DNA from: an uncultured Treponema sp.
GTDB taxonomy: Bacteria > Spirochaetota > Spirochaetia > Treponematales > Treponemataceae
NCBI GenBank assembly: GCA_937885175.1
Contig: CAKZZO010000063.1
Span: 3,700 to 67,699, forward strand
DNA length: 64,000 bases
Direction of reading: 5' to 3'
Notes under the pieces: model-generated
Databases searched by the model: none
Told to the model about the DNA's origin: nothing
What the model saw: only the letters and a program-made list of their open reading frames with translations
Program-made: the position numbers and the translations under genes
In this document: piece after piece, positions 1 through 64,000 of the stretch
How the letters are laid out: every line of letters starts with the position of its first letter
Numbering within the stretch: the first letter of the stretch is position 1

Positions 1-31
1 AAATTACACGCACTATTCGGAGGTGAGCAGA

Positions 32-1351
32 ATGAGTAACGCCGTTCAATACACCGACATGAAGGACAGTGGGATCAAGTGGATCGGCTCTGTTCCGGCA
101 TCGTGGAATGTGCGGACGCTCTATCAGCTTGCCACAAGAGTGAATAACAAAAACTCCGATCTCACCGAGCAGAATCTGCTTTCCTTAAGCTACGGAAAAA
201 TCAAGCGCAAGGACATCAATACCAATGACGGCCTGCTGCCTGCTTCTTTCGATGGATATAACGTCATCGAAGCCGGGGACATCGTTCTGCGCCTGACAGA
301 TTTGCAGAACGATCATACAAGTCTGCGTGTCGGTCAAGCTACGGAGCGCGGCATTATCACCTCGGCATACACCACTCTGCGACCGATCAATCCTGCGCAT
401 TCCAGATACCTCTACTATCTGATCCATGCCTTTGATCTTAAGAAAGGCTTTTATGGCATGGGTTCAGGCGTTCGTCAGGGACTGAATTATGATGAAGTAA
501 AGGAACTGCGAGTGGTTCTTCCTTCGCAAAAGGAACAAGACGCAATTGTAGCGTATTTGGATGATGTTTGCGTACAGATAGACACGCTGATTCAGGAAGC
601 GAAAGGCACTATTTCTGAATATAAGCAATGGAAGGAATCCTTGATTTTTTACACACTTACTCATGGTTTAGATTCTACCGTTTCCTTGAAAGATAGCGGA
701 ATAAACTGGATTGGCCGTATACCAGAAAGTAGTTCTATTGTAAGAATGCGTTACCTTGTGGACGGTTATAAAGCAGGTCCATTTGGTAGTTCTCTCATTA
801 CTGATAAACTTGATTCTTCCGGCACAATTTTAGTCTATACACCAGAACATATAGCGAAACAGAGTGTTGAAAACGAAAAAAATTTATATTTGCCGGAAGA
901 ACGACGGGAACAGATGTCTCAATTCTTTGTGCAGAAGGGAGATATCATCTTTCCTATCGTTGGTTCTCTCGGAAGAGCCATGCTGATTACTGAGGATATG
1001 CCAGAGGGAATTATTAATCAGCGATTGGCTAAGTTTAGAATTAAAGAGGATGTCATTGATATGGATTTCTTCCTCTGGTTCTTCGCAAAAAGCTCTTTCT
1101 ATAATCAGTTTATAGAAGTAAACTGCAGGGGATCGTTCATTTTAAATTTAACAAAAACGATAATCTATGATATGCCAGTAGTGCTTCCTGGAAGTATTGA
1201 GACGCAACGTGAGATTGCCGAATATCTGAACAGAAGATGTTCGACAATAGATTCGCTGATAAAAGAAAAGGAAACCTTGCTGGACGATTTGGAATTGTAC
1301 AAACGCTCATTGATATATGAAACAGTAACAGGAAAGCGAAAGGTGGTGTGA
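32..1351 (+). CDS. hsdS: Type I restriction-modification specificity subunit HsdS
   Basis: ATG at 32 sits 8 nt after GGAGG (19-23). Two variable target-recognition halves are separated by conserved helices (central LPSQKEQDAIVAYLDD..., C-terminal LPGSIETQREIAEYLNRRC...), the classic HsdS layout. There is a 3-nt gap to hsdR. Confidence 0.9.
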   Translation: MSNAVQYTDMKDSGIKWIGSVPASWNVRTLYQLATRVNNKNSDLTEQNLLSLSYGKIKRKDINTNDGLLPASFDGYNVIEAGDIVLRLTDLQNDHTSLRVGQATERGIITSAYTTLRPINPAHSRYLYYLIHAFDLKKGFYGMGSGVRQGLNYDEVKELRVVLPSQKEQDAIVAYLDDVCVQIDTLIQEAKGTISEYKQWKESLIFYTLTHGLDSTVSLKDSGINWIGRIPESSSIVRMRYLVDGYKAGPFGSSLITDKLDSSGTILVYTPEHIAKQSVENEKNLYLPEERREQMSQFFVQKGDIIFPIVGSLGRAMLITEDMPEGIINQRLAKFRIKEDVIDMDFFLWFFAKSSFYNQFIEVNCRGSFILNLTKTIIYDMPVVLPGSIETQREIAEYLNRRCSTIDSLIKEKETLLDDLELYKRSLIYETVTGKRKVV

Positions 1352-1354
1352 CCC

Positions 1355-4300
1355 ATGAATGAAGATAAGGGATTTCAAGACCGTGTCACGGTATACTACG
1401 AGGGCATCCAGGGCATGGACGAATCGGAGAAGACATTCGAGGCATTCATCGAGTCCTACCTCATCTCCGAAGAAGGCGGCTGGACGAAAGCCACGGATGC
1501 GGGACTCCGCAGCGAGGAAAGCCGCGGAATGAATCTGGACATCGTGACGCTGACGGATTTTGTAAAGGCTACCCAGCCGATGGCATGGAAGCGTTTCGAA
1601 CGGATGTGTACCATTAACCCGGTACGCCAGTTCTACAAGTCCTTCGAGAACGCCGTGACACAGGATGGCCTGATTTCCGTTCTCCGCTACGGCTTCAAGC
1701 ATCGCGGCGTTTCCTTCCGCGTGTGCTATTTCAAGCCGGAATCCGAACTGAATGATCTGGCCGTGGCAAACTATCAGAAGAATGTTTGTCAGTGCATCCG
1801 GCAGTGGCATTACTCGGAGCAGAACAAGAACAGCATTGATATGCTGCTTGCTGTCAACGGCATCCCGATTATCGCTATTGAACTGAAGAACCAGCTGACG
1901 GGACAGTCCGTGGATGACGCAAAAAAACAGTGGGCATATAACCGCAATCCCAAGGAGCCGGTATTCGGCTTTAACAAGCGCATTCTGGCATACTTTGCCT
2001 GCGACCTTTACGATGTTTATATGACCACAAGGCTGGAAGGACCCATGACAAACTTCCTGCCCTTTAACCAGGGCAGCAACGGCGCGGGCAGAGACGGTGG
2101 AGCGGGCAACCCTCCGAATCCTACAGGCGGCTATGTGACATCCTACTTCTGGGAAAATATGCTGCAGAAGGATAAGCTGATGGATATCCTCCAGAAATTC
2201 ATCAGCTATGAGAAGACCGAGAAAAAAGAAATCATGCCGGACGGCTCTGCCAATATCAAGAAGACCGAGAAGATCATCTTCCCGCGTTATCATCAGCTGG
2301 ATGTCGTGCGGGAGCTGGTGCGCCATGTGCGTGAGAACGGTCCCGGACACAATTACCTCATTCAGCACAGCGCAGGTTCCGGCAAGTCCAACTCCATCGC
2401 CTGGACTGCCTATCGGATGGCGAGTCTGCATGACAGCAATAACGAGGCTGTGTACGACAGCGTGATTGTGGTCACCGACCGCCGCGTTTTGGATCAGCAG
2501 CTCCAAGCCACTATCTCCAGCTTTGACCATACCCTCGGCAGCGTGGAGACCATTGACGATAAGAAAAGTTCAAAAGACCTGCTGAACGCCATCAACAAGG
2601 GCAAGCGTGTTATTGTCACCACCCTGCAGAAGTTTCCTGTCATTTACGAGCAGGTTCAGTCTGCCGTAGGCAAACACTATGCCATCATCGTGGATGAGGC
2701 GCACAGCAGTCAGACCGGGCAGTCCGCTATGAAGCTGAAAGCCGCTCTTGCGGATGTTTCCGATGCCCTTGAGGAATATGCCGAACTGGAACAGAAAGCG
2801 GTCGATGATATAGAATCCAAGGATATTCTCGTCCAGGATATGCTCAGTCAGGGCAAGCACAAGAATCTGAGCTTCTTCGCTTTCACCGCTACGCCGAAGG
2901 GCAAGACGCTCGAAATCTTCGGCGAACCGCAGCCGGACGGCTCTTTCCATCCCTTCCACATCTATTCGATGAGACAGGCTATCGAGGAAGGTTTCATCCT
3001 GGATGTGCTGGCAAACTATACCACCTATAAAATGTGTTATCAGATCGCCAAAAATGTGCCGGATAACCCGGATGTCCCGACTTCCAAAGCCGTTCGTACC
3101 ATCCGCCGATATGAGGAACTGCATCCGCATAACCTTGCGCAGAAAGCAGCTATCATCGTAGAGACCTTCCGGGATGTTACCAAACACAAGATCGGCGGTC
3201 TCGGAAAGATGATGGTCGTTACCGCATCCCGACTTGCGGCTGTCCGCTACTACCACGAGATCAAGCGGTATCTGGAGCAGAACGATTATGACGATATCGA
3301 GATTATGATCGCGTTCAGCGGCAGCCTGAAAGACCCGGATGATCCCAACAGCCCTGAATATACAGAAAGTTCCATGAACGTGGACAGCAACGGCAATCGC
3401 GTCAAGGAGAGCCAGACAAAAAGCGTATTCCATGATGAAGGCGATATCCTTATTGTCGCGGAGAAATACCAGACAGGCTTTGATGAGCCGCTGCTTCATA
3501 CCATGATCGTGGACAAGGAACTTCGGGATGTTAAGGCCGTACAGACTCTTAGCCGTCTGAACAGAACTTATCCGCGCAAGGTCGATACCTATGTACTTGA
3601 CTTCGTGAACGATGTTGACCGCATCCGCGAGGCGTTCCAACAGTTCTATCAGGAAACAAGTCTGGATGAGGAGATCAACTTCGACCTCATTTACACCACA
3701 CAGAAAATCCTGCGTGACTTCAAAGTCTACACCGATGAGGATATCGAAGCGGTATCACAGATTTATTTCGATCCAGATGTCCGCAAGGCGAACGCGACAC
3801 AAGGCAAAATTTCCAATATACTCAAGCCGGTCGCTGACAAGTACAATCTGCTGAACCAGGAACAGCGGTATCAGTTCCGCAGAGAGGTTCGCGCTTTCGT
3901 AAAGTGGTATAACTACATTTCGCAGATTACCAGGATGTTTGACAAGGATTTGCATAAGGAATATATCCTCTGCTCTTACCTTGCCAAGCTGCTCCCATCG
4001 GATAAGACGCAGCCGTTTGACCTCGACAATCGCGTGAAACTGGAATACTATCGTTTGGAAAAGACCTATGAAGGCGCAATCGAACTGGAAGCGACTCCCG
4101 GCTCATGGAAGCCGACCCAGCCGAAACGCGCCGGCGGCCAGAAGGATAGGCTCAGTCCGTTGGATGAGATTATTGCGAGGATCAACGAGGAATTTTTCGG
4201 AGATTTCACGGATGCCGACCGCGTCATGGTAGATACCCTCTACACGAAGATGCGCAAGGATGCCAAGGTCAAGAAGGCGGCCAAGAGCAATGACCGCCAG

Positions 4301-4471
4301 GTCTATGAACGGAGTATCTTCCCCGGTATATTCGATACGACCGCACAAGAGGCTTATATGGAAAACACGGAGGCTTACGAGCAGCTGTTCCTCGATGCCG
4401 AGAAATACCGCATCATCCAGCAGGCACTTGCGGAGAGGCTCTATCGGGAGCTTCATGGCGATCCTAAATAA
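1355..4471 (+). CDS. hsdR: Type I restriction enzyme R subunit HsdR (nuclease + SF2 translocase)
   Basis: 1038 aa. N-terminal PD-(D/E)xK motif [19 protein letters not shown]; helicase motif [12 protein letters not shown]; motif [10 protein letters not shown]; later QTGFDEP. Length and domain order are typical of HsdR. Confidence 0.93.
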
Positions 4472-4534
4472 GGCACAGGACAATCAAGACGCTGAAGGGC
4501 AGCGAAACATTTGGCAAATTAACGGAGGTGCAGC

Positions 4535-6631
4535 ATGGCTATACCAAAAATCAAAAAACAGGACATCATCGACGCCTTAAAGTACATCGATGAGAACGGT
4601 GTGCCTTTCCATAACCAGAGTACGAAGTATGAACTCGTGACGGAGGATGGAAAGCGATATCCGCCGAAGTATGTGGTAGCCGTGGCTGACCATATGGCAA
4701 ACGGTACGGATATTTCAACAGAAGGCTTTAACGCTGTGGAGGCAAAGAGCTACCTGGAAGGTCAGGACTTTACGATTGAGACAAAGCAGCAGGAAAAGTT
4801 TGAATTGTCTGTCTCCGCTGAGAATGTAGAGTCCACAGATGAACGGTTCACGATGGAAAATCTGAGTCTCGGCGACAATTATAAGCCTCTCGATGTGTAT
4901 TTCAAAAAGGCAAACGGAGACGTGATAAAACGCTCCTACAGTAAAGGTGAAAGAAGGAATTCCAATCAGACGATGCCACGTATCGCTTTCCAGATTTTTG
5001 AAAAGCAGATATCAAATATGTCCGTTGAGGATAAGGAGGCCTTTCCTATCTGCAAATACAATCCTGACAGCGATATGATTTGCGGAATTTTCTCCAGCGT
5101 GGATGAGTTTAAGAAACATCGCAACACCATAGAGTACCTGACATATGGCTACGATAATGGCAGGCAGTTCGTTATCTATTGCTGGAATATCTTCTCCACG
5201 ATTATTTTCGTCCAGGAATGCTTGAAGCGTTTCGGAGAGCCTGGGGATCAATTCATCCTTACCTACCGTGAGAAGGATGAGAAGGAAACAGAGGCTGCAG
5301 AGACAGAGGCAGCCGCACAGGAGGAACTTGTCCAGCAGTTTAAGGGATACAGAAATCCCTTCTCCTCTATGCTGATTGCTTCGAAGAATCTGATTTTCAG
5401 AGGTGCGCCGGGTACCGGCAAGTCTTACCTCGCAAAGGAAATCGCTACGGATATTATCAGCAACGGGTACTTTGATGACTATACGCTACTCACCGATGAG
5501 CAGAAGAAACAGGTGGAGTTTGTCCAGTTCCATCCAAGCTATGACTACTCTGATTTTGTTGAGGGCTTGAGACCGAAAGTAAATGATGACGGTACTATGG
5601 GCTTTGAATTGCAGGACGGCATTTTCAAGAAGTTCGTTGCCCGCGCAAGAAAGAACTACGAGGATTCCCAAAAGTCAAAGGAAACGATAGAGAAGGAAAT
5701 CTCTGTGCAGGAATCAATGACGGAGTTCTTTTCCAACATTGAACTTGGCGTTGATACCTTTAAGACAATCAATGGCAATGAGTTCACCATTACCAGCGTG
5801 GATGACAAACACATTACTATCTCCATACCCGGAAACGCCACCGTCAATAAGCTCACCCTGAATCTGGACGAGGTCAGGAAGATGCTGGAGTCCGGGCAGA
5901 AGTTCGACAAGATCAAGGATATCACGACCTTCTTTGGAAAGTCGTTTGCAACACAGGCGTATTCCTATGACTTCGCAATCTACAAGGCTATCAGGGCAAA
6001 GAAAAGCGCAGCTTCTAAGGCGAAGGCAAAGCAGGAAGAATTGAAGAAGTACATCTTCATTATCGATGAAATTAACCGTGGTGAAATTTCAAAGATATTC
6101 GGCGAACTGTTCTTTGCAATAGACCCTGGATATCGCGGCAGAGCCGGAGAAATATCTACGCAATATTCCAATCTGCACTCCGATCCGGATGAGAAGTTTT
6201 ATATCCCGGAGAATGTTTATATCATTGGCACCATGAACGACATCGACCGTTCTGTGGACAGCTTTGATTTTGCTATGCGTAGACGTTTCCGTTTCGTGGA
6301 ACTCCGAGCAGATGAGCGTCTTGAAATGCTGGCTTCTTTGGAGAATGAAGAGCTGGAGGCCGAGGCTATCAAGAGAATGGCTGCGCTTAATAAGGAAATT
6401 GCAAGTGTTGAGGACTTGAACGAGAATTACCAAATCGGCGCATCATACTTCCTAAAGCTGAAGACTCTCGATTTTGACCAGCTTTGGACGGATTACCTGC
6501 AGCCGCTTCTGCAGGAATACATCCAGGGGATGTACGATGAGGAAGGGCTTATGAATCGTTTTGCGAAAGCATACGGTTATAAAAAGCCGGTTGAAGGTGA
6601 TGTGAATGAAACTGCTCAAGATCAAGGATAA
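4535..6631 (+). CDS. mcrB: McrB-family AAA+ GTPase restriction subunit with atypical N-terminal region
   Basis: 698 aa with GGAGGT upstream. McrB signature blocks are present: GAPGTGKS, FHPSYDYSDFVEG, IIDEINRGEISKIFGEL, IIGTMNDIDRS, AMRRRFRF. The first ~285 aa do not resemble the E. coli McrB reader domain. Confidence 0.88.
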   Translation: MAIPKIKKQDIIDALKYIDENGVPFHNQSTKYELVTEDGKRYPPKYVVAVADHMANGTDISTEGFNAVEAKSYLEGQDFTIETKQQEKFELSVSAENVESTDERFTMENLSLGDNYKPLDVYFKKANGDVIKRSYSKGERRNSNQTMPRIAFQIFEKQISNMSVEDKEAFPICKYNPDSDMICGIFSSVDEFKKHRNTIEYLTYGYDNGRQFVIYCWNIFSTIIFVQECLKRFGEPGDQFILTYREKDEKETEAAETEAAAQEELVQQFKGYRNPFSSMLIASKNLIFRGAPGTGKSYLAKEIATDIISNGYFDDYTLLTDEQKKQVEFVQFHPSYDYSDFVEGLRPKVNDDGTMGFELQDGIFKKFVARARKNYEDSQKSKETIEKEISVQESMTEFFSNIELGVDTFKTINGNEFTITSVDDKHITISIPGNATVNKLTLNLDEVRKMLESGQKFDKIKDITTFFGKSFATQAYSYDFAIYKAIRAKKSAASKAKAKQEELKKYIFIIDEINRGEISKIFGELFFAIDPGYRGRAGEISTQYSNLHSDPDEKFYIPENVYIIGTMNDIDRSVDSFDFAMRRRFRFVELRADERLEMLASLENEELEAEAIKRMAALNKEIASVEDLNENYQIGASYFLKLKTLDFDQLWTDYLQPLLQEYIQGMYDEEGLMNRFAKAYGYKKPVEGDVNETAQDQG

Positions 6632-7925
6632 TTCACAACATAAAAAAGATGCCTTTTCTGATATAGGAATCCTTGCGGGCAAGATTGCTGATAAGACATT
6701 GGAGCAGCTTGAACGGGAAGGTGTATTTGTGTTCCCTGAAATCGTGAAAGACGCAGAGGATATAACGCGGGATCAGATGATAATCCAGAGCGTAAACGAT
6801 ACTTATCGGTCGGGCAATGTGATGGGATTCCTTGGTTGCGGAGATGAACGGCTTATTATTGAATCACGCTTTGGCGGCGAGGAGGATGATTTCTTTTTTC
6901 AATATCTCCTTGATAAAGTGATGGACTTTCCAAACATCGTAGATTTGGATTCCGATGCGAATCAGGATAATCGGCTGTTTAACTTCCTGCTGTTCCTGTT
7001 TCCGTATTATCTGAAAACAGCAATGAGGAAAGGCCTGTTTAAGAAGTACATCCGCCACAGGTATAATGACGGAAATGTGAAAGGTGCTATCGATATCGCA
7101 AGACATATAGAGAAGAACACACCGTTCACCGGGAGCGTTGCGTATTCGCAGAGGGAGTTTTCTTATGATAACAGCCTCATGGAACTGGTGCGACACACCA
7201 TCGAATTTATCAAAAGGAAACCATACGGGAATAATCTCCTTGTCAAAGTAAAGGATGAGGTGAAACTCGTTATTGATGCCACACCTGGATATGAGCCTTA
7301 TGATAGGCAAAGAATCATTGAGCAGAACAAGAAGAACACAGTGCGCCACGCATACTTCCGAGAATATCTCGCTTTGCAGAGATTGTGTCTCTTGATTCTT
7401 CGCCATCAGAAACATCAAATCGGCTCTGGCTCAAGGCAGATATACGGCATTTTATTTGATGGTGCCTGGCTGTGGGAGGAGTATATCAATTCCCTCATCG
7501 AGGATGTGTTTTATCATCCGATGAATAAAGGTGGTAAAGGCGCCCAGAGGCTATTTGCCGGCAACATCGGGTTAATCTATCCTGATTTCATCAGCCGTAA
7601 TAATGAAACAAGAATCATAGCAGATGCCAAGTACAAGCCTCTTGATAATATTGGCAATAAGGACTATCTGCAGGTGTTGGCGTATATGTTCCGCTTTGAT
7701 GCAAAGGCGGGCTACTACCTTTATCCAGAAGCGGAAGAATCGGATGATCTGAAACTGTGGATGAATCGCGGCTCGACCTACGAATCAAATGTCATGCCGC
7801 GTGATGACATCAGCATTACAAAACACGGTTTGAAAATTCCTGTAAAAGCTACTGACTACGCAGGCTTTGTGGAAAAAATGAAAACTCATGAGCAGGAGTT
7901 CATTCAAGCATTTTCAATGATGTAA
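6606..7925 (+). CDS. mcrC: McrC-like endonuclease subunit
   Basis: 439 aa, overlaps mcrB by 26 nt. C-terminal PD-(D/E)xK-type motif IYPDF...RIIADAKYK. Its position directly after mcrB is typical of McrC. Confidence 0.8.
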   Translation: MKLLKIKDNSQHKKDAFSDIGILAGKIADKTLEQLEREGVFVFPEIVKDAEDITRDQMIIQSVNDTYRSGNVMGFLGCGDERLIIESRFGGEEDDFFFQYLLDKVMDFPNIVDLDSDANQDNRLFNFLLFLFPYYLKTAMRKGLFKKYIRHRYNDGNVKGAIDIARHIEKNTPFTGSVAYSQREFSYDNSLMELVRHTIEFIKRKPYGNNLLVKVKDEVKLVIDATPGYEPYDRQRIIEQNKKNTVRHAYFREYLALQRLCLLILRHQKHQIGSGSRQIYGILFDGAWLWEEYINSLIEDVFYHPMNKGGKGAQRLFAGNIGLIYPDFISRNNETRIIADAKYKPLDNIGNKDYLQVLAYMFRFDAKAGYYLYPEAEESDDLKLWMNRGSTYESNVMPRDDISITKHGLKIPVKATDYAGFVEKMKTHEQEFIQAFSMM

Positions 7926-7943
7926 TATGTTTTGAGGCAGAAT

Positions 7944-8207
7944 ATGGGGAGTTATGATTTAACCGCCGCGCATGAAGCGGCAAGATTCAATAAGGATATA
8001 CTCAGGAAAAACAGTAAATGCGGCTGCTTCTATTGCCTCAAGGTGTTTTCGCCATCTGAGATTGAGGAATGGTGCCCCGAACTGGATGAAGGCGAAGAAG
8101 TGACAGCTATATGTCCATACTGTGGTATAGATGCAATTCTGCCTGAAAGTGCTGGGTATCCGCTTACTGATGAATTTCTGGGAACAATGCGAGAAAGGTG
8201 GTTTTGA
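7944..8207 (+). CDS. Small cysteine-rich (Zn-ribbon-like) protein of unknown function
   Basis: 87 aa from ATG 7944; the ORF track starts at TTG 7932. Six Cys are arranged CGCFYC ... WC ... CPYC. The gene lies 18 nt after mcrC and 3 nt before the ARH gene. No family can be named from memory. Confidence 0.6.
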   Translation: MGSYDLTAAHEAARFNKDILRKNSKCGCFYCLKVFSPSEIEEWCPELDEGEEVTAICPYCGIDAILPESAGYPLTDEFLGTMRERWF

Positions 8208-8210
8208 TAT

Positions 8211-9068
8211 ATGCTTGGAGCAATAGTCGGTGACATCGTAGGTTCGGTCTACGAATGGCACAATATAAAAACGAAGGAGTTTCCCTTGTTCCGGGATGAC
8301 TGCTTTTTCACGGATGATACCGTCATGACCTGCGCCGTTGCGGAGGCGGTTATGAATGGCGGAGAAAGAGATGACTTCATTGACGCGATGAAGAAGTACG
8401 GTCGGATGTACCCAGATGCAGGCTACGGCGGCAGATTCGGTACGTGGGTATTCTCCGATGATCGTGAGCCGTACAACAGCTACGGTAATGGTTCAGCTAT
8501 GCGCGTTTCGCCTTGCGCCTGGGTGATGGATTGCGGCTTCTGCGCTCGGACGGGAATGTGGCCATCCAACGGAAGAGCCGGTGCCCAGCTGTCCGCAGAG
8601 GTAACACATAACCACCCGGAGGGAATCAAAGGCGCAATGGCAACAGCAGATGCAATCTTCATGTGCCGTTATTACTTCGGTGGCTATTACGGCGACTACG
8701 AGCAGCCTATCAATGATGACCCGGCAGAGTGCAAACGGCGTATAAAGGAACACATCGAGAATGAGTATGGCTACGATCTTTCCAAGACGCTGGATGAAAT
8801 CCGTCCTACATACCGCTTTAACGAGACCTGCCAGGACACCGTACCGCAAGCCATTATCGCATTTCTGGAAAGCACGGACTTTGAGGACGCTATCCGAAAC
8901 GCCATCTCACTTGGCGGCGACAGCGATACCCTTGCGGCAATCACGGGAAGCATCGCAGAGGCAGCATATGGCATCCCCGACTGGATTAAGGACAAGGCGT
9001 ATTCCTATCTCGATGAGCCGTTGAAGGATGTGCTCAGACGGTGGAAGAAATACATTTCAAGAGACTGA
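8211..9068 (+). CDS. ADP-ribosylglycohydrolase family protein (DraG/ARH/Tri1 fold)
   Basis: 285 aa. N-terminal GAIVGDIVGSVYEW and FTDDTVMT blocks and C-terminal GGDSDTLAAITGSIAEAAYG block match the metal-binding motifs of the ADP-ribosylglycohydrolase family. Confidence 0.88.
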   Translation: MLGAIVGDIVGSVYEWHNIKTKEFPLFRDDCFFTDDTVMTCAVAEAVMNGGERDDFIDAMKKYGRMYPDAGYGGRFGTWVFSDDREPYNSYGNGSAMRVSPCAWVMDCGFCARTGMWPSNGRAGAQLSAEVTHNHPEGIKGAMATADAIFMCRYYFGGYYGDYEQPINDDPAECKRRIKEHIENEYGYDLSKTLDEIRPTYRFNETCQDTVPQAIIAFLESTDFEDAIRNAISLGGDSDTLAAITGSIAEAAYGIPDWIKDKAYSYLDEPLKDVLRRWKKYISRD

Positions 9069-9097
9069 TAAATCGAGGGTTTGTAGGAGGTATAGTG

Positions 9098-9511
9098 ATG
9101 TGGTTTTGGTTAGCACTCGGTTCAGCGGTCTTTGCCGCGCTGACAACAATACTGGCAAAGATAGGGATTGAAGGTGTAGGCTCTAACCTTGCCACTGCGA
9201 TCCGCACAATGGTCGTTGTTGTAATGGCTTGGGGAATGGTGTTTATCACTCATCAGCAGACCGGAATCAGGTCAATCAGTCAGAAGAGTTGGATTTTCCT
9301 AATCTTGTCCGGCCTTGCAACGGGAGCCTCATGGCTATGTTATTACAAGGCTTTGCAGATGGGAGATGCCTCCAAAGTCGTCCCGATTGATAAGCTCTCC
9401 GTAGTCATCACACTGGTGTTAGCTTTTATTTTCCTGCACGAAGAATTTACTACAAAGTCGGTGATTGGCTGCATCCTGATCGGAGCCGGAACATTATTGA
9501 TGGTTCTGTAA
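9098..9511 (+). CDS. Half-size EamA/DMT-family membrane transporter
   Basis: 137 aa from ATG 9098, with GTAGGAGG just upstream. About 4-5 hydrophobic helices with single-EamA-domain character (MWFWLALGSAVFAALTTILAK...). The track start at 9041 adds an unlikely hydrophilic extension. Confidence 0.75.
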   Translation: MWFWLALGSAVFAALTTILAKIGIEGVGSNLATAIRTMVVVVMAWGMVFITHQQTGIRSISQKSWIFLILSGLATGASWLCYYKALQMGDASKVVPIDKLSVVITLVLAFIFLHEEFTTKSVIGCILIGAGTLLMVL

Positions 9512-9528
9512 CACAACTTCCAGTTTGT

Positions 9529-9578
9529 ACCTTTTGATTATTCCTCACACCTTTTGATTTTGCCTATACCTTTCGATT
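9529..9578. repeat. Three direct copies of ACCTTT(T/C)GATT
   Basis: Copies at 9529-9539, 9549-9559 and 9568-9578, with ~20-nt periodicity, in the non-coding stretch after the EamA gene. Confidence 0.6.
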
Positions 9579-9586
9579 TTTCATCG

Positions 9587-9624
9587 GACTGGTTCAAATC
9601 GAGGGGTTCAGACTGGTTCAAATC
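9587..9624. repeat. Two direct copies of GACTGGTTCAAATC
   Basis: Exact 14-mers at 9587-9600 and 9611-9624, separated by 10 nt that contain a partial third copy (GGGGTTCA). Confidence 0.7.
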
Positions 9625-9670
9625 CTTAAGGGCAAGGTCACTGAAAAACTGAAAACGGGCATAAAAAAAG

Positions 9671-9705
9671 AGGGCTTCCGGCGGAGCAAAACCGCTGAAA
9701 GCCCT
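9671..9705. terminator. Hairpin flanked by A-run/T-rich tract (possible bidirectional terminator)
   Basis: AGGGCTTCCGGCGG / CCGCTGAAAGCCCT arms (12 of 14 positions pair) with loop AGCAAAA. Preceded by A7 (a T7 on the minus strand) and followed by TGTTTATT. Confidence 0.45.
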
Positions 9706-9750
9706 TGTTTATTGGGGATTTCCCTTGTATCAAAGACAGCGTTTACATAG

Positions 9751-11709
9751 ACGACGGATACAGTGGTACTCCGCTTTTACAATCTAAATCCATACATCGC
9801 CTATATCGGCATGCATGAGGCACTTGTCACAATGGTAAAACTGAATGTAGTGGCAACTTCTTATGCTGACGGCGTGTGGTCTTATACGGTGAAAAACAGT
9901 AATAACGAGCGTTTTGTTATGAACGTCAATACGCGGAACAGCACGGTGTATTGCGCAAATCTTGCTGACTTCATTTCTTCAGAAATATCATCTTCGTCTT
10001 CAGCTGCCCTTGTCTCAAGGCGAACTTCTTTTGCAGCAGATGATTACGAAACTGCAGAGTACGGTGATCTTGACGACGGTGATGACTATGTAAAGCCCGC
10101 AGAGACTGACGATTACACTGACTTTGTAAACCTCTTTGGCGCAGGTGACCAAAAGATGCCGGTGACCATGGTTGGTGCAAATACATGGTGCACGCCTACC
10201 ACCTTTGAGCTTGCAAAATACGGCATGAAGATATATGCAGGCAGCGATGATGCCTATATCCCCCTGGCGGCACTTACTGCAATCTTAACACCGTCGGCGG
10301 ATGCTTTTGTATGGAATGGCGATCGGATTATCAGACGCAATTTTGATACTAATGACATGAAGGATGACTTTGCTGAATGGCGCAAAACTGATACGCGTCC
10401 AGAAGAATTTATCGATTTTACCTACAATATTCTCTGTTTTAACCATGACTACTGCTACGGTCAGCCGGGCTATTACGGTATCTTTGATATCGATGGGGAT
10501 GGCTACAATCTTGGCGATGAGGCAACAGGAACCAAAGCGGCTGACAAACTTGACCTTGACAGCCTTCTTAAAAAGTATGCGCCAAGTGTATACACTAATT
10601 TGCATTCATCATCTTACAACACCTATGTTACGGCCTTGGCAACGCTGATGAACTACATCCTTGGCGATGGCCACACAGGTATGTTTGTTCCAAAGAAGCC
10701 CGAAGGAACTACAATCAACCTTCCTAATGAGGATAAACTTCCTTCTTCTGGAAAAAGAAAGCTCTTGAATAAGGCTTCGGATGGACTGGAAACAAAAACT
10801 AATGATACATATATTCCTAAACGCGATGCAATCATAGAGAACTTGCCTGAGAATCGTCGCTTTGTGCTTGATGGCTGCAACTATAAGAAAGATGCAAATA
10901 AAACCCCGGTTCGTTTTGTATCATTCTCAGAAGACTATACAACGGCAGTCATTCATTTTAACTCGTTTGCTATACCTAATATACAGGCTTGGAACGTTGA
11001 ATATCCAAAATGGACTGCCTATAATAGTGCGGATGATGCTGGAAAGGCGGCTATCGATGCTGATGAGGCTAAGAAACCATCCTATCCCAATGATGATCTG
11101 GGGCTTTTCTACTATGCCTTTAACCTTATCGAAACAAATACTCTCGTAAAAGACAAGGTTCAGAACATCGTCATAGACCTTTCCGTAAATGGCGGCGGCT
11201 CAGTGGCGGATGTAGGCTATTTGCTTTCATTCCTTTACGGCGACATCATGCTCATCGATCAGGATGCCCACACGGGAGCAAACGTTCTGACATCTTATTC
11301 TACAGACTTGAACCTTGACGGTACTGTTGATGAAAAAGATGATACGCTTCGCAAAAACCGCAATACGAAATACAAAATGGCGATTCTGACTTCTGAATCC
11401 TCATTCTCCAGCGCAAACCTCTTCCCCGTCATGGCAAAGGAAGTGTGCGGCGCAAAAATTATCGGACGGCGTTCTTCTGGCGGCTCTTGCAGCATCAACA
11501 CTTTCTGCACGCCAGACGGCTTTACCTATTACTATTCCATCGCCCTGCGCGGTACTCCCGACATGTTAACGGAAGACCGCTACATGGCAATGGAAAACGG
11601 TGCGGCAGTGGATGCTACGCTTGACTATACTACCAGTGGTGTCAATGACTTCTACAGTTATGCAAAACTCAAAGAGGCTGTTGAAGCGGTATACAAGACC
11701 ACAAACTAA
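9751..11709 (+). pseudogene. 5'-truncated paralogue of the S41-peptidase-like lipoprotein gene
   Basis: The frame opens only after TAG 9748-9750, and the first start is GTG 9763. From its first residues (TTDTVVLRFYNLNPYIAYIGMHEAL) it aligns with residues 61-85 of the downstream paralogue (TEDTARIRLYKGNKYVAYMGMNTAL). The signal peptide and lipobox are therefore missing. It may still be translated from GTG. Confidence 0.55.
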
Positions 11710-11718
11710 GAGAGAACT

Positions 11719-13776
11719 ATGAAAATGACACTTAGGAAATTGAATCCAAAAATCTGGAATCTCTGTGCGGGTCTGTTACTGGCTTTTTCCTTTGCGGCCT
11801 GTACCTACGAGGAGTACACCCTTACCATAAAGGATGCGGAAGAGGAGACCGAGGAATTTACGGAAAACAAAGTCTTCATTCGTAGCAGTGGAGACTTGAC
11901 AGAAGATACAGCGAGAATCCGCCTCTACAAGGGGAACAAGTATGTCGCTTACATGGGCATGAATACCGCTCTTGCAACGCTTGCAAAACTGAATGTGGTA
12001 TCGACTTCCTACGCTGACGGCATCTATTCATACAAACTGAAAAACAGCGATGGAATACAGTTTGTCATAAACGTAAACCCGGGGAAGGGTACGGTCTATT
12101 GCGCAGGTTTTTATGAAATCTTCTCTACAAGCAAGAGTGATATAGCCCAAGCGGCTTCATCAACTGATACAAGTAGGAACTATCCCTTTGTCGCAATTTC
12201 TTCCACTACGAATGTCACTCCCTATACCTTTGACCTTGCAAAGTATGGCATGAAGATGTATGCAGGCTCGGACGATGCCTATCTCCCGCTTGCGGCTTTG
12301 TGTGCCATTTTCTATCCGGCAGGAAATTATCTGACATGGAACGGAGTTGACCTTATCAAGGGTACAGAGAGTTCGATAAGTGATTTCAAAGACTGGCGAA
12401 TGAAGGATGAACGCCAGAGCGAGCTGATTGACTACAACTACAACATGCTCTGCTTTATCCATGACTACTGCTATGGCCATCCGGGCTACTATGGGCTCTT
12501 TGATGAAGACAATGACGGCTTTAATCTGAAAGATGAAGAGACCAGAACTGCCGAGGCAGACAAGCTGGATTTTGACACGCTCCTTAAAAACCATGCAAAA
12601 GATGTGTATGAGGGCTTGCACTCCGCTTCCTATAGCACCTATATTGCTTCGCTCTATAAGTTAACCAAATATGTCTACGGTGATGTTCACACAGGCATGA
12701 AGATTCCTTCAATGCCTGTAGGAAGCGAAATTGATACGACAGCCGCAAGAAAAGTGACGGTTTCCGGAAAATACAAAGTGTCGGATAAATGTGACGAGAC
12801 TCTGAATGATATTATTGATGCACCAAAGCGAGATGTATTGGCAAAGAAAGCCTATGAGGAAGGCAGGCTGATTCTAAACCCCGGTGATGCGTATGTGACG
12901 AATTTTTCTGGGCTGCCAATTCGCTATGTATCCTTTGATACGGCAACGAACCCTACGACAGCAGTCCTCCACTTTGACAGCTTTGAGGCAATAAATGATG
13001 CCGCCTGGAAAAAGGAATATCCGAAATGGATTTACTATAATGAGCAGACTGATGCAGAAAAAGCATTGATAGATGCTGCTACAGCAGACTCTGATTCCAC
13101 ACGCTATGCCCAAAAGCCCTCTTACCCCAATGACGACCTGGGATTCTTTTATTATGCCTTTAATCAAATCGAAAACAAATACCCAACGGTAAAAAATGTG
13201 GTCATAGACATTTCCGTAAATGGTGGCGGTGCTGTGGCTGATGTGGGATTCTTGCTTAACTTCATTTGTTCTGGCTATTATGAGGGTAGCGGTGAAGATG
13301 AGGATTCTGTTTCTCAGGATGTCTGGCTGACAGATCAGGATGTTCATGCCGGTTCTAGCATAAAGACGATGTATTTTCTTGACCTGAATCTTGATGGGAA
13401 AATTAATGCCCTTGATACCGAGGTGTGTGCTGCTCGTCGGAAAAAGTACAGCATAGCCATTCTGACTACAGGCTGCTCATTCTCTTGCGCAAATCTCTTC
13501 CCGGTTATGGCAAAGGACTTCGGCATAAAGATAATCGGTCAACGGTCACTGGGTGGCAGCTGTGATGTCGTTCCCTTCGTTACGGTAGACGGCTTTATTT
13601 ACCGATACTCTGTTGCTCGGCGTGGCGTTCCCGCAGACGGTAAGTATACCACCATGGAAAATGGTGCAGCCGTGGACAAAGAAATTAACTACGGCACGGG
13701 TACTGATGCAGAAATTGCCGCTTTCTACAAGGAGGCCAGCCTTGGTGCGGCCGCAGCAGAAGTAGACAAGAAGTAA
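11719..13776 (+). CDS. S41 (C-terminal processing) peptidase-like lipoprotein
   Basis: 685 aa. Signal peptide with lipobox LLLAFSFAAC; S41-type block VVIDISVNGGGAVADVGFLL and ILTTGCSFSCANLFPVMAK. Clear paralogue of 9751-11709. Confidence 0.75.
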   Translation: MKMTLRKLNPKIWNLCAGLLLAFSFAACTYEEYTLTIKDAEEETEEFTENKVFIRSSGDLTEDTARIRLYKGNKYVAYMGMNTALATLAKLNVVSTSYADGIYSYKLKNSDGIQFVINVNPGKGTVYCAGFYEIFSTSKSDIAQAASSTDTSRNYPFVAISSTTNVTPYTFDLAKYGMKMYAGSDDAYLPLAALCAIFYPAGNYLTWNGVDLIKGTESSISDFKDWRMKDERQSELIDYNYNMLCFIHDYCYGHPGYYGLFDEDNDGFNLKDEETRTAEADKLDFDTLLKNHAKDVYEGLHSASYSTYIASLYKLTKYVYGDVHTGMKIPSMPVGSEIDTTAARKVTVSGKYKVSDKCDETLNDIIDAPKRDVLAKKAYEEGRLILNPGDAYVTNFSGLPIRYVSFDTATNPTTAVLHFDSFEAINDAAWKKEYPKWIYYNEQTDAEKALIDAATADSDSTRYAQKPSYPNDDLGFFYYAFNQIENKYPTVKNVVIDISVNGGGAVADVGFLLNFICSGYYEGSGEDEDSVSQDVWLTDQDVHAGSSIKTMYFLDLNLDGKINALDTEVCAARRKKYSIAILTTGCSFSCANLFPVMAKDFGIKIIGQRSLGGSCDVVPFVTVDGFIYRYSVARRGVPADGKYTTMENGAAVDKEINYGTGTDAEIAAFYKEASLGAAAAEVDKK

Positions 13777-13835
13777 AAACAGCAAATGGTATTTTTTACT
13801 TGCCGTTAGATGTGATTTTGTTGTATCTTTAAGGT

Positions 13836-14372
13836 ATGGAAGAAAAGATTAGGAGTACAACAGTCATTGCCGTCAAGCGCAATGGAAAGGTTGCCATGGC
13901 GGGTGACGGTCAGGTTACGGCGGGAAATACTGTCGTAAAGGGTAATGCCCACAAAGTCCGCAAGATTTACAATGGCAAGGTGCTTACGGGCTTTGCCGGT
14001 TCTGTGGCAGATGCCTTTACCCTCTTTGACAAATTTGAAGAAAAACTAAAGGAATACAACGGCGACATCATGCGCTCTGCGGTGGAGCTGGCAAAACTCT
14101 GGCGTACAGAACGTGCCTATCAGAAACTTGAAGCCATGCTCCTTGTGGCAAACAGCGAGCGCATCCTTTTGATTAGCGGCGACGGCAACGTAATTGAGCC
14201 GGAAAATGATGTGTGTGCCATCGGTTCTGGCGGAAACTATGCCTATGCGGCAGCCTTGGCCTATCTGGAAGCAAGTGATTTAAGCGCAAGGGAAATTGCA
14301 GAAAAAAGCCTGAAAATCGCAGGCGACATCTGTATCTATACCAACCATACACTCACAATCGAGGAAATTTAA
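13836..14372 (+). CDS. hslV: ATP-dependent protease subunit HslV
   Basis: 178 aa. N-terminal [21 protein letters not shown] with the catalytic Thr context. Overlaps hslU by 1 nt (TAATG). Confidence 0.93.
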
Positions 14373-15781
14373 TGGCACTTTCTGGACTTACCCCAAAACA
14401 AATTGTAGAAAAACTGGACGCATATATCATCGGGCAAAAAGAGGCAAAGAAAGCCGTGGCGATTGCCTTGCGAAACCGTGAGCGGCGCATTCACTTGGAT
14501 GAAGATATTCGTGATGAAGTTGCACCAAAAAATATCCTGATGATAGGACCTACTGGCGTTGGAAAAACCGAGATTGCCCGCCGCCTTGCAAAACTGGTAA
14601 ACGCACCCTTTCTCAAAGTGGAGGCAACCAAATACACCGAGGTAGGCTATGTTGGTCGTGATGTGGAAAGCATGATTCGAGACCTGATGGCTGTGGGCTA
14701 CACCAATGTCAAGGCAGAGATGGAAGACAAACTGCGGGAGGCATGTAAGCCCAAGGTTGAAGAAAAACTCCTTGATTTGCTGCTTCCGGGCACGGGTGAA
14801 AAAGACAAGAAAAAGGATAAGTCGGCGGACACGCCCTTTGCCAATCCTGTTTCGCCCACGCTTCCTGAGCCTGCGGAAGGACAGAAGGAAGACCTGAATT
14901 CCACCCGTGAAAAATTCCGCCAGATGCTGCGGGAAGGCAAACTGGAAGACAGGGAAGTGGAAGTGACGGTAGAACGCACCACCCGTATGCCCAGCATGGG
15001 AATCATTGCCAGCGGAAATATGGAAGACTTGCAGAGCGGAGTGGAAGACCTGACCCAAATGCTTACAGGCGGTCGCTTTAAGAAAAAGCAGGTTTCAATC
15101 CGTGAGGCCCGCAAGATTATTACGGAAGAAACACTGGATTCCATGATTGATGTGGACAAGGTTTCTGAAGAAGCCAAAAAGCGGGTGGAGCAGAGCGGCA
15201 TTGTCTTTATTGATGAAATTGATAAGATTGCCACCAAAGGCGGACAGGCTAGCGGGCAGGACGTAAGCCGAGAAGGCGTACAGCGCGACATTCTTCCCAT
15301 TGTGGAAGGCTCCAAAGTCAATACTCGCTACGGTGTTGTAGATACTACCCACATTCTCTTTGTGGCTGCAGGAGCCTTTAGCGTGTCTGCTCCCAGCGAT
15401 TTGATTCCTGAACTGCAAGGACGCTTTCCCCTGCGGGTGGAACTGGAATCTTTGAGCAAGGATGACTTTAAGCGCATTCTGACTGAACCGAAAAACTCCC
15501 TTTCCAAGCAGTATACGGCACTTTTGGGAACTGAGGGCGTTACCCTGGACTTTACCGATGATGCCATTGACAAGATGGCGGCAATCGCGGAAGAAGTGAA
15601 CAGCCACAGCGAAAATATCGGAGCCCGCCGCCTGCACACGATTATGGAAAAAGTCACCGAGGAAATCAGTTTTGATGCTGACGAGCACTCTGGCGAAACC
15701 ATAAAAGTGGACAGTTCCTTTGTGGAAGAAAAACTAAAGGGCATCAGTACCGATCAGGATTTGAGCCGCTACATTCTCTAG
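14372..15781 (+). CDS. hslU: ATP-dependent protease ATPase subunit HslU
   Basis: 469 aa. LTPKQIVEKLDAYIIGQ, Walker A GPTGVGKTEIARRLA, Walker B GIVFIDEIDKI, and the HslU I-domain insertion. Confidence 0.95.
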   Translation: MALSGLTPKQIVEKLDAYIIGQKEAKKAVAIALRNRERRIHLDEDIRDEVAPKNILMIGPTGVGKTEIARRLAKLVNAPFLKVEATKYTEVGYVGRDVESMIRDLMAVGYTNVKAEMEDKLREACKPKVEEKLLDLLLPGTGEKDKKKDKSADTPFANPVSPTLPEPAEGQKEDLNSTREKFRQMLREGKLEDREVEVTVERTTRMPSMGIIASGNMEDLQSGVEDLTQMLTGGRFKKKQVSIREARKIITEETLDSMIDVDKVSEEAKKRVEQSGIVFIDEIDKIATKGGQASGQDVSREGVQRDILPIVEGSKVNTRYGVVDTTHILFVAAGAFSVSAPSDLIPELQGRFPLRVELESLSKDDFKRILTEPKNSLSKQYTALLGTEGVTLDFTDDAIDKMAAIAEEVNSHSENIGARRLHTIMEKVTEEISFDADEHSGETIKVDSSFVEEKLKGISTDQDLSRYIL

Positions 15782-15784
15782 CCC

Positions 15785-18457
15785 ATGGGTAATTTTCACG
15801 GCGGCGCAAATCCTTGCGAACTGGATTTTTCTGTAAACGTCAATCCCCTTGGGCTGCATCCTGCGTCTCAAGGGGCAGTATCTTTCCTCTCTCTGCATAC
15901 AAAATCACTTTCGTCATATCCTGATGCAGACTGCACCGAATTGCGCGGACTTTTGTCACGATTCTGGTCTTTTCCTGCCCAACACATTGTGTGCAGTGCC
16001 GGGGCGGCGGACATGATTTTTTCCCTTGTGCAGGCGTATGCTCGCCAGAGTGACCTCAAAAGCCTGGTGATTGTGGAGCCAGCCTTTACGGAATACGAGC
16101 GGGCGGCTGTTCGTTGCGGCTTTTCCGTCCGTCATTTTTTGCTTTCTCAAAAGAATGCTTTTTCCTTTACAAAGGCAGACCTTGCCCGTCTGGCAGACGA
16201 CTTGGACGGAGCGGGAATGCTTTTTCTTGCACTGCCAGCCAATCCCACGGGCGCTCTTGTGCCAGCCGAGATGCTTTGTGAAATAGCCGCGCTTTGCGAA
16301 AAAAAACAGGTGTTTTTTTGTGTGGATGCAAGTTTTTCGCAGTTTTCCGCTTTGGCGGAGCAGACGCTGCGGGCTCTGCTTTCCCGCCGATCGGGTTTTC
16401 CCCATGTTCTTGTGCTGAATGCCTTTACCAAGTTTTATGGCATGGCAGGCTTACGGCTGGGCTATGCACTTTGCTTTTCAGAGACAATTGCCCGAATGTT
16501 GGCGGACAGTATGCGTCCCTGGCCAGTAGGAAGCACGGAACTTGCGGCGGGTCTTGCCGTCTTGCAGGCGGAAATACAGGAAAAAGGGAATGCACGCACG
16601 CTGTCTGAGTGGGAAAAATCTACGCGTAGTCTTGTTTTGGCTGAGCGTAGGCGGCTTACAGAGTCATTGCAGGCGCAGGACTACAAAGTCATTCCTGGTG
16701 AAGCCAATTTTATTTTATTCCGCTCAAAGGAAAACGACCTTGCCCAGCGGCTTTTGCAAAAAGGCATTGCCATCCGCTCTTGTGCTGATTTTTACGGTCT
16801 CGACCAAGAATGGTATCGTATTGCGGTGCGCAGCCAAAAAGAAAACAGCCGGCTCATTGCCGTTCTTGACGAATTGCAGGGCTGTCGCCATGAGAAAGCC
16901 GCTCAAGAAAGCACGGCTCTAACTCATCGCGCCAAAAATATCATGCTGCAGGGAACCATGAGCAATGCAGGTAAATCCCTTCTGACCGCCGCTTTGTGTC
17001 GGATTTTCAGGCAGGACGGCTATCGCGTTGCTCCCTTCAAAAGCCAGAACATGGCCTTGAATAGCGGTGTAACGGCGGACGGTCTTGAAATGGGGCGAGC
17101 ACAGATTATGCAGGCAGAGGCGGCAGGGCTTTTGCCTGATGTGCGTATGAATCCTGTCTTGCTAAAACCAACGGGTGACCATACCAGTCAGGTCATTGTA
17201 AACGGAAAAGCTGTTGGAACTATGGATGCCCGCGAATATTTTTCTTTTCGCTCCAGTCTTCTTCCCCAGATTTTGGAAGCCTACGACTCTCTTTCCCGGG
17301 AAAATGACATTATTGTAATAGAAGGGGCGGGAAGTCCTGCCGAAATCAACCTGAAAAAAGACGACATTGTGAACATGGGGCTGGCAGAATTGCTGGATGC
17401 CCCGGTGCTGCTGGCGGGAGATATTGACCGTGGCGGAGTCTTTGCTTCTCTGTATGGAACCGCAGCCCTGGTGAATCAGAAAGAACGTCAGCGCATAAAG
17501 GCTTTTGTGATAAACAAATTTCGAGGCGATGTCTCTCTTTTGCAGGATGGACTTGACCAGATAGAGAATTTGACGGGAATTCCAGTGCTTGGCGTCGTGC
17601 CCTTTATTTCTGGCCTGATGATTGACGATGAAGATAGCCTGAGCGGTCAACTTGCTGCAGCTGAAAGTCAAAAAAACAAGCAGGAAGCCGCCCTGCATAT
17701 TGCTGTACTGCGCCTTCCTTTTATTTCAAATTTTACGGACTTGCAGACATTCAGCCGTCTACCCTTTGTGCAGGTAAGTTTTTTTGACTCTTTTGACACG
17801 TATTCCCAAGCGGTCAGTGAGTATGGGGAGCCGGATATGTTTGTGATTCCCGGTACAAAAAACACCGTTCATGCCCTTTTTTGGCTGCGGGAGACAAAAC
17901 TTGACCGCCTTATCATTCAGAAAGCAAAAAGCGGACTTCCAACGATTGGCATTTGCGGCGGCTTTCAGCTTTTGGGAAAAATCCTGCGCGATGAAGATGG
18001 AAACGAAGATGAAGGCAGGCAAAGTGAAATGGCTGCGCTGGGGTTGCTTCCCATAGAAACGTCATTCACCAAAGAAAAAACGCGGGCGCAGGTGGACACG
18101 GTGCTTCAAAAAATTGTCGGAATCTTTGCACCGCTTTCTGGCTGCCGAGTTACCGGCTACGAGATTCATCAGGGCGTGACAAGGTTTTTTAGCACCGATG
18201 ACGGAGAAAAAACTGCTGTGCCATCTGTCTGTGTCTGTGAAAATGTCCTTGGCACCTATATCCATGGCTTTTTTGACAGTGATGAAATTTCCCGTGCAAC
18301 CATTGCTCTGCTCTGCCAGCGAAAAGGAATCCCCCTTCCTGCCTATCAGCCTTATCAGCAGGAGCGACAAGCCGCCTATGACCGTCTTGCAGACCTGGTG
18401 CGAAAGTCCCTGAATATGGATGCGGTCTACAAAATTGTCTTTGGCAACAAAGTATGA
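15785..18457 (+). CDS. cobD-cobQ: Fusion protein: threonine-phosphate decarboxylase (CobD-like aminotransferase fold) + cobyric acid synthase (CobQ/CbiP)
   Basis: 890 aa. The N-terminal ~360 aa begin HGGANPCELDFSVNVNPLG (CobD type). From ~residue 385: NIMLQGTMSNAGKSLLTAALCR..APFKSQNMALNS (CobQ ATPase) and the C-terminal GATase block ICGGFQLLG. Confidence 0.85.
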   Translation: MGNFHGGANPCELDFSVNVNPLGLHPASQGAVSFLSLHTKSLSSYPDADCTELRGLLSRFWSFPAQHIVCSAGAADMIFSLVQAYARQSDLKSLVIVEPAFTEYERAAVRCGFSVRHFLLSQKNAFSFTKADLARLADDLDGAGMLFLALPANPTGALVPAEMLCEIAALCEKKQVFFCVDASFSQFSALAEQTLRALLSRRSGFPHVLVLNAFTKFYGMAGLRLGYALCFSETIARMLADSMRPWPVGSTELAAGLAVLQAEIQEKGNARTLSEWEKSTRSLVLAERRRLTESLQAQDYKVIPGEANFILFRSKENDLAQRLLQKGIAIRSCADFYGLDQEWYRIAVRSQKENSRLIAVLDELQGCRHEKAAQESTALTHRAKNIMLQGTMSNAGKSLLTAALCRIFRQDGYRVAPFKSQNMALNSGVTADGLEMGRAQIMQAEAAGLLPDVRMNPVLLKPTGDHTSQVIVNGKAVGTMDAREYFSFRSSLLPQILEAYDSLSRENDIIVIEGAGSPAEINLKKDDIVNMGLAELLDAPVLLAGDIDRGGVFASLYGTAALVNQKERQRIKAFVINKFRGDVSLLQDGLDQIENLTGIPVLGVVPFISGLMIDDEDSLSGQLAAAESQKNKQEAALHIAVLRLPFISNFTDLQTFSRLPFVQVSFFDSFDTYSQAVSEYGEPDMFVIPGTKNTVHALFWLRETKLDRLIIQKAKSGLPTIGICGGFQLLGKILRDEDGNEDEGRQSEMAALGLLPIETSFTKEKTRAQVDTVLQKIVGIFAPLSGCRVTGYEIHQGVTRFFSTDDGEKTAVPSVCVCENVLGTYIHGFFDSDEISRATIALLCQRKGIPLPAYQPYQQERQAAYDRLADLVRKSLNMDAVYKIVFGNKV

Positions 18458-18469
18458 TATACTTTCCCC

Positions 18470-19024
18470 ATGATTCATCTGTACTATGGAGACGGAAAAG
18501 GTAAGACAACGGCGGCAATTGGACTGGCTGTCCGTGCAGCAGGAGAGGGGCTGCCTGTTTTTTTTGTGCAGTTTATGAAAAATGCACCCGTGGGGGAGGT
18601 GCTTTCCCTTGAAAAACTGGGCATTACGATAGTGCGTGGAAAAAGCGGCTCCCATTTTTTTTCACAGATGACGGAAGAAGAAAAGCGGGAAACTAAGAAG
18701 CGGGGGAACGAAAACCTTACCTGCGTCCTTGCCTCTCTTTACGAATCTACCTTTGCCGGCGAAAGGACAGGGGAAGAAAAGGGAGATTTACCCCGCGCCT
18801 TGCTTATTTTGGATGAAATCTGCGCCGCCTATCAACATGACTTGATTGACCGCAAGGCAGTGGATGCGCTCATTTTCAATCCTCCTCCGCTGGTGGAATT
18901 GGTGCTTACCGGGCGAAATCCGCCATCTTTGTTTTTGGAAAAAGCCGACTATATTACCGAGATGAAGAAAATCCGCCATCCCTATGATGCAGGGCTTGCG
19001 GCGCGAAAAGGGGTGGAGTTTTGA
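18470..19024 (+). CDS. cobO: Cob(I)yrinic acid a,c-diamide adenosyltransferase (CobO/BtuR type)
   Basis: 184 aa. MIHLYYGDGKGKTTAAIGLAVRAAG P-loop typical of CobO; LILDEI...; C-terminal RHPYDAG. Confidence 0.85.
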   Translation: MIHLYYGDGKGKTTAAIGLAVRAAGEGLPVFFVQFMKNAPVGEVLSLEKLGITIVRGKSGSHFFSQMTEEEKRETKKRGNENLTCVLASLYESTFAGERTGEEKGDLPRALLILDEICAAYQHDLIDRKAVDALIFNPPPLVELVLTGRNPPSLFLEKADYITEMKKIRHPYDAGLAARKGVEF

Positions 19025-19761
19025 CCGATAAAAATACCCAGGCGGGCAGGGAAGCACAAGACACGCTTTCATTATATTCTGAAAACTTTCTGCCTCATTT
19101 TGCAAGCATTGAACATCATGCGCCGGAGGATATTGAAGCGTCCAGCATGAAGACGATTGCCGCAGAGCTTTCTGCAAAAGGGCTTTCTGTTCCTGAGGAA
19201 ATTCGCCCCATAGTCTTTCGGGCAATTCATGCCAGCGCGGATTTTGACTATGCGGAAAACCTCGTTTTTTCGGAGGGGCTGCTGCCATTGGCATATGACT
19301 TACTTTTACAAAAGCCTGTCATCGTCACTGACACAAATATGGCACTGGCAGGCATTAACAAGGCGGCCTGTGCCGGACTGGGCATAGAAAGTCATTGCTT
19401 TATGGCAGACGAAGACGTGGCGGCGGCAAGTCGAAAGAGCGGACTCACCCGTGCTGTTTGCAGCGTGGACAAGACGGCCCGTCTTTTTGGAGCGGAAAGC
19501 GGAAAAAGTCTTCTGCGTCCAGTCATTTTTGCCTGCGGAAACGCGCCTACGGCCTTGGTACGCCTTCGGCAGTTGCATGACGCAGGCATTTTTTCTCCTG
19601 CTCTTGTTATTGGACTTCCCGTTGGCTTTGTAAACGTGGTCGCCGCCAAGGAACTGATTCTGCAAAGTCACATCCCTCATATCGTCATGCGTGGCCGTAA
19701 GGGCGGCTCCACCATTGCGGCGGCCATTTTAAATGCACTTTTATATTGCGTGAAGGCATAA
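19021..19761 (+). CDS. cbiC: Precorrin-8X methylmutase (CbiC/CobH)
   Basis: 246 aa from TTG 19021, overlapping the cobO stop (TTGA). PEDIEASSMKTIAAEL, RAIHASADFDY and ACGNAPTAL blocks typical of CbiC. The exact start is uncertain. Confidence 0.8.
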   Translation: MTDKNTQAGREAQDTLSLYSENFLPHFASIEHHAPEDIEASSMKTIAAELSAKGLSVPEEIRPIVFRAIHASADFDYAENLVFSEGLLPLAYDLLLQKPVIVTDTNMALAGINKAACAGLGIESHCFMADEDVAAASRKSGLTRAVCSVDKTARLFGAESGKSLLRPVIFACGNAPTALVRLRQLHDAGIFSPALVIGLPVGFVNVVAAKELILQSHIPHIVMRGRKGGSTIAAAILNALLYCVKA

Positions 19762-19795
19762 GTCATGGTATGCTGAATTTTATTGGAGGTGGCTT

Positions 19796-20386
19796 ATGAG
19801 ACGATATTCCAGATTGGCAATCGTGGTTTCTCACATCAGTTCTGATGATGCACTGACTCCAGAAAATGATGTCGTGCGGTTGACTAATGGAAACACCGCC
19901 GTTGAAGTTTCTGATTTTGAGAATGCACTTCATATGCTGCCTCCTGGCAGTGAAGTCGCAGTGGTTGCACAAGGAACGGTAGGCAATACGACGGTGCACA
20001 ACATAAGCCGCATCATTCGCGAAAGCAATGTATTTGTAACGCTTGATTTATCTGCGGTGACGGAACTTTCCCGTGTTTTCGAAAGTTCTTTTCAGGAGAA
20101 TCCCCAACTTCTGGCCATGCATTTTCCCAGCAACTTGCTTTCGATAAATCCTCATGCCTTTGCAGGATGCAGTGCCCTTTCTTCTGTCATCATTCCTGCA
20201 AGTGTCATGCAGATTGGGGCTCAGGCTTTTGGCGGATGCCTGCAACTGCACCACTTGGAATTCAAAAATCCCATCGGCTGGAAACACGATGGAAAAGCCG
20301 TTGAGGAACTTGTCTCTCCCTTTGAGAATCCTGCAAAATTTGTTTTTGAGGACAGTCCTTTCTTTAATTGTGAACTTACCAGATAG
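19796..20386 (+). CDS. BspA-type leucine-rich-repeat domain protein
   Basis: 196 aa. The C-terminal half has LRR_5-like units (HAFAGCSALSSVIIPASVMQIGAQAFGGCLQL). No obvious signal peptide. Confidence 0.6.
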   Translation: MRRYSRLAIVVSHISSDDALTPENDVVRLTNGNTAVEVSDFENALHMLPPGSEVAVVAQGTVGNTTVHNISRIIRESNVFVTLDLSAVTELSRVFESSFQENPQLLAMHFPSNLLSINPHAFAGCSALSSVIIPASVMQIGAQAFGGCLQLHHLEFKNPIGWKHDGKAVEELVSPFENPAKFVFEDSPFFNCELTR

Positions 20387-20389
20387 CAT

Positions 20390-20426
20390 AAAAAGGGGCT
20401 GCCCAATACATACAGCCCCTTTTTTT
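20390..20426. terminator. Bidirectional rho-independent terminator between convergent genes
   Basis: AAAAAGGGGCTG - 11-nt loop - CAGCCCCTTTTTTT. Lies between the LRR gene (+) and greA (-). Confidence 0.65.
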
Positions 20427-23252
20427 CTAGAGTTTTGCCAGTTTAATTGACTTTACGCTGAACTTGTAGGCATGGCCATTAATTTCAAAGTCCAAGTCTT
20501 CGCCAACTTTGTGATCCAGCAGTTCGTTTCCGAAAGGAGACATGTATGAGATAACACCCTTGTCGGCATCTGATTCCCAAGGTCCCAGAATCGTGTACTT
20601 TTCTTCCTTGTTGGTGTCCTTGTTGAGCAGGGTGACAACGGTGCCGAAAGAAATGTAAGATGTGGTTGCCGTTGTGGGGTCGAAGATAACTGCGCGTGCA
20701 AGTTCGCCCTGCAGCTGAGCCAGTTTCTTGTTCAGGTAGTGCTGGTGTTCCTTTGCTGCCTGATATTCTGCGTTTTCCTTTAAGTCGCCCTTTGCGCGAG
20801 CCTCGGAAACTTCCTGTGCATTCTGAGGAATCTGTACTTCGGACAGGTCCTTGAGTTCTGCTTCTTTTTCCACTTTCTTTGCCTGAGTAACCAGCATCCC
20901 CTTGGGAGAAGCAGAGCGTTCCTCGGTTTTGTGGAACTTGTAGTCGGGGTATTTTTCCAGAATCTTGTTGCGGAGCAGGGCTTTTTTGCTGCCGTCCAAG
21001 TCTGCAATGTCATCTACCAGTGTGTACATGTGAGTCATTACGGATTCAGGGCTTTCCAGCATGAAGTTAATCAGAGTGCCGTCATCAAAGAGGAGTTTTT
21101 CTGCATTCTTGATGATTTTCTTGTTCTCCGTAGAATCCACGTGGCTGTTGATTTCGCGGTAGGCGTGGGCGATGATGTTCAGCAGGGCAATCAACTGCTT
21201 CTGGAGCGGGATGTCAACTTCCTTGAACCAGTCTTCATTGCGGCTGTTTTCAAAGAAATAAAGGATGGCGTTGCGGTAGCCACGGAAGTCGTCAAATGCG
21301 GCTGCAAGCAGGGCCTTTACTCTGTCTACGTGATTTTCTGCAATCAGCGTATCAAGCATCTTCTTTTCCAGAACCGTGGGGAAGAGCATGATGTACTGGT
21401 CAACCCAGTCAGGCAGGGTCTTGATGTTTGAAAGATAATCTTCACGCAGAGAGGTGTTCTTTGTATCCTTGAGTTCCAGATACATAGCCTTGGGATTGTC
21501 AATGCGGCGATACAGTTTGTCAAAGGTGTATCTTGTTGACGGAGCAAGGCTGGGATATTTTGCGATGATTTTCTGTACAACCAGATAAGAAGCCACAACC
21601 TGTTCATTTGCATCGTTTGTGGTGACGAAAGACTTTACGAATCCAGTGAAGTAGCTGAACATATCAGCAAACAAATCGCTTTCTTTTTCTGCTGCCGGGT
21701 CGTTTACATAGCGCATGAGGATGTCGATGCGGGCAAAGAACTGCTTCTGTGCCTTAAACTCATTGCTCAGCTTTTCAGACTGTGTGATTTCATGGTCGCG
21801 GACAATGTATTCGTTGATGTTGTTGGGATTGACACCGAAGGTTGCGTCAGTTTCAAGAATTTTCTTTGCCGCGCTGCTCCAGCTTGTCCATTCGCTGGAA
21901 GTGAGCAGACCCAGTTCCTTCTTTTCTTTTTCACCCTTTTTCTGGACGGTATTGACCAGTTCTGCCTTGATTTTCTTTAAGTCACAACTGTTGTCAAAAC
22001 TGCGGATGATAGTTTTGAGCGTCCATGTCTTGTCATCTTTAATCTTCTTGATGAGCAGATCACGCTTTTGCTTTGCAATCTTTGCTTTTTCTTCTTTTGA
22101 GGCACCCTTGCCAGCCTTGAGTGCGGCAAAATCAGGGTCTCCAGGAATAGACTGGGTTGCCTTGATAACCCAGATGTGGTCGTCTGCCAAGGGCTGCAGC
22201 GCGTCTACTGCCATTTTGAGGGAGATTTCCTTTACGCCTACTTTTGCACCAAAGTTGATTGACAGCATGTCGTTCACCACTTTTGTGATGACGCCTACAT
22301 GCCAGGTGCGGTGGTAGACAAAGTGATTTACGTCAAAGGCAATGTGTTTTTCAAAGTCGTTGATGGCTTCAAATACATTGCGGAAACTCTGATTCAGGTT
22401 TGAGGAACGGATGTATTCGTCTACATTGCTGTGGGAGGCGTATTTTTTCTGATAACATTCAGTGATGTTGCGGCGGGCAGCACTGTCCTTAGGATCAATG
22501 GAGAGAATGAGTTTGAGGATAGAGATGGCCGTATCCCACTTTTGACTGTCCATGTAGTATGTGCACAGGTCATCCATGAGGAGGGCACTCTTGTCTTCGC
22601 CAATGGTCTTTGCAATTTTTCTCTGCACCATCAGAAAGAAGTCGATTTCCTCAGGAATAAGTGCAACCAGCTTTGTCCATACTTCCTTGACAGAATTGTA
22701 ATTCTTGGCGTTTACGTAGCGGAGCAGGGCCTTCTTGTAGTATTCCTTGGACAGTTCGGGATTGCTGTTTTCGTAGTGAGCACCGAGGAGTTTTGCAACG
22801 TCTGCTTCCTCGAAGTCAATTTTAACCAGCGTTTCGTACAGAGCCCACTGTTCATCGTTGTCGTGCTCGCGGTAATATGCTGCCAGTGTGCGCAGGGCAA
22901 AACGGTTTGTGGCATCACGGGCAATAATGTACTGGCAGAGTTTTTCAACAATAGTATCCTTGTGGTTTTTCTGAAAAATGTCAGTGAGTGTTTCCAGTGA
23001 AGAATTGTCCAGTGCGCCTTTCTGCAGTGAGAGCATGCCTGAAATATACAGGGCGATAATACTGTCCTTTGCGTGAGAAAGCTGCTCATCACAAATCGCT
23101 TTGATTTCGTCAACGCTGCCATCGCTGATGATGTTCTCAACAAGGCTTTCAAGCTCAATCAAATTATTCTGTGTGTAATTACTGATTGTGGCACGTGTCC
23201 ATGTCTCTTCTTTCAGCATCTCCTGGACTTTTGTTACAAGTTCTTCTGACAT
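20427..23252 (-). CDS. greA: Long-form transcription elongation factor GreA
   Basis: 941 aa. The C-terminal ~155 aa are canonical GreA (GDLKENAEYQAAKEHQ...ISFGTVVTL...ILGPWESD...ISYMSPFGNELLDHKVGE). A large N-terminal extension is present, as in other spirochaete GreA proteins. Confidence 0.85.
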   Translation of the reverse strand: MSEELVTKVQEMLKEETWTRATISNYTQNNLIELESLVENIISDGSVDEIKAICDEQLSHAKDSIIALYISGMLSLQKGALDNSSLETLTDIFQKNHKDTIVEKLCQYIIARDATNRFALRTLAAYYREHDNDEQWALYETLVKIDFEEADVAKLLGAHYENSNPELSKEYYKKALLRYVNAKNYNSVKEVWTKLVALIPEEIDFFLMVQRKIAKTIGEDKSALLMDDLCTYYMDSQKWDTAISILKLILSIDPKDSAARRNITECYQKKYASHSNVDEYIRSSNLNQSFRNVFEAINDFEKHIAFDVNHFVYHRTWHVGVITKVVNDMLSINFGAKVGVKEISLKMAVDALQPLADDHIWVIKATQSIPGDPDFAALKAGKGASKEEKAKIAKQKRDLLIKKIKDDKTWTLKTIIRSFDNSCDLKKIKAELVNTVQKKGEKEKKELGLLTSSEWTSWSSAAKKILETDATFGVNPNNINEYIVRDHEITQSEKLSNEFKAQKQFFARIDILMRYVNDPAAEKESDLFADMFSYFTGFVKSFVTTNDANEQVVASYLVVQKIIAKYPSLAPSTRYTFDKLYRRIDNPKAMYLELKDTKNTSLREDYLSNIKTLPDWVDQYIMLFPTVLEKKMLDTLIAENHVDRVKALLAAAFDDFRGYRNAILYFFENSRNEDWFKEVDIPLQKQLIALLNIIAHAYREINSHVDSTENKKIIKNAEKLLFDDGTLINFMLESPESVMTHMYTLVDDIADLDGSKKALLRNKILEKYPDYKFHKTEERSASPKGMLVTQAKKVEKEAELKDLSEVQIPQNAQEVSEARAKGDLKENAEYQAAKEHQHYLNKKLAQLQGELARAVIFDPTTATTSYISFGTVVTLLNKDTNKEEKYTILGPWESDADKGVISYMSPFGNELLDHKVGEDLDFEINGHAYKFSVKSIKLAKL

Positions 23253-23265
23253 AAAATACTCCTAC

Positions 23266-24198
23266 TCACTTCATATTGTATAAAGTGTAAATCTCTCTAT
23301 CCATCATTTTTATTTTTAACAGCACTTCATTGGTCTTTTCCCTTCCGCCTTCCGTTCTGACGTAATGGTCAATCAACCAGAAATACCTATTTATCAGTTT
23401 TGGCGTCAGCGTCTTTAGGTTGCTGGAGGGATTTCGCAGTTCATTTTCCGCTGCAAAAATATCCTGCTTTAACTTTCCAACTTCCTGGCTTCTCAGCTGC
23501 CGCTTTATCGAAAAGACCCCGTAGAGTACTCCGTACACCGGAATCCATTCGTTCAGTTCTTCTCCCGTATATTTTTTTTCTTCCACCTGACGAATCAGAA
23601 CCCGAATGAGCTCACTGTCCAGCAGAGCCAGGTCAATTGCCTGGGCATCAATAAAAAATGCTTCCCGAAAGAGGAGCTTTGCATTTTTTTCTTCGCCACA
23701 GAGGGCATAGCAGTCTGCCATTTCCGCAATAATCGGAGCGGAGAGAGGACAGCATTTGTTTGCCGTGGTCAGGCACTGCAGTGCGTCCATGTAATTGCCC
23801 AGTTTTTTGTAGCAAAAGCCGATTTTACGGTAGACTTCCGCCTTCTGGTCGCCGTCACATTCATCCTGCAGCAACTCATAGCTTTGCTGTGCCAGCGTAA
23901 AGATGCCCTTGTCTGTTGCGTACACAGCCCGCTCAGGAATGGAACGATAGCGTTTCATCTCCGTGTGAAATGTTTTCCAGCGGGAAATAAGGCCTTCTCC
24001 TCTTTCAAACATATCCAGGGTTGGCAGTTTCTGAATATATTCTGCCCAGTAGTTACAGCACCATACGGCAAATTTTAATTCAGCGTTGTCCAAGTCGTAC
24101 TGAAGGGAATCCACCAGCTCTTTTTTTGCCAGTGCAGGCTTGCCTTCTGCCAGGAGCGCATATGCTTTTGTTAATCCTTCTTCCGACTGAAAACCCAT
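23266..24198 (-). CDS. TPR-repeat protein, co-transcribed with greA
   Basis: 310 aa with repeated TPR-like helices (YRKIGFCYKKLGNYMDALQCL...). Its stop is 13 nt upstream of the greA start. Confidence 0.6.
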   Translation of the reverse strand: MGFQSEEGLTKAYALLAEGKPALAKKELVDSLQYDLDNAELKFAVWCCNYWAEYIQKLPTLDMFERGEGLISRWKTFHTEMKRYRSIPERAVYATDKGIFTLAQQSYELLQDECDGDQKAEVYRKIGFCYKKLGNYMDALQCLTTANKCCPLSAPIIAEMADCYALCGEEKNAKLLFREAFFIDAQAIDLALLDSELIRVLIRQVEEKKYTGEELNEWIPVYGVLYGVFSIKRQLRSQEVGKLKQDIFAAENELRNPSSNLKTLTPKLINRYFWLIDHYVRTEGGREKTNEVLLKIKMMDREIYTLYNMK

Positions 24199-24418
24199 AG
24201 CGTATAAAATCTATTATATCAAACGGAGGATTTTAGTCAATAGAACTGAATTTTTTGTAAAAAGGGGGAATAGTTTATAATGAGTTTTTTAAAATATGTC
24301 AATACCTTGTTTTTATTGCTTAAAAAAAGTCAGCGGTGTGCTGTTTTGTCTGACTTTTCTCCCGCGATGGGAAATAGTTTACAATATATTGCTTCCTTGG
24401 TATACTTATATGTCTACT

Positions 24419-25051
24419 ATGAAAAAGCCTTTATTGTCTCCGTCCCTGCTTTCTGCGGATTTTGCAAACCTCGCCTCAGCCATTGCGCTTGTTGAAGAAA
24501 AAAAAGCGGGTGCCCTGCATGTTGATGTTATGGACGGTCAGTTTGTTCCTCAAATTTCTTATGGACAGCCAGTCATTCAGTCTGTGCGTCGGCTTACCTC
24601 CCTTCCTTTTGATGTGCACCTGATGGTGGAAAAGCCGGAGCTGATGGTGGAATCCTTTGCAAAGGCGGGAGCCGACTGGATTACCTTTCACTATGAGGCG
24701 ACAGTGCATATCCACCGCCTGATCCAGCAGATTCATGCCATGGGAAAGAAGGCTGGCATTTCCATTGTTCCTTCCACGCCGGTGCGGGTGCTGGACGAAA
24801 TTCTGGCAGACATTGACTTGGTGCTGGTGATGACGGTCAATCCTGGTTTTGGCGGACAGGCTTTAATTCCTTCTTGTGTCAATAAAATCTCCCAACTTGC
24901 CGATATTCGTAAAGAGAAAGGATATGATTTCCTTATTTCTGTAGATGGCGGCGTAAATGACAAGACCGTGGATTCCGTGCTTCAGGCGGGGGCGGACATT
25001 GTTGTTTCAGGCTCGGCATTTTTTAACGGCTCGCTCAAGTGGGAGTTTTAG
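24419..25051 (+). CDS. rpe: Ribulose-phosphate 3-epimerase
   Basis: Starts at MKKPLLSPSLLSADFANL (ATG 24419; 24410 is also possible). HVDVMDGQFVP, FDVHLMV, MTVNPGFGGQ and VDGG blocks. The track start at 24296 is an unlikely extension. Confidence 0.9.
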   Translation: MKKPLLSPSLLSADFANLASAIALVEEKKAGALHVDVMDGQFVPQISYGQPVIQSVRRLTSLPFDVHLMVEKPELMVESFAKAGADWITFHYEATVHIHRLIQQIHAMGKKAGISIVPSTPVRVLDEILADIDLVLVMTVNPGFGGQALIPSCVNKISQLADIRKEKGYDFLISVDGGVNDKTVDSVLQAGADIVVSGSAFFNGSLKWEF

Positions 25052-25053
25052 GT

Positions 25054-26043
25054 ATGAAGAAAAATCGGTTGGTGCTGTGTATCAGCGTACTGGCAGTCTT
25101 GATTATGCTTCCGGGCTTTTCGCAAAAGGTTTCCTCGCCAGTTTCCGAGGCGGATACCCTTGTTTCTGGCTATGAGGCCTATCGCAATGAAGACTGGACC
25201 AGTGCCATGTTCTTTTTCAGAAAAGCGGTGTCGGTTTCTGGCGGCGTAACGGATGAGACCTGGTTTATGCTGATTATGAGCGAAATGTATGCCGGTGAGT
25301 TTAAGTCTGCGCTGGGAGATTGCGATGTCTTTATGCACAAGTATCCCTACAGCATGTATCTTCCCCACATTCAGTATCAAAAGGGCAGGTGCCAGCACTT
25401 CCTGCATCAGAACGAAGCCGCTGTCCTTACCCTCAGTGATTTCTGCCATCAGTATCCCGACCATGAACTCTATGCCTCAGCCTTGTATTGGATTGCCGAA
25501 TCTTTTTATGCTGAATACAATTACAATTCTGCCCGCGGTTTGTATGAGCGCATTGTCATGGATTATCCCCACGACACAAAGGTTGGGGCGGCGCAGTACC
25601 GCATTGATGCCATTGACCAGAAAAGTCGGGAAGAAAAACTTTTGTATCTGCTCAAAGTGACTGGAGAGGAAAACCTTGCCGCAAGAGAAGAATATGAACG
25701 GCAGCTCAAGCTCTTTGAAGCGGAAGACAAACTGGGACTGCACCAGCAGCTTGATGATGCCCGCAAGCGGATTCAGATGCTGGAGTTGGAACTGGATGCC
25801 CGCAAAAAGACCCCCGAAACGGCTTCTGCAGGCGGTGTGCTTGACTTTAACACTGCTGAGGCAAAGACTGGACAGAATGGGTCCGAATATACGGGAACAG
25901 GCTCCTACTATTCCACACCCTTTGCCCCTGTCATTCAGGCGCGTGGCGACGGGGATCCAGAGGTGGAGGCCTTAAAGCGCAAGGCCCGCCAGTTGCAGTA
26001 CATGATGATTGAAGAACAGCGAAATGAGGGGGATGCAAAATGA
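25054..26043 (+). CDS. Secreted TPR protein (BamD/YbgF-like) with coiled-coil tail
   Basis: ATG 25054 follows immediately after the rpe stop. Signal peptide MKKNRLVLCISVLAVLIMLPGFS; TPR-like repeats (YWIAESFYAEYNYNSARGLYERIVMDYPH). Family assignment is tentative. Confidence 0.55.
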   Translation: MKKNRLVLCISVLAVLIMLPGFSQKVSSPVSEADTLVSGYEAYRNEDWTSAMFFFRKAVSVSGGVTDETWFMLIMSEMYAGEFKSALGDCDVFMHKYPYSMYLPHIQYQKGRCQHFLHQNEAAVLTLSDFCHQYPDHELYASALYWIAESFYAEYNYNSARGLYERIVMDYPHDTKVGAAQYRIDAIDQKSREEKLLYLLKVTGEENLAAREEYERQLKLFEAEDKLGLHQQLDDARKRIQMLELELDARKKTPETASAGGVLDFNTAEAKTGQNGSEYTGTGSYYSTPFAPVIQARGDGDPEVEALKRKARQLQYMMIEEQRNEGDAK

Positions 26044-27317
26044 TAAGGCGCAGATTTTCTTTGCCACTTGCCGTACTCTGTCTCTTTTTGACGGCAGGTT
26101 CTTCTCTTCTTGTGGCCCAGACTGATGCTCCTGTAACGGAAGAAACTACAGAACGTCCCCAGCCCAAACTTTCGCCCGAAGAAATTGAAGAAAGGGAAGA
26201 GATTCGCAGGGAGCTGGAGGCTGCAAAAAAAGCCGATGAAAAACGCCGTGAGCGTGAAGTTACGGATAAATATCTGGGTGTAGTGTATACGCCGGAAAAA
26301 AGCTGTACGCTTGAAAGCGGAAAAGTCCGGGTCGTCCTCAAAAAAAAGACTGGCTCCTTTAACATCTATGCCATTGACTCAAAAAAGAAAGCCATTCCTA
26401 TTTTTGCATCGAATGACGGATTCCGCTCCACCTATTTTTCCCTGCTCATTGGAAAACGCGAATATCGCTTGAATCAGGCTTCCCGAATTTCTGCCCAGGT
26501 GCGTCAGCGTGACGAAGGCGCGCAGTTGGCCTATCGTCTGGAAAAGGACTTGCAGATTGTATTGGATTTTTCAATTCATGCCTCGATTGCCGGTGCGGAA
26601 GACGATATTGTAAAAGTTACGGTGTATACAACAAATTTGACAAAAAATCGCCAGGTGCTGGCCCTAAAAGCAGTCTTTGATACGGTTTTGGGAGAAAACC
26701 TGCTCTATCATTTTGTCACTTCGGCAGGGCAGAAAATTACTTCCGAGCGGCAGATTATTTCTTTTGAGAAGGAAAAATACGTCATCTCCACAAATTCAAA
26801 GACTTCGGCGCAGTTTTTGCTGACGGGAAAATCAATTCCTACGCCTCAGACCATTTCCTTTGCCAACAGGGATGTGATTGAACATTCTCTCTGGACACCA
26901 GTCATTCGGGAAGAAAGGGGATTCAGTACGGCTCTTACCTATAACAATTCCGCCATGTGCGTAAACTGGCCCTATTATGCTGTTGAGCCGGGGGAAACGA
27001 CTTCCTTTAACTTCTACATTTGTCTTGCAACCGATGGAGATACGCCAAAAGGAACGGAATTCCTGGATTCTCTGGTGGATGATGCCCGCACGGTGGAAAC
27101 GTTCTCCGCAAACGAGATTATCGTACATAAGCCTGAGGTTGATTTTGTCGTGGCTCCCATTACCGAAAATCAACTTGACCCTGAATATATTCAGAACTTG
27201 ATTGACCGAATCAATGCCCTCAATTCTGATCCAAAAGTCGTAGACCGGACGGAAGTGCGGCAGTTGAATGCGGAACTTGATGCAATTCTTGAAAGGTTGA
27301 GGCGGATGAAGCAATGA
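26040..27317 (+). CDS. Secreted protein of unknown function
   Basis: 425 aa with a signal peptide (LAVLCLFLTAGSSLLVAQ). ATGA overlap with the upstream gene, and the downstream gene overlaps it in the same way. Confidence 0.6.
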   Translation: MIRRRFSLPLAVLCLFLTAGSSLLVAQTDAPVTEETTERPQPKLSPEEIEEREEIRRELEAAKKADEKRREREVTDKYLGVVYTPEKSCTLESGKVRVVLKKKTGSFNIYAIDSKKKAIPIFASNDGFRSTYFSLLIGKREYRLNQASRISAQVRQRDEGAQLAYRLEKDLQIVLDFSIHASIAGAEDDIVKVTVYTTNLTKNRQVLALKAVFDTVLGENLLYHFVTSAGQKITSERQIISFEKEKYVISTNSKTSAQFLLTGKSIPTPQTISFANRDVIEHSLWTPVIREERGFSTALTYNNSAMCVNWPYYAVEPGETTSFNFYICLATDGDTPKGTEFLDSLVDDARTVETFSANEIIVHKPEVDFVVAPITENQLDPEYIQNLIDRINALNSDPKVVDRTEVRQLNAELDAILERLRRMKQ

Positions 27318-28420
27318 GAAAGTCTGCGCTGGAACAGGCAAAAGCGCTTTTGAAACGCCGGAGTTTTGCCCGTGCCCTTACCATTTTGGAGGCGGCAGAG
27401 GCAAATTACCGCGAGAGTTTTGATTATCATCTCACCGCTGGAATCGCATGTCTCTATCTGGGGATATGGGGCAGTGCGGTTTCTTACTTTCAGCAGGCAC
27501 GAAAAATCCGTGTAACGGATACCAATTTACTTTTGGCTCAGGCGGTTTTGTATTTGCGGCGGGGAGATACGGACAGGGCCCTGCAATACTATCTGGACGT
27601 GCTTGACAATGACCCGGAAAATAAAACGGCAAAAGAAGCAATGGAGTTTATCCGCACCAACGGCAACTATGAGACTATCTGCAACTGGTTTGACAGCGGC
27701 CGCATTCAGAAATTTTATCCGCCGCTGGGAGTAAATCCTTCCAAGGTGGCCCGCATTGTGCTTTCTGCAGTGGCGGGAGTTTGTGTCGGCTTGTGCATTA
27801 TCCTGCTCCTAAAACCCCAGTCCTATACTGATTCAGGAAAGCGGGCAGACTTGTCAACTCTTGCCCTCACTGCTGATGAGGCGAAGAATCTGCATGAAAA
27901 GGATTTGTCTGGAGCCGTCTACCATTATATTCTTTCTGACAGGGAAATCCGCACGGCGTATGATGATGCCCGTCAGTATTTTCAGGACTTCCGTGACAAT
28001 GCGGCCACGGTGGAAATCAACCGCATCTTGAACAGCAATGCTTCCTCTGCAGTCCGCCAAAAAGCCAGCCTGCTTTTGACCTATTTTGAAGAGCCGACTT
28101 TTGACAGTCTGACGGATAATTATTCCTATAAGCAGATTGCGGAAGACCCGGTCTTGTATCTTGGTTGCTGGGTGGCATGGTCAGGAAGAATTACCAATGC
28201 GGTGGCAGAAGACGGCTCCTACCGCTGCGATTTGCTGCTTGGCTACCAGGACTTGCAGCGGGTGGAAGGCATTGTGCCCCTCTTTTTTTCCGTTGCGCCC
28301 GTGCCTGAAATTGACGGAACGAGAAGCGTGAGAGTTCTTGCAAAAATCGGTTTGGAAAATGGAAGACTCAGTCTTTTAGGGCGATCGGTGTATCAGCCAT
28401 TGCAAAAATCCGCTGACTAG
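27314..28420 (+). CDS. TPR protein with one transmembrane helix
   Basis: 368 aa. N-terminal TPR repeats (DTDRALQYYLDVLDNDPEN), a hydrophobic helix IVLSAVAGVCVGLCIILLL, and an uncharacterised C-terminal domain. Confidence 0.6.
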   Translation: MRKSALEQAKALLKRRSFARALTILEAAEANYRESFDYHLTAGIACLYLGIWGSAVSYFQQARKIRVTDTNLLLAQAVLYLRRGDTDRALQYYLDVLDNDPENKTAKEAMEFIRTNGNYETICNWFDSGRIQKFYPPLGVNPSKVARIVLSAVAGVCVGLCIILLLKPQSYTDSGKRADLSTLALTADEAKNLHEKDLSGAVYHYILSDREIRTAYDDARQYFQDFRDNAATVEINRILNSNASSAVRQKASLLLTYFEEPTFDSLTDNYSYKQIAEDPVLYLGCWVAWSGRITNAVAEDGSYRCDLLLGYQDLQRVEGIVPLFFSVAPVPEIDGTRSVRVLAKIGLENGRLSLLGRSVYQPLQKSAD

Positions 28421-28448
28421 TATACATTATAAGAAAAATGAGATTTTT

Positions 28449-28489
28449 TTGAAAAAATGTGATTTTTTTTCAATTTTTTTGTATAAAAT
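28449..28489 (+). promoter_or_regulatory. AT-rich palindrome plus extended -10-like element upstream of recA
   Basis: TTGAAAAAA (28449-57) / TTTTTTCAA (28465-73) inverted repeat, followed by TGTATAAAAT (28480-89). Lies ~65 nt upstream of the recA start. Confidence 0.3.
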
Positions 28490-28553
28490 GCAATTTTGAT
28501 GCCTATATATAAGTGAGTGCGCGGAAAAGACGGGCGCACGGTGGGAGGAAAAG

Positions 28554-29786
28554 GTGGCAAAAATGGTAGAGACCAAGGCAGCGACAGAAATGTCGGAAAA
28601 GCTGAAGGCACTGGAAGCGGCACGCCTGCAAATTGAAAAGCAGTTTGGTGCTGGCTCATTGATGAAACTGGGAACCCAGGCAGACACTGCGTCGATTGAC
28701 GTTGTACCTTCCGGTTCCATTCTCTTGGACGAAGCATTAGGCGTAGGCGGCTATCCCCGTGGACGCATCATTGAAATGTACGGTCCTGAAAGTTCCGGCA
28801 AAACAACATTGGCCCTGCATGCCGTTGCTGAGGCACAGAAACTGGGGGGCATTGCAGCCTTTGTGGATGCAGAGCATGCCCTTGACCCTGTTTATGCAAA
28901 GAATCTGGGCGTAAACATTGATGAACTGTGGGTGAGCCAGCCAGACACGGGCGAGCAGGCTTTGGAAATTACCGAAAGTCTTGTGCGAAGCGGTGCAGTG
29001 GATATCATCGTTGTGGACTCGGTTGCGGCTCTTACTCCGCAAAAAGAAATTGAAGGCGACATGGGTGAGGCTCAGATGGGCTTGCAGGCGCGTCTTATGA
29101 GTCAGGCTTTGCGCAAACTTACGGCAATCGTTGGAAAGTCAAAGTGCATCATTGTCTTTATCAACCAGATTCGCATGAAAATCGGCGTTATGTTCGGAAA
29201 CCCGGAGACAACGACTGGCGGTAACGCATTGAAGTTCTATTCATCAGTGCGTCTTGAAATCCGCCGCATCGAGTCAATCGACGGCAAGGGGGATGAGGAT
29301 GCTGTGGGTAACCGTGTTCGCGTAAAGGTTGTTAAGAATAAGGTTGCGCCTCCTTTCCGCAAGGTGGAACTGGACATCTACTTTGGAAAAGGGGTGAGCG
29401 CAACGGCATCTCTGCTGGATTCTGCCGTAAAGCATGGCATTATCGACAAGCGCGGTGCATGGTATACCCGTGGCGAAGAAAAAATTGGACAGGGAAAAGA
29501 AAATGCACTGGCTTTCCTTGCCCAAAACCCCGATTACATGCATACGCTGGAAGTACAGTTGCGTAACGAACTCTTCCCCGGACAGGTTCTCAAAACCAAA
29601 GAGGGAGTGGCAGTCTATCCAGAGCAGGAAAAGGCCGCAAAGGCAGCCGCAAAAGCCGCAAAGGAGGGTAAGCCTGCCGCAGAAGCAGCCGTAACCGTAA
29701 CTCCTGCAGGAGCAAATGCGGTAAAATCGGAAGGAAAAGCGGTGCCTGAAAGTGCAAGCGTTTCTGCAAAGGACGCACTCTTCTAA
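28554..29786 (+). CDS. recA: Recombinase RecA with long Ala/Lys-rich C-terminal tail
   Basis: 410 aa from GTG 28554 (ATG 28563 is an alternative). Walker [13 protein letters not shown]; [10 protein letters not shown]; [28 protein letters not shown]. Confidence 0.93.
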
Positions 29787-29787
29787 T

Positions 29788-30336
29788 ATGACTTGTGTCG
29801 TGCTGGGGCTGGGGTCAAACAAGTCTTGGCAGGGGCTTTCCAGTCTGGAAATACTTGCAAGTGCCGTCCGCGCCCTAAAGCCCCTGCTGCACGACATTAC
29901 ATGCTCATCGGTGTATGAGACTGCGCCCCTGTACGTGACAAATCAGCAGGCCTTCTGCAACATGGTTGTGGCGGGGTATGCCGATGATTCCCTCAGTCCC
30001 CATGATTTACTGGTGCAGGTTCACAGGATTGAAGCTTCCCTGGGGCGTGACCGTAGTAAGGAAATCAGAAACGGTCCCCGTTCCATTGATATTGATATTG
30101 AAATATTTGGAAGTGAAGCGATTCATTATTCCGATTCCAAAGATTCCATGAAAAACCTGGAGATTCCCCATCCCCGTCTTTCCGAGCGCGCTTTTGTTTT
30201 GATTCCTTTACTGGAGATTTTGGGAAAATCTGCCGATATTCTAGATAGCGCACCCTATGCTCAAATGCTCAGTGCGACAGGCAGCGACGGAGTTGTTAAA
30301 ATTCTGGACGCTGAGACATTCGTAAAATCGGTATGA
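29788..30336 (+). CDS. folK: 2-amino-4-hydroxy-6-hydroxymethyldihydropteridine diphosphokinase (HPPK)
   Basis: ATG 29788 lies 1 nt after the recA stop. VVLGLGSN..., YETAPLY, GPRSIDIDI and IPHPRLSERAFVLIPL are typical of FolK. Confidence 0.85.
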   Translation: MTCVVLGLGSNKSWQGLSSLEILASAVRALKPLLHDITCSSVYETAPLYVTNQQAFCNMVVAGYADDSLSPHDLLVQVHRIEASLGRDRSKEIRNGPRSIDIDIEIFGSEAIHYSDSKDSMKNLEIPHPRLSERAFVLIPLLEILGKSADILDSAPYAQMLSATGSDGVVKILDAETFVKSV

Positions 30337-30354
30337 AACCCAAGGGGAAGGTCT

Positions 30355-31140
30355 ATGGAAGAACAGGGCCAGACAATTCAGACGGAAGCAGAGACAGAAA
30401 ACGAAGCAGTGCAGCATGTAGGCCATCGTTACACGGCGGGAGAATTTGAGGGGCCGCTGGATTTACTGCTTACGCTTATCCGCGACAATAAAATCAACAT
30501 CTATGACATTCCTATTGCGGAAATCACCGAGCAGTTCCTGGAGTATCTGGATTATGCCGCAAGCATTGACTTGGGCGACCTGTCCGAGTTCTACAAAATG
30601 GCGGCCCAACTCCTGCGCATCAAGAGCAATATGATGCTTCCTGTTGAGGTTGCCGAAAATCTTGATTTTGACGATCCCCGAGAAGAACTGGTGGAAAAAC
30701 TGATTGAATACCAGAAATTCAAGAAACTTTCCGCACTCATGGAAGAAAAGGAAGACGAAAACGAATGGAGTTTTGAGCGCAAGAAAATTCAGCGTGTGCT
30801 TCCCTTTGAGGAAGAAGACTTATGGGAGCGCGTGGACACCTGGGATTTGCTTCAGCAGATGCAAAAAATCTTCAGGACGATGATTAGCACCTATTCCGAT
30901 GCAAAAATCCTCGATATGTATGAAGAGGTGAGCGTAAACGAAAAAATTACGCTGATGAACGAATATCTTGATACAAAAGGCGAGTGCATGTTTACCGACT
31001 TGATTGTGCGCAAGGGAAATGAACTTGACGTTATCTGTGCTTTCATGGCAATTCTGGAAGCGGTAAAATTCAAACTGGCTACCATCTTGCAAAACCGCAT
31101 GTTCGGTGATATAAAGATTTGTAAATATCAGGCGGCGTAG
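30355..31140 (+). CDS. scpA: Segregation and condensation protein A
   Basis: 261 aa. FEGPLDLLLTLIRDNKINIYDIPIAEITEQFLEYL is the ScpA N-terminal signature. Confidence 0.85.
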   Translation: MEEQGQTIQTEAETENEAVQHVGHRYTAGEFEGPLDLLLTLIRDNKINIYDIPIAEITEQFLEYLDYAASIDLGDLSEFYKMAAQLLRIKSNMMLPVEVAENLDFDDPREELVEKLIEYQKFKKLSALMEEKEDENEWSFERKKIQRVLPFEEEDLWERVDTWDLLQQMQKIFRTMISTYSDAKILDMYEEVSVNEKITLMNEYLDTKGECMFTDLIVRKGNELDVICAFMAILEAVKFKLATILQNRMFGDIKICKYQAA

Positions 31141-31149
31141 GGAAATACG

Positions 31150-31695
31150 ATGGATTTGAATCTGGAAAAGGAAACGGCACTGGTCGAAACGGTTTTGTTT
31201 TTGGAAAGTGAGCCGGTTACCCTTGAAAACATTGCGACAATCTCCCAACTGGCAAAAGATGTGGTGGAGAAATGTCTTGAGGCTCTTAAAGAAAAATATA
31301 CTGCAGAAAACTCTGGTCTGGAACTGGCCATGATTACCGGCGGCTGGACGCTTGTTCCCAAAAAAGAATTCTGGGAAGAACTCAAGGAACGCTACGGCAA
31401 CAAAAATGAAGGTCGGCTTTCCCGCTCTGCAATGGAAGTGCTCTCAATTATTGCCTACAAGCAGCCTATAACCCGTGCAGAAATTGAAGCCCTGCGTGGC
31501 GTTTCTCCAGATAACATGATTCGTCTTTTGATTGACCGTCAGCTGATAAAGGAAGTGGGCAAAAAAGATGCGCCTGGTCGTCCTACCTTGTTCGGCACCA
31601 CAAAAGAATTCCTCAAATTCTTCCGCCTGAACTCAATCTCCGAGTTGCCCCAGCTGGAAGATACCGAAAACGAGAGGTTTGAACTTGCCCGCTAA
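31150..31695 (+). CDS. scpB: Segregation and condensation protein B
   Basis: 181 aa. LSRSAMEVLSIIAYKQPITRAEIEALRGV...GRPTLFGTTKEFL is ScpB winged-helix sequence. Confidence 0.85.
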   Translation: MDLNLEKETALVETVLFLESEPVTLENIATISQLAKDVVEKCLEALKEKYTAENSGLELAMITGGWTLVPKKEFWEELKERYGNKNEGRLSRSAMEVLSIIAYKQPITRAEIEALRGVSPDNMIRLLIDRQLIKEVGKKDAPGRPTLFGTTKEFLKFFRLNSISELPQLEDTENERFELAR

Positions 31696-32449
31696 CGAAT
31701 CTTTCCCAAGTATCCGCCTGCAAGCCTATCTTGCTCATTGTGGCCTTGCCAGCCGACGTGCAAGCGAAAAAATTATCCTTGATGGGCGCGTTACGGTAAA
31801 CGGTCAGGTGGTGACTGCATTGGGGACGAAAGTTTCTGAAACAGACAGGGTGTGTGTGGACGGAAAGCCCCTTGCCCTTGAAGAAACAAAACGCTATGTG
31901 CTTTTGAATAAACCTGCCGGCTATGTGTGCAGCCAGTCCGATGAAAAGGGCAGGCAGGTTGCCGTAGACTTGCTTAAACCCACGTATGCGGAGCGGCTCT
32001 ACAATGTGGGGCGGCTTGATATGTTCAGTCGGGGGGCGATTATCTTTACCAACGACGGAGATTTTGCTGCCCGCCTCAGTCATCCCAGTGCAGAAATTGA
32101 GAAAGAATATATTGTAGAAACAAGTTATCCCTTGCCGGAAGGCCTTGCGGAACAATTTGTAAAGGGCGTTCGCGTGGAAGGCATTTTCTACAAGGCTTTC
32201 CGCGCCGAAAAGATGAACAGCCACCGCATGCGTGTCGTCCTCATTGAAGGCAAAAACCGTGAAATTCGCAAGGTGTTTGAAAATGCCGGTGCGTCAATCC
32301 GCAGTCTGGAACGTGTCCGTATCGGGAACGTCAATCTGGATGGCCTTCGCACGGGAGAATTCAGGGAACTGACTCAGGCAGATGTAAAGGGGCTTTTAGC
32401 CTTGTGCAAAAATAAAGAAAATGCAGATAAACAGGAGAACAAAATATGA
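31679..32449 (+). CDS. rluB: Pseudouridine synthase, RsuA/RluB family, with S4 domain
   Basis: 256 aa. S4 domain IRLQAYLAHCGLASRRASEKIILDGRVTVNG; catalytic block VGRLDMFSRG. The start is TTG (31679 or 31685) and is uncertain. Confidence 0.8.
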   Translation: MNLPANESFPSIRLQAYLAHCGLASRRASEKIILDGRVTVNGQVVTALGTKVSETDRVCVDGKPLALEETKRYVLLNKPAGYVCSQSDEKGRQVAVDLLKPTYAERLYNVGRLDMFSRGAIIFTNDGDFAARLSHPSAEIEKEYIVETSYPLPEGLAEQFVKGVRVEGIFYKAFRAEKMNSHRMRVVLIEGKNREIRKVFENAGASIRSLERVRIGNVNLDGLRTGEFRELTQADVKGLLALCKNKENADKQENKI

Positions 32450-34806
32450 TTATCGCCATTGATGGTCCTGCAGGAACGGGAAAATCTACAATCGCTTCAA
32501 TTATTGCAAAAAAACTGGGCATAACCTACTTGAACAGCGGCAGTTTTTACCGAGCCCTGACCCTTGCCCTGAACGGCACGGACATTCCGCTTACCGATGA
32601 AGAAAAGGTCATTGAATTCTGCAAGCAGCAGAAACTTGCATATGTGAACAGCCGTCTGCTTTTGAACGGCACGGATGTGGAAGACCGCCTGCATGAAGAT
32701 GAAGTGAGTAAGCGTGTTGCTCCTGTTTCGGCCATCGTGCCTGTCCGCCATCTGGTGAACGACCGTATGCGGGAAATCACCAAAAGCCTTTCAATCATTT
32801 GCGAGGGACGGGATATGACTACGGTGGTCTTTCCCCATGCCGAATACAAGTTCTACCTTGACGCTTCGATTGACGTGCAGGCACAGCGCAGGTTTGATCA
32901 GGGTGTTTCCAACATGACTTTGGAAGAAATCAAGGAAGCAATCAAAAAACGGGATGAAATTGACCGCAATAAAAAAGAAGGTGCTTTAAAACGTGCGCCT
33001 GACGCTACATATATTGATACTTCCACCTTGACGATTGAGCAAGTTTGTGAGATAATTATTAATAAAATTCACAATAAAGGGTCTACTATGGAACAGATGG
33101 AAGTGGAAAAGGATGAAACTCAGGACTCCAAGAGTGCAATCCAGACACAATTAGAAGAATCTCTCAAGGGTCTTAAGGAACTGGAAGACGGACAGCTCAT
33201 TGACAGTACCGTTATCGCAGTGACGGACGAACTTGTGTTTGTTGACATCGGATACAAGTCAGAGGGAAAGATTCCCGTTCAGGAGTTCGCAGGCAATCTG
33301 CCGAAAGTCGGTGATGTGGTCACAGTCGTTCTCGTAAAAAAGGACGGACGCAATGGTCCCGAGATTTCAAAATCCCGCGCTGATTCAAAACAGCTGTGGA
33401 AGGACTTGCGCAAGGCATTCGACGAAAAACAGGTCGTTGAAGGCGTAATCGAAAAAGAAGTGAAGGGTGGTTTTGATGTAAACCTCGGCGGAGACATACA
33501 TGCATTCCTGCCGATTAGCCAGTCAGACAGCCAGAAGGTAGATAATCCTTCAAAACTCCTTGGCATGAAGGCTCAGTTCTACATTGAACGCCTGTATTCA
33601 GATAATAAGGCAAATGTGGTTGTAAACCGCAGAAAGTATCTTGAAGAATCAATCAACGCAAACCGCGACAAATTCTTTGAGAATACACAGATTGGTGACA
33701 CCGTAAAAGGTACGGTCAAGAGTTTCACCAGTTTTGGTGCATTCATTGACTTGGGTGGCTTTGACGGTCTCTTGCATATCAATGATATGAGCTGGGGGCA
33801 CGTAACTCGTCCCAAGGACTTTGTTAAGAAAGGTCAGGAATACGAACTGAAAGTAATCCGCCTTGATCCCGCAGAAAAAAGAATCAATCTTTCGCTCAAG
33901 CACTTCTCAGAAGATCCCTGGGTACATTTTGAAGAAAAATACCACGTCGAGGACATTGTTGAAGGCAAGGTAACCAAGCTGACTGACTTTGGTGCATTCA
34001 TCGAACTGGAAGAAGGTATTGAAGGGCTGGCACACATCTCTGAGTTCAGCTGGACAAAGAAAATCAACAAGCCGGGCGACATGGTCAAAATCGGTGACAC
34101 CGTAAAGTGTATGATTTTGGGCTATGACATTCAGGCTGGTCGTGTTTCACTGGGATTGAAGCAGGTAACGGAAAATCCCTGGGATACAATTGCAGAAAAA
34201 TATCCTGTCGGTACCAAGGTAACTGGCAAGGTTGTAAAACTGACTGGAACCGGTGCATTCGTGCAGTTGGAAGAAGGCATTGACGGTTTCCTTCATGCAG
34301 AAGACATTTCATGGACAAAGAAGGTTAAGCATCCTGGCAGTGAACTTTCAGAAGGTCAGGAAGTTGAGGTTGTCGTTCTTGAAGTGGATGCAGAAAGCCG
34401 CAGAATCCGCGTCGGCATGAAGCAAGTGACTGACAATCCCTGGGAAAAGTTTGCCGCTGACTACAAGGTCGGTTCAACACTGGAAGGTGAAATTACTTCA
34501 ATCACTGAATTTGGTGTTTTTGTAAAGGCTCCCGATGGCATTGAAGGTCTGGTCAACAAGGCAAACCTGAGCGATGAAAAGGATGTTCCTTTTGAAGAGG
34601 CTGTCAAAAAATACAATGTTGGTGACAAAATCAACGTGTATGTTGTTGACGTGAACGTGGCAAAAGAAAAGGTTGCCTTCTCCGTAAAGGAATACAAGAA
34701 AGCACAGGCACGCAAAGAGATTTTCCAGTATATGTCATCTTCTGCAAATGATGATGACGGCGCTTATACTCTTGGTGACATGCTGAAGAGCCAGAAGAAT
34801 AACTAA
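32446..34806 (+). CDS. cmk-rpsA: Fusion protein: cytidylate kinase + ribosomal protein S1
   Basis: 786 aa. N-terminal IIAIDGPAGTGKSTIA...GRDMTTVVFP (Cmk, ~220 aa), followed by six S1 repeats (e.g. VKSFTSFGAFIDLGGFDGLLHINDMSW). Confidence 0.9.
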   Translation: MIIAIDGPAGTGKSTIASIIAKKLGITYLNSGSFYRALTLALNGTDIPLTDEEKVIEFCKQQKLAYVNSRLLLNGTDVEDRLHEDEVSKRVAPVSAIVPVRHLVNDRMREITKSLSIICEGRDMTTVVFPHAEYKFYLDASIDVQAQRRFDQGVSNMTLEEIKEAIKKRDEIDRNKKEGALKRAPDATYIDTSTLTIEQVCEIIINKIHNKGSTMEQMEVEKDETQDSKSAIQTQLEESLKGLKELEDGQLIDSTVIAVTDELVFVDIGYKSEGKIPVQEFAGNLPKVGDVVTVVLVKKDGRNGPEISKSRADSKQLWKDLRKAFDEKQVVEGVIEKEVKGGFDVNLGGDIHAFLPISQSDSQKVDNPSKLLGMKAQFYIERLYSDNKANVVVNRRKYLEESINANRDKFFENTQIGDTVKGTVKSFTSFGAFIDLGGFDGLLHINDMSWGHVTRPKDFVKKGQEYELKVIRLDPAEKRINLSLKHFSEDPWVHFEEKYHVEDIVEGKVTKLTDFGAFIELEEGIEGLAHISEFSWTKKINKPGDMVKIGDTVKCMILGYDIQAGRVSLGLKQVTENPWDTIAEKYPVGTKVTGKVVKLTGTGAFVQLEEGIDGFLHAEDISWTKKVKHPGSELSEGQEVEVVVLEVDAESRRIRVGMKQVTDNPWEKFAADYKVGSTLEGEITSITEFGVFVKAPDGIEGLVNKANLSDEKDVPFEEAVKKYNVGDKINVYVVDVNVAKEKVAFSVKEYKKAQARKEIFQYMSSSANDDDGAYTLGDMLKSQKNN

Positions 34807-34829
34807 AAACATTTTGATGAGTGTTGGCA

Positions 34830-35951
34830 ATGACTGGTGCAATAGATTTTGCTACATTACAGACGCTCATCGAAATGTATGCTCGGATTAATTCGAGTAA
34901 CTCTGATGAAGACGCATTGATGGCTCTTGTTTTGGAGTCGGCAATGCGTCTTATTCATTGTGAGTCATCCTCCCTGTTTTTGTTAAAAAGTCCTGTGATT
35001 GTGGATTTGCTTCACGTGCTTGAAGAAGTGGCAAAAACAAATTCATCTGTCCTCATCACGGGCGAAAGTGGAGTGGGCAAGGAACTCTTTGCAGAGCAAC
35101 TGCACCTCAAAAGTTCCCGCGCTAATAAGCCTTTTATTCGTGTGAACTGTGCCTCGCTTTCGGCTTCCCTTTTGGAGCGTGTACTTTTTGGACACGTTAC
35201 GGACGCCCCTTCCCAGGGGCTTGCTGAGCATGAAGGTTGCCTTGAGGCGGCAGACGGCGGTACCCTCTTTTTGGATGAGATTGGCGAGCTGCCTTTGAAT
35301 CTACAGGCAAAACTGCTCCGTGTGATGCAGGAGCACGCTTTTGAGCGGATTGCTTCCGGCAAAACGATAGCGGTGGACGTTCGTGTTCTTGCATCTACAA
35401 GCAGGGATTTGGAAAAGATGACCTCAGAGGGGACCTTTAGAAGTGACCTTTTCTACCGACTGAATGTGCTTCCCTTGCATGTACCGCCCCTTCGTGAACG
35501 AACAGATGATATTGAGCCTTTGGCATCATTCTTCCTGAAGAAATACAGCGTTGAGACAAAAAAGAATTTTACGGGTTTTTCCGCCCAGGCCATGCGTCGG
35601 CTTTACGATTATTACTGGCCGGGAAATATCCGCGAACTGAAAAATTCTGTGGAAAGGGCCTGCCTTTTGGGTAGACCGCCAGTCATTCAGGTGGAGGATT
35701 TGCATCTTGCGTCTACGCCTGCCAGCCTCGCATCTGCAAGAGACGATGATTCGTTTGATGTGCTGGCTGACGAGACCCTTGATTCTTCAAGCGGTGACCG
35801 CACGCTAAAGACCGCCCTCACAAAGTTTAAGACTGCCTATGTAAAACGGATCTTAAAGGAGACCTCCTGGAATCAGACAGAGGCAGGAAAAATATTGGGA
35901 ATCCAGCGTACCTATGTCTCCCGCTTGCTGAACGAGTTGCACATACGGTAA
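34830..35951 (+). CDS. NtrC-family AAA+ transcriptional regulator with degenerate GAFTGA loop and truncated sensor
   Basis: Walker A GESGVGKE, Walker B GTLFLDEIGEL, DVRVLASTSRDL, FRSDLFYRLNV, WPGNIRELKN, and a Fis-type HTH at the C-terminus. ATG 34830 (the track gives GTG 34821). Confidence 0.8.
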   Translation: MTGAIDFATLQTLIEMYARINSSNSDEDALMALVLESAMRLIHCESSSLFLLKSPVIVDLLHVLEEVAKTNSSVLITGESGVGKELFAEQLHLKSSRANKPFIRVNCASLSASLLERVLFGHVTDAPSQGLAEHEGCLEAADGGTLFLDEIGELPLNLQAKLLRVMQEHAFERIASGKTIAVDVRVLASTSRDLEKMTSEGTFRSDLFYRLNVLPLHVPPLRERTDDIEPLASFFLKKYSVETKKNFTGFSAQAMRRLYDYYWPGNIRELKNSVERACLLGRPPVIQVEDLHLASTPASLASARDDDSFDVLADETLDSSSGDRTLKTALTKFKTAYVKRILKETSWNQTEAGKILGIQRTYVSRLLNELHIR

Positions 35952-35956
35952 AAATT

Positions 35957-35965
35957 TGCTATAAT
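35957..35965 (+). promoter_or_regulatory. Extended -10 element TGCTATAAT
   Basis: Perfect TGnTATAAT ~40 nt upstream of ATG 36007. No clear -35 element. Confidence 0.35.
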
Positions 35966-36006
35966 ATGTGTCACGTTACTATTAAAAGTATAGGGGTTTA
36001 TAAAAA

Positions 36007-36687
36007 ATGGCAGAAAAATTCAATAAAGAAGAAACAACCGCAGAAAAACTTGACTCATTTTTGACAAGAAATCGTGCTCCGCTTTTAACCTGCGCACTGG
36101 TGGCTATTGTGTCTGTTGTCGTAGTGCTGGCAGTCGTTGTAATCGGCGGTAAGTCTACGGAAAAAGGCCTGACTCAGGTTGATTCCATTTATTACACGCT
36201 TACAAAAGACGGTGCTTCTCTGGAAGGAGATGCCCTTACCGCACGTCAGGACGCTGCGCTTGAACAGCTTGCAGGGCTGACTGGAAAGGGTGGCATTGTA
36301 GGAGTTCGCGCCAATATGTTGGTGGCAGACTTGTACTATCAGAAAAAGCAGTATGCAGAAGCAAAGGACGCCTATCTGAAGGCCGCTTCTGCCAAGAAGA
36401 ATGCTTATACCGCTCCGCTGGCATATTTTAATGCCGCCACTTGTTTTGAAAACCTGGGTGATTTGGACGGTGCTCTTGCAAATTACAAACTGGCTTCCGA
36501 GGCAAAAGGCTTTCTGCTTGTGGATCATGCACTCTTTAGCCTTGGCCGCCTGAATGAGGCAAAGCAGGATTTCAAGGCCGCTCAGGATGCCTATAGCAAG
36601 CTGACTGATACGCACCCCGACAGCGAATGGGCAGATTTGGCAAAGTCCCGCCTTATCGCTTTGAAGGCTGCAGGAAATATCGAGTAG
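36007..36687 (+). CDS. Membrane-anchored TPR protein (YfgM-like)
   Basis: 226 aa. One N-terminal TM helix (LLTCALVAIVSVVVVLAVVVIGG) followed by TPR-like repeats. Family assignment is tentative. Confidence 0.55.
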   Translation: MAEKFNKEETTAEKLDSFLTRNRAPLLTCALVAIVSVVVVLAVVVIGGKSTEKGLTQVDSIYYTLTKDGASLEGDALTARQDAALEQLAGLTGKGGIVGVRANMLVADLYYQKKQYAEAKDAYLKAASAKKNAYTAPLAYFNAATCFENLGDLDGALANYKLASEAKGFLLVDHALFSLGRLNEAKQDFKAAQDAYSKLTDTHPDSEWADLAKSRLIALKAAGNIE

Positions 36688-36726
36688 TCGGCGGTAACCT
36701 TACCGTAAAAAAGCGTTTTTATACAT

Positions 36727-37623
36727 ATGAAAGGCACCAAGAAACTGCAGAAACAAAATATACTGATTTTTTTCTTCTGTATGTTCGGGTGCTTTTTTTG
36801 TTGTGGCTGCGGTCTGGAAACCATCGTCATTGTGCAGCCGCCGATAACGAGTAATGGTTCTTCGCTCTATTCCACAACCGATCCTTTGAGCTGGTTTTGT
36901 GATTTTGTTACGGAAGAAGAAAAAAATGACAGTCTTCCGGGAGCAGACTTTATCGGTACCGAAGTCTACTATCGCATCTATAAAAACTATTCGACGCTTT
37001 CTTCTCACAAAAGTGGCATTTCACAAATAAATACAACGACAAATACAACTGCTGCGGCAACACGCCTTATTGAAACCTATAAGTATCAGCCGCTTGGTAT
37101 GTATCCAGAGCAGAGCCGTGCAGTCTTTGCTTACAATAGGGGGTCCAATACCCGAGTCTACTTCCGTCTCAAAACGGTCAAGGACAGTACGGGTATTGGC
37201 TATCGGGCTGCAATTTCTCGTCCCTATGGCGAAAAGACCGCGCGCTATTACGGATATGATGATATGAATGGGCTGATATTTTATGATTATGATAAAGCCG
37301 CTGACTCCTGGACTACTGGTGATGCCCCCCCAGTGCCTGTTGACTACAAGGATTTGCGGCTCGTAGTTCCTTATCGCACGATATCTGTCGGTGTCCGTTC
37401 CTTCGATTTCTTTGACGATAATGAGACGAAAAATACGATTAACGTGGAGCCTGTGGAGGGTGACATTGACTATGAATATTCCTCCACCTTTACAGCGGAT
37501 TATGATAATACCTATTTTGTACAGTTGTATGCGGTAGGTGTTGCTCTGGATACGAATACTTGTGCAAATACCTATAGCCTTGTGCTTGATTTAGGCACGA
37601 TTCCCATTCAAAAAGGTAAGTAA
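36727..37623 (+). CDS. Lipoprotein of unknown function
   Basis: 298 aa. Signal peptide ending in a Cys-rich lipobox (FFFCMFGCFFCCGCG). Confidence 0.6.
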   Translation: MKGTKKLQKQNILIFFFCMFGCFFCCGCGLETIVIVQPPITSNGSSLYSTTDPLSWFCDFVTEEEKNDSLPGADFIGTEVYYRIYKNYSTLSSHKSGISQINTTTNTTAAATRLIETYKYQPLGMYPEQSRAVFAYNRGSNTRVYFRLKTVKDSTGIGYRAAISRPYGEKTARYYGYDDMNGLIFYDYDKAADSWTTGDAPPVPVDYKDLRLVVPYRTISVGVRSFDFFDDNETKNTINVEPVEGDIDYEYSSTFTADYDNTYFVQLYAVGVALDTNTCANTYSLVLDLGTIPIQKGK

Positions 37624-37723
37624 CGCCAGGGGAGATGAAGCAGAAGGACGACGAAACTAAAGGCGGCAGCTCTCATTGCCGTCGAATTTAAAAAAAACGC
37701 TGTACGCGGTTTTTTTAAATTCA

Positions 37724-37740
37724 TGACCCATGGGCGAGTC
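37724..37740. repeat. Distal att-like copy of the tRNA-Arg 3' end
   Basis: Exact 17-nt match to 39611-39627; the flanking bases differ on both sides. Confidence 0.7.
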
Positions 37741-38471
37741 TGCCGCCGATTTCGCAGGGAGATACGCTGACCGTCACAAAGGCGGCAACGCTCCAGAAAG
37801 AAACCCAGCCAAAAAAGCACTTCACCAACGCAAGCGTCCTTTCGCTCATGGAAAACCCGAAAGGCGAAACTGAGCATACGGAGAAACTCGCAGGATTGGG
37901 AACGCCAGCCACCCGTGCGGAAATCATCGAATCACTCAAACGGCGAAACTATATCAAACAGGAAAAACAGAGCCTCGTCATCACCGAACTCGGTACGTTC
38001 CTCATCGAAACGATACTGGAAGTGCCCGAACTGAAAAAACTCATCGCAATCAGCACGACGACCGCATGGGAACAGCAACTGCAAGATTCCCCCGCATCGT
38101 TCCTGAGCGGCATAACATCATTCACGCGGGAGGAAGTGCCGAAAATGCGCGTCACCCGTGAATGGCAGCCGAAGGACTTGGGCGCATGCCCGCTCTGCAG
38201 CAAAGGGAAGGTCTTTGAAGGCAAAAAAGCCTATTTCTGCTCCGAGTACAAGAGCGGCTGCAAGTTTATCATCTGGAAGTCCATGAACGGTGCGAACATA
38301 ACGCCCGCCGACGCAACGCTGCTCGCAAGCGGCAAACAGACCAGACCGAAGAAGATGACGAGCAAGGCGGGCAAGGAATTCACCGCGCGCCTTTCCTACA
38401 GCACCGCCGAAAACAAAGTGACGTTCGCGTTCGATAAAGCGCAAAAACGTGCAACGTTGTACACTTTTTAG
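37741..38471 (+). pseudogene. topB: C-terminal fragment of a type IA DNA topoisomerase (TopB/topoisomerase III-like)
   Basis: The frame is open from 37719. Homology-like sequence begins at GDTLTVTKAATLQKETQPKKHFTNASVLSLMENPKGE..GLGTPATRAEIIE, followed by a Zn-finger CPLCSKGKV..YFCSEYKSGCKF and a C-terminal repeat. The ~400 N-terminal residues (Toprim and catalytic Tyr region) are absent. Confidence 0.75.
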
Positions 38472-38525
38472 CATCTGTAACTATTTTTAGTTGCAAATTA
38501 TTTATATTGGAGGTATACTCAAAGC

Positions 38526-38783
38526 ATGGGGAAGAAAGAAAAACTAATAGCACGGCTCAAAACAAGACCAAAGGATTTTACCTTTGACGAAGCCGAGACA
38601 TTGCTAGGCTATCTCTCATACTCACGGTCAAACAAAGGAAAAACAAGCGGGGCAAGAGTGATTTTCGCCAGTTCCGAAAATCATGCGCCGATATTGCTCC
38701 ATAAGCCGCACCCAAACAACGAACTAAAGGGCTACCAAATAAGCCAACTGCTGCAAACGCTGGAACAGGAGGAACTGATATGA
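38526..38783 (+). CDS. hicA: Type II toxin HicA family
   Basis: 85 aa. KDFTFDEAETLLGYL...GKTSGARVIF...LLHKPHPNNELKGYQISQLLQTL matches the HicA (YcfA-like) pattern. ATGA-type overlap with hicB. Confidence 0.8.
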   Translation: MGKKEKLIARLKTRPKDFTFDEAETLLGYLSYSRSNKGKTSGARVIFASSENHAPILLHKPHPNNELKGYQISQLLQTLEQEELI

Positions 38784-39124
38784 AAAATCTGATGGAATAC
38801 AAAGGCTATGTCGGGAGCGTGGAATTCTCCGCTGCGGATGAACTTTTTTTCGGAAAAGTGCAGGGAATCCGCGCGCTCATTTCATATGAGGGAACGACAG
38901 CCGCAGAACTTGTGAGTGATTTTCACAATGCGGTGGACGATTACCTTGCACTTTGTACGGACGAGGGAAAAGAACCTGAAAAAGCCTACAAAGGATCGTT
39001 CAATGTCCGCATCCCATCAGACCTGCACCGCAAAGCCGCCATTTACACGATTGAGCATGAAATGTCGCTCAACAGTTTCATAGAACGCTCAATCGAAAAA
39101 GAACTTGCCGCAGTCGCATACTGA
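38780..39124 (+). CDS. hicB: Type II antitoxin HicB family
   Basis: 114 aa. YKGYVGSVEFSAADELFFGKV...AVDDYLALC...GSFNVRIPSDLHRKAA (HicB fold plus an RHH-like tail). Confidence 0.85.
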   Translation: MKNLMEYKGYVGSVEFSAADELFFGKVQGIRALISYEGTTAAELVSDFHNAVDDYLALCTDEGKEPEKAYKGSFNVRIPSDLHRKAAIYTIEHEMSLNSFIERSIEKELAAVAY

Positions 39125-39156
39125 TTGCGCAGAATTTGTGCAACGTTGCACACTTT

Positions 39157-39462
39157 TTATGCCCTCAACTGCTCGTTGGCAAGGTGAAGCATGCTTTTTA
39201 CCGCGTCCTGATGCGGGCGGGGAACGGCGGCAACCTCATTGGCAAGGCTTCCGTCAAGCCACGCATCGCCGTAATACAGTTCCTCCACCGTCGTATCAAG
39301 CGCGGCTGCAATTTTCATTGCGTTTTCAAGAGTGGGAAAAACAGGAGTTTTGTTTGATACATAAGTTTGAAATGTTGAGTAGGGGATATTTACAAAACGA
39401 GCAAATTCTTTAATTTCAAAACCATTTTCAGATAATTTTCTGCGCAAATTGTCTTTAAGCAT
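39157..39462 (-). CDS. XRE-family helix-turn-helix transcriptional regulator
   Basis: 101 aa. LRRKLSENGFEIKEFARFVNIPYSTFQTYVSNKTPVFPTLENAMKIAAALDTTVEELY is an HTH_3 pattern. Confidence 0.8.
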   Translation of the reverse strand: MLKDNLRRKLSENGFEIKEFARFVNIPYSTFQTYVSNKTPVFPTLENAMKIAAALDTTVEELYYGDAWLDGSLANEVAAVPRPHQDAVKSMLHLANEQLRA

Positions 39463-39482
39463 TAAAAAACCTCAGAATTTAC

Positions 39483-39511
39483 TTGACAAATCCGAAAATG
39501 AATTTTAGAGT
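39483..39511 (+). promoter_or_regulatory. Sigma70-like promoter TTGACA-N17-TAGAGT, divergent from the XRE gene
   Basis: TTGACA at 39483-88, a 17-nt spacer, and TAGAGT at 39506-11. It points toward the tRNA end of the element, where no gene remains. Confidence 0.35.
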
Positions 39512-39518
39512 GATTTAT

Positions 39519-39540
39519 AAATCCTAGAAAACTAGGATTT
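39519..39540. promoter_or_regulatory. Perfect palindrome AAATCCTAG-N4-CTAGGATTT (candidate XRE operator)
   Basis: 9-bp arms at 39519-27 and 39532-40. Lies 57-78 nt upstream of the xre start and just downstream of the divergent promoter. Confidence 0.4.
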
Positions 39541-39610
39541 AAACTCTGGTACATACATCTTGATTTGTCGGATGGGGTTGTCAGCACTCCCGTGCGGGAG
39601 TGCGACGGAT

Positions 39611-39684
39611 TGACCCATGGGCGAGTCGAACGCCCGACAACATGCTTAGAAGGCATGTGCTCTATCCAGCTGAGCTAAAGGGCC
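39611..39684 (-). tRNA. tRNA-Arg (anticodon TCT)
   Basis: 74-nt cloverleaf on the minus strand: GGCCCTT-TA-GCTC-AGCTGGATA-GAGC-A-CATGC-CTTCTAA-GCATG-TTGTC-GGGCG-TTCGACT-CGCCC-ATGGGTC-A. The D, anticodon and T stems are perfect. The acceptor stem has one G-U and one U-U pair. CCA is not encoded. Confidence 0.85.
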
Positions 39685-39748
39685 AGAAGTACATATATCA
39701 TACCGATTTTTTGAATGTTTTGCAAGCACTTGGCTTTTTCGCCTGTCC

Positions 39749-40822
39749 TCATTTTTGCGCGTATGCAATGTCTTCTGAGTGGTCAGGCGGTTCGGCCAAT
39801 AGGCTTTCGTCTATGGCCAGGTGTTGCCAGAAGTTTACGTCTTCAAAGCCAATCCGCCAGAAAGCGAGATTTCCGATGCCCATGTCTGCAAGCATTTTGC
39901 AGCGTTTGTAGAGCGATGGTATGTCGTCATAATAGCCGGTAACAGTCACTTTATGGCGGTGGGTAAAGTGGGGAATGCCGTCCGCGTCGCGCTGTATGTT
40001 ATCAATGCCGTTTTCTGAGATTATTCGCTGCAGTGAGCCGGAATACCAGGCCTTGCTCCCGATGGAATCCTCGTACCATGTCCGTCCGTAGAATGAAATG
40101 CCTATGATGATTTTTTCTTGCGGAATCTGTGTCAGCGTGTACTCAGTGATTTTCCTTACCCATTCATTTGAGGCGACGGGGCCGGGCTTGCTGGTGCTCC
40201 AGTGTTCGTCGTAGGACATGACCACTACTTTGTCTGCGATTTCCCCTATGGTCTTATAGTTAAAGACATCATCTTTTATGGTTCTAAGACGGGCCTTTAC
40301 GGCAACGGAAAGAATCTTGTTTCCCAAGCCTTTTTTCACTTCCCGCAGAAAAGAATGGAAATTGTCAGCGTCTTTTGCTGGAATGTACTCCCAGTCAATC
40401 TGGAGTCCGTCATAACTTTCTGTGGCCTGAATGAGACCCGAAATGATTTTTTTTCTCAGGGGAAGTGACGGATCAAGCAAAAGATGAGCCTGTGAAGTGC
40501 TGTCGCAGGATGAAACGATATGGACTTTGCCAGAAAAATCTGAAAAATATTTTTCCCTGGGAACGGGCTGGCGAACCTCGCTCAGGGTGGTGATTGGCGC
40601 GATAAAGTAGAGCACATCGCTCAGGGGAATCTGGGTAGAAAACTCGCTTTCCCGACCGTTCATAACATAACCCCATAAGCCGTCAAAAGTGAGTGCATCT
40701 GCCTCGGGGTCATAGGTAAAGTTTCTGTCGGAATATTGTCTGACTTCTACGCTTTTGCAGGACAGTATCATCATAAGAAAAAACAGACCTGACCAAAGCG
40801 GGACTACCAGTTTTTTTAGCAT
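39749..40822 (-). CDS. Glycoside hydrolase family 18 (chitinase-like) lipoprotein
   Basis: 357 aa. Signal peptide with lipobox FLMMILSC; GH18 catalytic motif YDGLQIDWEY. Confidence 0.8.
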   Translation of the reverse strand: MLKKLVVPLWSGLFFLMMILSCKSVEVRQYSDRNFTYDPEADALTFDGLWGYVMNGRESEFSTQIPLSDVLYFIAPITTLSEVRQPVPREKYFSDFSGKVHIVSSCDSTSQAHLLLDPSLPLRKKIISGLIQATESYDGLQIDWEYIPAKDADNFHSFLREVKKGLGNKILSVAVKARLRTIKDDVFNYKTIGEIADKVVVMSYDEHWSTSKPGPVASNEWVRKITEYTLTQIPQEKIIIGISFYGRTWYEDSIGSKAWYSGSLQRIISENGIDNIQRDADGIPHFTHRHKVTVTGYYDDIPSLYKRCKMLADMGIGNLAFWRIGFEDVNFWQHLAIDESLLAEPPDHSEDIAYAQK

Positions 40823-40882
40823 AGTTTTCTATCGGCAGATTTTATAGGCGGGTTGATATGCGAGGCGAGAAAAGATGAGGAC

Positions 40883-40917
40883 AAAAAAAATCGGCAGCCT
40901 AGGCCACCGATTTTTTT
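40883..40917 (-). terminator. Rho-independent terminator after the 40933-41514 gene
   Basis: A8-TCGGCAGCC-TA-GGCCACCGA-T7. On the minus strand the hairpin is followed by a T8 run, 16 nt past the stop codon. Confidence 0.55.
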
Positions 40918-40932
40918 AAGAAATCAGACTAC

Positions 40933-41514
40933 TTATTTCTTTTGGAAGATGATGTAGTCAAGTTTCATACCCGTTTCGCCAGGCTTGTTCGGGCGGTTGG
41001 GGTCGTTCTGCTGAATCTTAACAGTTACAGTTGTTTCAGCATCGAAGTGCAGATTCATCGGAGTGCGAGTTGTCAACTCATAGGTTCCAATCGGCGGATC
41101 TGACGGGAATGTGCGGTATGCAACATCGTCAATGAATACATTGAATGCATCATGGTTTCCGTCCGGTGCATCTTCGTTTACGAGACCAACATAGTCACCT
41201 GCAGGGAATGTAACGATCGCAGTGGCGATTGACTCTTCGCTGACGAGTTTTGCGGCATATCCGCCAGAAGCCTTGGCATCTGCGAAAATCAGGAACTCTT
41301 CATTGTACATATTCTCGACTTCAATCTTGAGTTCTGAGCCTTCGAATGTGTACTTCGGCGGTTCTGAGGGGCTCTCAGGTGCCGGACCAGCAGGAGCTGC
41401 AGAAGCGCCGGCTGATGAAGAATCGGATGCGCCGCTTGTAGATCCACAAGAAGCGAGCATTGCAATAGCTGCAATTGCGGTAACAACAGTAACAACTTTG
41501 TTTACCAATTTCAT
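40933..41514 (-). CDS. Lipoprotein with beta-sandwich (carbohydrate-binding-module-like) C-terminal domain
   Basis: 193 aa. Lipobox AMLASCGS, a Ser/Ala/Pro linker, then a ~130-aa domain. The CBM-like assignment is only an impression from sequence character and the GH18 neighbour. Confidence 0.55.
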   Translation of the reverse strand: MKLVNKVVTVVTAIAAIAMLASCGSTSGASDSSSAGASAAPAGPAPESPSEPPKYTFEGSELKIEVENMYNEEFLIFADAKASGGYAAKLVSEESIATAIVTFPAGDYVGLVNEDAPDGNHDAFNVFIDDVAYRTFPSDPPIGTYELTTRTPMNLHFDAETTVTVKIQQNDPNRPNKPGETGMKLDYIIFQKK

Positions 41515-41613
41515 TTTTCTATCTCCTCCTTAATGAGATTAAGTACATTATACCCTTATAAAATCATCCTGTCCAGTCATAAATTTGAAAATTACCGACA
41601 TTTTACTAAAGAC

Positions 41614-43683
41614 CTACATTTTTCTGCCAAAACCGGGAACAATGGGGGGAATAAACTTCTTCTGCGCGGTCTTCTTTTCAAGGCTGCTGAGCAGATTGCT
41701 GAAAAGTTCGCTCCGTGTATCGTCATCCAGTTCCTGGGAAGGCTCGTGGTACTGCACCAGATTTGAGGGAATTTCATCCAGAAAGCGGCTGGGCTCACAT
41801 TCTACGACAGACTGCATGCGGCGGCGTTGTCGGCAGGCAGAAAGGAGCAGCTTGTCGCGGGCACGGGTTATGGCAACGTAAAAAAGCCTGCGTTCTTCTT
41901 CTACCGCCGCATCTCCGCCTTCGTCAACGGCCCGCATGTGGGGAATGAGGCCTTCTTCGGTTCCTGCAATGAAAACCACGGGAAATTCCAGTCCTTTTGA
42001 CGCATGAATGGTCATCAGGTGTACTTTGCCGCTGTTTTCCTCATCGTCCATGTCATCCCGGCTCAAAAGGGTAATGCGGTTCAGGTAGGAGTAAAGGCTT
42101 GCGTCTTCGGTGTCGGGATTGTTTTCCCACTGTTCCATGGAGTTTATGAGGCTGTCGATGTTCAGGAACTTAAAGCGGGCAGCCTTTTCACTCTTGGGGT
42201 TTTCGGTAATCAGATGGTCAAAGTAGCGGATTTCTTCTACAAGTGCCCGAACCTTTTTGGCAAGTCCCCGTCCGCTCAGCATGGTCTTGTTGTTTTCTAT
42301 CAGCGCGACAAAGGTGCGCAAGTCCTCTCGGGTGCTTTCTGAAAGCTGGCTTTCTTCTTCGCTTGCCTCCAGTAGGGCATTGATTGCCTCCCAGAGAGAC
42401 ACTTCCAGTGCCGATGCGACTTCGTTGAGCCGCTCGATGGTGGCGCGTCCGATACCCCGGCGGGGAGTGTTGATGATTCGCAGCAGGTTTACGTCGTCAT
42501 CATGGTTTGCAATGACGCGCAGGTAACTGATGATGTCCTTGATTTCCTTTCTCTGGAAGAAACTGGTTCCGCCGCTCATTTCATAGGGAATGTTTTCCTG
42601 CAAAAATTCTTCTTCAAGGGGACGGCTCTGGGTGTTTGCCCGCATGAGGACGCAGAAGTCATCGTATTTGCGTTTTTCCTGTACGCAAATGGTACGGATG
42701 CTTTCTACAATGAATTGGGCTTCTGCGGTCTCGTTTTCCGGCATGTAGATTTCGATGGGTTTTCCGCTGCCGTTTCCGCTCCATAGGGTCTTGTCCTTGC
42801 GGTTGGTGTTGTGGCTGATGACGCCGTTCGCGGCCGCCAGAATCGTTTCGGTGGAGCGGTAGTTCTGTTCCAGGCGGATTTCCTTCATGCCGGGAAAATC
42901 TTTTTCAAAATTGATGATGTTCTGGTAGTCTGCTCCCCGCCAGCTGTAGATTGACTGGTCATCGTCTCCAACGACAGCCACATTCTTGTCTGCAAGCAGG
43001 TGCATGAGTTCGTACTGCTGGTGGCTCGTGTCCTGAAATTCGTCCACCATGATGTACTTGTAGCGTTCCCGATAGCGGACCAGTACGTCAGGATTTTCGC
43101 GGAAGATTTTTATGGGAAGCGTTATCAAGTCATCAAAATCCACTGCGTTAAAGAGTTTGAGTCCGTCCTGATAGCCTTCATAGAGGGGCTTGTACATGCT
43201 GTTTTCGGCGTTCCAGTCTTTTCTGCCAGTCTTTATGTCGCTGAAGAGGATGCCGATTTTGTAGGTGTCCATGGCATCGGCTGTGTATTGCAGTTCCCGA
43301 CCGGTTTCTTTTATGAGCGCATTGCGGTCAGTTTCGTCATAAATGGAAAAATTATCGCGAAAGCCGAGCCTGGTGATGTCCTGACGCAGTATTTTTACGC
43401 CAAAGGCATGGAAAGTGGATATGGTGAGGTTCTGAAGCTTTTTCCCCGTGAGTTCCTTGATGCGCGTCTCCATTTCGCGGGCGGCCTTGTTGGTAAAGGT
43501 AAGGGCAAGAATCTGGCTCTGGGGAATGCCTATGTCCAGCATGTGGGCGATACGGAAGGTGATGACCCGTGTCTTTCCGCTTCCTGCTCCTGCGATGATG
43601 AGAATTGCACCGTCTGTGGTCATAACGGCATCGTATTGCTCTGGGTTCAGTTCATTCTTGAGATCGGAAAGGTCAGTTGCCAT
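41614..43683 (-). CDS. pcrA: ATP-dependent DNA helicase, UvrD/PcrA/Rep family
   Basis: Start taken at MATDLSDLKNELNPEQYDAV (ATG 43683). Motif I AGAGSGKT, motif II MVDEFQDTS, NYRST, TIHASKGLEFPVVF, YVAITRAR. Confidence 0.9.
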   Translation of the reverse strand: MATDLSDLKNELNPEQYDAVMTTDGAILIIAGAGSGKTRVITFRIAHMLDIGIPQSQILALTFTNKAAREMETRIKELTGKKLQNLTISTFHAFGVKILRQDITRLGFRDNFSIYDETDRNALIKETGRELQYTADAMDTYKIGILFSDIKTGRKDWNAENSMYKPLYEGYQDGLKLFNAVDFDDLITLPIKIFRENPDVLVRYRERYKYIMVDEFQDTSHQQYELMHLLADKNVAVVGDDDQSIYSWRGADYQNIINFEKDFPGMKEIRLEQNYRSTETILAAANGVISHNTNRKDKTLWSGNGSGKPIEIYMPENETAEAQFIVESIRTICVQEKRKYDDFCVLMRANTQSRPLEEEFLQENIPYEMSGGTSFFQRKEIKDIISYLRVIANHDDDVNLLRIINTPRRGIGRATIERLNEVASALEVSLWEAINALLEASEEESQLSESTREDLRTFVALIENNKTMLSGRGLAKKVRALVEEIRYFDHLITENPKSEKAARFKFLNIDSLINSMEQWENNPDTEDASLYSYLNRITLLSRDDMDDEENSGKVHLMTIHASKGLEFPVVFIAGTEEGLIPHMRAVDEGGDAAVEEERRLFYVAITRARDKLLLSACRQRRRMQSVVECEPSRFLDEIPSNLVQYHEPSQELDDDTRSELFSNLLSSLEKKTAQKKFIPPIVPGFGRKM

Positions 43684-43728
43684 GGGGAGAGTGTAGCGAA
43701 ATTTGCTTTTTTGTGCTACACTGTTTGT

Positions 43729-44982
43729 ATGAAGGAAGCAGTCGTATCTTTTTTTGAAAAACATCATTTTCCCGTAAACAAGGCAGATTATAACATTGTT
43801 GCGTCACTTAGAGGAGACATGCAGGCAAAACTCAGCGGCAAAAAAGCCTGGCAGGACATGAACCGTACCTGGCTCTTGCCGCCTGAAAATCCGCCCAAAA
43901 ACAGGCAGGTGATTGTGATTGACGCAGGAGGAAGCAATTTCCGTTCCTGTCTCGTGACTTTTGATGCAGATGGGCGCCCAAGTATTTCAGATTTTAAGAA
44001 ATGTGTAATGCCTGGCGTTGAAAAAAGGCTTTCCAGGGCAGCATTCTTTGATGCGATTGCAGATAACATTGACTACCTTAAAAATAAGGCTGACTGCATC
44101 GGCTTTTGCTTTTCCTATTCCATGACCATTACCAGAGACGGTGACGGCATTCCCAACTCCTTCAGCAAGGAAATCAAGGCGGACGAAGTGGTGGGTATCC
44201 CGGTGGGGGCAAACGTATGCGCCGTGCTGGAAAAACGCGGCTGGAACAAAATCCGCCATATTGCGCTTTTGAACGACACGGTGGCGGCCCTGCTTGCGGG
44301 TGCTGCGGGAAATGATGACAAGCGCTATTCCTCCTTTATCGGTTTTATTCTGGGAACGGGCATGAACGGCGCATACATTCAGCCGGCATGTGGCGGGGAA
44401 AGCCGGCAGATTGTGGTCTGCGAAAACGGCAAGTTTGGCGACTTTGCCCGTTCGGATTTTGACCTGGCTCTGGACAAGAAAAGTCAGCATCCCGGTGAAT
44501 ACCAACTGGAAAAATGCTGTTCCGGCGGCTATCTGGGACCATTGGGCTGGGAAGTCTTGCAGGCGGTGGCAAAAGAACATCTGGTGAGCAAGGACTGTGC
44601 CGCCGCTTTGTCCCGACTCCATGATTTGTCATTGATTGAGATGGATGGCTTTTTGCATGCGCCTGAAAGCAAGGAAAATGTGATTGCCTGTTGCTGCAGG
44701 GATGAAAATGACCGCGGGCTTTTGGTTGAGATTCTTGACGCACTGGTTGAGCGTTGTGCGGGCTATGGGGCGAGTATTCTTGCGGCCTGTCTGGAGCAGG
44801 GGGAGGAAGGAAAAGATGAGCCTGTCTGCATCCTCTGCAACGGAACGACATTCTATAAAACCTATCGTCTGCGGGAGCGGATTGAATCATACCTTTCCCA
44901 GTATGCGGCGGGCATTCGCTATGAAATCGTAAGCAAGGAAAACGACATTACGATTGGCACGGCAATTGCAGGACTGGTATGA
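43729..44982 (+). CDS. Hexokinase-family sugar kinase
   Basis: 417 aa from ATG 43729. VIVIDAGGSNFRSCLVTF (hexokinase phosphate-1 motif) and LNDTVAALLAGA. The upstream 243 codons of the track ORF are antisense to pcrA and are rejected. Confidence 0.8.
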   Translation: MKEAVVSFFEKHHFPVNKADYNIVASLRGDMQAKLSGKKAWQDMNRTWLLPPENPPKNRQVIVIDAGGSNFRSCLVTFDADGRPSISDFKKCVMPGVEKRLSRAAFFDAIADNIDYLKNKADCIGFCFSYSMTITRDGDGIPNSFSKEIKADEVVGIPVGANVCAVLEKRGWNKIRHIALLNDTVAALLAGAAGNDDKRYSSFIGFILGTGMNGAYIQPACGGESRQIVVCENGKFGDFARSDFDLALDKKSQHPGEYQLEKCCSGGYLGPLGWEVLQAVAKEHLVSKDCAAALSRLHDLSLIEMDGFLHAPESKENVIACCCRDENDRGLLVEILDALVERCAGYGASILAACLEQGEEGKDEPVCILCNGTTFYKTYRLRERIESYLSQYAAGIRYEIVSKENDITIGTAIAGLV

Positions 44983-47888
44983 GATTTTGTCTTTGTGTGC
45001 CAGGGGCTTTTTGTCATAATCTGCTTCGGCTTTTTGTGCTTTTGGGTGCCTTTCTGCTGGTGCAGCCTCTTTTTGCCAAGGGTGGCGTGATGAGCGGGGC
45101 GGGTAGGCTTGCCGTAATCCGAACGCAGTATTTTGACATTATCTATCCGGAGGAGTGCCTTGAGGCGGCGGAGAAAATTGCTCTTGTGGCTGACGGCTAC
45201 TACGAGGAGATTGCTTCCCTTCTTGATACGGATTGCAGGATTCGCTTTCCGGTTTCGATTACCCGCTCGGTGGAGACGACCAACGGCTATTTTACCGTTG
45301 CCCCCTACAATGCCATTGTGATTCAGTATACACCGCCGGAAATTTCCCTGGATCAAAACAGCGATTCCCTGACGGCGGTCTTTTACCATGAACTTACCCA
45401 TGCTCTTTCCACCAACATGAAAAACGGATTCAGCCGCTTTGTGGCAGCCGTCTTTGGTGACTGGTTTGCGCCGGCGGGCTTTTTGCAGACCAGTTTTATG
45501 CACGAGGGAACGGCGGTCTCTTTTGAAAGCCTGAAGGGAGAAGGACGGGTGCATGACCCCTACAGCAGGCTTTTGGTGGTGCAGGCCAAAGTGGACGGCC
45601 GTTTTCCTGACTGGCGCGATGTGACGGGAGCAAGGGATATTTTTCCCGGCGGAACGGATGCCTATGCCTTTGGCGCACTTTTCTGCCGCTACCTGCAGGA
45701 AAAATACGGCATGGAAAAATATGCTGAGTTTTGGAAGACAACGGGCAGCCTGCATGGTTTTAAGTCCAGTATCAAAAAGACCTACGGAAAGCCAGTGTCT
45801 GAAATCTGGGAAGATTTTGAAGCCTGGGTGGGCATTCCTGAGGTGACGCCCGCTGTTTCCCCTGAGCATGGAACGGCGGACTTTTTTGTGTATGCTGGGC
45901 TTGAAAGGGCAGGAGATGATGGCTTTTCCAAAACAAACAGCCGCCGCTCTGTCTTTAAGTGCATTGCTGCATCAGCATACGGTCTGTCCTGGTTTGAGTC
46001 CAAGACGGGGGCAGTCTGGTATGCGCCTGTGGTTGATGGCAGGGTGCAAAAGCCAAAAAAAATCTTTACCTGCGGGGCGGTTTCTCGCCTGTGCCTTTCC
46101 GATGACGGTGCATGGCTTTTGGTAAGTTACCTGAAGGCGGACAGAAGGGCAAAAGCAAGCCTTGCCCTGTACGACATAGAGCGAAAAAAACTGCATGCGC
46201 TTTCCATACCCTCGGTTCGGGACGGGGGCTTTGTGAGGGGAGCAGGGGGAGACTTGCAGTTTGCCTGTGTGAATATCTCCAGTGACGAACTTTCTCTTGA
46301 TTTCTATGCAGTGGAGGGGGAAAAGTCTGTCTTGCAAGCAAAACACGCTTCACCAGTAAAACGCATAGCCTTTTTTCCGGATGAGCAGCCTTTTAGTCCG
46401 ACTCTTTCTGAAAGGGGCGGGCTTTCCTGCATTGTCAAAAAAGGCATGGACTGGCATATTCGCCTTTATGAACAGGATGGAAAATATCGTGAATACGGCA
46501 GGCAAAGGACAATCCTCCACAATTTGCAAGGCATGCTTTTATCAGACGGCCGCCTTGCCCTTACTTTTTCCTATGGGGAAGTGGGGGATAAGGCAATGCT
46601 TCCCCGCGGGGGGCTTTTGACGGTGAATCTGGACGGTTACGAAAGCAGTCTTGCCTTGCAGGACGATGATGTTTCTGGCGGTGTGCTGAATGCCGCTCTG
46701 CTTCCCGGTGAAGGGGAACGTTTTTTGTATGTGGCGGCCTTTTATGATACCCAACGGCTTATGGTTATGGATTTCGCAGCACGAAACGTTCTTCGGCATA
46801 CAGGAAGGGAGCCTGTCGCAAAGGGGGCTGACCTGCCAGAAAGCGCATCTCCTGTACAGACTCCAACTGCTTTTGACTCCGAGCCTGCCGCAATAGGGGA
46901 GCGGCTTTCCTATAATCCCTTCCGCTATTACCGCCGCAGCTTGCGCATACCCATTGGCATGGTAAAAAGTTACAGGCGCAGTGAACTTGACAGCTACACG
47001 TATGGCTATACGAATTTGGGAACGGCTTTTGTGGGGGCAACGCTGGCTTCCTCAACGCCATGGCAGGACGGCATACTTGCCCTGAGCGGCGGCTGGAATC
47101 CCTTTGACAAGAACGGTGGCGCCTGTCTTTCGGTCTCCGGCGGAAACGATATCTTTACCTACGCTGTAAACAGCAACCTGCTTTTTGACGGCTATGGCTT
47201 TATGCAGACGACGGAAGGACTTTCTCTTTCAAGGCTGCTCTACAGTCGCTTTGGCACTTCATTCACTGCGGGTGCAAACGGCGTCTACTTTTACGGTCAC
47301 GGAAATCATGGCGATAAAGATGACTGGTCGTCGCGGGCGCGGGGCTATGTGCAGCTTTCAACCGTCAGAAAAATGTCCCCCCGCTATGGAGATTTTTGCG
47401 GACTGACTTTTCAGCCTTTTGTCCTTTGGGAAAGAATCAGCAGTCATTATGTGAATGCAGGCGCGTCTTTAGTCCTTAGGATTCCGGGCATTTTTCCCCT
47501 GTCGCTTACGGCAAGTCTCTTTCCTTCTTCAAGTTATTTTGCTTCTGCGGGGGCAACGGTCTACCTCTTTAGCTGGGAAGTGCAGAAGGGAATACCCCTT
47601 GCCCTTTATATTGACCGCTTTTATCTGACAGCGGCTTACAGCGGAAAATTTTCCTATCAAGCAAAAGATTATTTTGACATAGGACGGACGGTAGACCTTG
47701 CCCGCAATCTGTCCAAAAGCGATTACAGTGATTTGATACAGTTGCGGCTGGCTGCCGTGGCTTCTGTGAATGCGGGAGTGCTTTCCCGGCTGTCGTTTGA
47801 TGCGGGCATCGCCCTGCAGTACCGGCCAAATCCGCGGCCAAACGAAAAGAAAATTGCCGCGGGAGTGAGTGCACTTCTTGTCTACTAG
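44979..47888 (+). CDS. Large secreted protein with N-terminal HExxH metalloprotease-like motif
   Basis: 969 aa. ATGA overlap with the hexokinase stop. Signal peptide (...LLVQPLFA), VFYHELTHAL, a long beta-rich middle region, and a C-terminus ending ...GVSALLVY (aromatic terminal residue, OMP-like). Confidence 0.6.
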   Translation: MRFCLCVPGAFCHNLLRLFVLLGAFLLVQPLFAKGGVMSGAGRLAVIRTQYFDIIYPEECLEAAEKIALVADGYYEEIASLLDTDCRIRFPVSITRSVETTNGYFTVAPYNAIVIQYTPPEISLDQNSDSLTAVFYHELTHALSTNMKNGFSRFVAAVFGDWFAPAGFLQTSFMHEGTAVSFESLKGEGRVHDPYSRLLVVQAKVDGRFPDWRDVTGARDIFPGGTDAYAFGALFCRYLQEKYGMEKYAEFWKTTGSLHGFKSSIKKTYGKPVSEIWEDFEAWVGIPEVTPAVSPEHGTADFFVYAGLERAGDDGFSKTNSRRSVFKCIAASAYGLSWFESKTGAVWYAPVVDGRVQKPKKIFTCGAVSRLCLSDDGAWLLVSYLKADRRAKASLALYDIERKKLHALSIPSVRDGGFVRGAGGDLQFACVNISSDELSLDFYAVEGEKSVLQAKHASPVKRIAFFPDEQPFSPTLSERGGLSCIVKKGMDWHIRLYEQDGKYREYGRQRTILHNLQGMLLSDGRLALTFSYGEVGDKAMLPRGGLLTVNLDGYESSLALQDDDVSGGVLNAALLPGEGERFLYVAAFYDTQRLMVMDFAARNVLRHTGREPVAKGADLPESASPVQTPTAFDSEPAAIGERLSYNPFRYYRRSLRIPIGMVKSYRRSELDSYTYGYTNLGTAFVGATLASSTPWQDGILALSGGWNPFDKNGGACLSVSGGNDIFTYAVNSNLLFDGYGFMQTTEGLSLSRLLYSRFGTSFTAGANGVYFYGHGNHGDKDDWSSRARGYVQLSTVRKMSPRYGDFCGLTFQPFVLWERISSHYVNAGASLVLRIPGIFPLSLTASLFPSSSYFASAGATVYLFSWEVQKGIPLALYIDRFYLTAAYSGKFSYQAKDYFDIGRTVDLARNLSKSDYSDLIQLRLAAVASVNAGVLSRLSFDAGIALQYRPNPRPNEKKIAAGVSALLVY

Positions 47889-47933
47889 CGAAAAATGGTG
47901 TATACTGACAGAAACGTTTCTAGGGGATAAAAA

Positions 47934-48563
47934 GTGGCGCAGGGTAACGGACTGGGAAAATCAATCGTTCTTCTGATTTTAATCATTATTATGATTTTGG
48001 GCGGACTTTTGTGGTTCGATTATCTTGGTGTGATTAACGCAAAAAAAGTCTTTGCGCCCGCCTACAAACTCATTGGCTTAAAGCCGCAGACTTCCACGAC
48101 CGCCTCATCATCTAAGCCCTTGATTGCAGACCTTGATGACGACCGCCTTGCCAAACGTCTTGAAGCACTGGATATCCGCACTCAGGAACTGGACAAGCGT
48201 GAGGGTGACATTTCCAAGGGAGAAACCCAGTACGATGCCGTCATGCAGGAACTGGAAGACAGGCGCAAGGCTCTGGAAGAAAGGGAAGCAACCTTTCAGG
48301 CGCAGCTACAAAAATACGATGACCGGGATGCGGAACTTGCAAAAATTGCGTCATACTGGTACAACATGCCTCCAAAAACCGCTGTAGCAGAAATCGACAA
48401 GATGGAAGATCAGGATGTCATTGACGTGTTCCGCAAGGAAGACGAACTTGCTGCCCTTGGCCGCCGTGCATCCATGGTTTCCGTTTGGTTTATGAATATG
48501 GATCCTGAGCGGGCGGCACGTCTTCAGCGCAAGATGACCAATAAACCCCAAGCCTTGGATTAA
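47934..48563 (+). CDS. flbB: Periplasmic-flagellum collar protein FlbB (MotE/MgtE-N-like)
   Basis: 209 aa from GTG 47934. N-terminal TM helix, coiled coil, and a C-terminal MPPKTAVAEIDKMEDQDVIDVF block. The position before fliK-flgD-flgE matches other spirochaetes. Confidence 0.7.
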   Translation: MAQGNGLGKSIVLLILIIIMILGGLLWFDYLGVINAKKVFAPAYKLIGLKPQTSTTASSSKPLIADLDDDRLAKRLEALDIRTQELDKREGDISKGETQYDAVMQELEDRRKALEEREATFQAQLQKYDDRDAELAKIASYWYNMPPKTAVAEIDKMEDQDVIDVFRKEDELAALGRRASMVSVWFMNMDPERAARLQRKMTNKPQALD

Positions 48564-48659
48564 ATTTCCCTTTTTGCGCAGTAAAAGCGTAAAAATCTCT
48601 TGCGATTTTCGTAAACACGAACCCCCAATCCTCCGATGTTCTAAGTGGAGGTCGTGCCG

Positions 48660-50096
48660 ATGCTTTCTTTACAATCGGTTCAAGGAGAACAGATTCAAGC
48701 GCACATACAATCATTACAGCCTCAAGCAAAGCAGTCAGCGGAAAAAAGTGAAAAGCCAGACTTTTCTTTTCTTGACTTGCTGAGGGAGCAAAAGGTTGAT
48801 GCTGGCGAAAAAACTGCTTCTTCCGTGAATGACGAGCACAAGGTACTTGAGCAACCGGAAAAAATTGCAGAAAAACTGGCAGAAAAAAGTCAGGACGATG
48901 CTGTTCAGGAAAAACTTCCGCAAGAGCAAAAGTCTCAGGTAAGTAAAAAAGATGAGCAGACAGAAAAAGTGCTGGCGGAGGATGCTGTTGACGGGCAGAA
49001 GATTTCGCTTCTTGCAGCGGAAATGCCAGCACAGATAGAGGCTCAGTTCAATAAAGTGTCTGCGGGGCAGGATGAAATGCCCGCTCTGTTCACCGAAATG
49101 GCGGCAGTCAAGGAAAAGTCAGCAGATGCCAGGCGGATTGATGCAGAAGGAAACAAGGCGGCATGGATGTATGCAGAATCTTCTGTGTCTGCTGAAGAAG
49201 TGTTGGACGAAGAGATTCCCGAAGATGCTCTTGCGGCCTTGCTGGATGAGTCTGCCTTTATTGTTCCTGAAATTGATACGGGTGACGACAGTGACTTGCT
49301 TGCAGCTCAGAATGTTGCAGTTGAAAAACCGGAAGTGTTTTTGAATGCCGCAGTCCGTGATTTTGCCTTTACGGAGGATGAACTTGCTTTTGATGACAAA
49401 AATTTCAAAGTCACTGGCCGCGACAAGACAAAGCCTCGTCTTGAAATTACTGATTTGCGCATGGTTCAGACCGAACAGACCCTTGAAACAGAAAATGCTG
49501 TAGAAAAGAGTCAGCAGAAAAATGGCGGGGATTTTGCTTTTGACAAGCCTAATGAGCCTAACCTGCAAATGACCATGGAACTTGCAGGCAATGTTGAGCA
49601 GAACATTACGTCTTCCTCAACGCAGACTGCCGCAGCAAACGGGTCAAATTTTCAGGCGATGCTCACCAACGCCATTCAGGACAATGCCCCTGATTTTGTA
49701 AAGGCTGGCAATATCGTTCTGCGTGACGGAAATCAGGGCTCAATCAATTTAATTTTGCGTCCTGAAGCGTTGGGAAATGTTAAGATTAGCCTTTCACTTT
49801 CCGATAAGGTAATTACCGGCCAGATTACGGTGCAGTCACAGGAAGCCTACAATGCCTTTAAGGACAGCATTGAATCCCTCAAGGCGGCATTTGCTCAGAA
49901 TGGCTTTGAGGCACAGGGCTTTGACCTTCAGTTTGCCGGAAACCAGAATTTTGCCCAGAGTCAGCAGGAATGGCAGAATCCTGAATTTGCTATCCGTGCC
50001 AATCGCGCTTATGATGATTTGGTTCTGGATGAAACGATTGCAGTTGGTGCAGCTGTCTATGACGACACTGCATATGGAATAAATATAGTAGCCTAG
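48660..50096 (+). CDS. fliK: Flagellar hook-length control protein FliK (Tap1-like)
   Basis: ATG 48660 lies 8 nt after GGAGG. Acidic low-complexity N-terminal part and a conserved C-terminal FliK domain (GSINLILRPEALGNVKISLSLSDKVITGQITVQSQEAYNAFK). Confidence 0.75.
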   Translation: MLSLQSVQGEQIQAHIQSLQPQAKQSAEKSEKPDFSFLDLLREQKVDAGEKTASSVNDEHKVLEQPEKIAEKLAEKSQDDAVQEKLPQEQKSQVSKKDEQTEKVLAEDAVDGQKISLLAAEMPAQIEAQFNKVSAGQDEMPALFTEMAAVKEKSADARRIDAEGNKAAWMYAESSVSAEEVLDEEIPEDALAALLDESAFIVPEIDTGDDSDLLAAQNVAVEKPEVFLNAAVRDFAFTEDELAFDDKNFKVTGRDKTKPRLEITDLRMVQTEQTLETENAVEKSQQKNGGDFAFDKPNEPNLQMTMELAGNVEQNITSSSTQTAAANGSNFQAMLTNAIQDNAPDFVKAGNIVLRDGNQGSINLILRPEALGNVKISLSLSDKVITGQITVQSQEAYNAFKDSIESLKAAFAQNGFEAQGFDLQFAGNQNFAQSQQEWQNPEFAIRANRAYDDLVLDETIAVGAAVYDDTAYGINIVA

Positions 50097-50111
50097 TAGA
50101 GGAGTGTAGAG

Positions 50112-50594
50112 ATGGAAGTGCAGTCCGCCGTTAATTCGACACCAATCAGCCAAATGAACTGGCAGATGGATGCCGCAGACAAGTTTAAGCTTGACACGCA
50201 GGTAAAGGCAATCAATAAGCAGATTGACGCGGAACGAGGGCGTGCGGCAAGCCATGAGCTGGGAAAGGATGACTTCCTCAAGCTCCTTATTACGCAGATG
50301 TCCAATCAGGATCCGCTGAGCCCCATGGAGAATACTGAATTCATCGCCCAGATGGCTCAGTTTTCTTCACTGGAGCAGATGACCAACATGAGCCAGAACT
50401 TTGAGCGTCTCAGCACGATGATGAACACGACTGCCGCAACAAATACGATTGGCCGTGCAGTGGAAATCGACTTGGGCGATACAACGACAACTGGCATTGT
50501 GGAGGCGGTTACTCGTGAAGCCGCTCCCCAGGTAAAGGTAAACGGACAGCTGTATGATATGGAACGGGTAAAAGCCGTCTATGGCGTACAATAA
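50112..50594 (+). CDS. flgD: Flagellar hook capping/assembly protein FlgD
   Basis: 160 aa. LGKDDFLKLLITQMSNQDPLSPMENTEFIAQMAQFSSLEQ is the FlgD signature. Confidence 0.88.
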   Translation: MEVQSAVNSTPISQMNWQMDAADKFKLDTQVKAINKQIDAERGRAASHELGKDDFLKLLITQMSNQDPLSPMENTEFIAQMAQFSSLEQMTNMSQNFERLSTMMNTTAATNTIGRAVEIDLGDTTTTGIVEAVTREAAPQVKVNGQLYDMERVKAVYGVQ

Positions 50595-50649
50595 CAAAGA
50601 ACGGAATGCGTTCAAAAAGTAAAACAGGTTTTAATTAGAGGGTAGCTAT

Positions 50650-52041
50650 ATGATGAGATCACTTTATTCAGGCGTTTCGGGATTGCAGAATCACCAGACT
50701 CGCATGGACGTTATCGGTAACAACATCGCTAACGTGAACACCTACGGCTTTAAGCGCGGCCGCGTTGACTTTCAGGACATGATTAGTCAGCAGTTGAGCG
50801 GCGCTGCAAAACCAACCACCGAAGTTGGCGGCGTAAACCCCAAGGAAGTGGGATTGGGTATGACAGTGGCGGCAATCGACACCATTTTTACGCAGGGTAA
50901 CTTGCAGTCAACTGGTGTTTCAACCGACTTGGCAATTCAGGGAAACGGCTTCTTCATCGAAAAGAACGGTGAAAAGTCATACTACACCCGCGCCGGTGCC
51001 TTTAGCCTGGACAATGAAGGCACGCTGGTAAATCCGGCAAACGGCTACCGCATTCAGGGGTGGATGGCACGTACTATTGACGGCGAGCAGGTTCTCCGTA
51101 CCTCAGCATCTCCTGAAGACTTGATTATTCCTGTTGGCTCAAAAGACCCGGCAAAGGCAACCTCAAACGTAAACTTTGCCTGCAACTTGAACAAGAATAC
51201 CCCGGAAATTCCCGAAGGGGCAAACGAAGCCGACATAATGAAGGGAACCTGGGCAACCGAGTTCAATATCTACGACAGTTTCGGTAACAAGCACAACCTT
51301 TCTGTGGCCTTTACCCGCGTACCGGGAAATCCCAACCAGTGGGTTGCCGCAGTGCAGGTTGACCCCGAATATGCCGAAGAACGTGAGACCCGCATCGGTC
51401 TGGGAACAACAGACGGCATGGGCACCACCTTTACGATTAACTTTGACAACAACGGAATCCTTTCTTCCGTAACGGACAGCGCAGGAAACAATTCAAACCC
51501 GGAAGGCGAGATTATCCTGCAGGCTTCATACAATGTACCTGAGTCAAATCCTAACGAGGACGGAACTCCCTACCGCCAGACCTTCAATCTGAATCTGGGA
51601 ACCATCGGCAGCATGATTAACACCGTTACCCAAAGCGCGTCAACAAGTTCAACCAAGGCCTTCTATCAGGACGGCTATACATTGGGCTACCTTGACAACT
51701 TTAAGATTGACTCAAGCGGAATCATCACAGGTGTGTATTCAAACGGAACCAACCGCACGATTGGTCAGATAGCACTGGCAACCTTTACCAATCAGGGCGG
51801 TCTTGAAAAGGCTGGAAACAACACCTATGTGGAAAGCAACAACTCCGGCATTGCCAATGTGGGCGTGAGCGGAATTGCCGGCAAGGGCTCAATGTTGGCA
51901 GGTACTTTGGAAATGTCAAACGTTGACTTGAGCGAGCAGTTCACTGACATGATTGTGACACAGCGCGGCTTCCAGTCAAACGCAAAGACAATCCAGACAG
52001 CGGATACGCTGCTTGATACCGTTATTAACTTAAAGCGTTAA
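50650..52041 (+). CDS. flgE: Flagellar hook protein FlgE
   Basis: 463 aa. [35 protein letters not shown] at the N-terminus and [36 protein letters not shown] at the C-terminus. Confidence 0.93.
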
Positions 52042-52073
52042 TATAGACCCTCTACAAATCATTTAAAAATGTA

Positions 52074-52108
52074 AATCCCTGCGGAAGTTTTTCGCGGGGA
52101 TTTTTTTT
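52074..52108 (+). terminator. Rho-independent terminator after flgE
   Basis: 10-bp stem AATCCCTGCG/CGCGGGGATT (one G-U pair), a 9-nt loop, then a T8 run. Begins 33 nt after the flgE stop. Confidence 0.75.
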
Positions 52109-52132
52109 CCCTGACATGTTACCCTTGCAGAT

Positions 52133-52161
52133 TTGCCACTTTAGCAAGAAAATGGTATACT
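52133..52161 (+). promoter_or_regulatory. Sigma70-like promoter TTGCCA-N17-TATACT
   Basis: -35 at 52133-38 and -10 at 52156-61, ~32 nt upstream of ATG 52193. Confidence 0.4.
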
Positions 52162-52192
52162 GCCTTTACTTTTTGTATGGGAGTTTTTTTTC

Positions 52193-54532
52193 ATGAAGCA
52201 GTACCGTATGAACATTGCAACATTCTGTGCTCTTGTATTTTTGCTGACTGCCTGTATTCAGAATACGCCCTATCCTACGGAGGTAAAGGAAGAACTTCCC
52301 GCCATGCCGCTTGCTGACCGCCTTAAAAACACTGAACTGGGCGGTACCATCAATTTGGAAAGCGATATTACAGAACTCTCAGAAAGCGAAAGTGTCTCTG
52401 TTCCCCGGTCAATGACGATTACTGGGGCAGAAGAAAACCCCTATGACATGAAGGGCATTAAAATCATCGTGAACTATAGGGGAACGGTGCTGAAAAACCT
52501 CAAGAATGTTTCTGAGCTTGTGATTGCGGAGACGGTGAAGGACGGTAGCTTTACCATGGAAAACTGTCAGGTGGCAAAAGTGACCCTTTTGGGCGGTGGT
52601 TCCAATTCCATTCATTTTCTTTCCTCCATGATTCAACGGCTGATTGTTGACTATGCGGATGTGCGGGTCATGCTGGAAAAAGAATCCAAAGTGACTTTTA
52701 TGCGTGTAAGGAAAAACTGCTCTATAGGTGCGTCAGAAGATGTCTATGGAACGGTAAGCACCATGTATGTGGACAAAACCGTTTCCGTAGTCACGCTGTC
52801 TGAATGCATGGCCATTACATCTGTTCTTACACGCTCTGTCAGTGGCGAGAATTCGCGGCCCCTCATTGCGTGCAAGGATACGGCGCCATTGATTTCTGAG
52901 GGAGCGGACAGGGATGATAATGGCAATGTTACCCCGCTGCGGGTGCAAAATGCCCTTGCTGAAGAAGTCGCTCAAGATGAAATTGACCTTCTTTCCGAAA
53001 ATGCCGTGAGCGATATAATAGCAGAATTGGAAAACGGTTCGTCTGCAGAAAGTTCAGGCGACTCCACGGGCGATATACGTATTGATAATCCGGGTGCCAT
53101 TACGCTGAGGTCAACCCGTTCTGCAATTACCGTAAAAATGACTGTTCCAGACCCGGCGAACCACGTAAACATCTATCGGGCAGAATATGGCAGCGAAAAC
53201 TGGTATTATGTCGGCTCCGTTGAGACTGCTTCAGGCCGCCCCCTGCCGGCTACCCTTGCCTTTAATGACTATTATGTGGTTGGCGGTAAAAGTTACAGCT
53301 ATTATGCCGACTTTATTTCAGACTTTGCGAATTATTCAATTCTAAAAACTGAGACAGACTCCATTACGGCAGCAGGCGGGGAAGGGCTTTTGGAAATTAC
53401 AAACAAAATTACTGTTTCCAGTTCCGGCAACATGAAACTCTGGCTGGATAAAGAACCTGAACTAACCAAAGTGGTGAATGGTGACCTTGTTTCCCAGTCC
53501 GTGGCTGCCTACTTTAAGCCTGCAACAGACAAGGTAACGAGTACAATTGTTGCATCTTCTCGTTATGGCAGCGTGCAGTTTGAAGACCGGGAAAGCAAAA
53601 TCTGGCGGTGTATTTCTCGGAGCCATTTAGGAAAGCCCATGAATGTTGTGGCGATAAAAGTGAATGTAGTACAAAGCGTAAAGGACATGAAATACATATG
53701 GGCATCGCTTCCTAAGGCGGTAGAGACAGGAGATGGTTTTACCGGCGGCATGATAGCGGCTTTTCCGAATGATTATCCCCTTTTTGTTTCTGATGCCATA
53801 CAGGGAATTTCCCTCAAACTAAGGCTGGGAAATGCCGTAGACGCGTCTCTTGTACAGCAGATTGAAGTGCAGGTGAATCGGCGGAATTCACAGGAATTTG
53901 TTACTATCCTTCCGCTGACGGACACTGCGGCCTTCCTTTCCGACACTGAATTGCAGTTTAAGGAGAGTCATGTAGCGGAGGGTCAAAATATACAAGTCAA
54001 GGCCGTATGTAAGACCTATGATGAGGATACGCAGCTCTATACAAGCATCGCTCAGTTTTCGATGAATTATACGCCAAAGACTGGCTCGGGTAATCCTGAG
54101 ATTTCAAATGCTTTTGCCTTTACCTATGATGATGAGGCACAGCAAATACTTGTCGCCGCTGATTCGGACGAATGGTTTACCCAGGCCGATATTTTTAGCG
54201 ATACCTTTGATTTTGTCGTAAATGGCGAGACTGTTTCCTTGGAGCCGGACAGCCTTTGTCCTGAGCTTGTCTTTACGGATGAAAGCTATTCCTTTAAGCG
54301 AATTTGCAGTCTTTCTCCTGTAACGCTTGATGATGAAAGGATATATCGGCTGGACATGCTCTCTTCCCTCAATGCATATGCAGGCCAAAGTCTGTCAATT
54401 GCAGGGATGCAGACCCGGGCGACTTGTTCCAATGAAAACTACCGTGTCCATTACATCCCCTTTGCTCTGCCTACCACTTTAGTTTCTAATCTCCCGAAAA
54501 CCTTTGTAGTGAACGCGGTGGAAACAGACTGA
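52193..54532 (+). CDS. Large lipoprotein of unknown function
   Basis: 779 aa. Signal peptide with lipobox VFLLTAC. Beta-rich, Ig/Fn3-like character. No catalytic motif recognised. Confidence 0.6.
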   Translation: MKQYRMNIATFCALVFLLTACIQNTPYPTEVKEELPAMPLADRLKNTELGGTINLESDITELSESESVSVPRSMTITGAEENPYDMKGIKIIVNYRGTVLKNLKNVSELVIAETVKDGSFTMENCQVAKVTLLGGGSNSIHFLSSMIQRLIVDYADVRVMLEKESKVTFMRVRKNCSIGASEDVYGTVSTMYVDKTVSVVTLSECMAITSVLTRSVSGENSRPLIACKDTAPLISEGADRDDNGNVTPLRVQNALAEEVAQDEIDLLSENAVSDIIAELENGSSAESSGDSTGDIRIDNPGAITLRSTRSAITVKMTVPDPANHVNIYRAEYGSENWYYVGSVETASGRPLPATLAFNDYYVVGGKSYSYYADFISDFANYSILKTETDSITAAGGEGLLEITNKITVSSSGNMKLWLDKEPELTKVVNGDLVSQSVAAYFKPATDKVTSTIVASSRYGSVQFEDRESKIWRCISRSHLGKPMNVVAIKVNVVQSVKDMKYIWASLPKAVETGDGFTGGMIAAFPNDYPLFVSDAIQGISLKLRLGNAVDASLVQQIEVQVNRRNSQEFVTILPLTDTAAFLSDTELQFKESHVAEGQNIQVKAVCKTYDEDTQLYTSIAQFSMNYTPKTGSGNPEISNAFAFTYDDEAQQILVAADSDEWFTQADIFSDTFDFVVNGETVSLEPDSLCPELVFTDESYSFKRICSLSPVTLDDERIYRLDMLSSLNAYAGQSLSIAGMQTRATCSNENYRVHYIPFALPTTLVSNLPKTFVVNAVETD

Positions 54533-55471
54533 TTACTGTATCTTGTGCCAGAGCATGCGGTTGTCTATAATCTCATAGGCGATTCTGCCGTCTTCGTAGA
54601 GGCTGGAAAGATAGGAGCGCACGGTGCTGCCAATCAGTTCAAACTGACTTACTTTAAGCGGTATTTGATTTCGGTCTGCCACGGCTTTTAAAAGTTCCTC
54701 AAAAGTGAGGGGAGTGGCAAGTTCATCTTCAATCATTGCCTCGGTTTCCAGCACCGCAATCATGTTCAGTTCCACCAAGCCTTCAATGTCCGTCACCAAA
54801 TCCCCGTGTCCCGGAATGTAATAATCCGCCTTGATTTCCTTGATTTTTAAAAGCGACTCCCTGAATTTCTTTTCGTTAAAGAGATATTGAATCCAGTAGC
54901 GTTTAATTACATTGCGTCCTGATATGCCGTCTGCAAGGAAACAGGCTTTTTTGCCTTCACAATCATCGCTTACAAGCATGGCGGCCATGTCGATGTAGTG
55001 GCCGGGCAGGAAAATAGGGGTCAGGGTAAGGCCATCACAAAGGGAAAGCCTTTCTTCTGTCAGGATACGGTCTACATTACAGGGGTCAGCCTTGAGGTAT
55101 TTTGATTCGATGTCTTTTATGGGAGAGCCGCCGTACACCAGTGCAGACTGCAGAATGGGAAGTTCCATGAGCACCGATTCGCCTTTTGTTGCCCAAATTT
55201 CACAGCCGCTTTCCTCCTGCAAAAATACATTTCCGCCGCAGTGGTCTGCATGGGAGTGGGTGTTGATGATGGCAAGAAGTTTTGGCTCAGGGAATATTTG
55301 CTGCAAGCGTTCCCACAGGTATTTGATGAGTACCAGCGTATTCGGTGTGTCGATGAGCCACAAAAGCGTTTCCTTTCCCTGCGGCATGGTAATCACTCCG
55401 ATATTTGTTGCCCCTACAAAATAGCCGATGTGGGCGGTCAACTGTACAAAATCCAAACCTGTCGTCGTCAT
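54533..55471 (-). CDS. MBL-fold metallo-hydrolase
   Basis: 312 aa. INTHSHADHCGG (HxHxDH motif) plus downstream His/Asp ligands (LPGHYID, IPGHGD). Confidence 0.8.
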   Translation of the reverse strand: MTTTGLDFVQLTAHIGYFVGATNIGVITMPQGKETLLWLIDTPNTLVLIKYLWERLQQIFPEPKLLAIINTHSHADHCGGNVFLQEESGCEIWATKGESVLMELPILQSALVYGGSPIKDIESKYLKADPCNVDRILTEERLSLCDGLTLTPIFLPGHYIDMAAMLVSDDCEGKKACFLADGISGRNVIKRYWIQYLFNEKKFRESLLKIKEIKADYYIPGHGDLVTDIEGLVELNMIAVLETEAMIEDELATPLTFEELLKAVADRNQIPLKVSQFELIGSTVRSYLSSLYEDGRIAYEIIDNRMLWHKIQ

Positions 55472-55521
55472 GGTTTTAGTATAGCAAAAAGATACCTTTT
55501 TTCATAGTTCTGTGATATACT

Positions 55522-56709
55522 ATGTGCATGAGATGCGTAAAAATAGCAGTTTTTTCTATTATAATATCTTTTTTTTCATCAGTATTCGCCGATGTCTTTC
55601 CTGTTCCCGAATACGGCTATGTCATTGACTTTCCCGAGGGCTTTTCCCTTGAAGACGGAAGCGAGGATTTGTCCATGCTGCTTTTTAAGCATACCATACT
55701 GCCCGTGCAGGTGCTGGTAAAAGTCTGGCAGGCAGATTCCTATAGCTCGGCAGAAGCCGCCTTGCAGGGAACGTTTGCAAAACTGGGGGGCAGCGGGGAA
55801 GTGGCATCGCTTGTCTGGCGGAATCGTAACTGTGCGGTTTCCAAAATGACTTTGCAGAATGTTGCCCTTAAAAGTCAGTGCACTGGCTGGTCTTGTGTCA
55901 TTCCTCTGGCAGAAAAAAAAGGCTGGCTTACGCTGCTTTCCTATGCACCCACAGAAGTTGCCTATGACTGCGAGCAGTTTTTGCTTTCGGTTCTTGACGC
56001 TGTTATGACTGACCGGGGAAGTTACAGGGATTGCGGCATCATCACTACCTATGCCTATCCCTCAGGCCCCAAAAAAGACTTGACGCTGACTATCGCCGGC
56101 AAAAAAATCAAAACGCAAATTGGGCTGGATGATGATACCGCTTCTCAATTTGTGATAGACCGAGAATGGGCAGTCTTTACCCTTTTTGCCAATACAAAGT
56201 ACGCCATAGAAGCATGGGAGCGTTTTTACCGCATGATTGCCCGAGACAGCATGGGGCGTACAAAAAAAATCGCCTTTGACATACAGAACGCTCTTTTTGC
56301 TGACGCACAAAAAAAGGATGCTGCCCAGCCCCTGGCGGTCATTGCCCAGGAATTGCTGTCCTGGACGCAATATTTTAAGTATGAGCGTGCCTCGGAAACG
56401 GCGGACAAGGCGGATTTTGCCTCAATTCCATCAGTTTTGGCAGGCGGCTCCAGTGATTGTGACAGCCGCAGTATGCTTATCGCCCTTCTTTTAAGGCATA
56501 TGGGGGTGGATGCCTGCATCTTTATCAGTGCGGAATACAGTCACGCCATGCTGGGTGTTGCCTTTCCTGAAAAGCAGGGGCAGACGATTCATGTGGACGG
56601 TGTAGACTATCTGGTAGGAGAGACGACGGCAAAAAATCTGACGCTGGGCATGATGGATGCCTCCATGCAGGACAGGGATAAATGGTATCCCGTCATGTTC
56701 TACGAGTAA
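55522..56709 (+). CDS. Secreted protein with possible transglutaminase-like Cys-protease core
   Basis: 395 aa. Signal peptide (IAVFSIIISFFSSVFA). GGSSDCDSRSMLIALLLRHMGVDACIFI...HAMLGV resembles the Cys...His arrangement of transglutaminase-like folds. Assignment is tentative. Confidence 0.5.
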   Translation: MCMRCVKIAVFSIIISFFSSVFADVFPVPEYGYVIDFPEGFSLEDGSEDLSMLLFKHTILPVQVLVKVWQADSYSSAEAALQGTFAKLGGSGEVASLVWRNRNCAVSKMTLQNVALKSQCTGWSCVIPLAEKKGWLTLLSYAPTEVAYDCEQFLLSVLDAVMTDRGSYRDCGIITTYAYPSGPKKDLTLTIAGKKIKTQIGLDDDTASQFVIDREWAVFTLFANTKYAIEAWERFYRMIARDSMGRTKKIAFDIQNALFADAQKKDAAQPLAVIAQELLSWTQYFKYERASETADKADFASIPSVLAGGSSDCDSRSMLIALLLRHMGVDACIFISAEYSHAMLGVAFPEKQGQTIHVDGVDYLVGETTAKNLTLGMMDASMQDRDKWYPVMFYE

Positions 56710-56747
56710 TGTTTTTTTTGCGTAAGGTGTGATGGAGCGTCTGTCTT

Positions 56748-57464
56748 ATGATTTTTCCTATTGTTTATCAAGACAGTGAAATACTTCTCGTAAATAAGCC
56801 GGCGGGTGTCGCCGTGCAGGGTGGGGCAGGCATTAGTCATCCCTTGGACGAAGAACTGGCAAAACAAGTGGGCTACAAGGTTCATCTGCTACACCGCCTT
56901 GACAGGGAAACCAGCGGACTTTTGCTCGTGGCAAAGAATCCTGCGGCGGCAAAAAAATGGATTGGCTTGATTGCGGGAAAGCAAGTGCAAAAAGAATATA
57001 CAGCACTTTGTTTTGGACTTCCGCTGCTAAAGGGCAAGCCTGCAAAAAAAGGCAGCATTTGTGACACGGTAACCAAGCAGGGACGCGAACAGTCCGCAGT
57101 CACTCATTTTACGGTGGAAAAAACAATGCAGATTCTCCTTCCTGCCCTGGAAAGCACTGCGGAGACTGCATCACAGAAAGTCACGGTGAGTCAATTGCAT
57201 CTGGTGCTGGGAACAGGCAGAATGCATCAGATTCGCATTCATCTATCTCACGCACAGTGTCCGATTCTGGCAGATGACAAGCATGGAAACTTTAAGCTGA
57301 ACAAGTTGGCAAAGAAAGTGCTTAAAATCAAAACCCTCTGTCTTGCCGCCACAAAAATCACCCTTCCTCTTGACGGTAAAGCCCGCACTTTTGAGATAGC
57401 AGTGCCAGAACATATGCAGTGTGATAAACTTTTTCTCGCTGTTGACAAAAAAAATATAAATTGA
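56748..57464 (+). CDS. Pseudouridine synthase, RluA family
   Basis: 238 aa. ILLVNKPAGVAVQGG and the catalytic HRLDRETSGLLLVAKN; MHQIRIHL. Confidence 0.85.
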   Translation: MIFPIVYQDSEILLVNKPAGVAVQGGAGISHPLDEELAKQVGYKVHLLHRLDRETSGLLLVAKNPAAAKKWIGLIAGKQVQKEYTALCFGLPLLKGKPAKKGSICDTVTKQGREQSAVTHFTVEKTMQILLPALESTAETASQKVTVSQLHLVLGTGRMHQIRIHLSHAQCPILADDKHGNFKLNKLAKKVLKIKTLCLAATKITLPLDGKARTFEIAVPEHMQCDKLFLAVDKKNIN

Positions 57465-57502
57465 TATAGTGTCAACGTACATTTTAATCTAACCTTAGAA
57501 TG

Positions 57503-57527
57503 GACTTGCGCAAGCGGGTCTTTTTTT
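57503..57527 (+). terminator. Rho-independent terminator (GNRA-type loop) before rimP
   Basis: GACTTGC-GCAA-GCGGGTC (7-bp stem with two G-U pairs) followed by T7. Confidence 0.7.
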
Positions 57528-57563
57528 GTATATGGGCAGGTAAATGTCGCAAGGAGAAGTGCC

Positions 57564-58034
57564 ATGGAATATACTGCATTGGACTCGTATCCCTATTATA
57601 CGGAAAGTGAAAAGCTGGTTGCTTCTCTTGGCTATCATTTGGTGGAGTTAAAAATCTCGCCCCACAAGGGTACTACCCATATTCTTGCAGTCATTACGGC
57701 TTTGGTTCCCACGGTGGAAATTGGTGTGGACGACTGTTCTAAGGTGCATCATAAACTGCTTCCCTTTTTGGAAGAAAAACTGGGAACAGATGACACTTAT
57801 ATGGAACTTACCTCACCGGGTATGGAGCGCAACATTAAGAATGCGGCGGAATTTGCCCTTTTTATCGGACGGGAAGTGCGTGTGTGGGATAAGACGGTAA
57901 CGGATTGGGTCGGTGGAAAGTTGGTTTCTGCTGACTGCAAATCCCTGACCTTGGAAATAACAAAGGATGCTGTTTCAGAAACGAGACAGATTTCCTTTGC
58001 TGATATAGCAAAAGCAAAATTTATTCATTTATAG
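57564..58034 (+). CDS. rimP: Ribosome maturation factor RimP
   Basis: 156 aa. Lies upstream of nusA. YMELTSPGMERNIKN is the typical RimP block. Confidence 0.88.
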   Translation: MEYTALDSYPYYTESEKLVASLGYHLVELKISPHKGTTHILAVITALVPTVEIGVDDCSKVHHKLLPFLEEKLGTDDTYMELTSPGMERNIKNAAEFALFIGREVRVWDKTVTDWVGGKLVSADCKSLTLEITKDAVSETRQISFADIAKAKFIHL

Positions 58035-58045
58035 GAAGGTTTGGT

Positions 58046-59515
58046 ATGTCAGAAATGGCAGAGGCAATCCGCGAACTGATTGAAACAAAAGGTTTCTCAG
58101 AGGATTCGGTCAGGCAAACTATTGAAAACGCAATTAAGGCTGCGTACAAGCGTACTTTTGGAACGGCAGATAACTGCATCGTTAAATTCGCAGATGATAT
58201 GTCAGATGTGACGGTGTATTCACGCAAGACAATCGTTGACGGCGTGTATGACCCTGTTATCGAGATGGAACTGGAGGAGGCTCGCCAGCTCAGTTCTGAA
58301 TGTGAAGAGGGTGACGAAATTGACATTCAGATTGACCCCCACACATTCGACCGTTCTGCAGTTTCTACTGGAAAGCAGGCTGCACATCAGGGCCTGAGCG
58401 AAAGTTTTAAGGATAACCTCTACAATGAATACAAGGATAAAGTCGGTGAAATAATCATCGGTTATTATCAGCGTGAGCATAACGGCAATATTTATGTTGA
58501 CCTGGGCAAGGTGGAAGGCGTTCTTCCGACAAAATATCAGAGTCCCCGCGAACGCTACGAAAAGAATGACCGTATCAAGGCTTTGATTGTGGACTTAAAG
58601 CGTACTAATTCTGGTCTCCAGCTGGTGCTCAGCCGCTCAGACCCCAACTTTGTCCGCTCAATCGTTGAACTGGAAGTGCCGGAAATTTATGACAAGACGG
58701 TGGAGATTTTCAAGATTGTCCGCGAAGCCGGCTACCGTACAAAGATTGCCGTTCTCTCCAATAAGGAAGATGTTGATCCGGTTGGTGCATGTGTCGGTTT
58801 GAAGGGTGTGCGCATTCAGAACGTTATCCGCGAGTTGGAGGGTGAAAAAATCGACATTCTCCGCTACGATCCTGAGCCAACACAGTTCATTAAGAATGCG
58901 CTTTCTCCAGCCGAAGTTTCCAATGTCTACATTTTGGACGAGGAAAAGAAACAGGCTTTGGCTGTGGTGCCGGATTCTCAGTTCTCTTTGGCTATCGGCA
59001 AGCAGGGGCAGAATGTGCGTCTCGCAAACCGCCTCTGTGACTGGAGCATTGATGTAAAGACTGAGGAACAGGCAGCGGAAATGGATTTGAGCGAAATCAG
59101 TTCTGTCCGCAAGACGGCCGCAAATCTCTTTACCGAGAATGGCACATCTTCAAGTGGAGACTACGAGGAAGTGGCAAGCATTTCTGATTTGCCCGATATT
59201 GATGAACGCGTTGCAGGTCTCTTAAAAGAGGCCGGCTATGACGACATCGAAAAATTTGTTTCTGCTTACGAAGACGGCTCAATCAAGTCTGTTGAAGGCC
59301 TGAGCGACAGCGATCTTGAGGCGGTGAACAAGATTATCCACGCTAACGTGGAATTTGTTGAGGAAGGCGAGGAATCTGAGGCTTCTGAGACAGAAGAAAA
59401 TGCTGCTTCGGAAGAAGAATACTTCTGCCCTGAATGTGGCGCAAAAATTACACTCGATATGACACAGTGTCCGAAGTGTGGTACTGAGTTTGAATTTGCA
59501 GAGGACGAGGAATAG
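58046..59515 (+). CDS. nusA: Transcription termination/antitermination factor NusA with C-terminal Zn-ribbon tail
   Basis: 489 aa. S1 and KH domains (DPVGACVGLKGVRIQNVIRELEGEKIDI; AIGKQGQNVRLANRL). The tail is FCPECGAKITLDMTQCPKCG. Confidence 0.93.
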   Translation: MSEMAEAIRELIETKGFSEDSVRQTIENAIKAAYKRTFGTADNCIVKFADDMSDVTVYSRKTIVDGVYDPVIEMELEEARQLSSECEEGDEIDIQIDPHTFDRSAVSTGKQAAHQGLSESFKDNLYNEYKDKVGEIIIGYYQREHNGNIYVDLGKVEGVLPTKYQSPRERYEKNDRIKALIVDLKRTNSGLQLVLSRSDPNFVRSIVELEVPEIYDKTVEIFKIVREAGYRTKIAVLSNKEDVDPVGACVGLKGVRIQNVIRELEGEKIDILRYDPEPTQFIKNALSPAEVSNVYILDEEKKQALAVVPDSQFSLAIGKQGQNVRLANRLCDWSIDVKTEEQAAEMDLSEISSVRKTAANLFTENGTSSSGDYEEVASISDLPDIDERVAGLLKEAGYDDIEKFVSAYEDGSIKSVEGLSDSDLEAVNKIIHANVEFVEEGEESEASETEENAASEEEYFCPECGAKITLDMTQCPKCGTEFEFAEDEE

Positions 59516-59524
59516 TAGAATAGT

Positions 59525-62365
59525 ATGGCTGATGAAGTAGAGAAAAAGCCCGGTTTTGTATTGAACAAAAAGAAATCTGAAACTCCTGTGACAAAACCTG
59601 CGGCTGCACCCGAAAAAAAGAAGGTCGTCATTGTAAAGAAGAAGAATCCCGTGCCAGAGAGCAAGCCCCAGGCTAATGTACGCCCTGTGGTTAAGAAAGT
59701 TGCGCCTGCTGCTCCAGCCGGACAAAATGCATCTGCTTCACAGCCTCAGAACCAGACACAAAATCGTTCTGAGGCTAAGCCGCGTTCTACGACTACCTTT
59801 GAAATTAATTCTGCCCGTCCAAATGTAAAGGCGGGCAATCTTTCCGGCAATCGCGGTGGATTTAATCGCGGTGGTTACGGTAACCGTGATGCCGGCTACA
59901 ATCGTGGCAGCGGTAACGGTGGCTTTGGCGGTCAGCGTCGTGAAGGTGGCTTTACTGGTGCCCAGGCGCGGGAAAGTTATCAGAACCGTGAGCGCGACGG
60001 AAACAGACAGGGCGGATTTGGCGCTGGACATGGAGCCAATCGTCAGGGCGGCTATCAGGGAAATCGACCCAACGGACAGGGTGGATTTAGCCGTGGCGGC
60101 TTTGGCAATCGTCCTGCAGGTCAAGGCGGCGGTCGTCCTGGATTCGGTGGCAATCGCCCCGGTTTTGGCGGCGGTCGTCCTGGATTTGGTGGCGCACCTG
60201 CTGCGTCTGCCATTCCGGAAAAGGCAAATACCAAGAAGCAGTTTAAGGGAAAAAAACAGGTTTACAGCCGCAAGGATAAGGAAGAACTCTTTGACGAGGA
60301 AGAACTGTACCGCAAGAAGCAGGCCGCTCAGGCTGCGGTTGTTCCCAAGTCAATCGACATCATGGAATCAATTTCCGTTTCTGACCTTGCCCGCAAGATG
60401 AACCTTAAGGCTGGTGAAATCATCGGTAAACTCATGTCCATGGGTATGATGGTTACCATCAACCAGTCTGTAGACAGCGATACGGCAACCTTGCTGGCAT
60501 CTGAATATGGCTGTGAAGTGCATCTTGTCAGTCTCTATGATGAAACAGTTATTGAAAGCGATGCCGTTGACGAAAACGATATGGTTGTGCGCCCGCCAAT
60601 TGTTACGGTTATGGGTCACGTTGACCATGGTAAGACGAAGACTTTGGACGCTATCCGCAATACAAATGTTGCTGCAGGCGAAGCGGGCGGAATCACCCAG
60701 AAGATTGGTGCATATCAGGTAAAGACCGACAAGGGGGTGATTACCTTCCTCGATACTCCTGGACATGAAGCCTTTACTATGATGCGTGCCCGTGGTGCAC
60801 AGATTACGGATATCGTCGTTCTGGTTGTTGCGGCGGATGATGGCGTGATGCCCCAGACACTGGAAGCCTTGAGCCATGCAAAAGACGCAAAAGTTCCGAT
60901 TATCGTTGCCGTAAACAAAATTGATAAACCCGAAGCCAACCCGGAAAAGGTTATGACCCAGCTTGCAGAGCAGGGCTTGCAGCCAGAGGAGTGGGGTGGC
61001 GATACACAGTACGTAAAAATCAGTGCCAAGCAGGGAATCGGCATTGATGAACTTTTGGACGCAATCCTCTTGCAGGCAGAAGTCCTTGAACTCAAGGCGC
61101 CGATGGACACCCGAGCAGAAGGCAAGATTATTGAATCCCGCGTAGATCAGGGGCGTGGTGTTGTGGCATCAGTGATTGTAGAGCGCGGTACGCTTAAAAT
61201 TGGTGACCCCTTTGTGGCTGGCATCTATTCTGGACGTGTGCGCGCTATGTTCAATGACCGTGGCGAAAAGGTGGACGAGGCCCTGCCCAGTATGCCAGTG
61301 GAAGTGCTGGGTATGGAAAACATGCCCAATGCGGGCGATCCCTTCCAGGTAACTGAAAGTGAAAAAGACGCACGCCAGATTTCTACCAAGCGTCAGGAAC
61401 TCAAACGCTTTGAGGATGCAAAGGCTGTCAAGAAGGTCACTTTGGACAATCTTTACTCTACGATTGAAGCCAGCGAGCTCAAGGAACTCAAAGTTGTTAT
61501 CAAGGCTGACTTGCAGGGGTCTGCAGAAGCACTCAAGGCATCTTTGGAAAAACTCTCAACCAAAGAAATCCGCCTGAATGTCATCCATTCGTCTGCAGGT
61601 GCTATCAACGAAAGCGATGTTATGCTTGCTGCGGCTGACGACAATGCCATTCTTATTGGCTTTAACGTCCGCCCCACACCCAAGGCAAAACTGCTTGCAG
61701 AGCAGGAAAAAGTGGATATCCGCAAGTACAATATCATCTACAAGTGTGTGGAAGAAATTACCCAGGCAATGGAAGGTATGCTTAAACCTGACACCAAAGA
61801 GCAGGTTACTGGTACTATCGAAGTACGGGATACCTTCAAGGTGCCCAAGGTCGGCGTTATCGCTGGTTGTTACGTTACCGATGGTGTGGTTAAACGGAGC
61901 AGCATGGTCAACCTTATCCGCGATGGCATCGTTAAGTTTACCGGTAAGATTTCTTCACTCAAACGCTTTAAGGATGATGCAAAAGAAGTCAAAGAAGGCT
62001 TTGAATGTGGTATCGGTCTTGAAAACTGGCAGGATATCCAGGTTGGCGATACGCTTGAAGCATTTGAATATGTTGAAGTTGCCCGTCATTTGGGTGACAC
62101 GCTGGTTGACCAGAAGGCTGAGGCAGAAAAACAGGCTGCCCAGCGTGAGGCCGCCGCAAAGGCAAAGGCTGAGGAAGAAGCCGCAAATGCTGCTGCAATT
62201 GAAGCCGCAGAAAAGGCTGCCGCAAAAGAAAAGGCCGCCAAAAAGGCTGCGAGCCGTGTGCTGACCGATGAGGACAAGGCAAAGGCAGAGGCGGGAAAGG
62301 CTGCAAAAGCGGCGGCAAAAAAAGCCGAAACCGAAGCGGAAAAATCGGACGGAGCTGCTGAATAA
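59525..62365 (+). CDS. infB: Translation initiation factor IF-2
   Basis: 946 aa. G domain [29 protein letters not shown]. Gly/Arg-rich N-terminal region and an Ala/Lys/Glu-rich C-terminal tail. Confidence 0.95.
60125..60193 (+). repeat. Two 27-bp near-identical copies inside infB (GGCGGCGGTCGTCCTGGATTYGGTGGC)
   Basis: Copies at 60125-60151 and 60167-60193 encode repeated GGGRPGFGG units. Confidence 0.5.
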
Positions 62366-62745
62366 TGGGTGAATTCCGTTTGGCCCGCTTGGGCGAGCAG
62401 CTTAGAGATGAAATTTCTCAGATGATTCTGCGCCAGCATATCAAGGATCCCCGTGTTTCTACCTTTTTGAATATCAATCGGGTGGAAGTTGCGGGTGACT
62501 TAAAGTATGCAAAAGTCTACGTTTCCAGTTTTTTAAGCGAAGCGCAGGTGAAAAAAGGTGTGGAAGGCTTAAACAGTGCCGCTGGTTTTATCCAGAGCAG
62601 TATTGCAAAAAAACTGACCATTCGCCAGTTCCCTCGTCTTACCTTCATTGCAGACATGAGCATGAAAGAAGGTTTTGATATGGTGAATAAGCTGACAAAA
62701 CTGGAAGCGGAGTCAAAAGCCCTCGAACATGCAGACGCAGAATAA
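62365..62745 (+). CDS. rbfA: Ribosome-binding factor A
   Basis: 126 aa. TAATG overlap with infB. RLGEQLRDEISQMI...DPRV...VEVAGDLKYAKVYV is typical of RbfA. Confidence 0.9.
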   Translation: MGEFRLARLGEQLRDEISQMILRQHIKDPRVSTFLNINRVEVAGDLKYAKVYVSSFLSEAQVKKGVEGLNSAAGFIQSSIAKKLTIRQFPRLTFIADMSMKEGFDMVNKLTKLEAESKALEHADAE

Positions 62746-64000
62746 CGAAGCCCCCTCAGGCATCGTCCTGCTTGCAAAACAGTCGGGGGCTACCAGTTTT
62801 TCTTCCCTTTCTTCTATAAAAAAAGCACTTGCTACCAGCAAAGTGGGACATACTGGTACGCTTGATTCCTTTGCGGACGGACTGCTTGTCGTTCTTGTGG
62901 GAAAATTGACGCGGCTGGTGCCCCACATTACGGGCTTTGATAAGACTTATCTTGCTTTGATTCAGTTTGGCACGGAAACAGATACCCTTGATCCCACAGG
63001 TCGGGTAGTGCGGACTGCCGCAATTCCCAGCAGGGAGCAGGTGGAAGCCCTTTTACCCCGATTTAAGGGAGAAATTGACCAAGTGCCTCCTGTCTACAGT
63101 GCGATTCACGTTGGCGGCGGAAAGAGAGCCAGTGAACTTGCCAGGGAAGGCAAGACTGCACAGATTCCAGCGCGCAAGATTACGATTTACGATATTACCC
63201 TTCTGGACTTTCAGGAAAAATATGCACTGGTGGAAGTGTCGTGCTCAAAAGGCACCTACATCCGCGCGTTGGCTCGTGACATTGCCGCCGCCTGTGATTC
63301 CTGTGCTCATCTTGCTGCCTTGCGCCGCACACAGGTAGGTCCTTTTGCACTCAAAGACGCGGCAGGTGCAGATGATTTGGGAGACTTTACCATCTCCGCC
63401 CTTACCGTGCCGTCTACGGGAAGCGATGCCCAGGCGTCTGTCATTCCCGCACTTGATGAGGAAATCTCTTCTGCTGAAAATTCTCCCCGTGCAGCCGCTG
63501 TCTTTTTTCCAAAAATCCGTGAGTCTCTCCGTGACATGGATGCTGGCCTAGCGGAATTCTGCGGCTTTGTGCCGACAGGGCTTTCGCATGTGGGGGCAAA
63601 TGCCTATGCCAATGGACGGCCGCTTAAAAAATCATATTTCTATTATCCGGCGGGCAAAATAATCCCTTCCGCTGCCCAACTGGCGGTCTTCTATCCAGAG
63701 GGCACCTTTGCAGGTCTTGTTGAGAAAAATGGCAGCCGCTTGCAATATGGCTTTGTGATTCCGAGAAAAAAAGACTTCACGGCCTATTCCTGGGAGCAGA
63801 TTGCAGACGGCAGGCTCAATGCAAAATGGAAGGAGCAGGGGACCGCGCTTACTATTGGCAGTTTTGACGGTCCTCATTTTGGACACGAAGCCTTGTTTCA
63901 GACAGCCCTGGCTCAGGAAAACCTCATTCCCGGTGTGATTGTCTTTGCCCGTTCCCTCAGCGGACTTAAAAATCCCGATGAATATGCAGGCGATGTGGCG
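62729..64000 (+). CDS. truB-ribF: tRNA pseudouridine(55) synthase TruB continuing without stop into an FAD synthetase/riboflavin kinase (RibF) N-terminal domain; 3' end outside window
   Basis: Not in the ORF track because it has no stop in the window. I translated the frame from ATG 62729 (a 17-nt overlap with rbfA) and found 424 sense codons running to 64000. TruB block GIVLLAKQSGATSF...VGHTGTLDSFADGLLVVLVG..KGTYIRALARD. From ~63840 the RibF motif ALTIGSFDGPHFGHEALF appears. Confidence 0.85.
   Translation, partial: MQTQNNEAPSGIVLLAKQSGATSFSSLSSIKKALATSKVGHTGTLDSFADGLLVVLVGKLTRLVPHITGFDKTYLALIQFGTETDTLDPTGRVVRTAAIPSREQVEALLPRFKGEIDQVPPVYSAIHVGGGKRASELAREGKTAQIPARKITIYDITLLDFQEKYALVEVSCSKGTYIRALARDIAAACDSCAHLAALRRTQVGPFALKDAAGADDLGDFTISALTVPSTGSDAQASVIPALDEEISSAENSPRAAAVFFPKIRESLRDMDAGLAEFCGFVPTGLSHVGANAYANGRPLKKSYFYYPAGKIIPSAAQLAVFYPEGTFAGLVEKNGSRLQYGFVIPRKKDFTAYSWEQIADGRLNAKWKEQGTALTIGSFDGPHFGHEALFQTALAQENLIPGVIVFARSLSGLKNPDEYAGDVA

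Follow-up and report, generated by a model that had tools for sequence, protein, structure and literature searches.

What do two genes lying directly behind a McrBC restriction system contribute to it, and do they belong together? The first, here called ZN, encodes an 87-aa zinc-ribbon protein, and the second, ARH, an ADP-ribosylglycohydrolase of 285 aa. A reading made from sequence only (the sequence-only reading) had proposed that the two form a new defence or counter-defence module. We examined this proposal for the window (the whole 64,000-nt stretch of DNA analyzed, from an uncultured Treponema sp.), in which the relevant features are as follows.

23 to 1351, plus strand: hsdS, specificity subunit of a type I restriction-modification (R-M) system, left part of the island (Pfam Methylase_S; PADLOC Specificity_I, E=9e-83)
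1355 to 4471, plus strand: hsdR, type I restriction subunit (Pfam HSDR_N, ResIII, SWI2_SNF2 and T1R_D3-like; PADLOC REase_I)
4535 to 6631, plus strand: mcrB, AAA+ GTPase subunit of type IV restriction (Pfam AAA_5; NCBIfam McrB, E=4.5e-40, which falls below the equivalog cut-off)
6606 to 7925, plus strand: mcrC, nuclease subunit, overlapping the 3' end of mcrB (Pfam McrBC PF10117, E=9e-51)
7944 to 8207, plus strand: ZN, predicted 87-aa zinc-ribbon protein of an uncharacterized family, McrBC-satellite subclade
8211 to 9068, plus strand: ARH, ARH3-like enzyme of the ADP-ribosylglycohydrolase fold, last gene of the island (PF03747)
9063 to 9073, no strand: island boundary, the right-hand end of homology with sister islands (blastn; the matches to L002, L003, L099, L102, L103 and L104 all stop here)
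9100 to 9511, plus strand: half-size EamA/DMT transporter gene, chromosomal flank outside the module (Pfam EamA)

The gene coordinates in the sequence-only reading are exact to the base. The stop codon of mcrC occupies 7923-7925, ZN starts after a further 18 nt, and its own stop codon (8205-8207) is separated by 3 nt from the ARH start codon, ATG 8211. Profile matches to HsdS, HsdR, McrB and McrC upstream bear out the claim that the pair sits within a type I R-M/McrBC array; hsdM is presumably encoded further upstream, outside the window. McrB, whose N-terminus comprises an uncharacterized domain of ~270 aa, is 78-97% identical to the McrB proteins of sister islands. The arrangement resembles canonical McrBC (the E. 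coli-type branch), which is often linked to type I R-M in the CoCoNuT census (PMC11090510): an AAA+ GTPase McrB and a PF10117 McrC are encoded in overlapping frames, downstream of hsdS-hsdR and in one orientation. In contrast, neither a stand-alone zinc-ribbon third gene nor a terminal ARH is described in that census (PMC11090510).

Homology with the sister islands stops at the ARH stop codon and the flanks beyond it differ, and hence the ZN/ARH pair is part of the island and ARH is its terminal cargo. The McrBC-ZN-ARH block recurs in different genomes with differing downstream flanks. Genes 3' of ARH vary between loci, with at least four genomic contexts, and the EamA gene adjoins ARH in none of the related loci compared. 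These data rule out that ARH is merely chromosomal flank of the island. From mcrB to the end of ARH, we found neither a plus-strand terminator nor a convincing promoter, and ZN and ARH are probably co-transcribed with mcrBC.

The longest ZN open reading frame spans 7932-8207 and opens with TTG. We place the start at ATG 7944, because a GAGG lies 7 nt upstream and the position agrees with the starts of homologues. That ZN and ARH are real genes follows from their purifying dN/dS values (0.09-0.12 for ZN versus its orthologues, 0.01-0.03 for ARH) and from the relatives of ZN, which fill 4268 clusters at 50% identity. ZN diverges 2-3 times faster than McrC. All six cysteines ascribed to the protein are present (C26, C28, C31, C44, C57 and C60), but only five are conserved family-wide: C28, C31, C57 and C60 are invariant and C26 is kept in at least 90% of members, whereas Cys44 (of 'WC') is confined to the ZN subclade, whose hallmark is an EWCxE..GEEVTAICPYC insert. 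In an AF2 model (pLDDT 91.5; strands 26-28, 42-45, 53-56 and 65-67), two CxxC knuckles, C28-x2-C31 and C57-x2-C60, are carried on β-hairpins. By generic fold class, ZN is predicted to be a zinc ribbon, and metal binding is likewise predicted from sequence and model.

The sequence-only reading could assign ZN to no known family, and our searches gave the same answer. Pfam returned only sub-threshold knuckle matches (zf-CHCC), and no Pfam family was found for 24 family members at E up to 10. There was no NCBIfam family (YnfU scored 16 bits, its cut-off being 36), no match in a PDB sequence profile search (best E=0.34), and no fold match for the model in Foldseek PDB (best E=4). ZN does match PHROG 30788 (function unassigned) at E=1e-17 and is a member of this family, which has neither a Pfam model nor a solved structure. 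NCBI calls it 'cytoplasmic protein', an uninformative name. Neither ZN nor ARH matched PADLOC-DB v2 (E up to 0.01), consistent with the earlier remark that no named defence system of this make-up is known.

An association of ZN with McrBC was not proposed in the sequence-only reading. ZN lies directly 3' of McrC in seven ZN lineages (62-93% identity) and in two McrBC lineages, with gaps of 1-18 nt, or 113 nt in L171. Six of the seven share a common McrBC lineage (McrC 79-95% identical), so a single ancestral event followed by retention could account for them; L171 carries a distinct McrBC lineage, with McrB 27% identical. The gene after ZN is variable: the 285-aa ARH, a 371-390-aa ARH, a 139-aa protein of unknown function, or a 62-aa open reading frame and then a Cys_rich_CPCC protein. 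In L171, L182, L185 and L186, ZN follows McrC and there is no ARH at all. In L103/L104, ZN is exactly absent, and McrC is followed, after 46 nt, by ARH with its own ribosome-binding site; the alignment around this indel shows neither direct repeats nor a cassette signature. In L095/L096, Macro-vWA occupies the ZN slot.

This McrBC lineage carries ZN as a conserved third gene, which is coupled to mcrC in translation and kept by purifying selection; ZN is not tied to the hydrolase as a dedicated partner. Each of the two genes can occur without the other, and they form no fixed pair. What stands of the proposed ZN-ARH module is that its genes are real, island-borne and probably co-transcribed; what does not is that they form an obligate pair. 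The co-conservation that such a module would lead one to expect is missing also from the wider neighborhoods: ZN lies upstream of ARH in 2 of 75 close ARH homologues, and an ARH is nearby in 6 of 80 sampled ZN loci. The association of ZN with McrBC is stronger than that with ARH.

ARH matches PF03747 at E=3.3e-32 (112.7 bits, cut-off 26.2), with residues 1-255 aligned to profile positions 3-281 of 287. Its AF2 model (pLDDT 89.1, pTM 0.91) confirms the all-helical ARH fold, in that the top 41 Foldseek matches are all ARH3 (E ~1e-8, TM 0.63-0.70). The metal-binding motifs had been described as intact, and they do align with the ligands of the binuclear metal site in ARH3 (E41, T76-D77-D78 and D314/D316/T317), the corresponding residues of the metal/catalytic site being E15, T34-D35-D36-T37 and D237/D239/T240. 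Across 20 homologues, D35, D36, T37, D237, D239 and T240 are invariant, and T34 is kept in at least 90%. In its fold and its intact ligands, ARH matches active Mg-dependent ADP-ribosyl hydrolases of the ARH3/Tri1 type, and activity is predicted on this ground. It shares the fold and the binuclear-metal ligand motifs with ARH3, DraG, Tri1 and Listeria Lmo0067, although identity to these is only 20-23%, and both ARH3 and Tri1 are longer proteins. Assignment to DraG fails, with 45 bits for TIGR02662 against a cut-off of 337 and no DraT or nif neighbors.

Homologues of ARH fill more than 8000 clusters at 90% identity. Identity between taxa reaches 85-95%, and recent horizontal transfer was rejected as the cause, as dS is saturated (1-2); the cross-taxon identity instead reflects constraint. 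ARH belongs to a Firmicute clade that is very abundant and under strong constraint, and the island has taken it up as its terminal cargo. Most homologues are flanked by α/β-hydrolase, SAP-domain, DAG-kinase and MerR genes, not by defence genes, and the enrichment in defence contexts raised in the sequence-only reading was thus not seen. No ADP-ribosyltransferase (ART) or sirtuin gene was found among ARH neighbors with Pfam and PADLOC. A 205-aa SAP-domain protein encoded upstream of many ARHs was considered as a hidden ART toxin and set aside, since neither Pfam nor the PDB search backs this idea.

How, then, is the locus best explained? Tentatively, and with slightly less than an even chance of being right, we favor a restriction island of type I R-M plus McrBC that ends, on its 3' side, in a modular accessory slot, holding a McrBC accessory zinc ribbon and, independently of it, an ADP-ribose eraser akin to the computationally predicted 'ARG-centric' conflict systems. 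In this explanation, ZN would serve the PD-(D/E)xK nuclease of the McrC type as a small adaptor or regulator that binds nucleic acid or protein. Such a role is suggested by two analogies. Relatives of ZN are fused to PDDEXK_4 (PD-(D/E)xK), HNH and HD nucleases, and CoCoNuT McrC homologues carry a zinc ribbon (PMC11090510), reported there only as a fused domain, to which the stand-alone ZN may be likened. ARH, for its part, may act alone to erase ADP-ribose that the ARTs of invaders put on host proteins or DNA, possibly on the restriction enzymes themselves. It would thereby be a damage-reversal or 'anti-anti-restriction' add-on, a role that computational work has predicted for ARG-centred host systems.

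The predictions in question concern ARG systems that lack an ART and include vWA, Macro, HIRAN and restriction nucleases, and they cast these systems as a counter to viral ADP-ribosylation (Iyer et al. 2022, PMC9503650, section 3.8). These systems are computational predictions from actinobacteria, planctomycetes and proteobacteria (Iyer, Burroughs, Anantharaman and Aravind 2022, PMC9503650), and their cores contain a Nudix- or WYL-HTH regulator in 42% of cases and a coupled phosphatase, rhodanese among them, in 55% (PMC9503650). Similarly, ARH in the window has no coupled ART or sirtuin and is set among restriction nucleases. ARH relatives adjoin Macro and vWA; vWA and Macro occur in L092, L095 and L096, and HIRAN in the sister locus L081, whereas the window itself has the restriction nuclease (McrBC) only. 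Unlike these systems, the island lacks a Nudix/WYL regulator and a rhodanese or other phosphatase, and ZN is not in their list of components. Two further likenesses are ones of concept. DarG3 of DarHTG (PMC13069673) is an ARH-fold eraser in phage-host conflict, possibly acting on DNA, and phage AdfN (PMC11825919) is an orphan, antitoxin-like enzyme that erases ADP-ribose, although it has the NADAR rather than the ARH fold.

McrBC is among the commonest restriction systems, and nowhere in the literature searched is its canonical branch described as having a conserved, stand-alone third gene; nor did literature on McrBC, ARH, zinc ribbons, Cys_rich_CPCC and Lmo0067 yield a description of the McrBC-ZN-ARH arrangement. 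Retained behind McrC across deep divergence, ZN would offer a new handle on McrBC regulation, on its targeting, or on its protection from phage counter-measures, and its domain is met again in fusions with other nucleases and with a macrodomain. The ARH cargo provides a concrete Firmicute test case for the computational idea that host ADP-ribose erasers undo phage or plasmid ADP-ribosylation. The ZN family, for its part, represents a sizeable unannotated protein space, with a confident fold and no solved relative. The finding rests on genomic context and amounts to a good lead rather than the discovery of a system.

Several observations sit uneasily with the accessory-slot explanation. ARH evolves extremely slowly and occurs mostly in non-defence contexts, unlike typical immune genes. 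The broad ZN family is rarely found behind McrC (among 77 sampled loci beyond the window's three near-orthologues there is one case, L006, itself a member of the close subclade), and only ~10% of direct ZN neighbors in the broad family sample match defence models. Six of the seven lineages with ZN behind McrC, moreover, belong to one McrBC lineage. Finally, the ZN subclade lies repeatedly beside different ARHs, and this, together with a Macro+ZN fusion, argues for some link between ZN and ADP-ribose, to which the accessory-slot explanation gives only a secondary place.

It is the last of these points that gives some life to an explanation we consider unlikely, namely that ZN and ARH are a functional two-protein unit in which ZN targets or gates the hydrolase, in defence or counter-defence beside McrBC. 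The 3-nt spacing and the AAGGTGG ribosome-binding site for ARH, which sits within the 3' end of ZN, suggest coupling, and in L087 ZN overlaps a second ARH type by 8 nt. The ZN subclade neighbors four ARH types in both gene orders and adjoins non-orthologous ARHs outside McrBC too: besides the 285-aa type and the 371-390-aa type (29% identical), there is an ARH upstream of ZN in L004 (52% identical), and a decayed ARH remnant follows HIRAN beside the subclade in L081-L086. L022 has a more distant ZN, one gene away from an ARH of 88% identity, and in ~1 Mb of ZN flanks all ARH matches are at most two genes from ZN. In the fusion (P0316), the macro domain is homologous to one beside vWA-ARH. Nevertheless, the low co-occurrence of the two genes, the presence/absence polymorphism of ZN in otherwise homologous McrBC-ARH islands and the four lineages that keep ZN behind McrC without an ARH all argue against such a unit. 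So do the sharp differences between ZN and ARH in divergence and in GC3 (0.41 versus 0.61).

Equally doubtful is the idea that the genes behind McrC (ZN, ARH, CPCC and the 139-aa protein) are a small poly-immunity array and not anti-phage parts, with ARH an Imm-ARG/Tri1-like protein directed against ADP-ribosylating toxins of other bacteria and ZN a separate protein of immunity type. Imm-ARG is an established class of enzymatic immunity (PMC3482391), and the fold matches of ARH include Tre1-Tri1 (6dre/6drh) and the Listeria ART-ARH effector-immunity pair 8za7, a similarity at the level of the fold only. ZN is found as an orphan on plasmids and phages and in very varied contexts, and also in tandem copies; relatives are fused to Cys_rich_CPCC, LRR, SseB and UPF0158; and in L182 ZN has a CPCC gene downstream. 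Fusion to a SUKH-like region was assigned by eye only. Against this, ARH scores 34 bits with the NCBIfam Tri1 model (NF041672; cut-off 490), and its flanks are McrC, ZN and EamA, with no adjacent ART toxin or Tre1-type partner. Polymorphic toxin, LXG/WXG and Rhs genes are absent beside the pair and from the 25 most frequent of 78 Pfam families among upstream neighbors. Furthermore, ZN retains ~50% identity across phyla, unusually high for an immunity protein, and its tight coupling to mcrC would be left unexplained.

A broader role can be imagined, although we think it quite improbable, in which the ZN family would be a new kind of sensor or adaptor domain, widespread in the conflict systems of prokaryotes and viruses. 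Such a domain would recognize proteins or nucleic acids that carry ADP-ribose or another sugar modification, and would relay the signal both to nucleases (McrC, PD-(D/E)xK and HNH) and to ADP-ribose erasers (ARH and Macro). McrBC-ZN-ARH would then detect and reverse ADP-ribosylation by invaders, and such detect-and-reverse restriction, if true, would be a defence logic new to experiment.

Might there be no link to defence at all? ARH would then be a housekeeping hydrolase of ADP-ribose or O-acetyl-ADP-ribose and ZN an unrelated small mobile gene, both placed here by island insertion and hitch-hiking. That ARH is very abundant, that it evolves under very strong purifying selection (dS being saturated) and that its flanks are mostly non-defence genes all fit this account, as does the presence of RecR, SecA, SmpB, MukF and HAD genes among the neighbors of ZN. 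We regard it as very unlikely, however, because homology between the islands breaks off precisely at the ARH stop codon while McrBC-(ZN)-ARH recurs with differing downstream flanks, because ZN lies behind two distinct McrBC lineages and also behind a MADS operon (L067/L070/L076), and because the spacing is operon-like with no terminator. Least probable of all is a toxin-antidote module, suggested in the sequence-only reading, with ZN as small toxin or inhibitor and ARH as antidote or the reverse: the two-gene layout is tightly spaced and ARH-fold antitoxins exist (DraG; DarG3 in DarHTG, PMC13069673), but support is lacking, since there is no ADP-ribosyltransferase nearby, ZN is an 87-aa zinc ribbon with no ART, DarT or other toxin fold (AF2 model, Foldseek PDB), each gene mostly occurs without the other, and no DarT or helicase partner gene was found within 1-16000 (Pfam and PADLOC on flanking open reading frames).

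Members of the ZN family are found in bacteria, plasmids, phages and giant viruses, and the relatives in BFVD are giant-virus and phage proteins. On plasmid pSRC2 only, a NUDIX-like pyrophosphohydrolase gene and an EEP-family gene lie near the ARH relative encoded there.

The sequence-only reading had placed a small six-Cys zinc-ribbon protein (ZN) and an ADP-ribosylglycohydrolase (ARH) behind McrBC, as a candidate defence or counter-defence pair. The coordinates and features it gave were all right (the 7932–8207 ORF, 87 aa, the six Cys and the spacings). The two genes are laid out as follows.

7932–8207: ZN ORF, true start codon the ATG at 7944, preceded by GAGG at a distance of 7 nt and matching the Met at which homologues begin
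8211–9068: ARH, 285 aa, with its ATG 3 nt after the end of ZN and its Shine-Dalgarno sequence within the 3' end of ZN

Upstream of ZN, and in the same orientation, lie hsdS, hsdR, mcrB and mcrC; 18 nt separate the mcrC stop (7925) from the ZN start. From mcrB to the end of the ARH gene, we found no terminator-like site and no convincing promoter. Against orthologues, dN/dS is 0.09–0.12 for ZN, 0.02–0.03 for McrC and 0.01–0.03 for ARH. Both ORFs are real genes. Compared over one set of genome pairs (window 7944–9068 versus loci L001–L003, L099 and L102), dS is lowest for ZN (0.38–0.68, versus 0.73–1.5 for McrC and 1.1–2.2 for ARH), which could stem from the small size of the gene, from recombination or from constraint at the RNA level.

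ARH matches Pfam ADP_ribosyl_GH (E=3e-32) and gives a confident AF2 model (pLDDT 89, pTM 0.91). Its best fold matches are ARH3 structures (TM 0.63–0.70), followed by MJ1187, the Tre1–Tri1 immunity protein and the Listeria ART–ARH immunity protein 8za7. The ARH3 metal and catalytic residues line up with E15, T34-D35-D36-T37 and D237/D239/T240; across 20 homologues, T34 is kept in at least 90% and the others are invariant. Based on this alignment and conservation, the enzyme is predicted to be active. It is neither a DraG orthologue (45 bits versus a cut-off of 337) nor a Tri1 orthologue (34 bits versus 490). The clade is very large, with >8000 clusters at 90% identity and E<1e-10, and the best 120 of these clusters are all 83–95% identical. 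Because synonymous sites are saturated among the copies (dS 1–2), this identity is the result of very strong constraint, not of recent transfer. Fusions are rare: vWA+ARH (P0122) and ARH+SRA (P0211, L214:2602–3939). The latter, 87% identical to the window ARH, carries a C-terminal SRA (5-methylcytosine-binding) domain and adjoins an NYN-like 513-aa gene, hinting that some clade members act at modified DNA.

ZN belongs to no curated family, with no match in Pfam, NCBIfam or PADLOC, and has no solved structure. Its sole family match is PHROG 30788, which has no assigned function, and some NCBI records name its relatives 'cytoplasmic protein'. C28, C31, C57 and C60 are invariant in the family and form two CxxC knuckles; C26, H10, D63 and the C-terminal WF are at least 90% conserved, while C44 is confined to a subclade. 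AF2 gives a confident model (pLDDT 91.5), and neither fold (best E=4) nor sequence profile yields a significant match in the PDB. Structural relatives in BFVD (TM up to 0.79; A0A8F8KSI7, A0A3G4ZSM1, A0A7D3R345, A0A514CSX9) are uncharacterised proteins from giant viruses (Clandestinovirus, Edafosvirus, Fadolivirus) and from Achromobacter phage Motura. One carries the annotation 'RPC12/RpoP', a name probably due only to its zinc ribbon.

An exhaustive profile search put the ZN family at 4268 clusters at 50% identity, 2758 of them below E=1e-10. Many members have tandem copies (e.g. ZN-ZN proteins P0241–P0244) or extra domains. Among 55 longer members, Pfam identified Cys_rich_CPCC in two, HTH families, and one each of Macro, AAA-ATPase_like with PDDEXK_4, HNH, HD, GNAT, LRR, SseB and UPF0158. 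P0316 is Macro+ZN, its macro domain homologous to that beside vWA-ARH (E=2e-49), and P0329 is a Pfam-confirmed ZN+PDDEXK_4 protein. P0330, also a fusion to a PD-(D/E)xK nuclease, is likely the AAA-ATPase_like/PDDEXK_4 member; P0280 is a similar fusion by motif only. Family members also stand alone in 34 plasmid records (Bacillus, Priestia, Mycobacterium, Mycolicibacterium, Sinorhizobium, Enterococcus and others), 3 phage records and 26 IMG/VR contigs.

Co-conservation of the two genes does not hold in general. Among 80 genome loci with ZN relatives, ARH lies within 10 kb in only six, three of which are near-identical window orthologues. Conversely, of 80 metagenomic loci with close ARH homologues, 75 could be evaluated for an upstream ZN, and only two have one, both behind McrBC. 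Other direct ZN neighbours are very diverse (RecR, HAD, HsdM, MukF, SecA, SmpB, HTH, NUDIX, TIR, SLOG); about one-tenth of 120 direct neighbours match PADLOC models, such as those for MADS components, type I methyltransferases and RmrA. In three Ruminococcaceae MAGs (L067, L070 and L076, ∼10001), a more distant ZN homologue lies 12 nt past the 3'-most gene of an operon encoding matches to MADS models mad2, mad3 and mad8, making this a second kind of restriction-type operon with a 3'-terminal ZN.

Recurrent ARH neighbours are alpha/beta-hydrolases (35 loci), DAG-kinase-like genes, MerR regulators and DUF7668; vWA (7), a 334-aa macrodomain protein (5) and McrBC (7 plus one weak match) are less frequent. 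At 16/80 loci (e.g. L116:7343–7960), the gene directly upstream, at ∼40 nt, encodes a 205-aa protein in which SAP_new25 forms the N-terminal domain and the C-terminal 140 aa belong to no family. Selenomonas ruminantium plasmid pSRC2 (L215, NC_017076.1 34730–47569) encodes ARH at 79.5% nucleotide identity, a gene omitted from the PLSDB table. The cluster there (EEP nuclease/phosphatase, Macro, ARH, vWA, AAA, NUDIX-like and nucleoside 2-deoxyribosyltransferase, with an adjoining DUF262 gene) looks like an ADP-ribose/NAD-centred accessory cluster.

Linkage to McrBC emerges in the close ZN subclade (at least 57% identity to the window ZN, plus the EWCxE..GE.VTAICPYC insert). Seven of the 12 lineages examined lie directly behind McrC, with gaps of 1–18 nt (113 nt in L171): the window type (L002, L003, L099, L102), P0018/L087, P0024/L006, P0016/L182, P0031/L185, P0019/L186 and P0033/L171. 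Six accompany the window's McrBC lineage (McrC 79–95% identical); the McrBC of L171 is of another lineage (McrB 27% identical). Within the McrBC lineage, identity is 63–70% for ZN versus 79–89% for McrC, indicating faster ZN divergence. The gene 3' of ZN varies: it may be the 285-aa ARH, a 371–390-aa ARH that is only 29% identical and shares 8 nt with ZN, a gene for a 139-aa protein that falls in no family, or a 62-aa ORF with a CPCC protein after it; some lineages have no ARH at all. In L103/L104, the same McrBC and ARH are separated by 46 nt, with ZN precisely missing, and in L095/L096 Macro-vWA fills the slot. The other five lineages lie in integrative or defence-like regions, among them regions with the order HIRAN, ARH remnant, ZN (L081–L086) or ARH, ZN (L004), and regions with serine recombinases, RhuM, or SLFN_AlbA_2/HATPase_c_4 regulators. 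Sister island L087 also carries a 499-aa M78-peptidase-like gene between hsdR and mcrB (3071–4570) and a 1543-aa methyltransferase/helicase gene after its second-type ARH (9636–14267).

Nucleotide homology between the window and sister islands ceases at 9063–9073, the end of the ARH gene. Different genes lie beyond this point in the window, L001, L002, the L003/L099/L102 group and the L103/L104 pair. This makes ARH the last gene of a block that occurs in varied genomic contexts, and not chromosomal flank. GC3 is 0.61 for ARH, against 0.50 for McrC and 0.41 for ZN, a difference that fits a mosaic origin. Overall, this is a restriction island whose 3' end offers a variable slot for accessory genes. 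The most persistent occupant of the slot is ZN, which is linked to McrBC. ARH appears to be an active enzyme of the eraser type and is carried at the island end often, though not always.

By analogy with ZN fusions to PD-(D/E)xK, HNH and HD nucleases, and with CoCoNuT systems, in which McrC homologues have fused zinc ribbons (PMC11090510), ZN may be an adaptor or regulator for the McrC-type nuclease. ARH may strip ADP-ribose put on host proteins or DNA by invader transferases. Iyer et al. 2022 predicted 'ARG-centric' systems that share this logic and lack an ART; in them, ARG is accompanied by vWA, Macro, HIRAN and restriction nucleases (PMC9503650). However, those systems have Nudix/WYL regulators and phosphatases, and since the window has neither, we do not count it as a member. 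A dedicated ZN–ARH module retains some support, in that members of the ZN subclade repeatedly adjoin ARH genes, of four different types, that a Macro+ZN fusion exists and that the two genes are tightly spaced, but obligate pairing fails. Orphan immunity, with an Imm-ARG/Tri1-like ARH and an immunity-like ZN, is also compatible with the data. ARH-fold antitoxins such as DarG3 are already known (PMC13069673); that ZN and ARH form a toxin–antidote pair is unlikely.

Host ARG systems against viral ADP-ribosylation and ARH-fold antitoxins are existing ideas. In the literature, we found no account of canonical McrBC with a stand-alone zinc ribbon as its third gene or with ARH as its terminal gene. 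The McrBC island with these novel accessory genes is a solid lead from genomic context that can readily be taken to experiment.

Across the window, no Rfam family reaches gathering score besides tRNA-Arg(TCT), the sole tRNA gene (39610–39685, minus strand). The region 9763–15781 looks like an ordinary housekeeping flank, with two tandem S41-peptidase paralogues (9763–11709 and 11719–13776), an HslV-like proteasome-family gene 3' of them (13836–14372) and an abutting 469-aa ORF (14372–15781).
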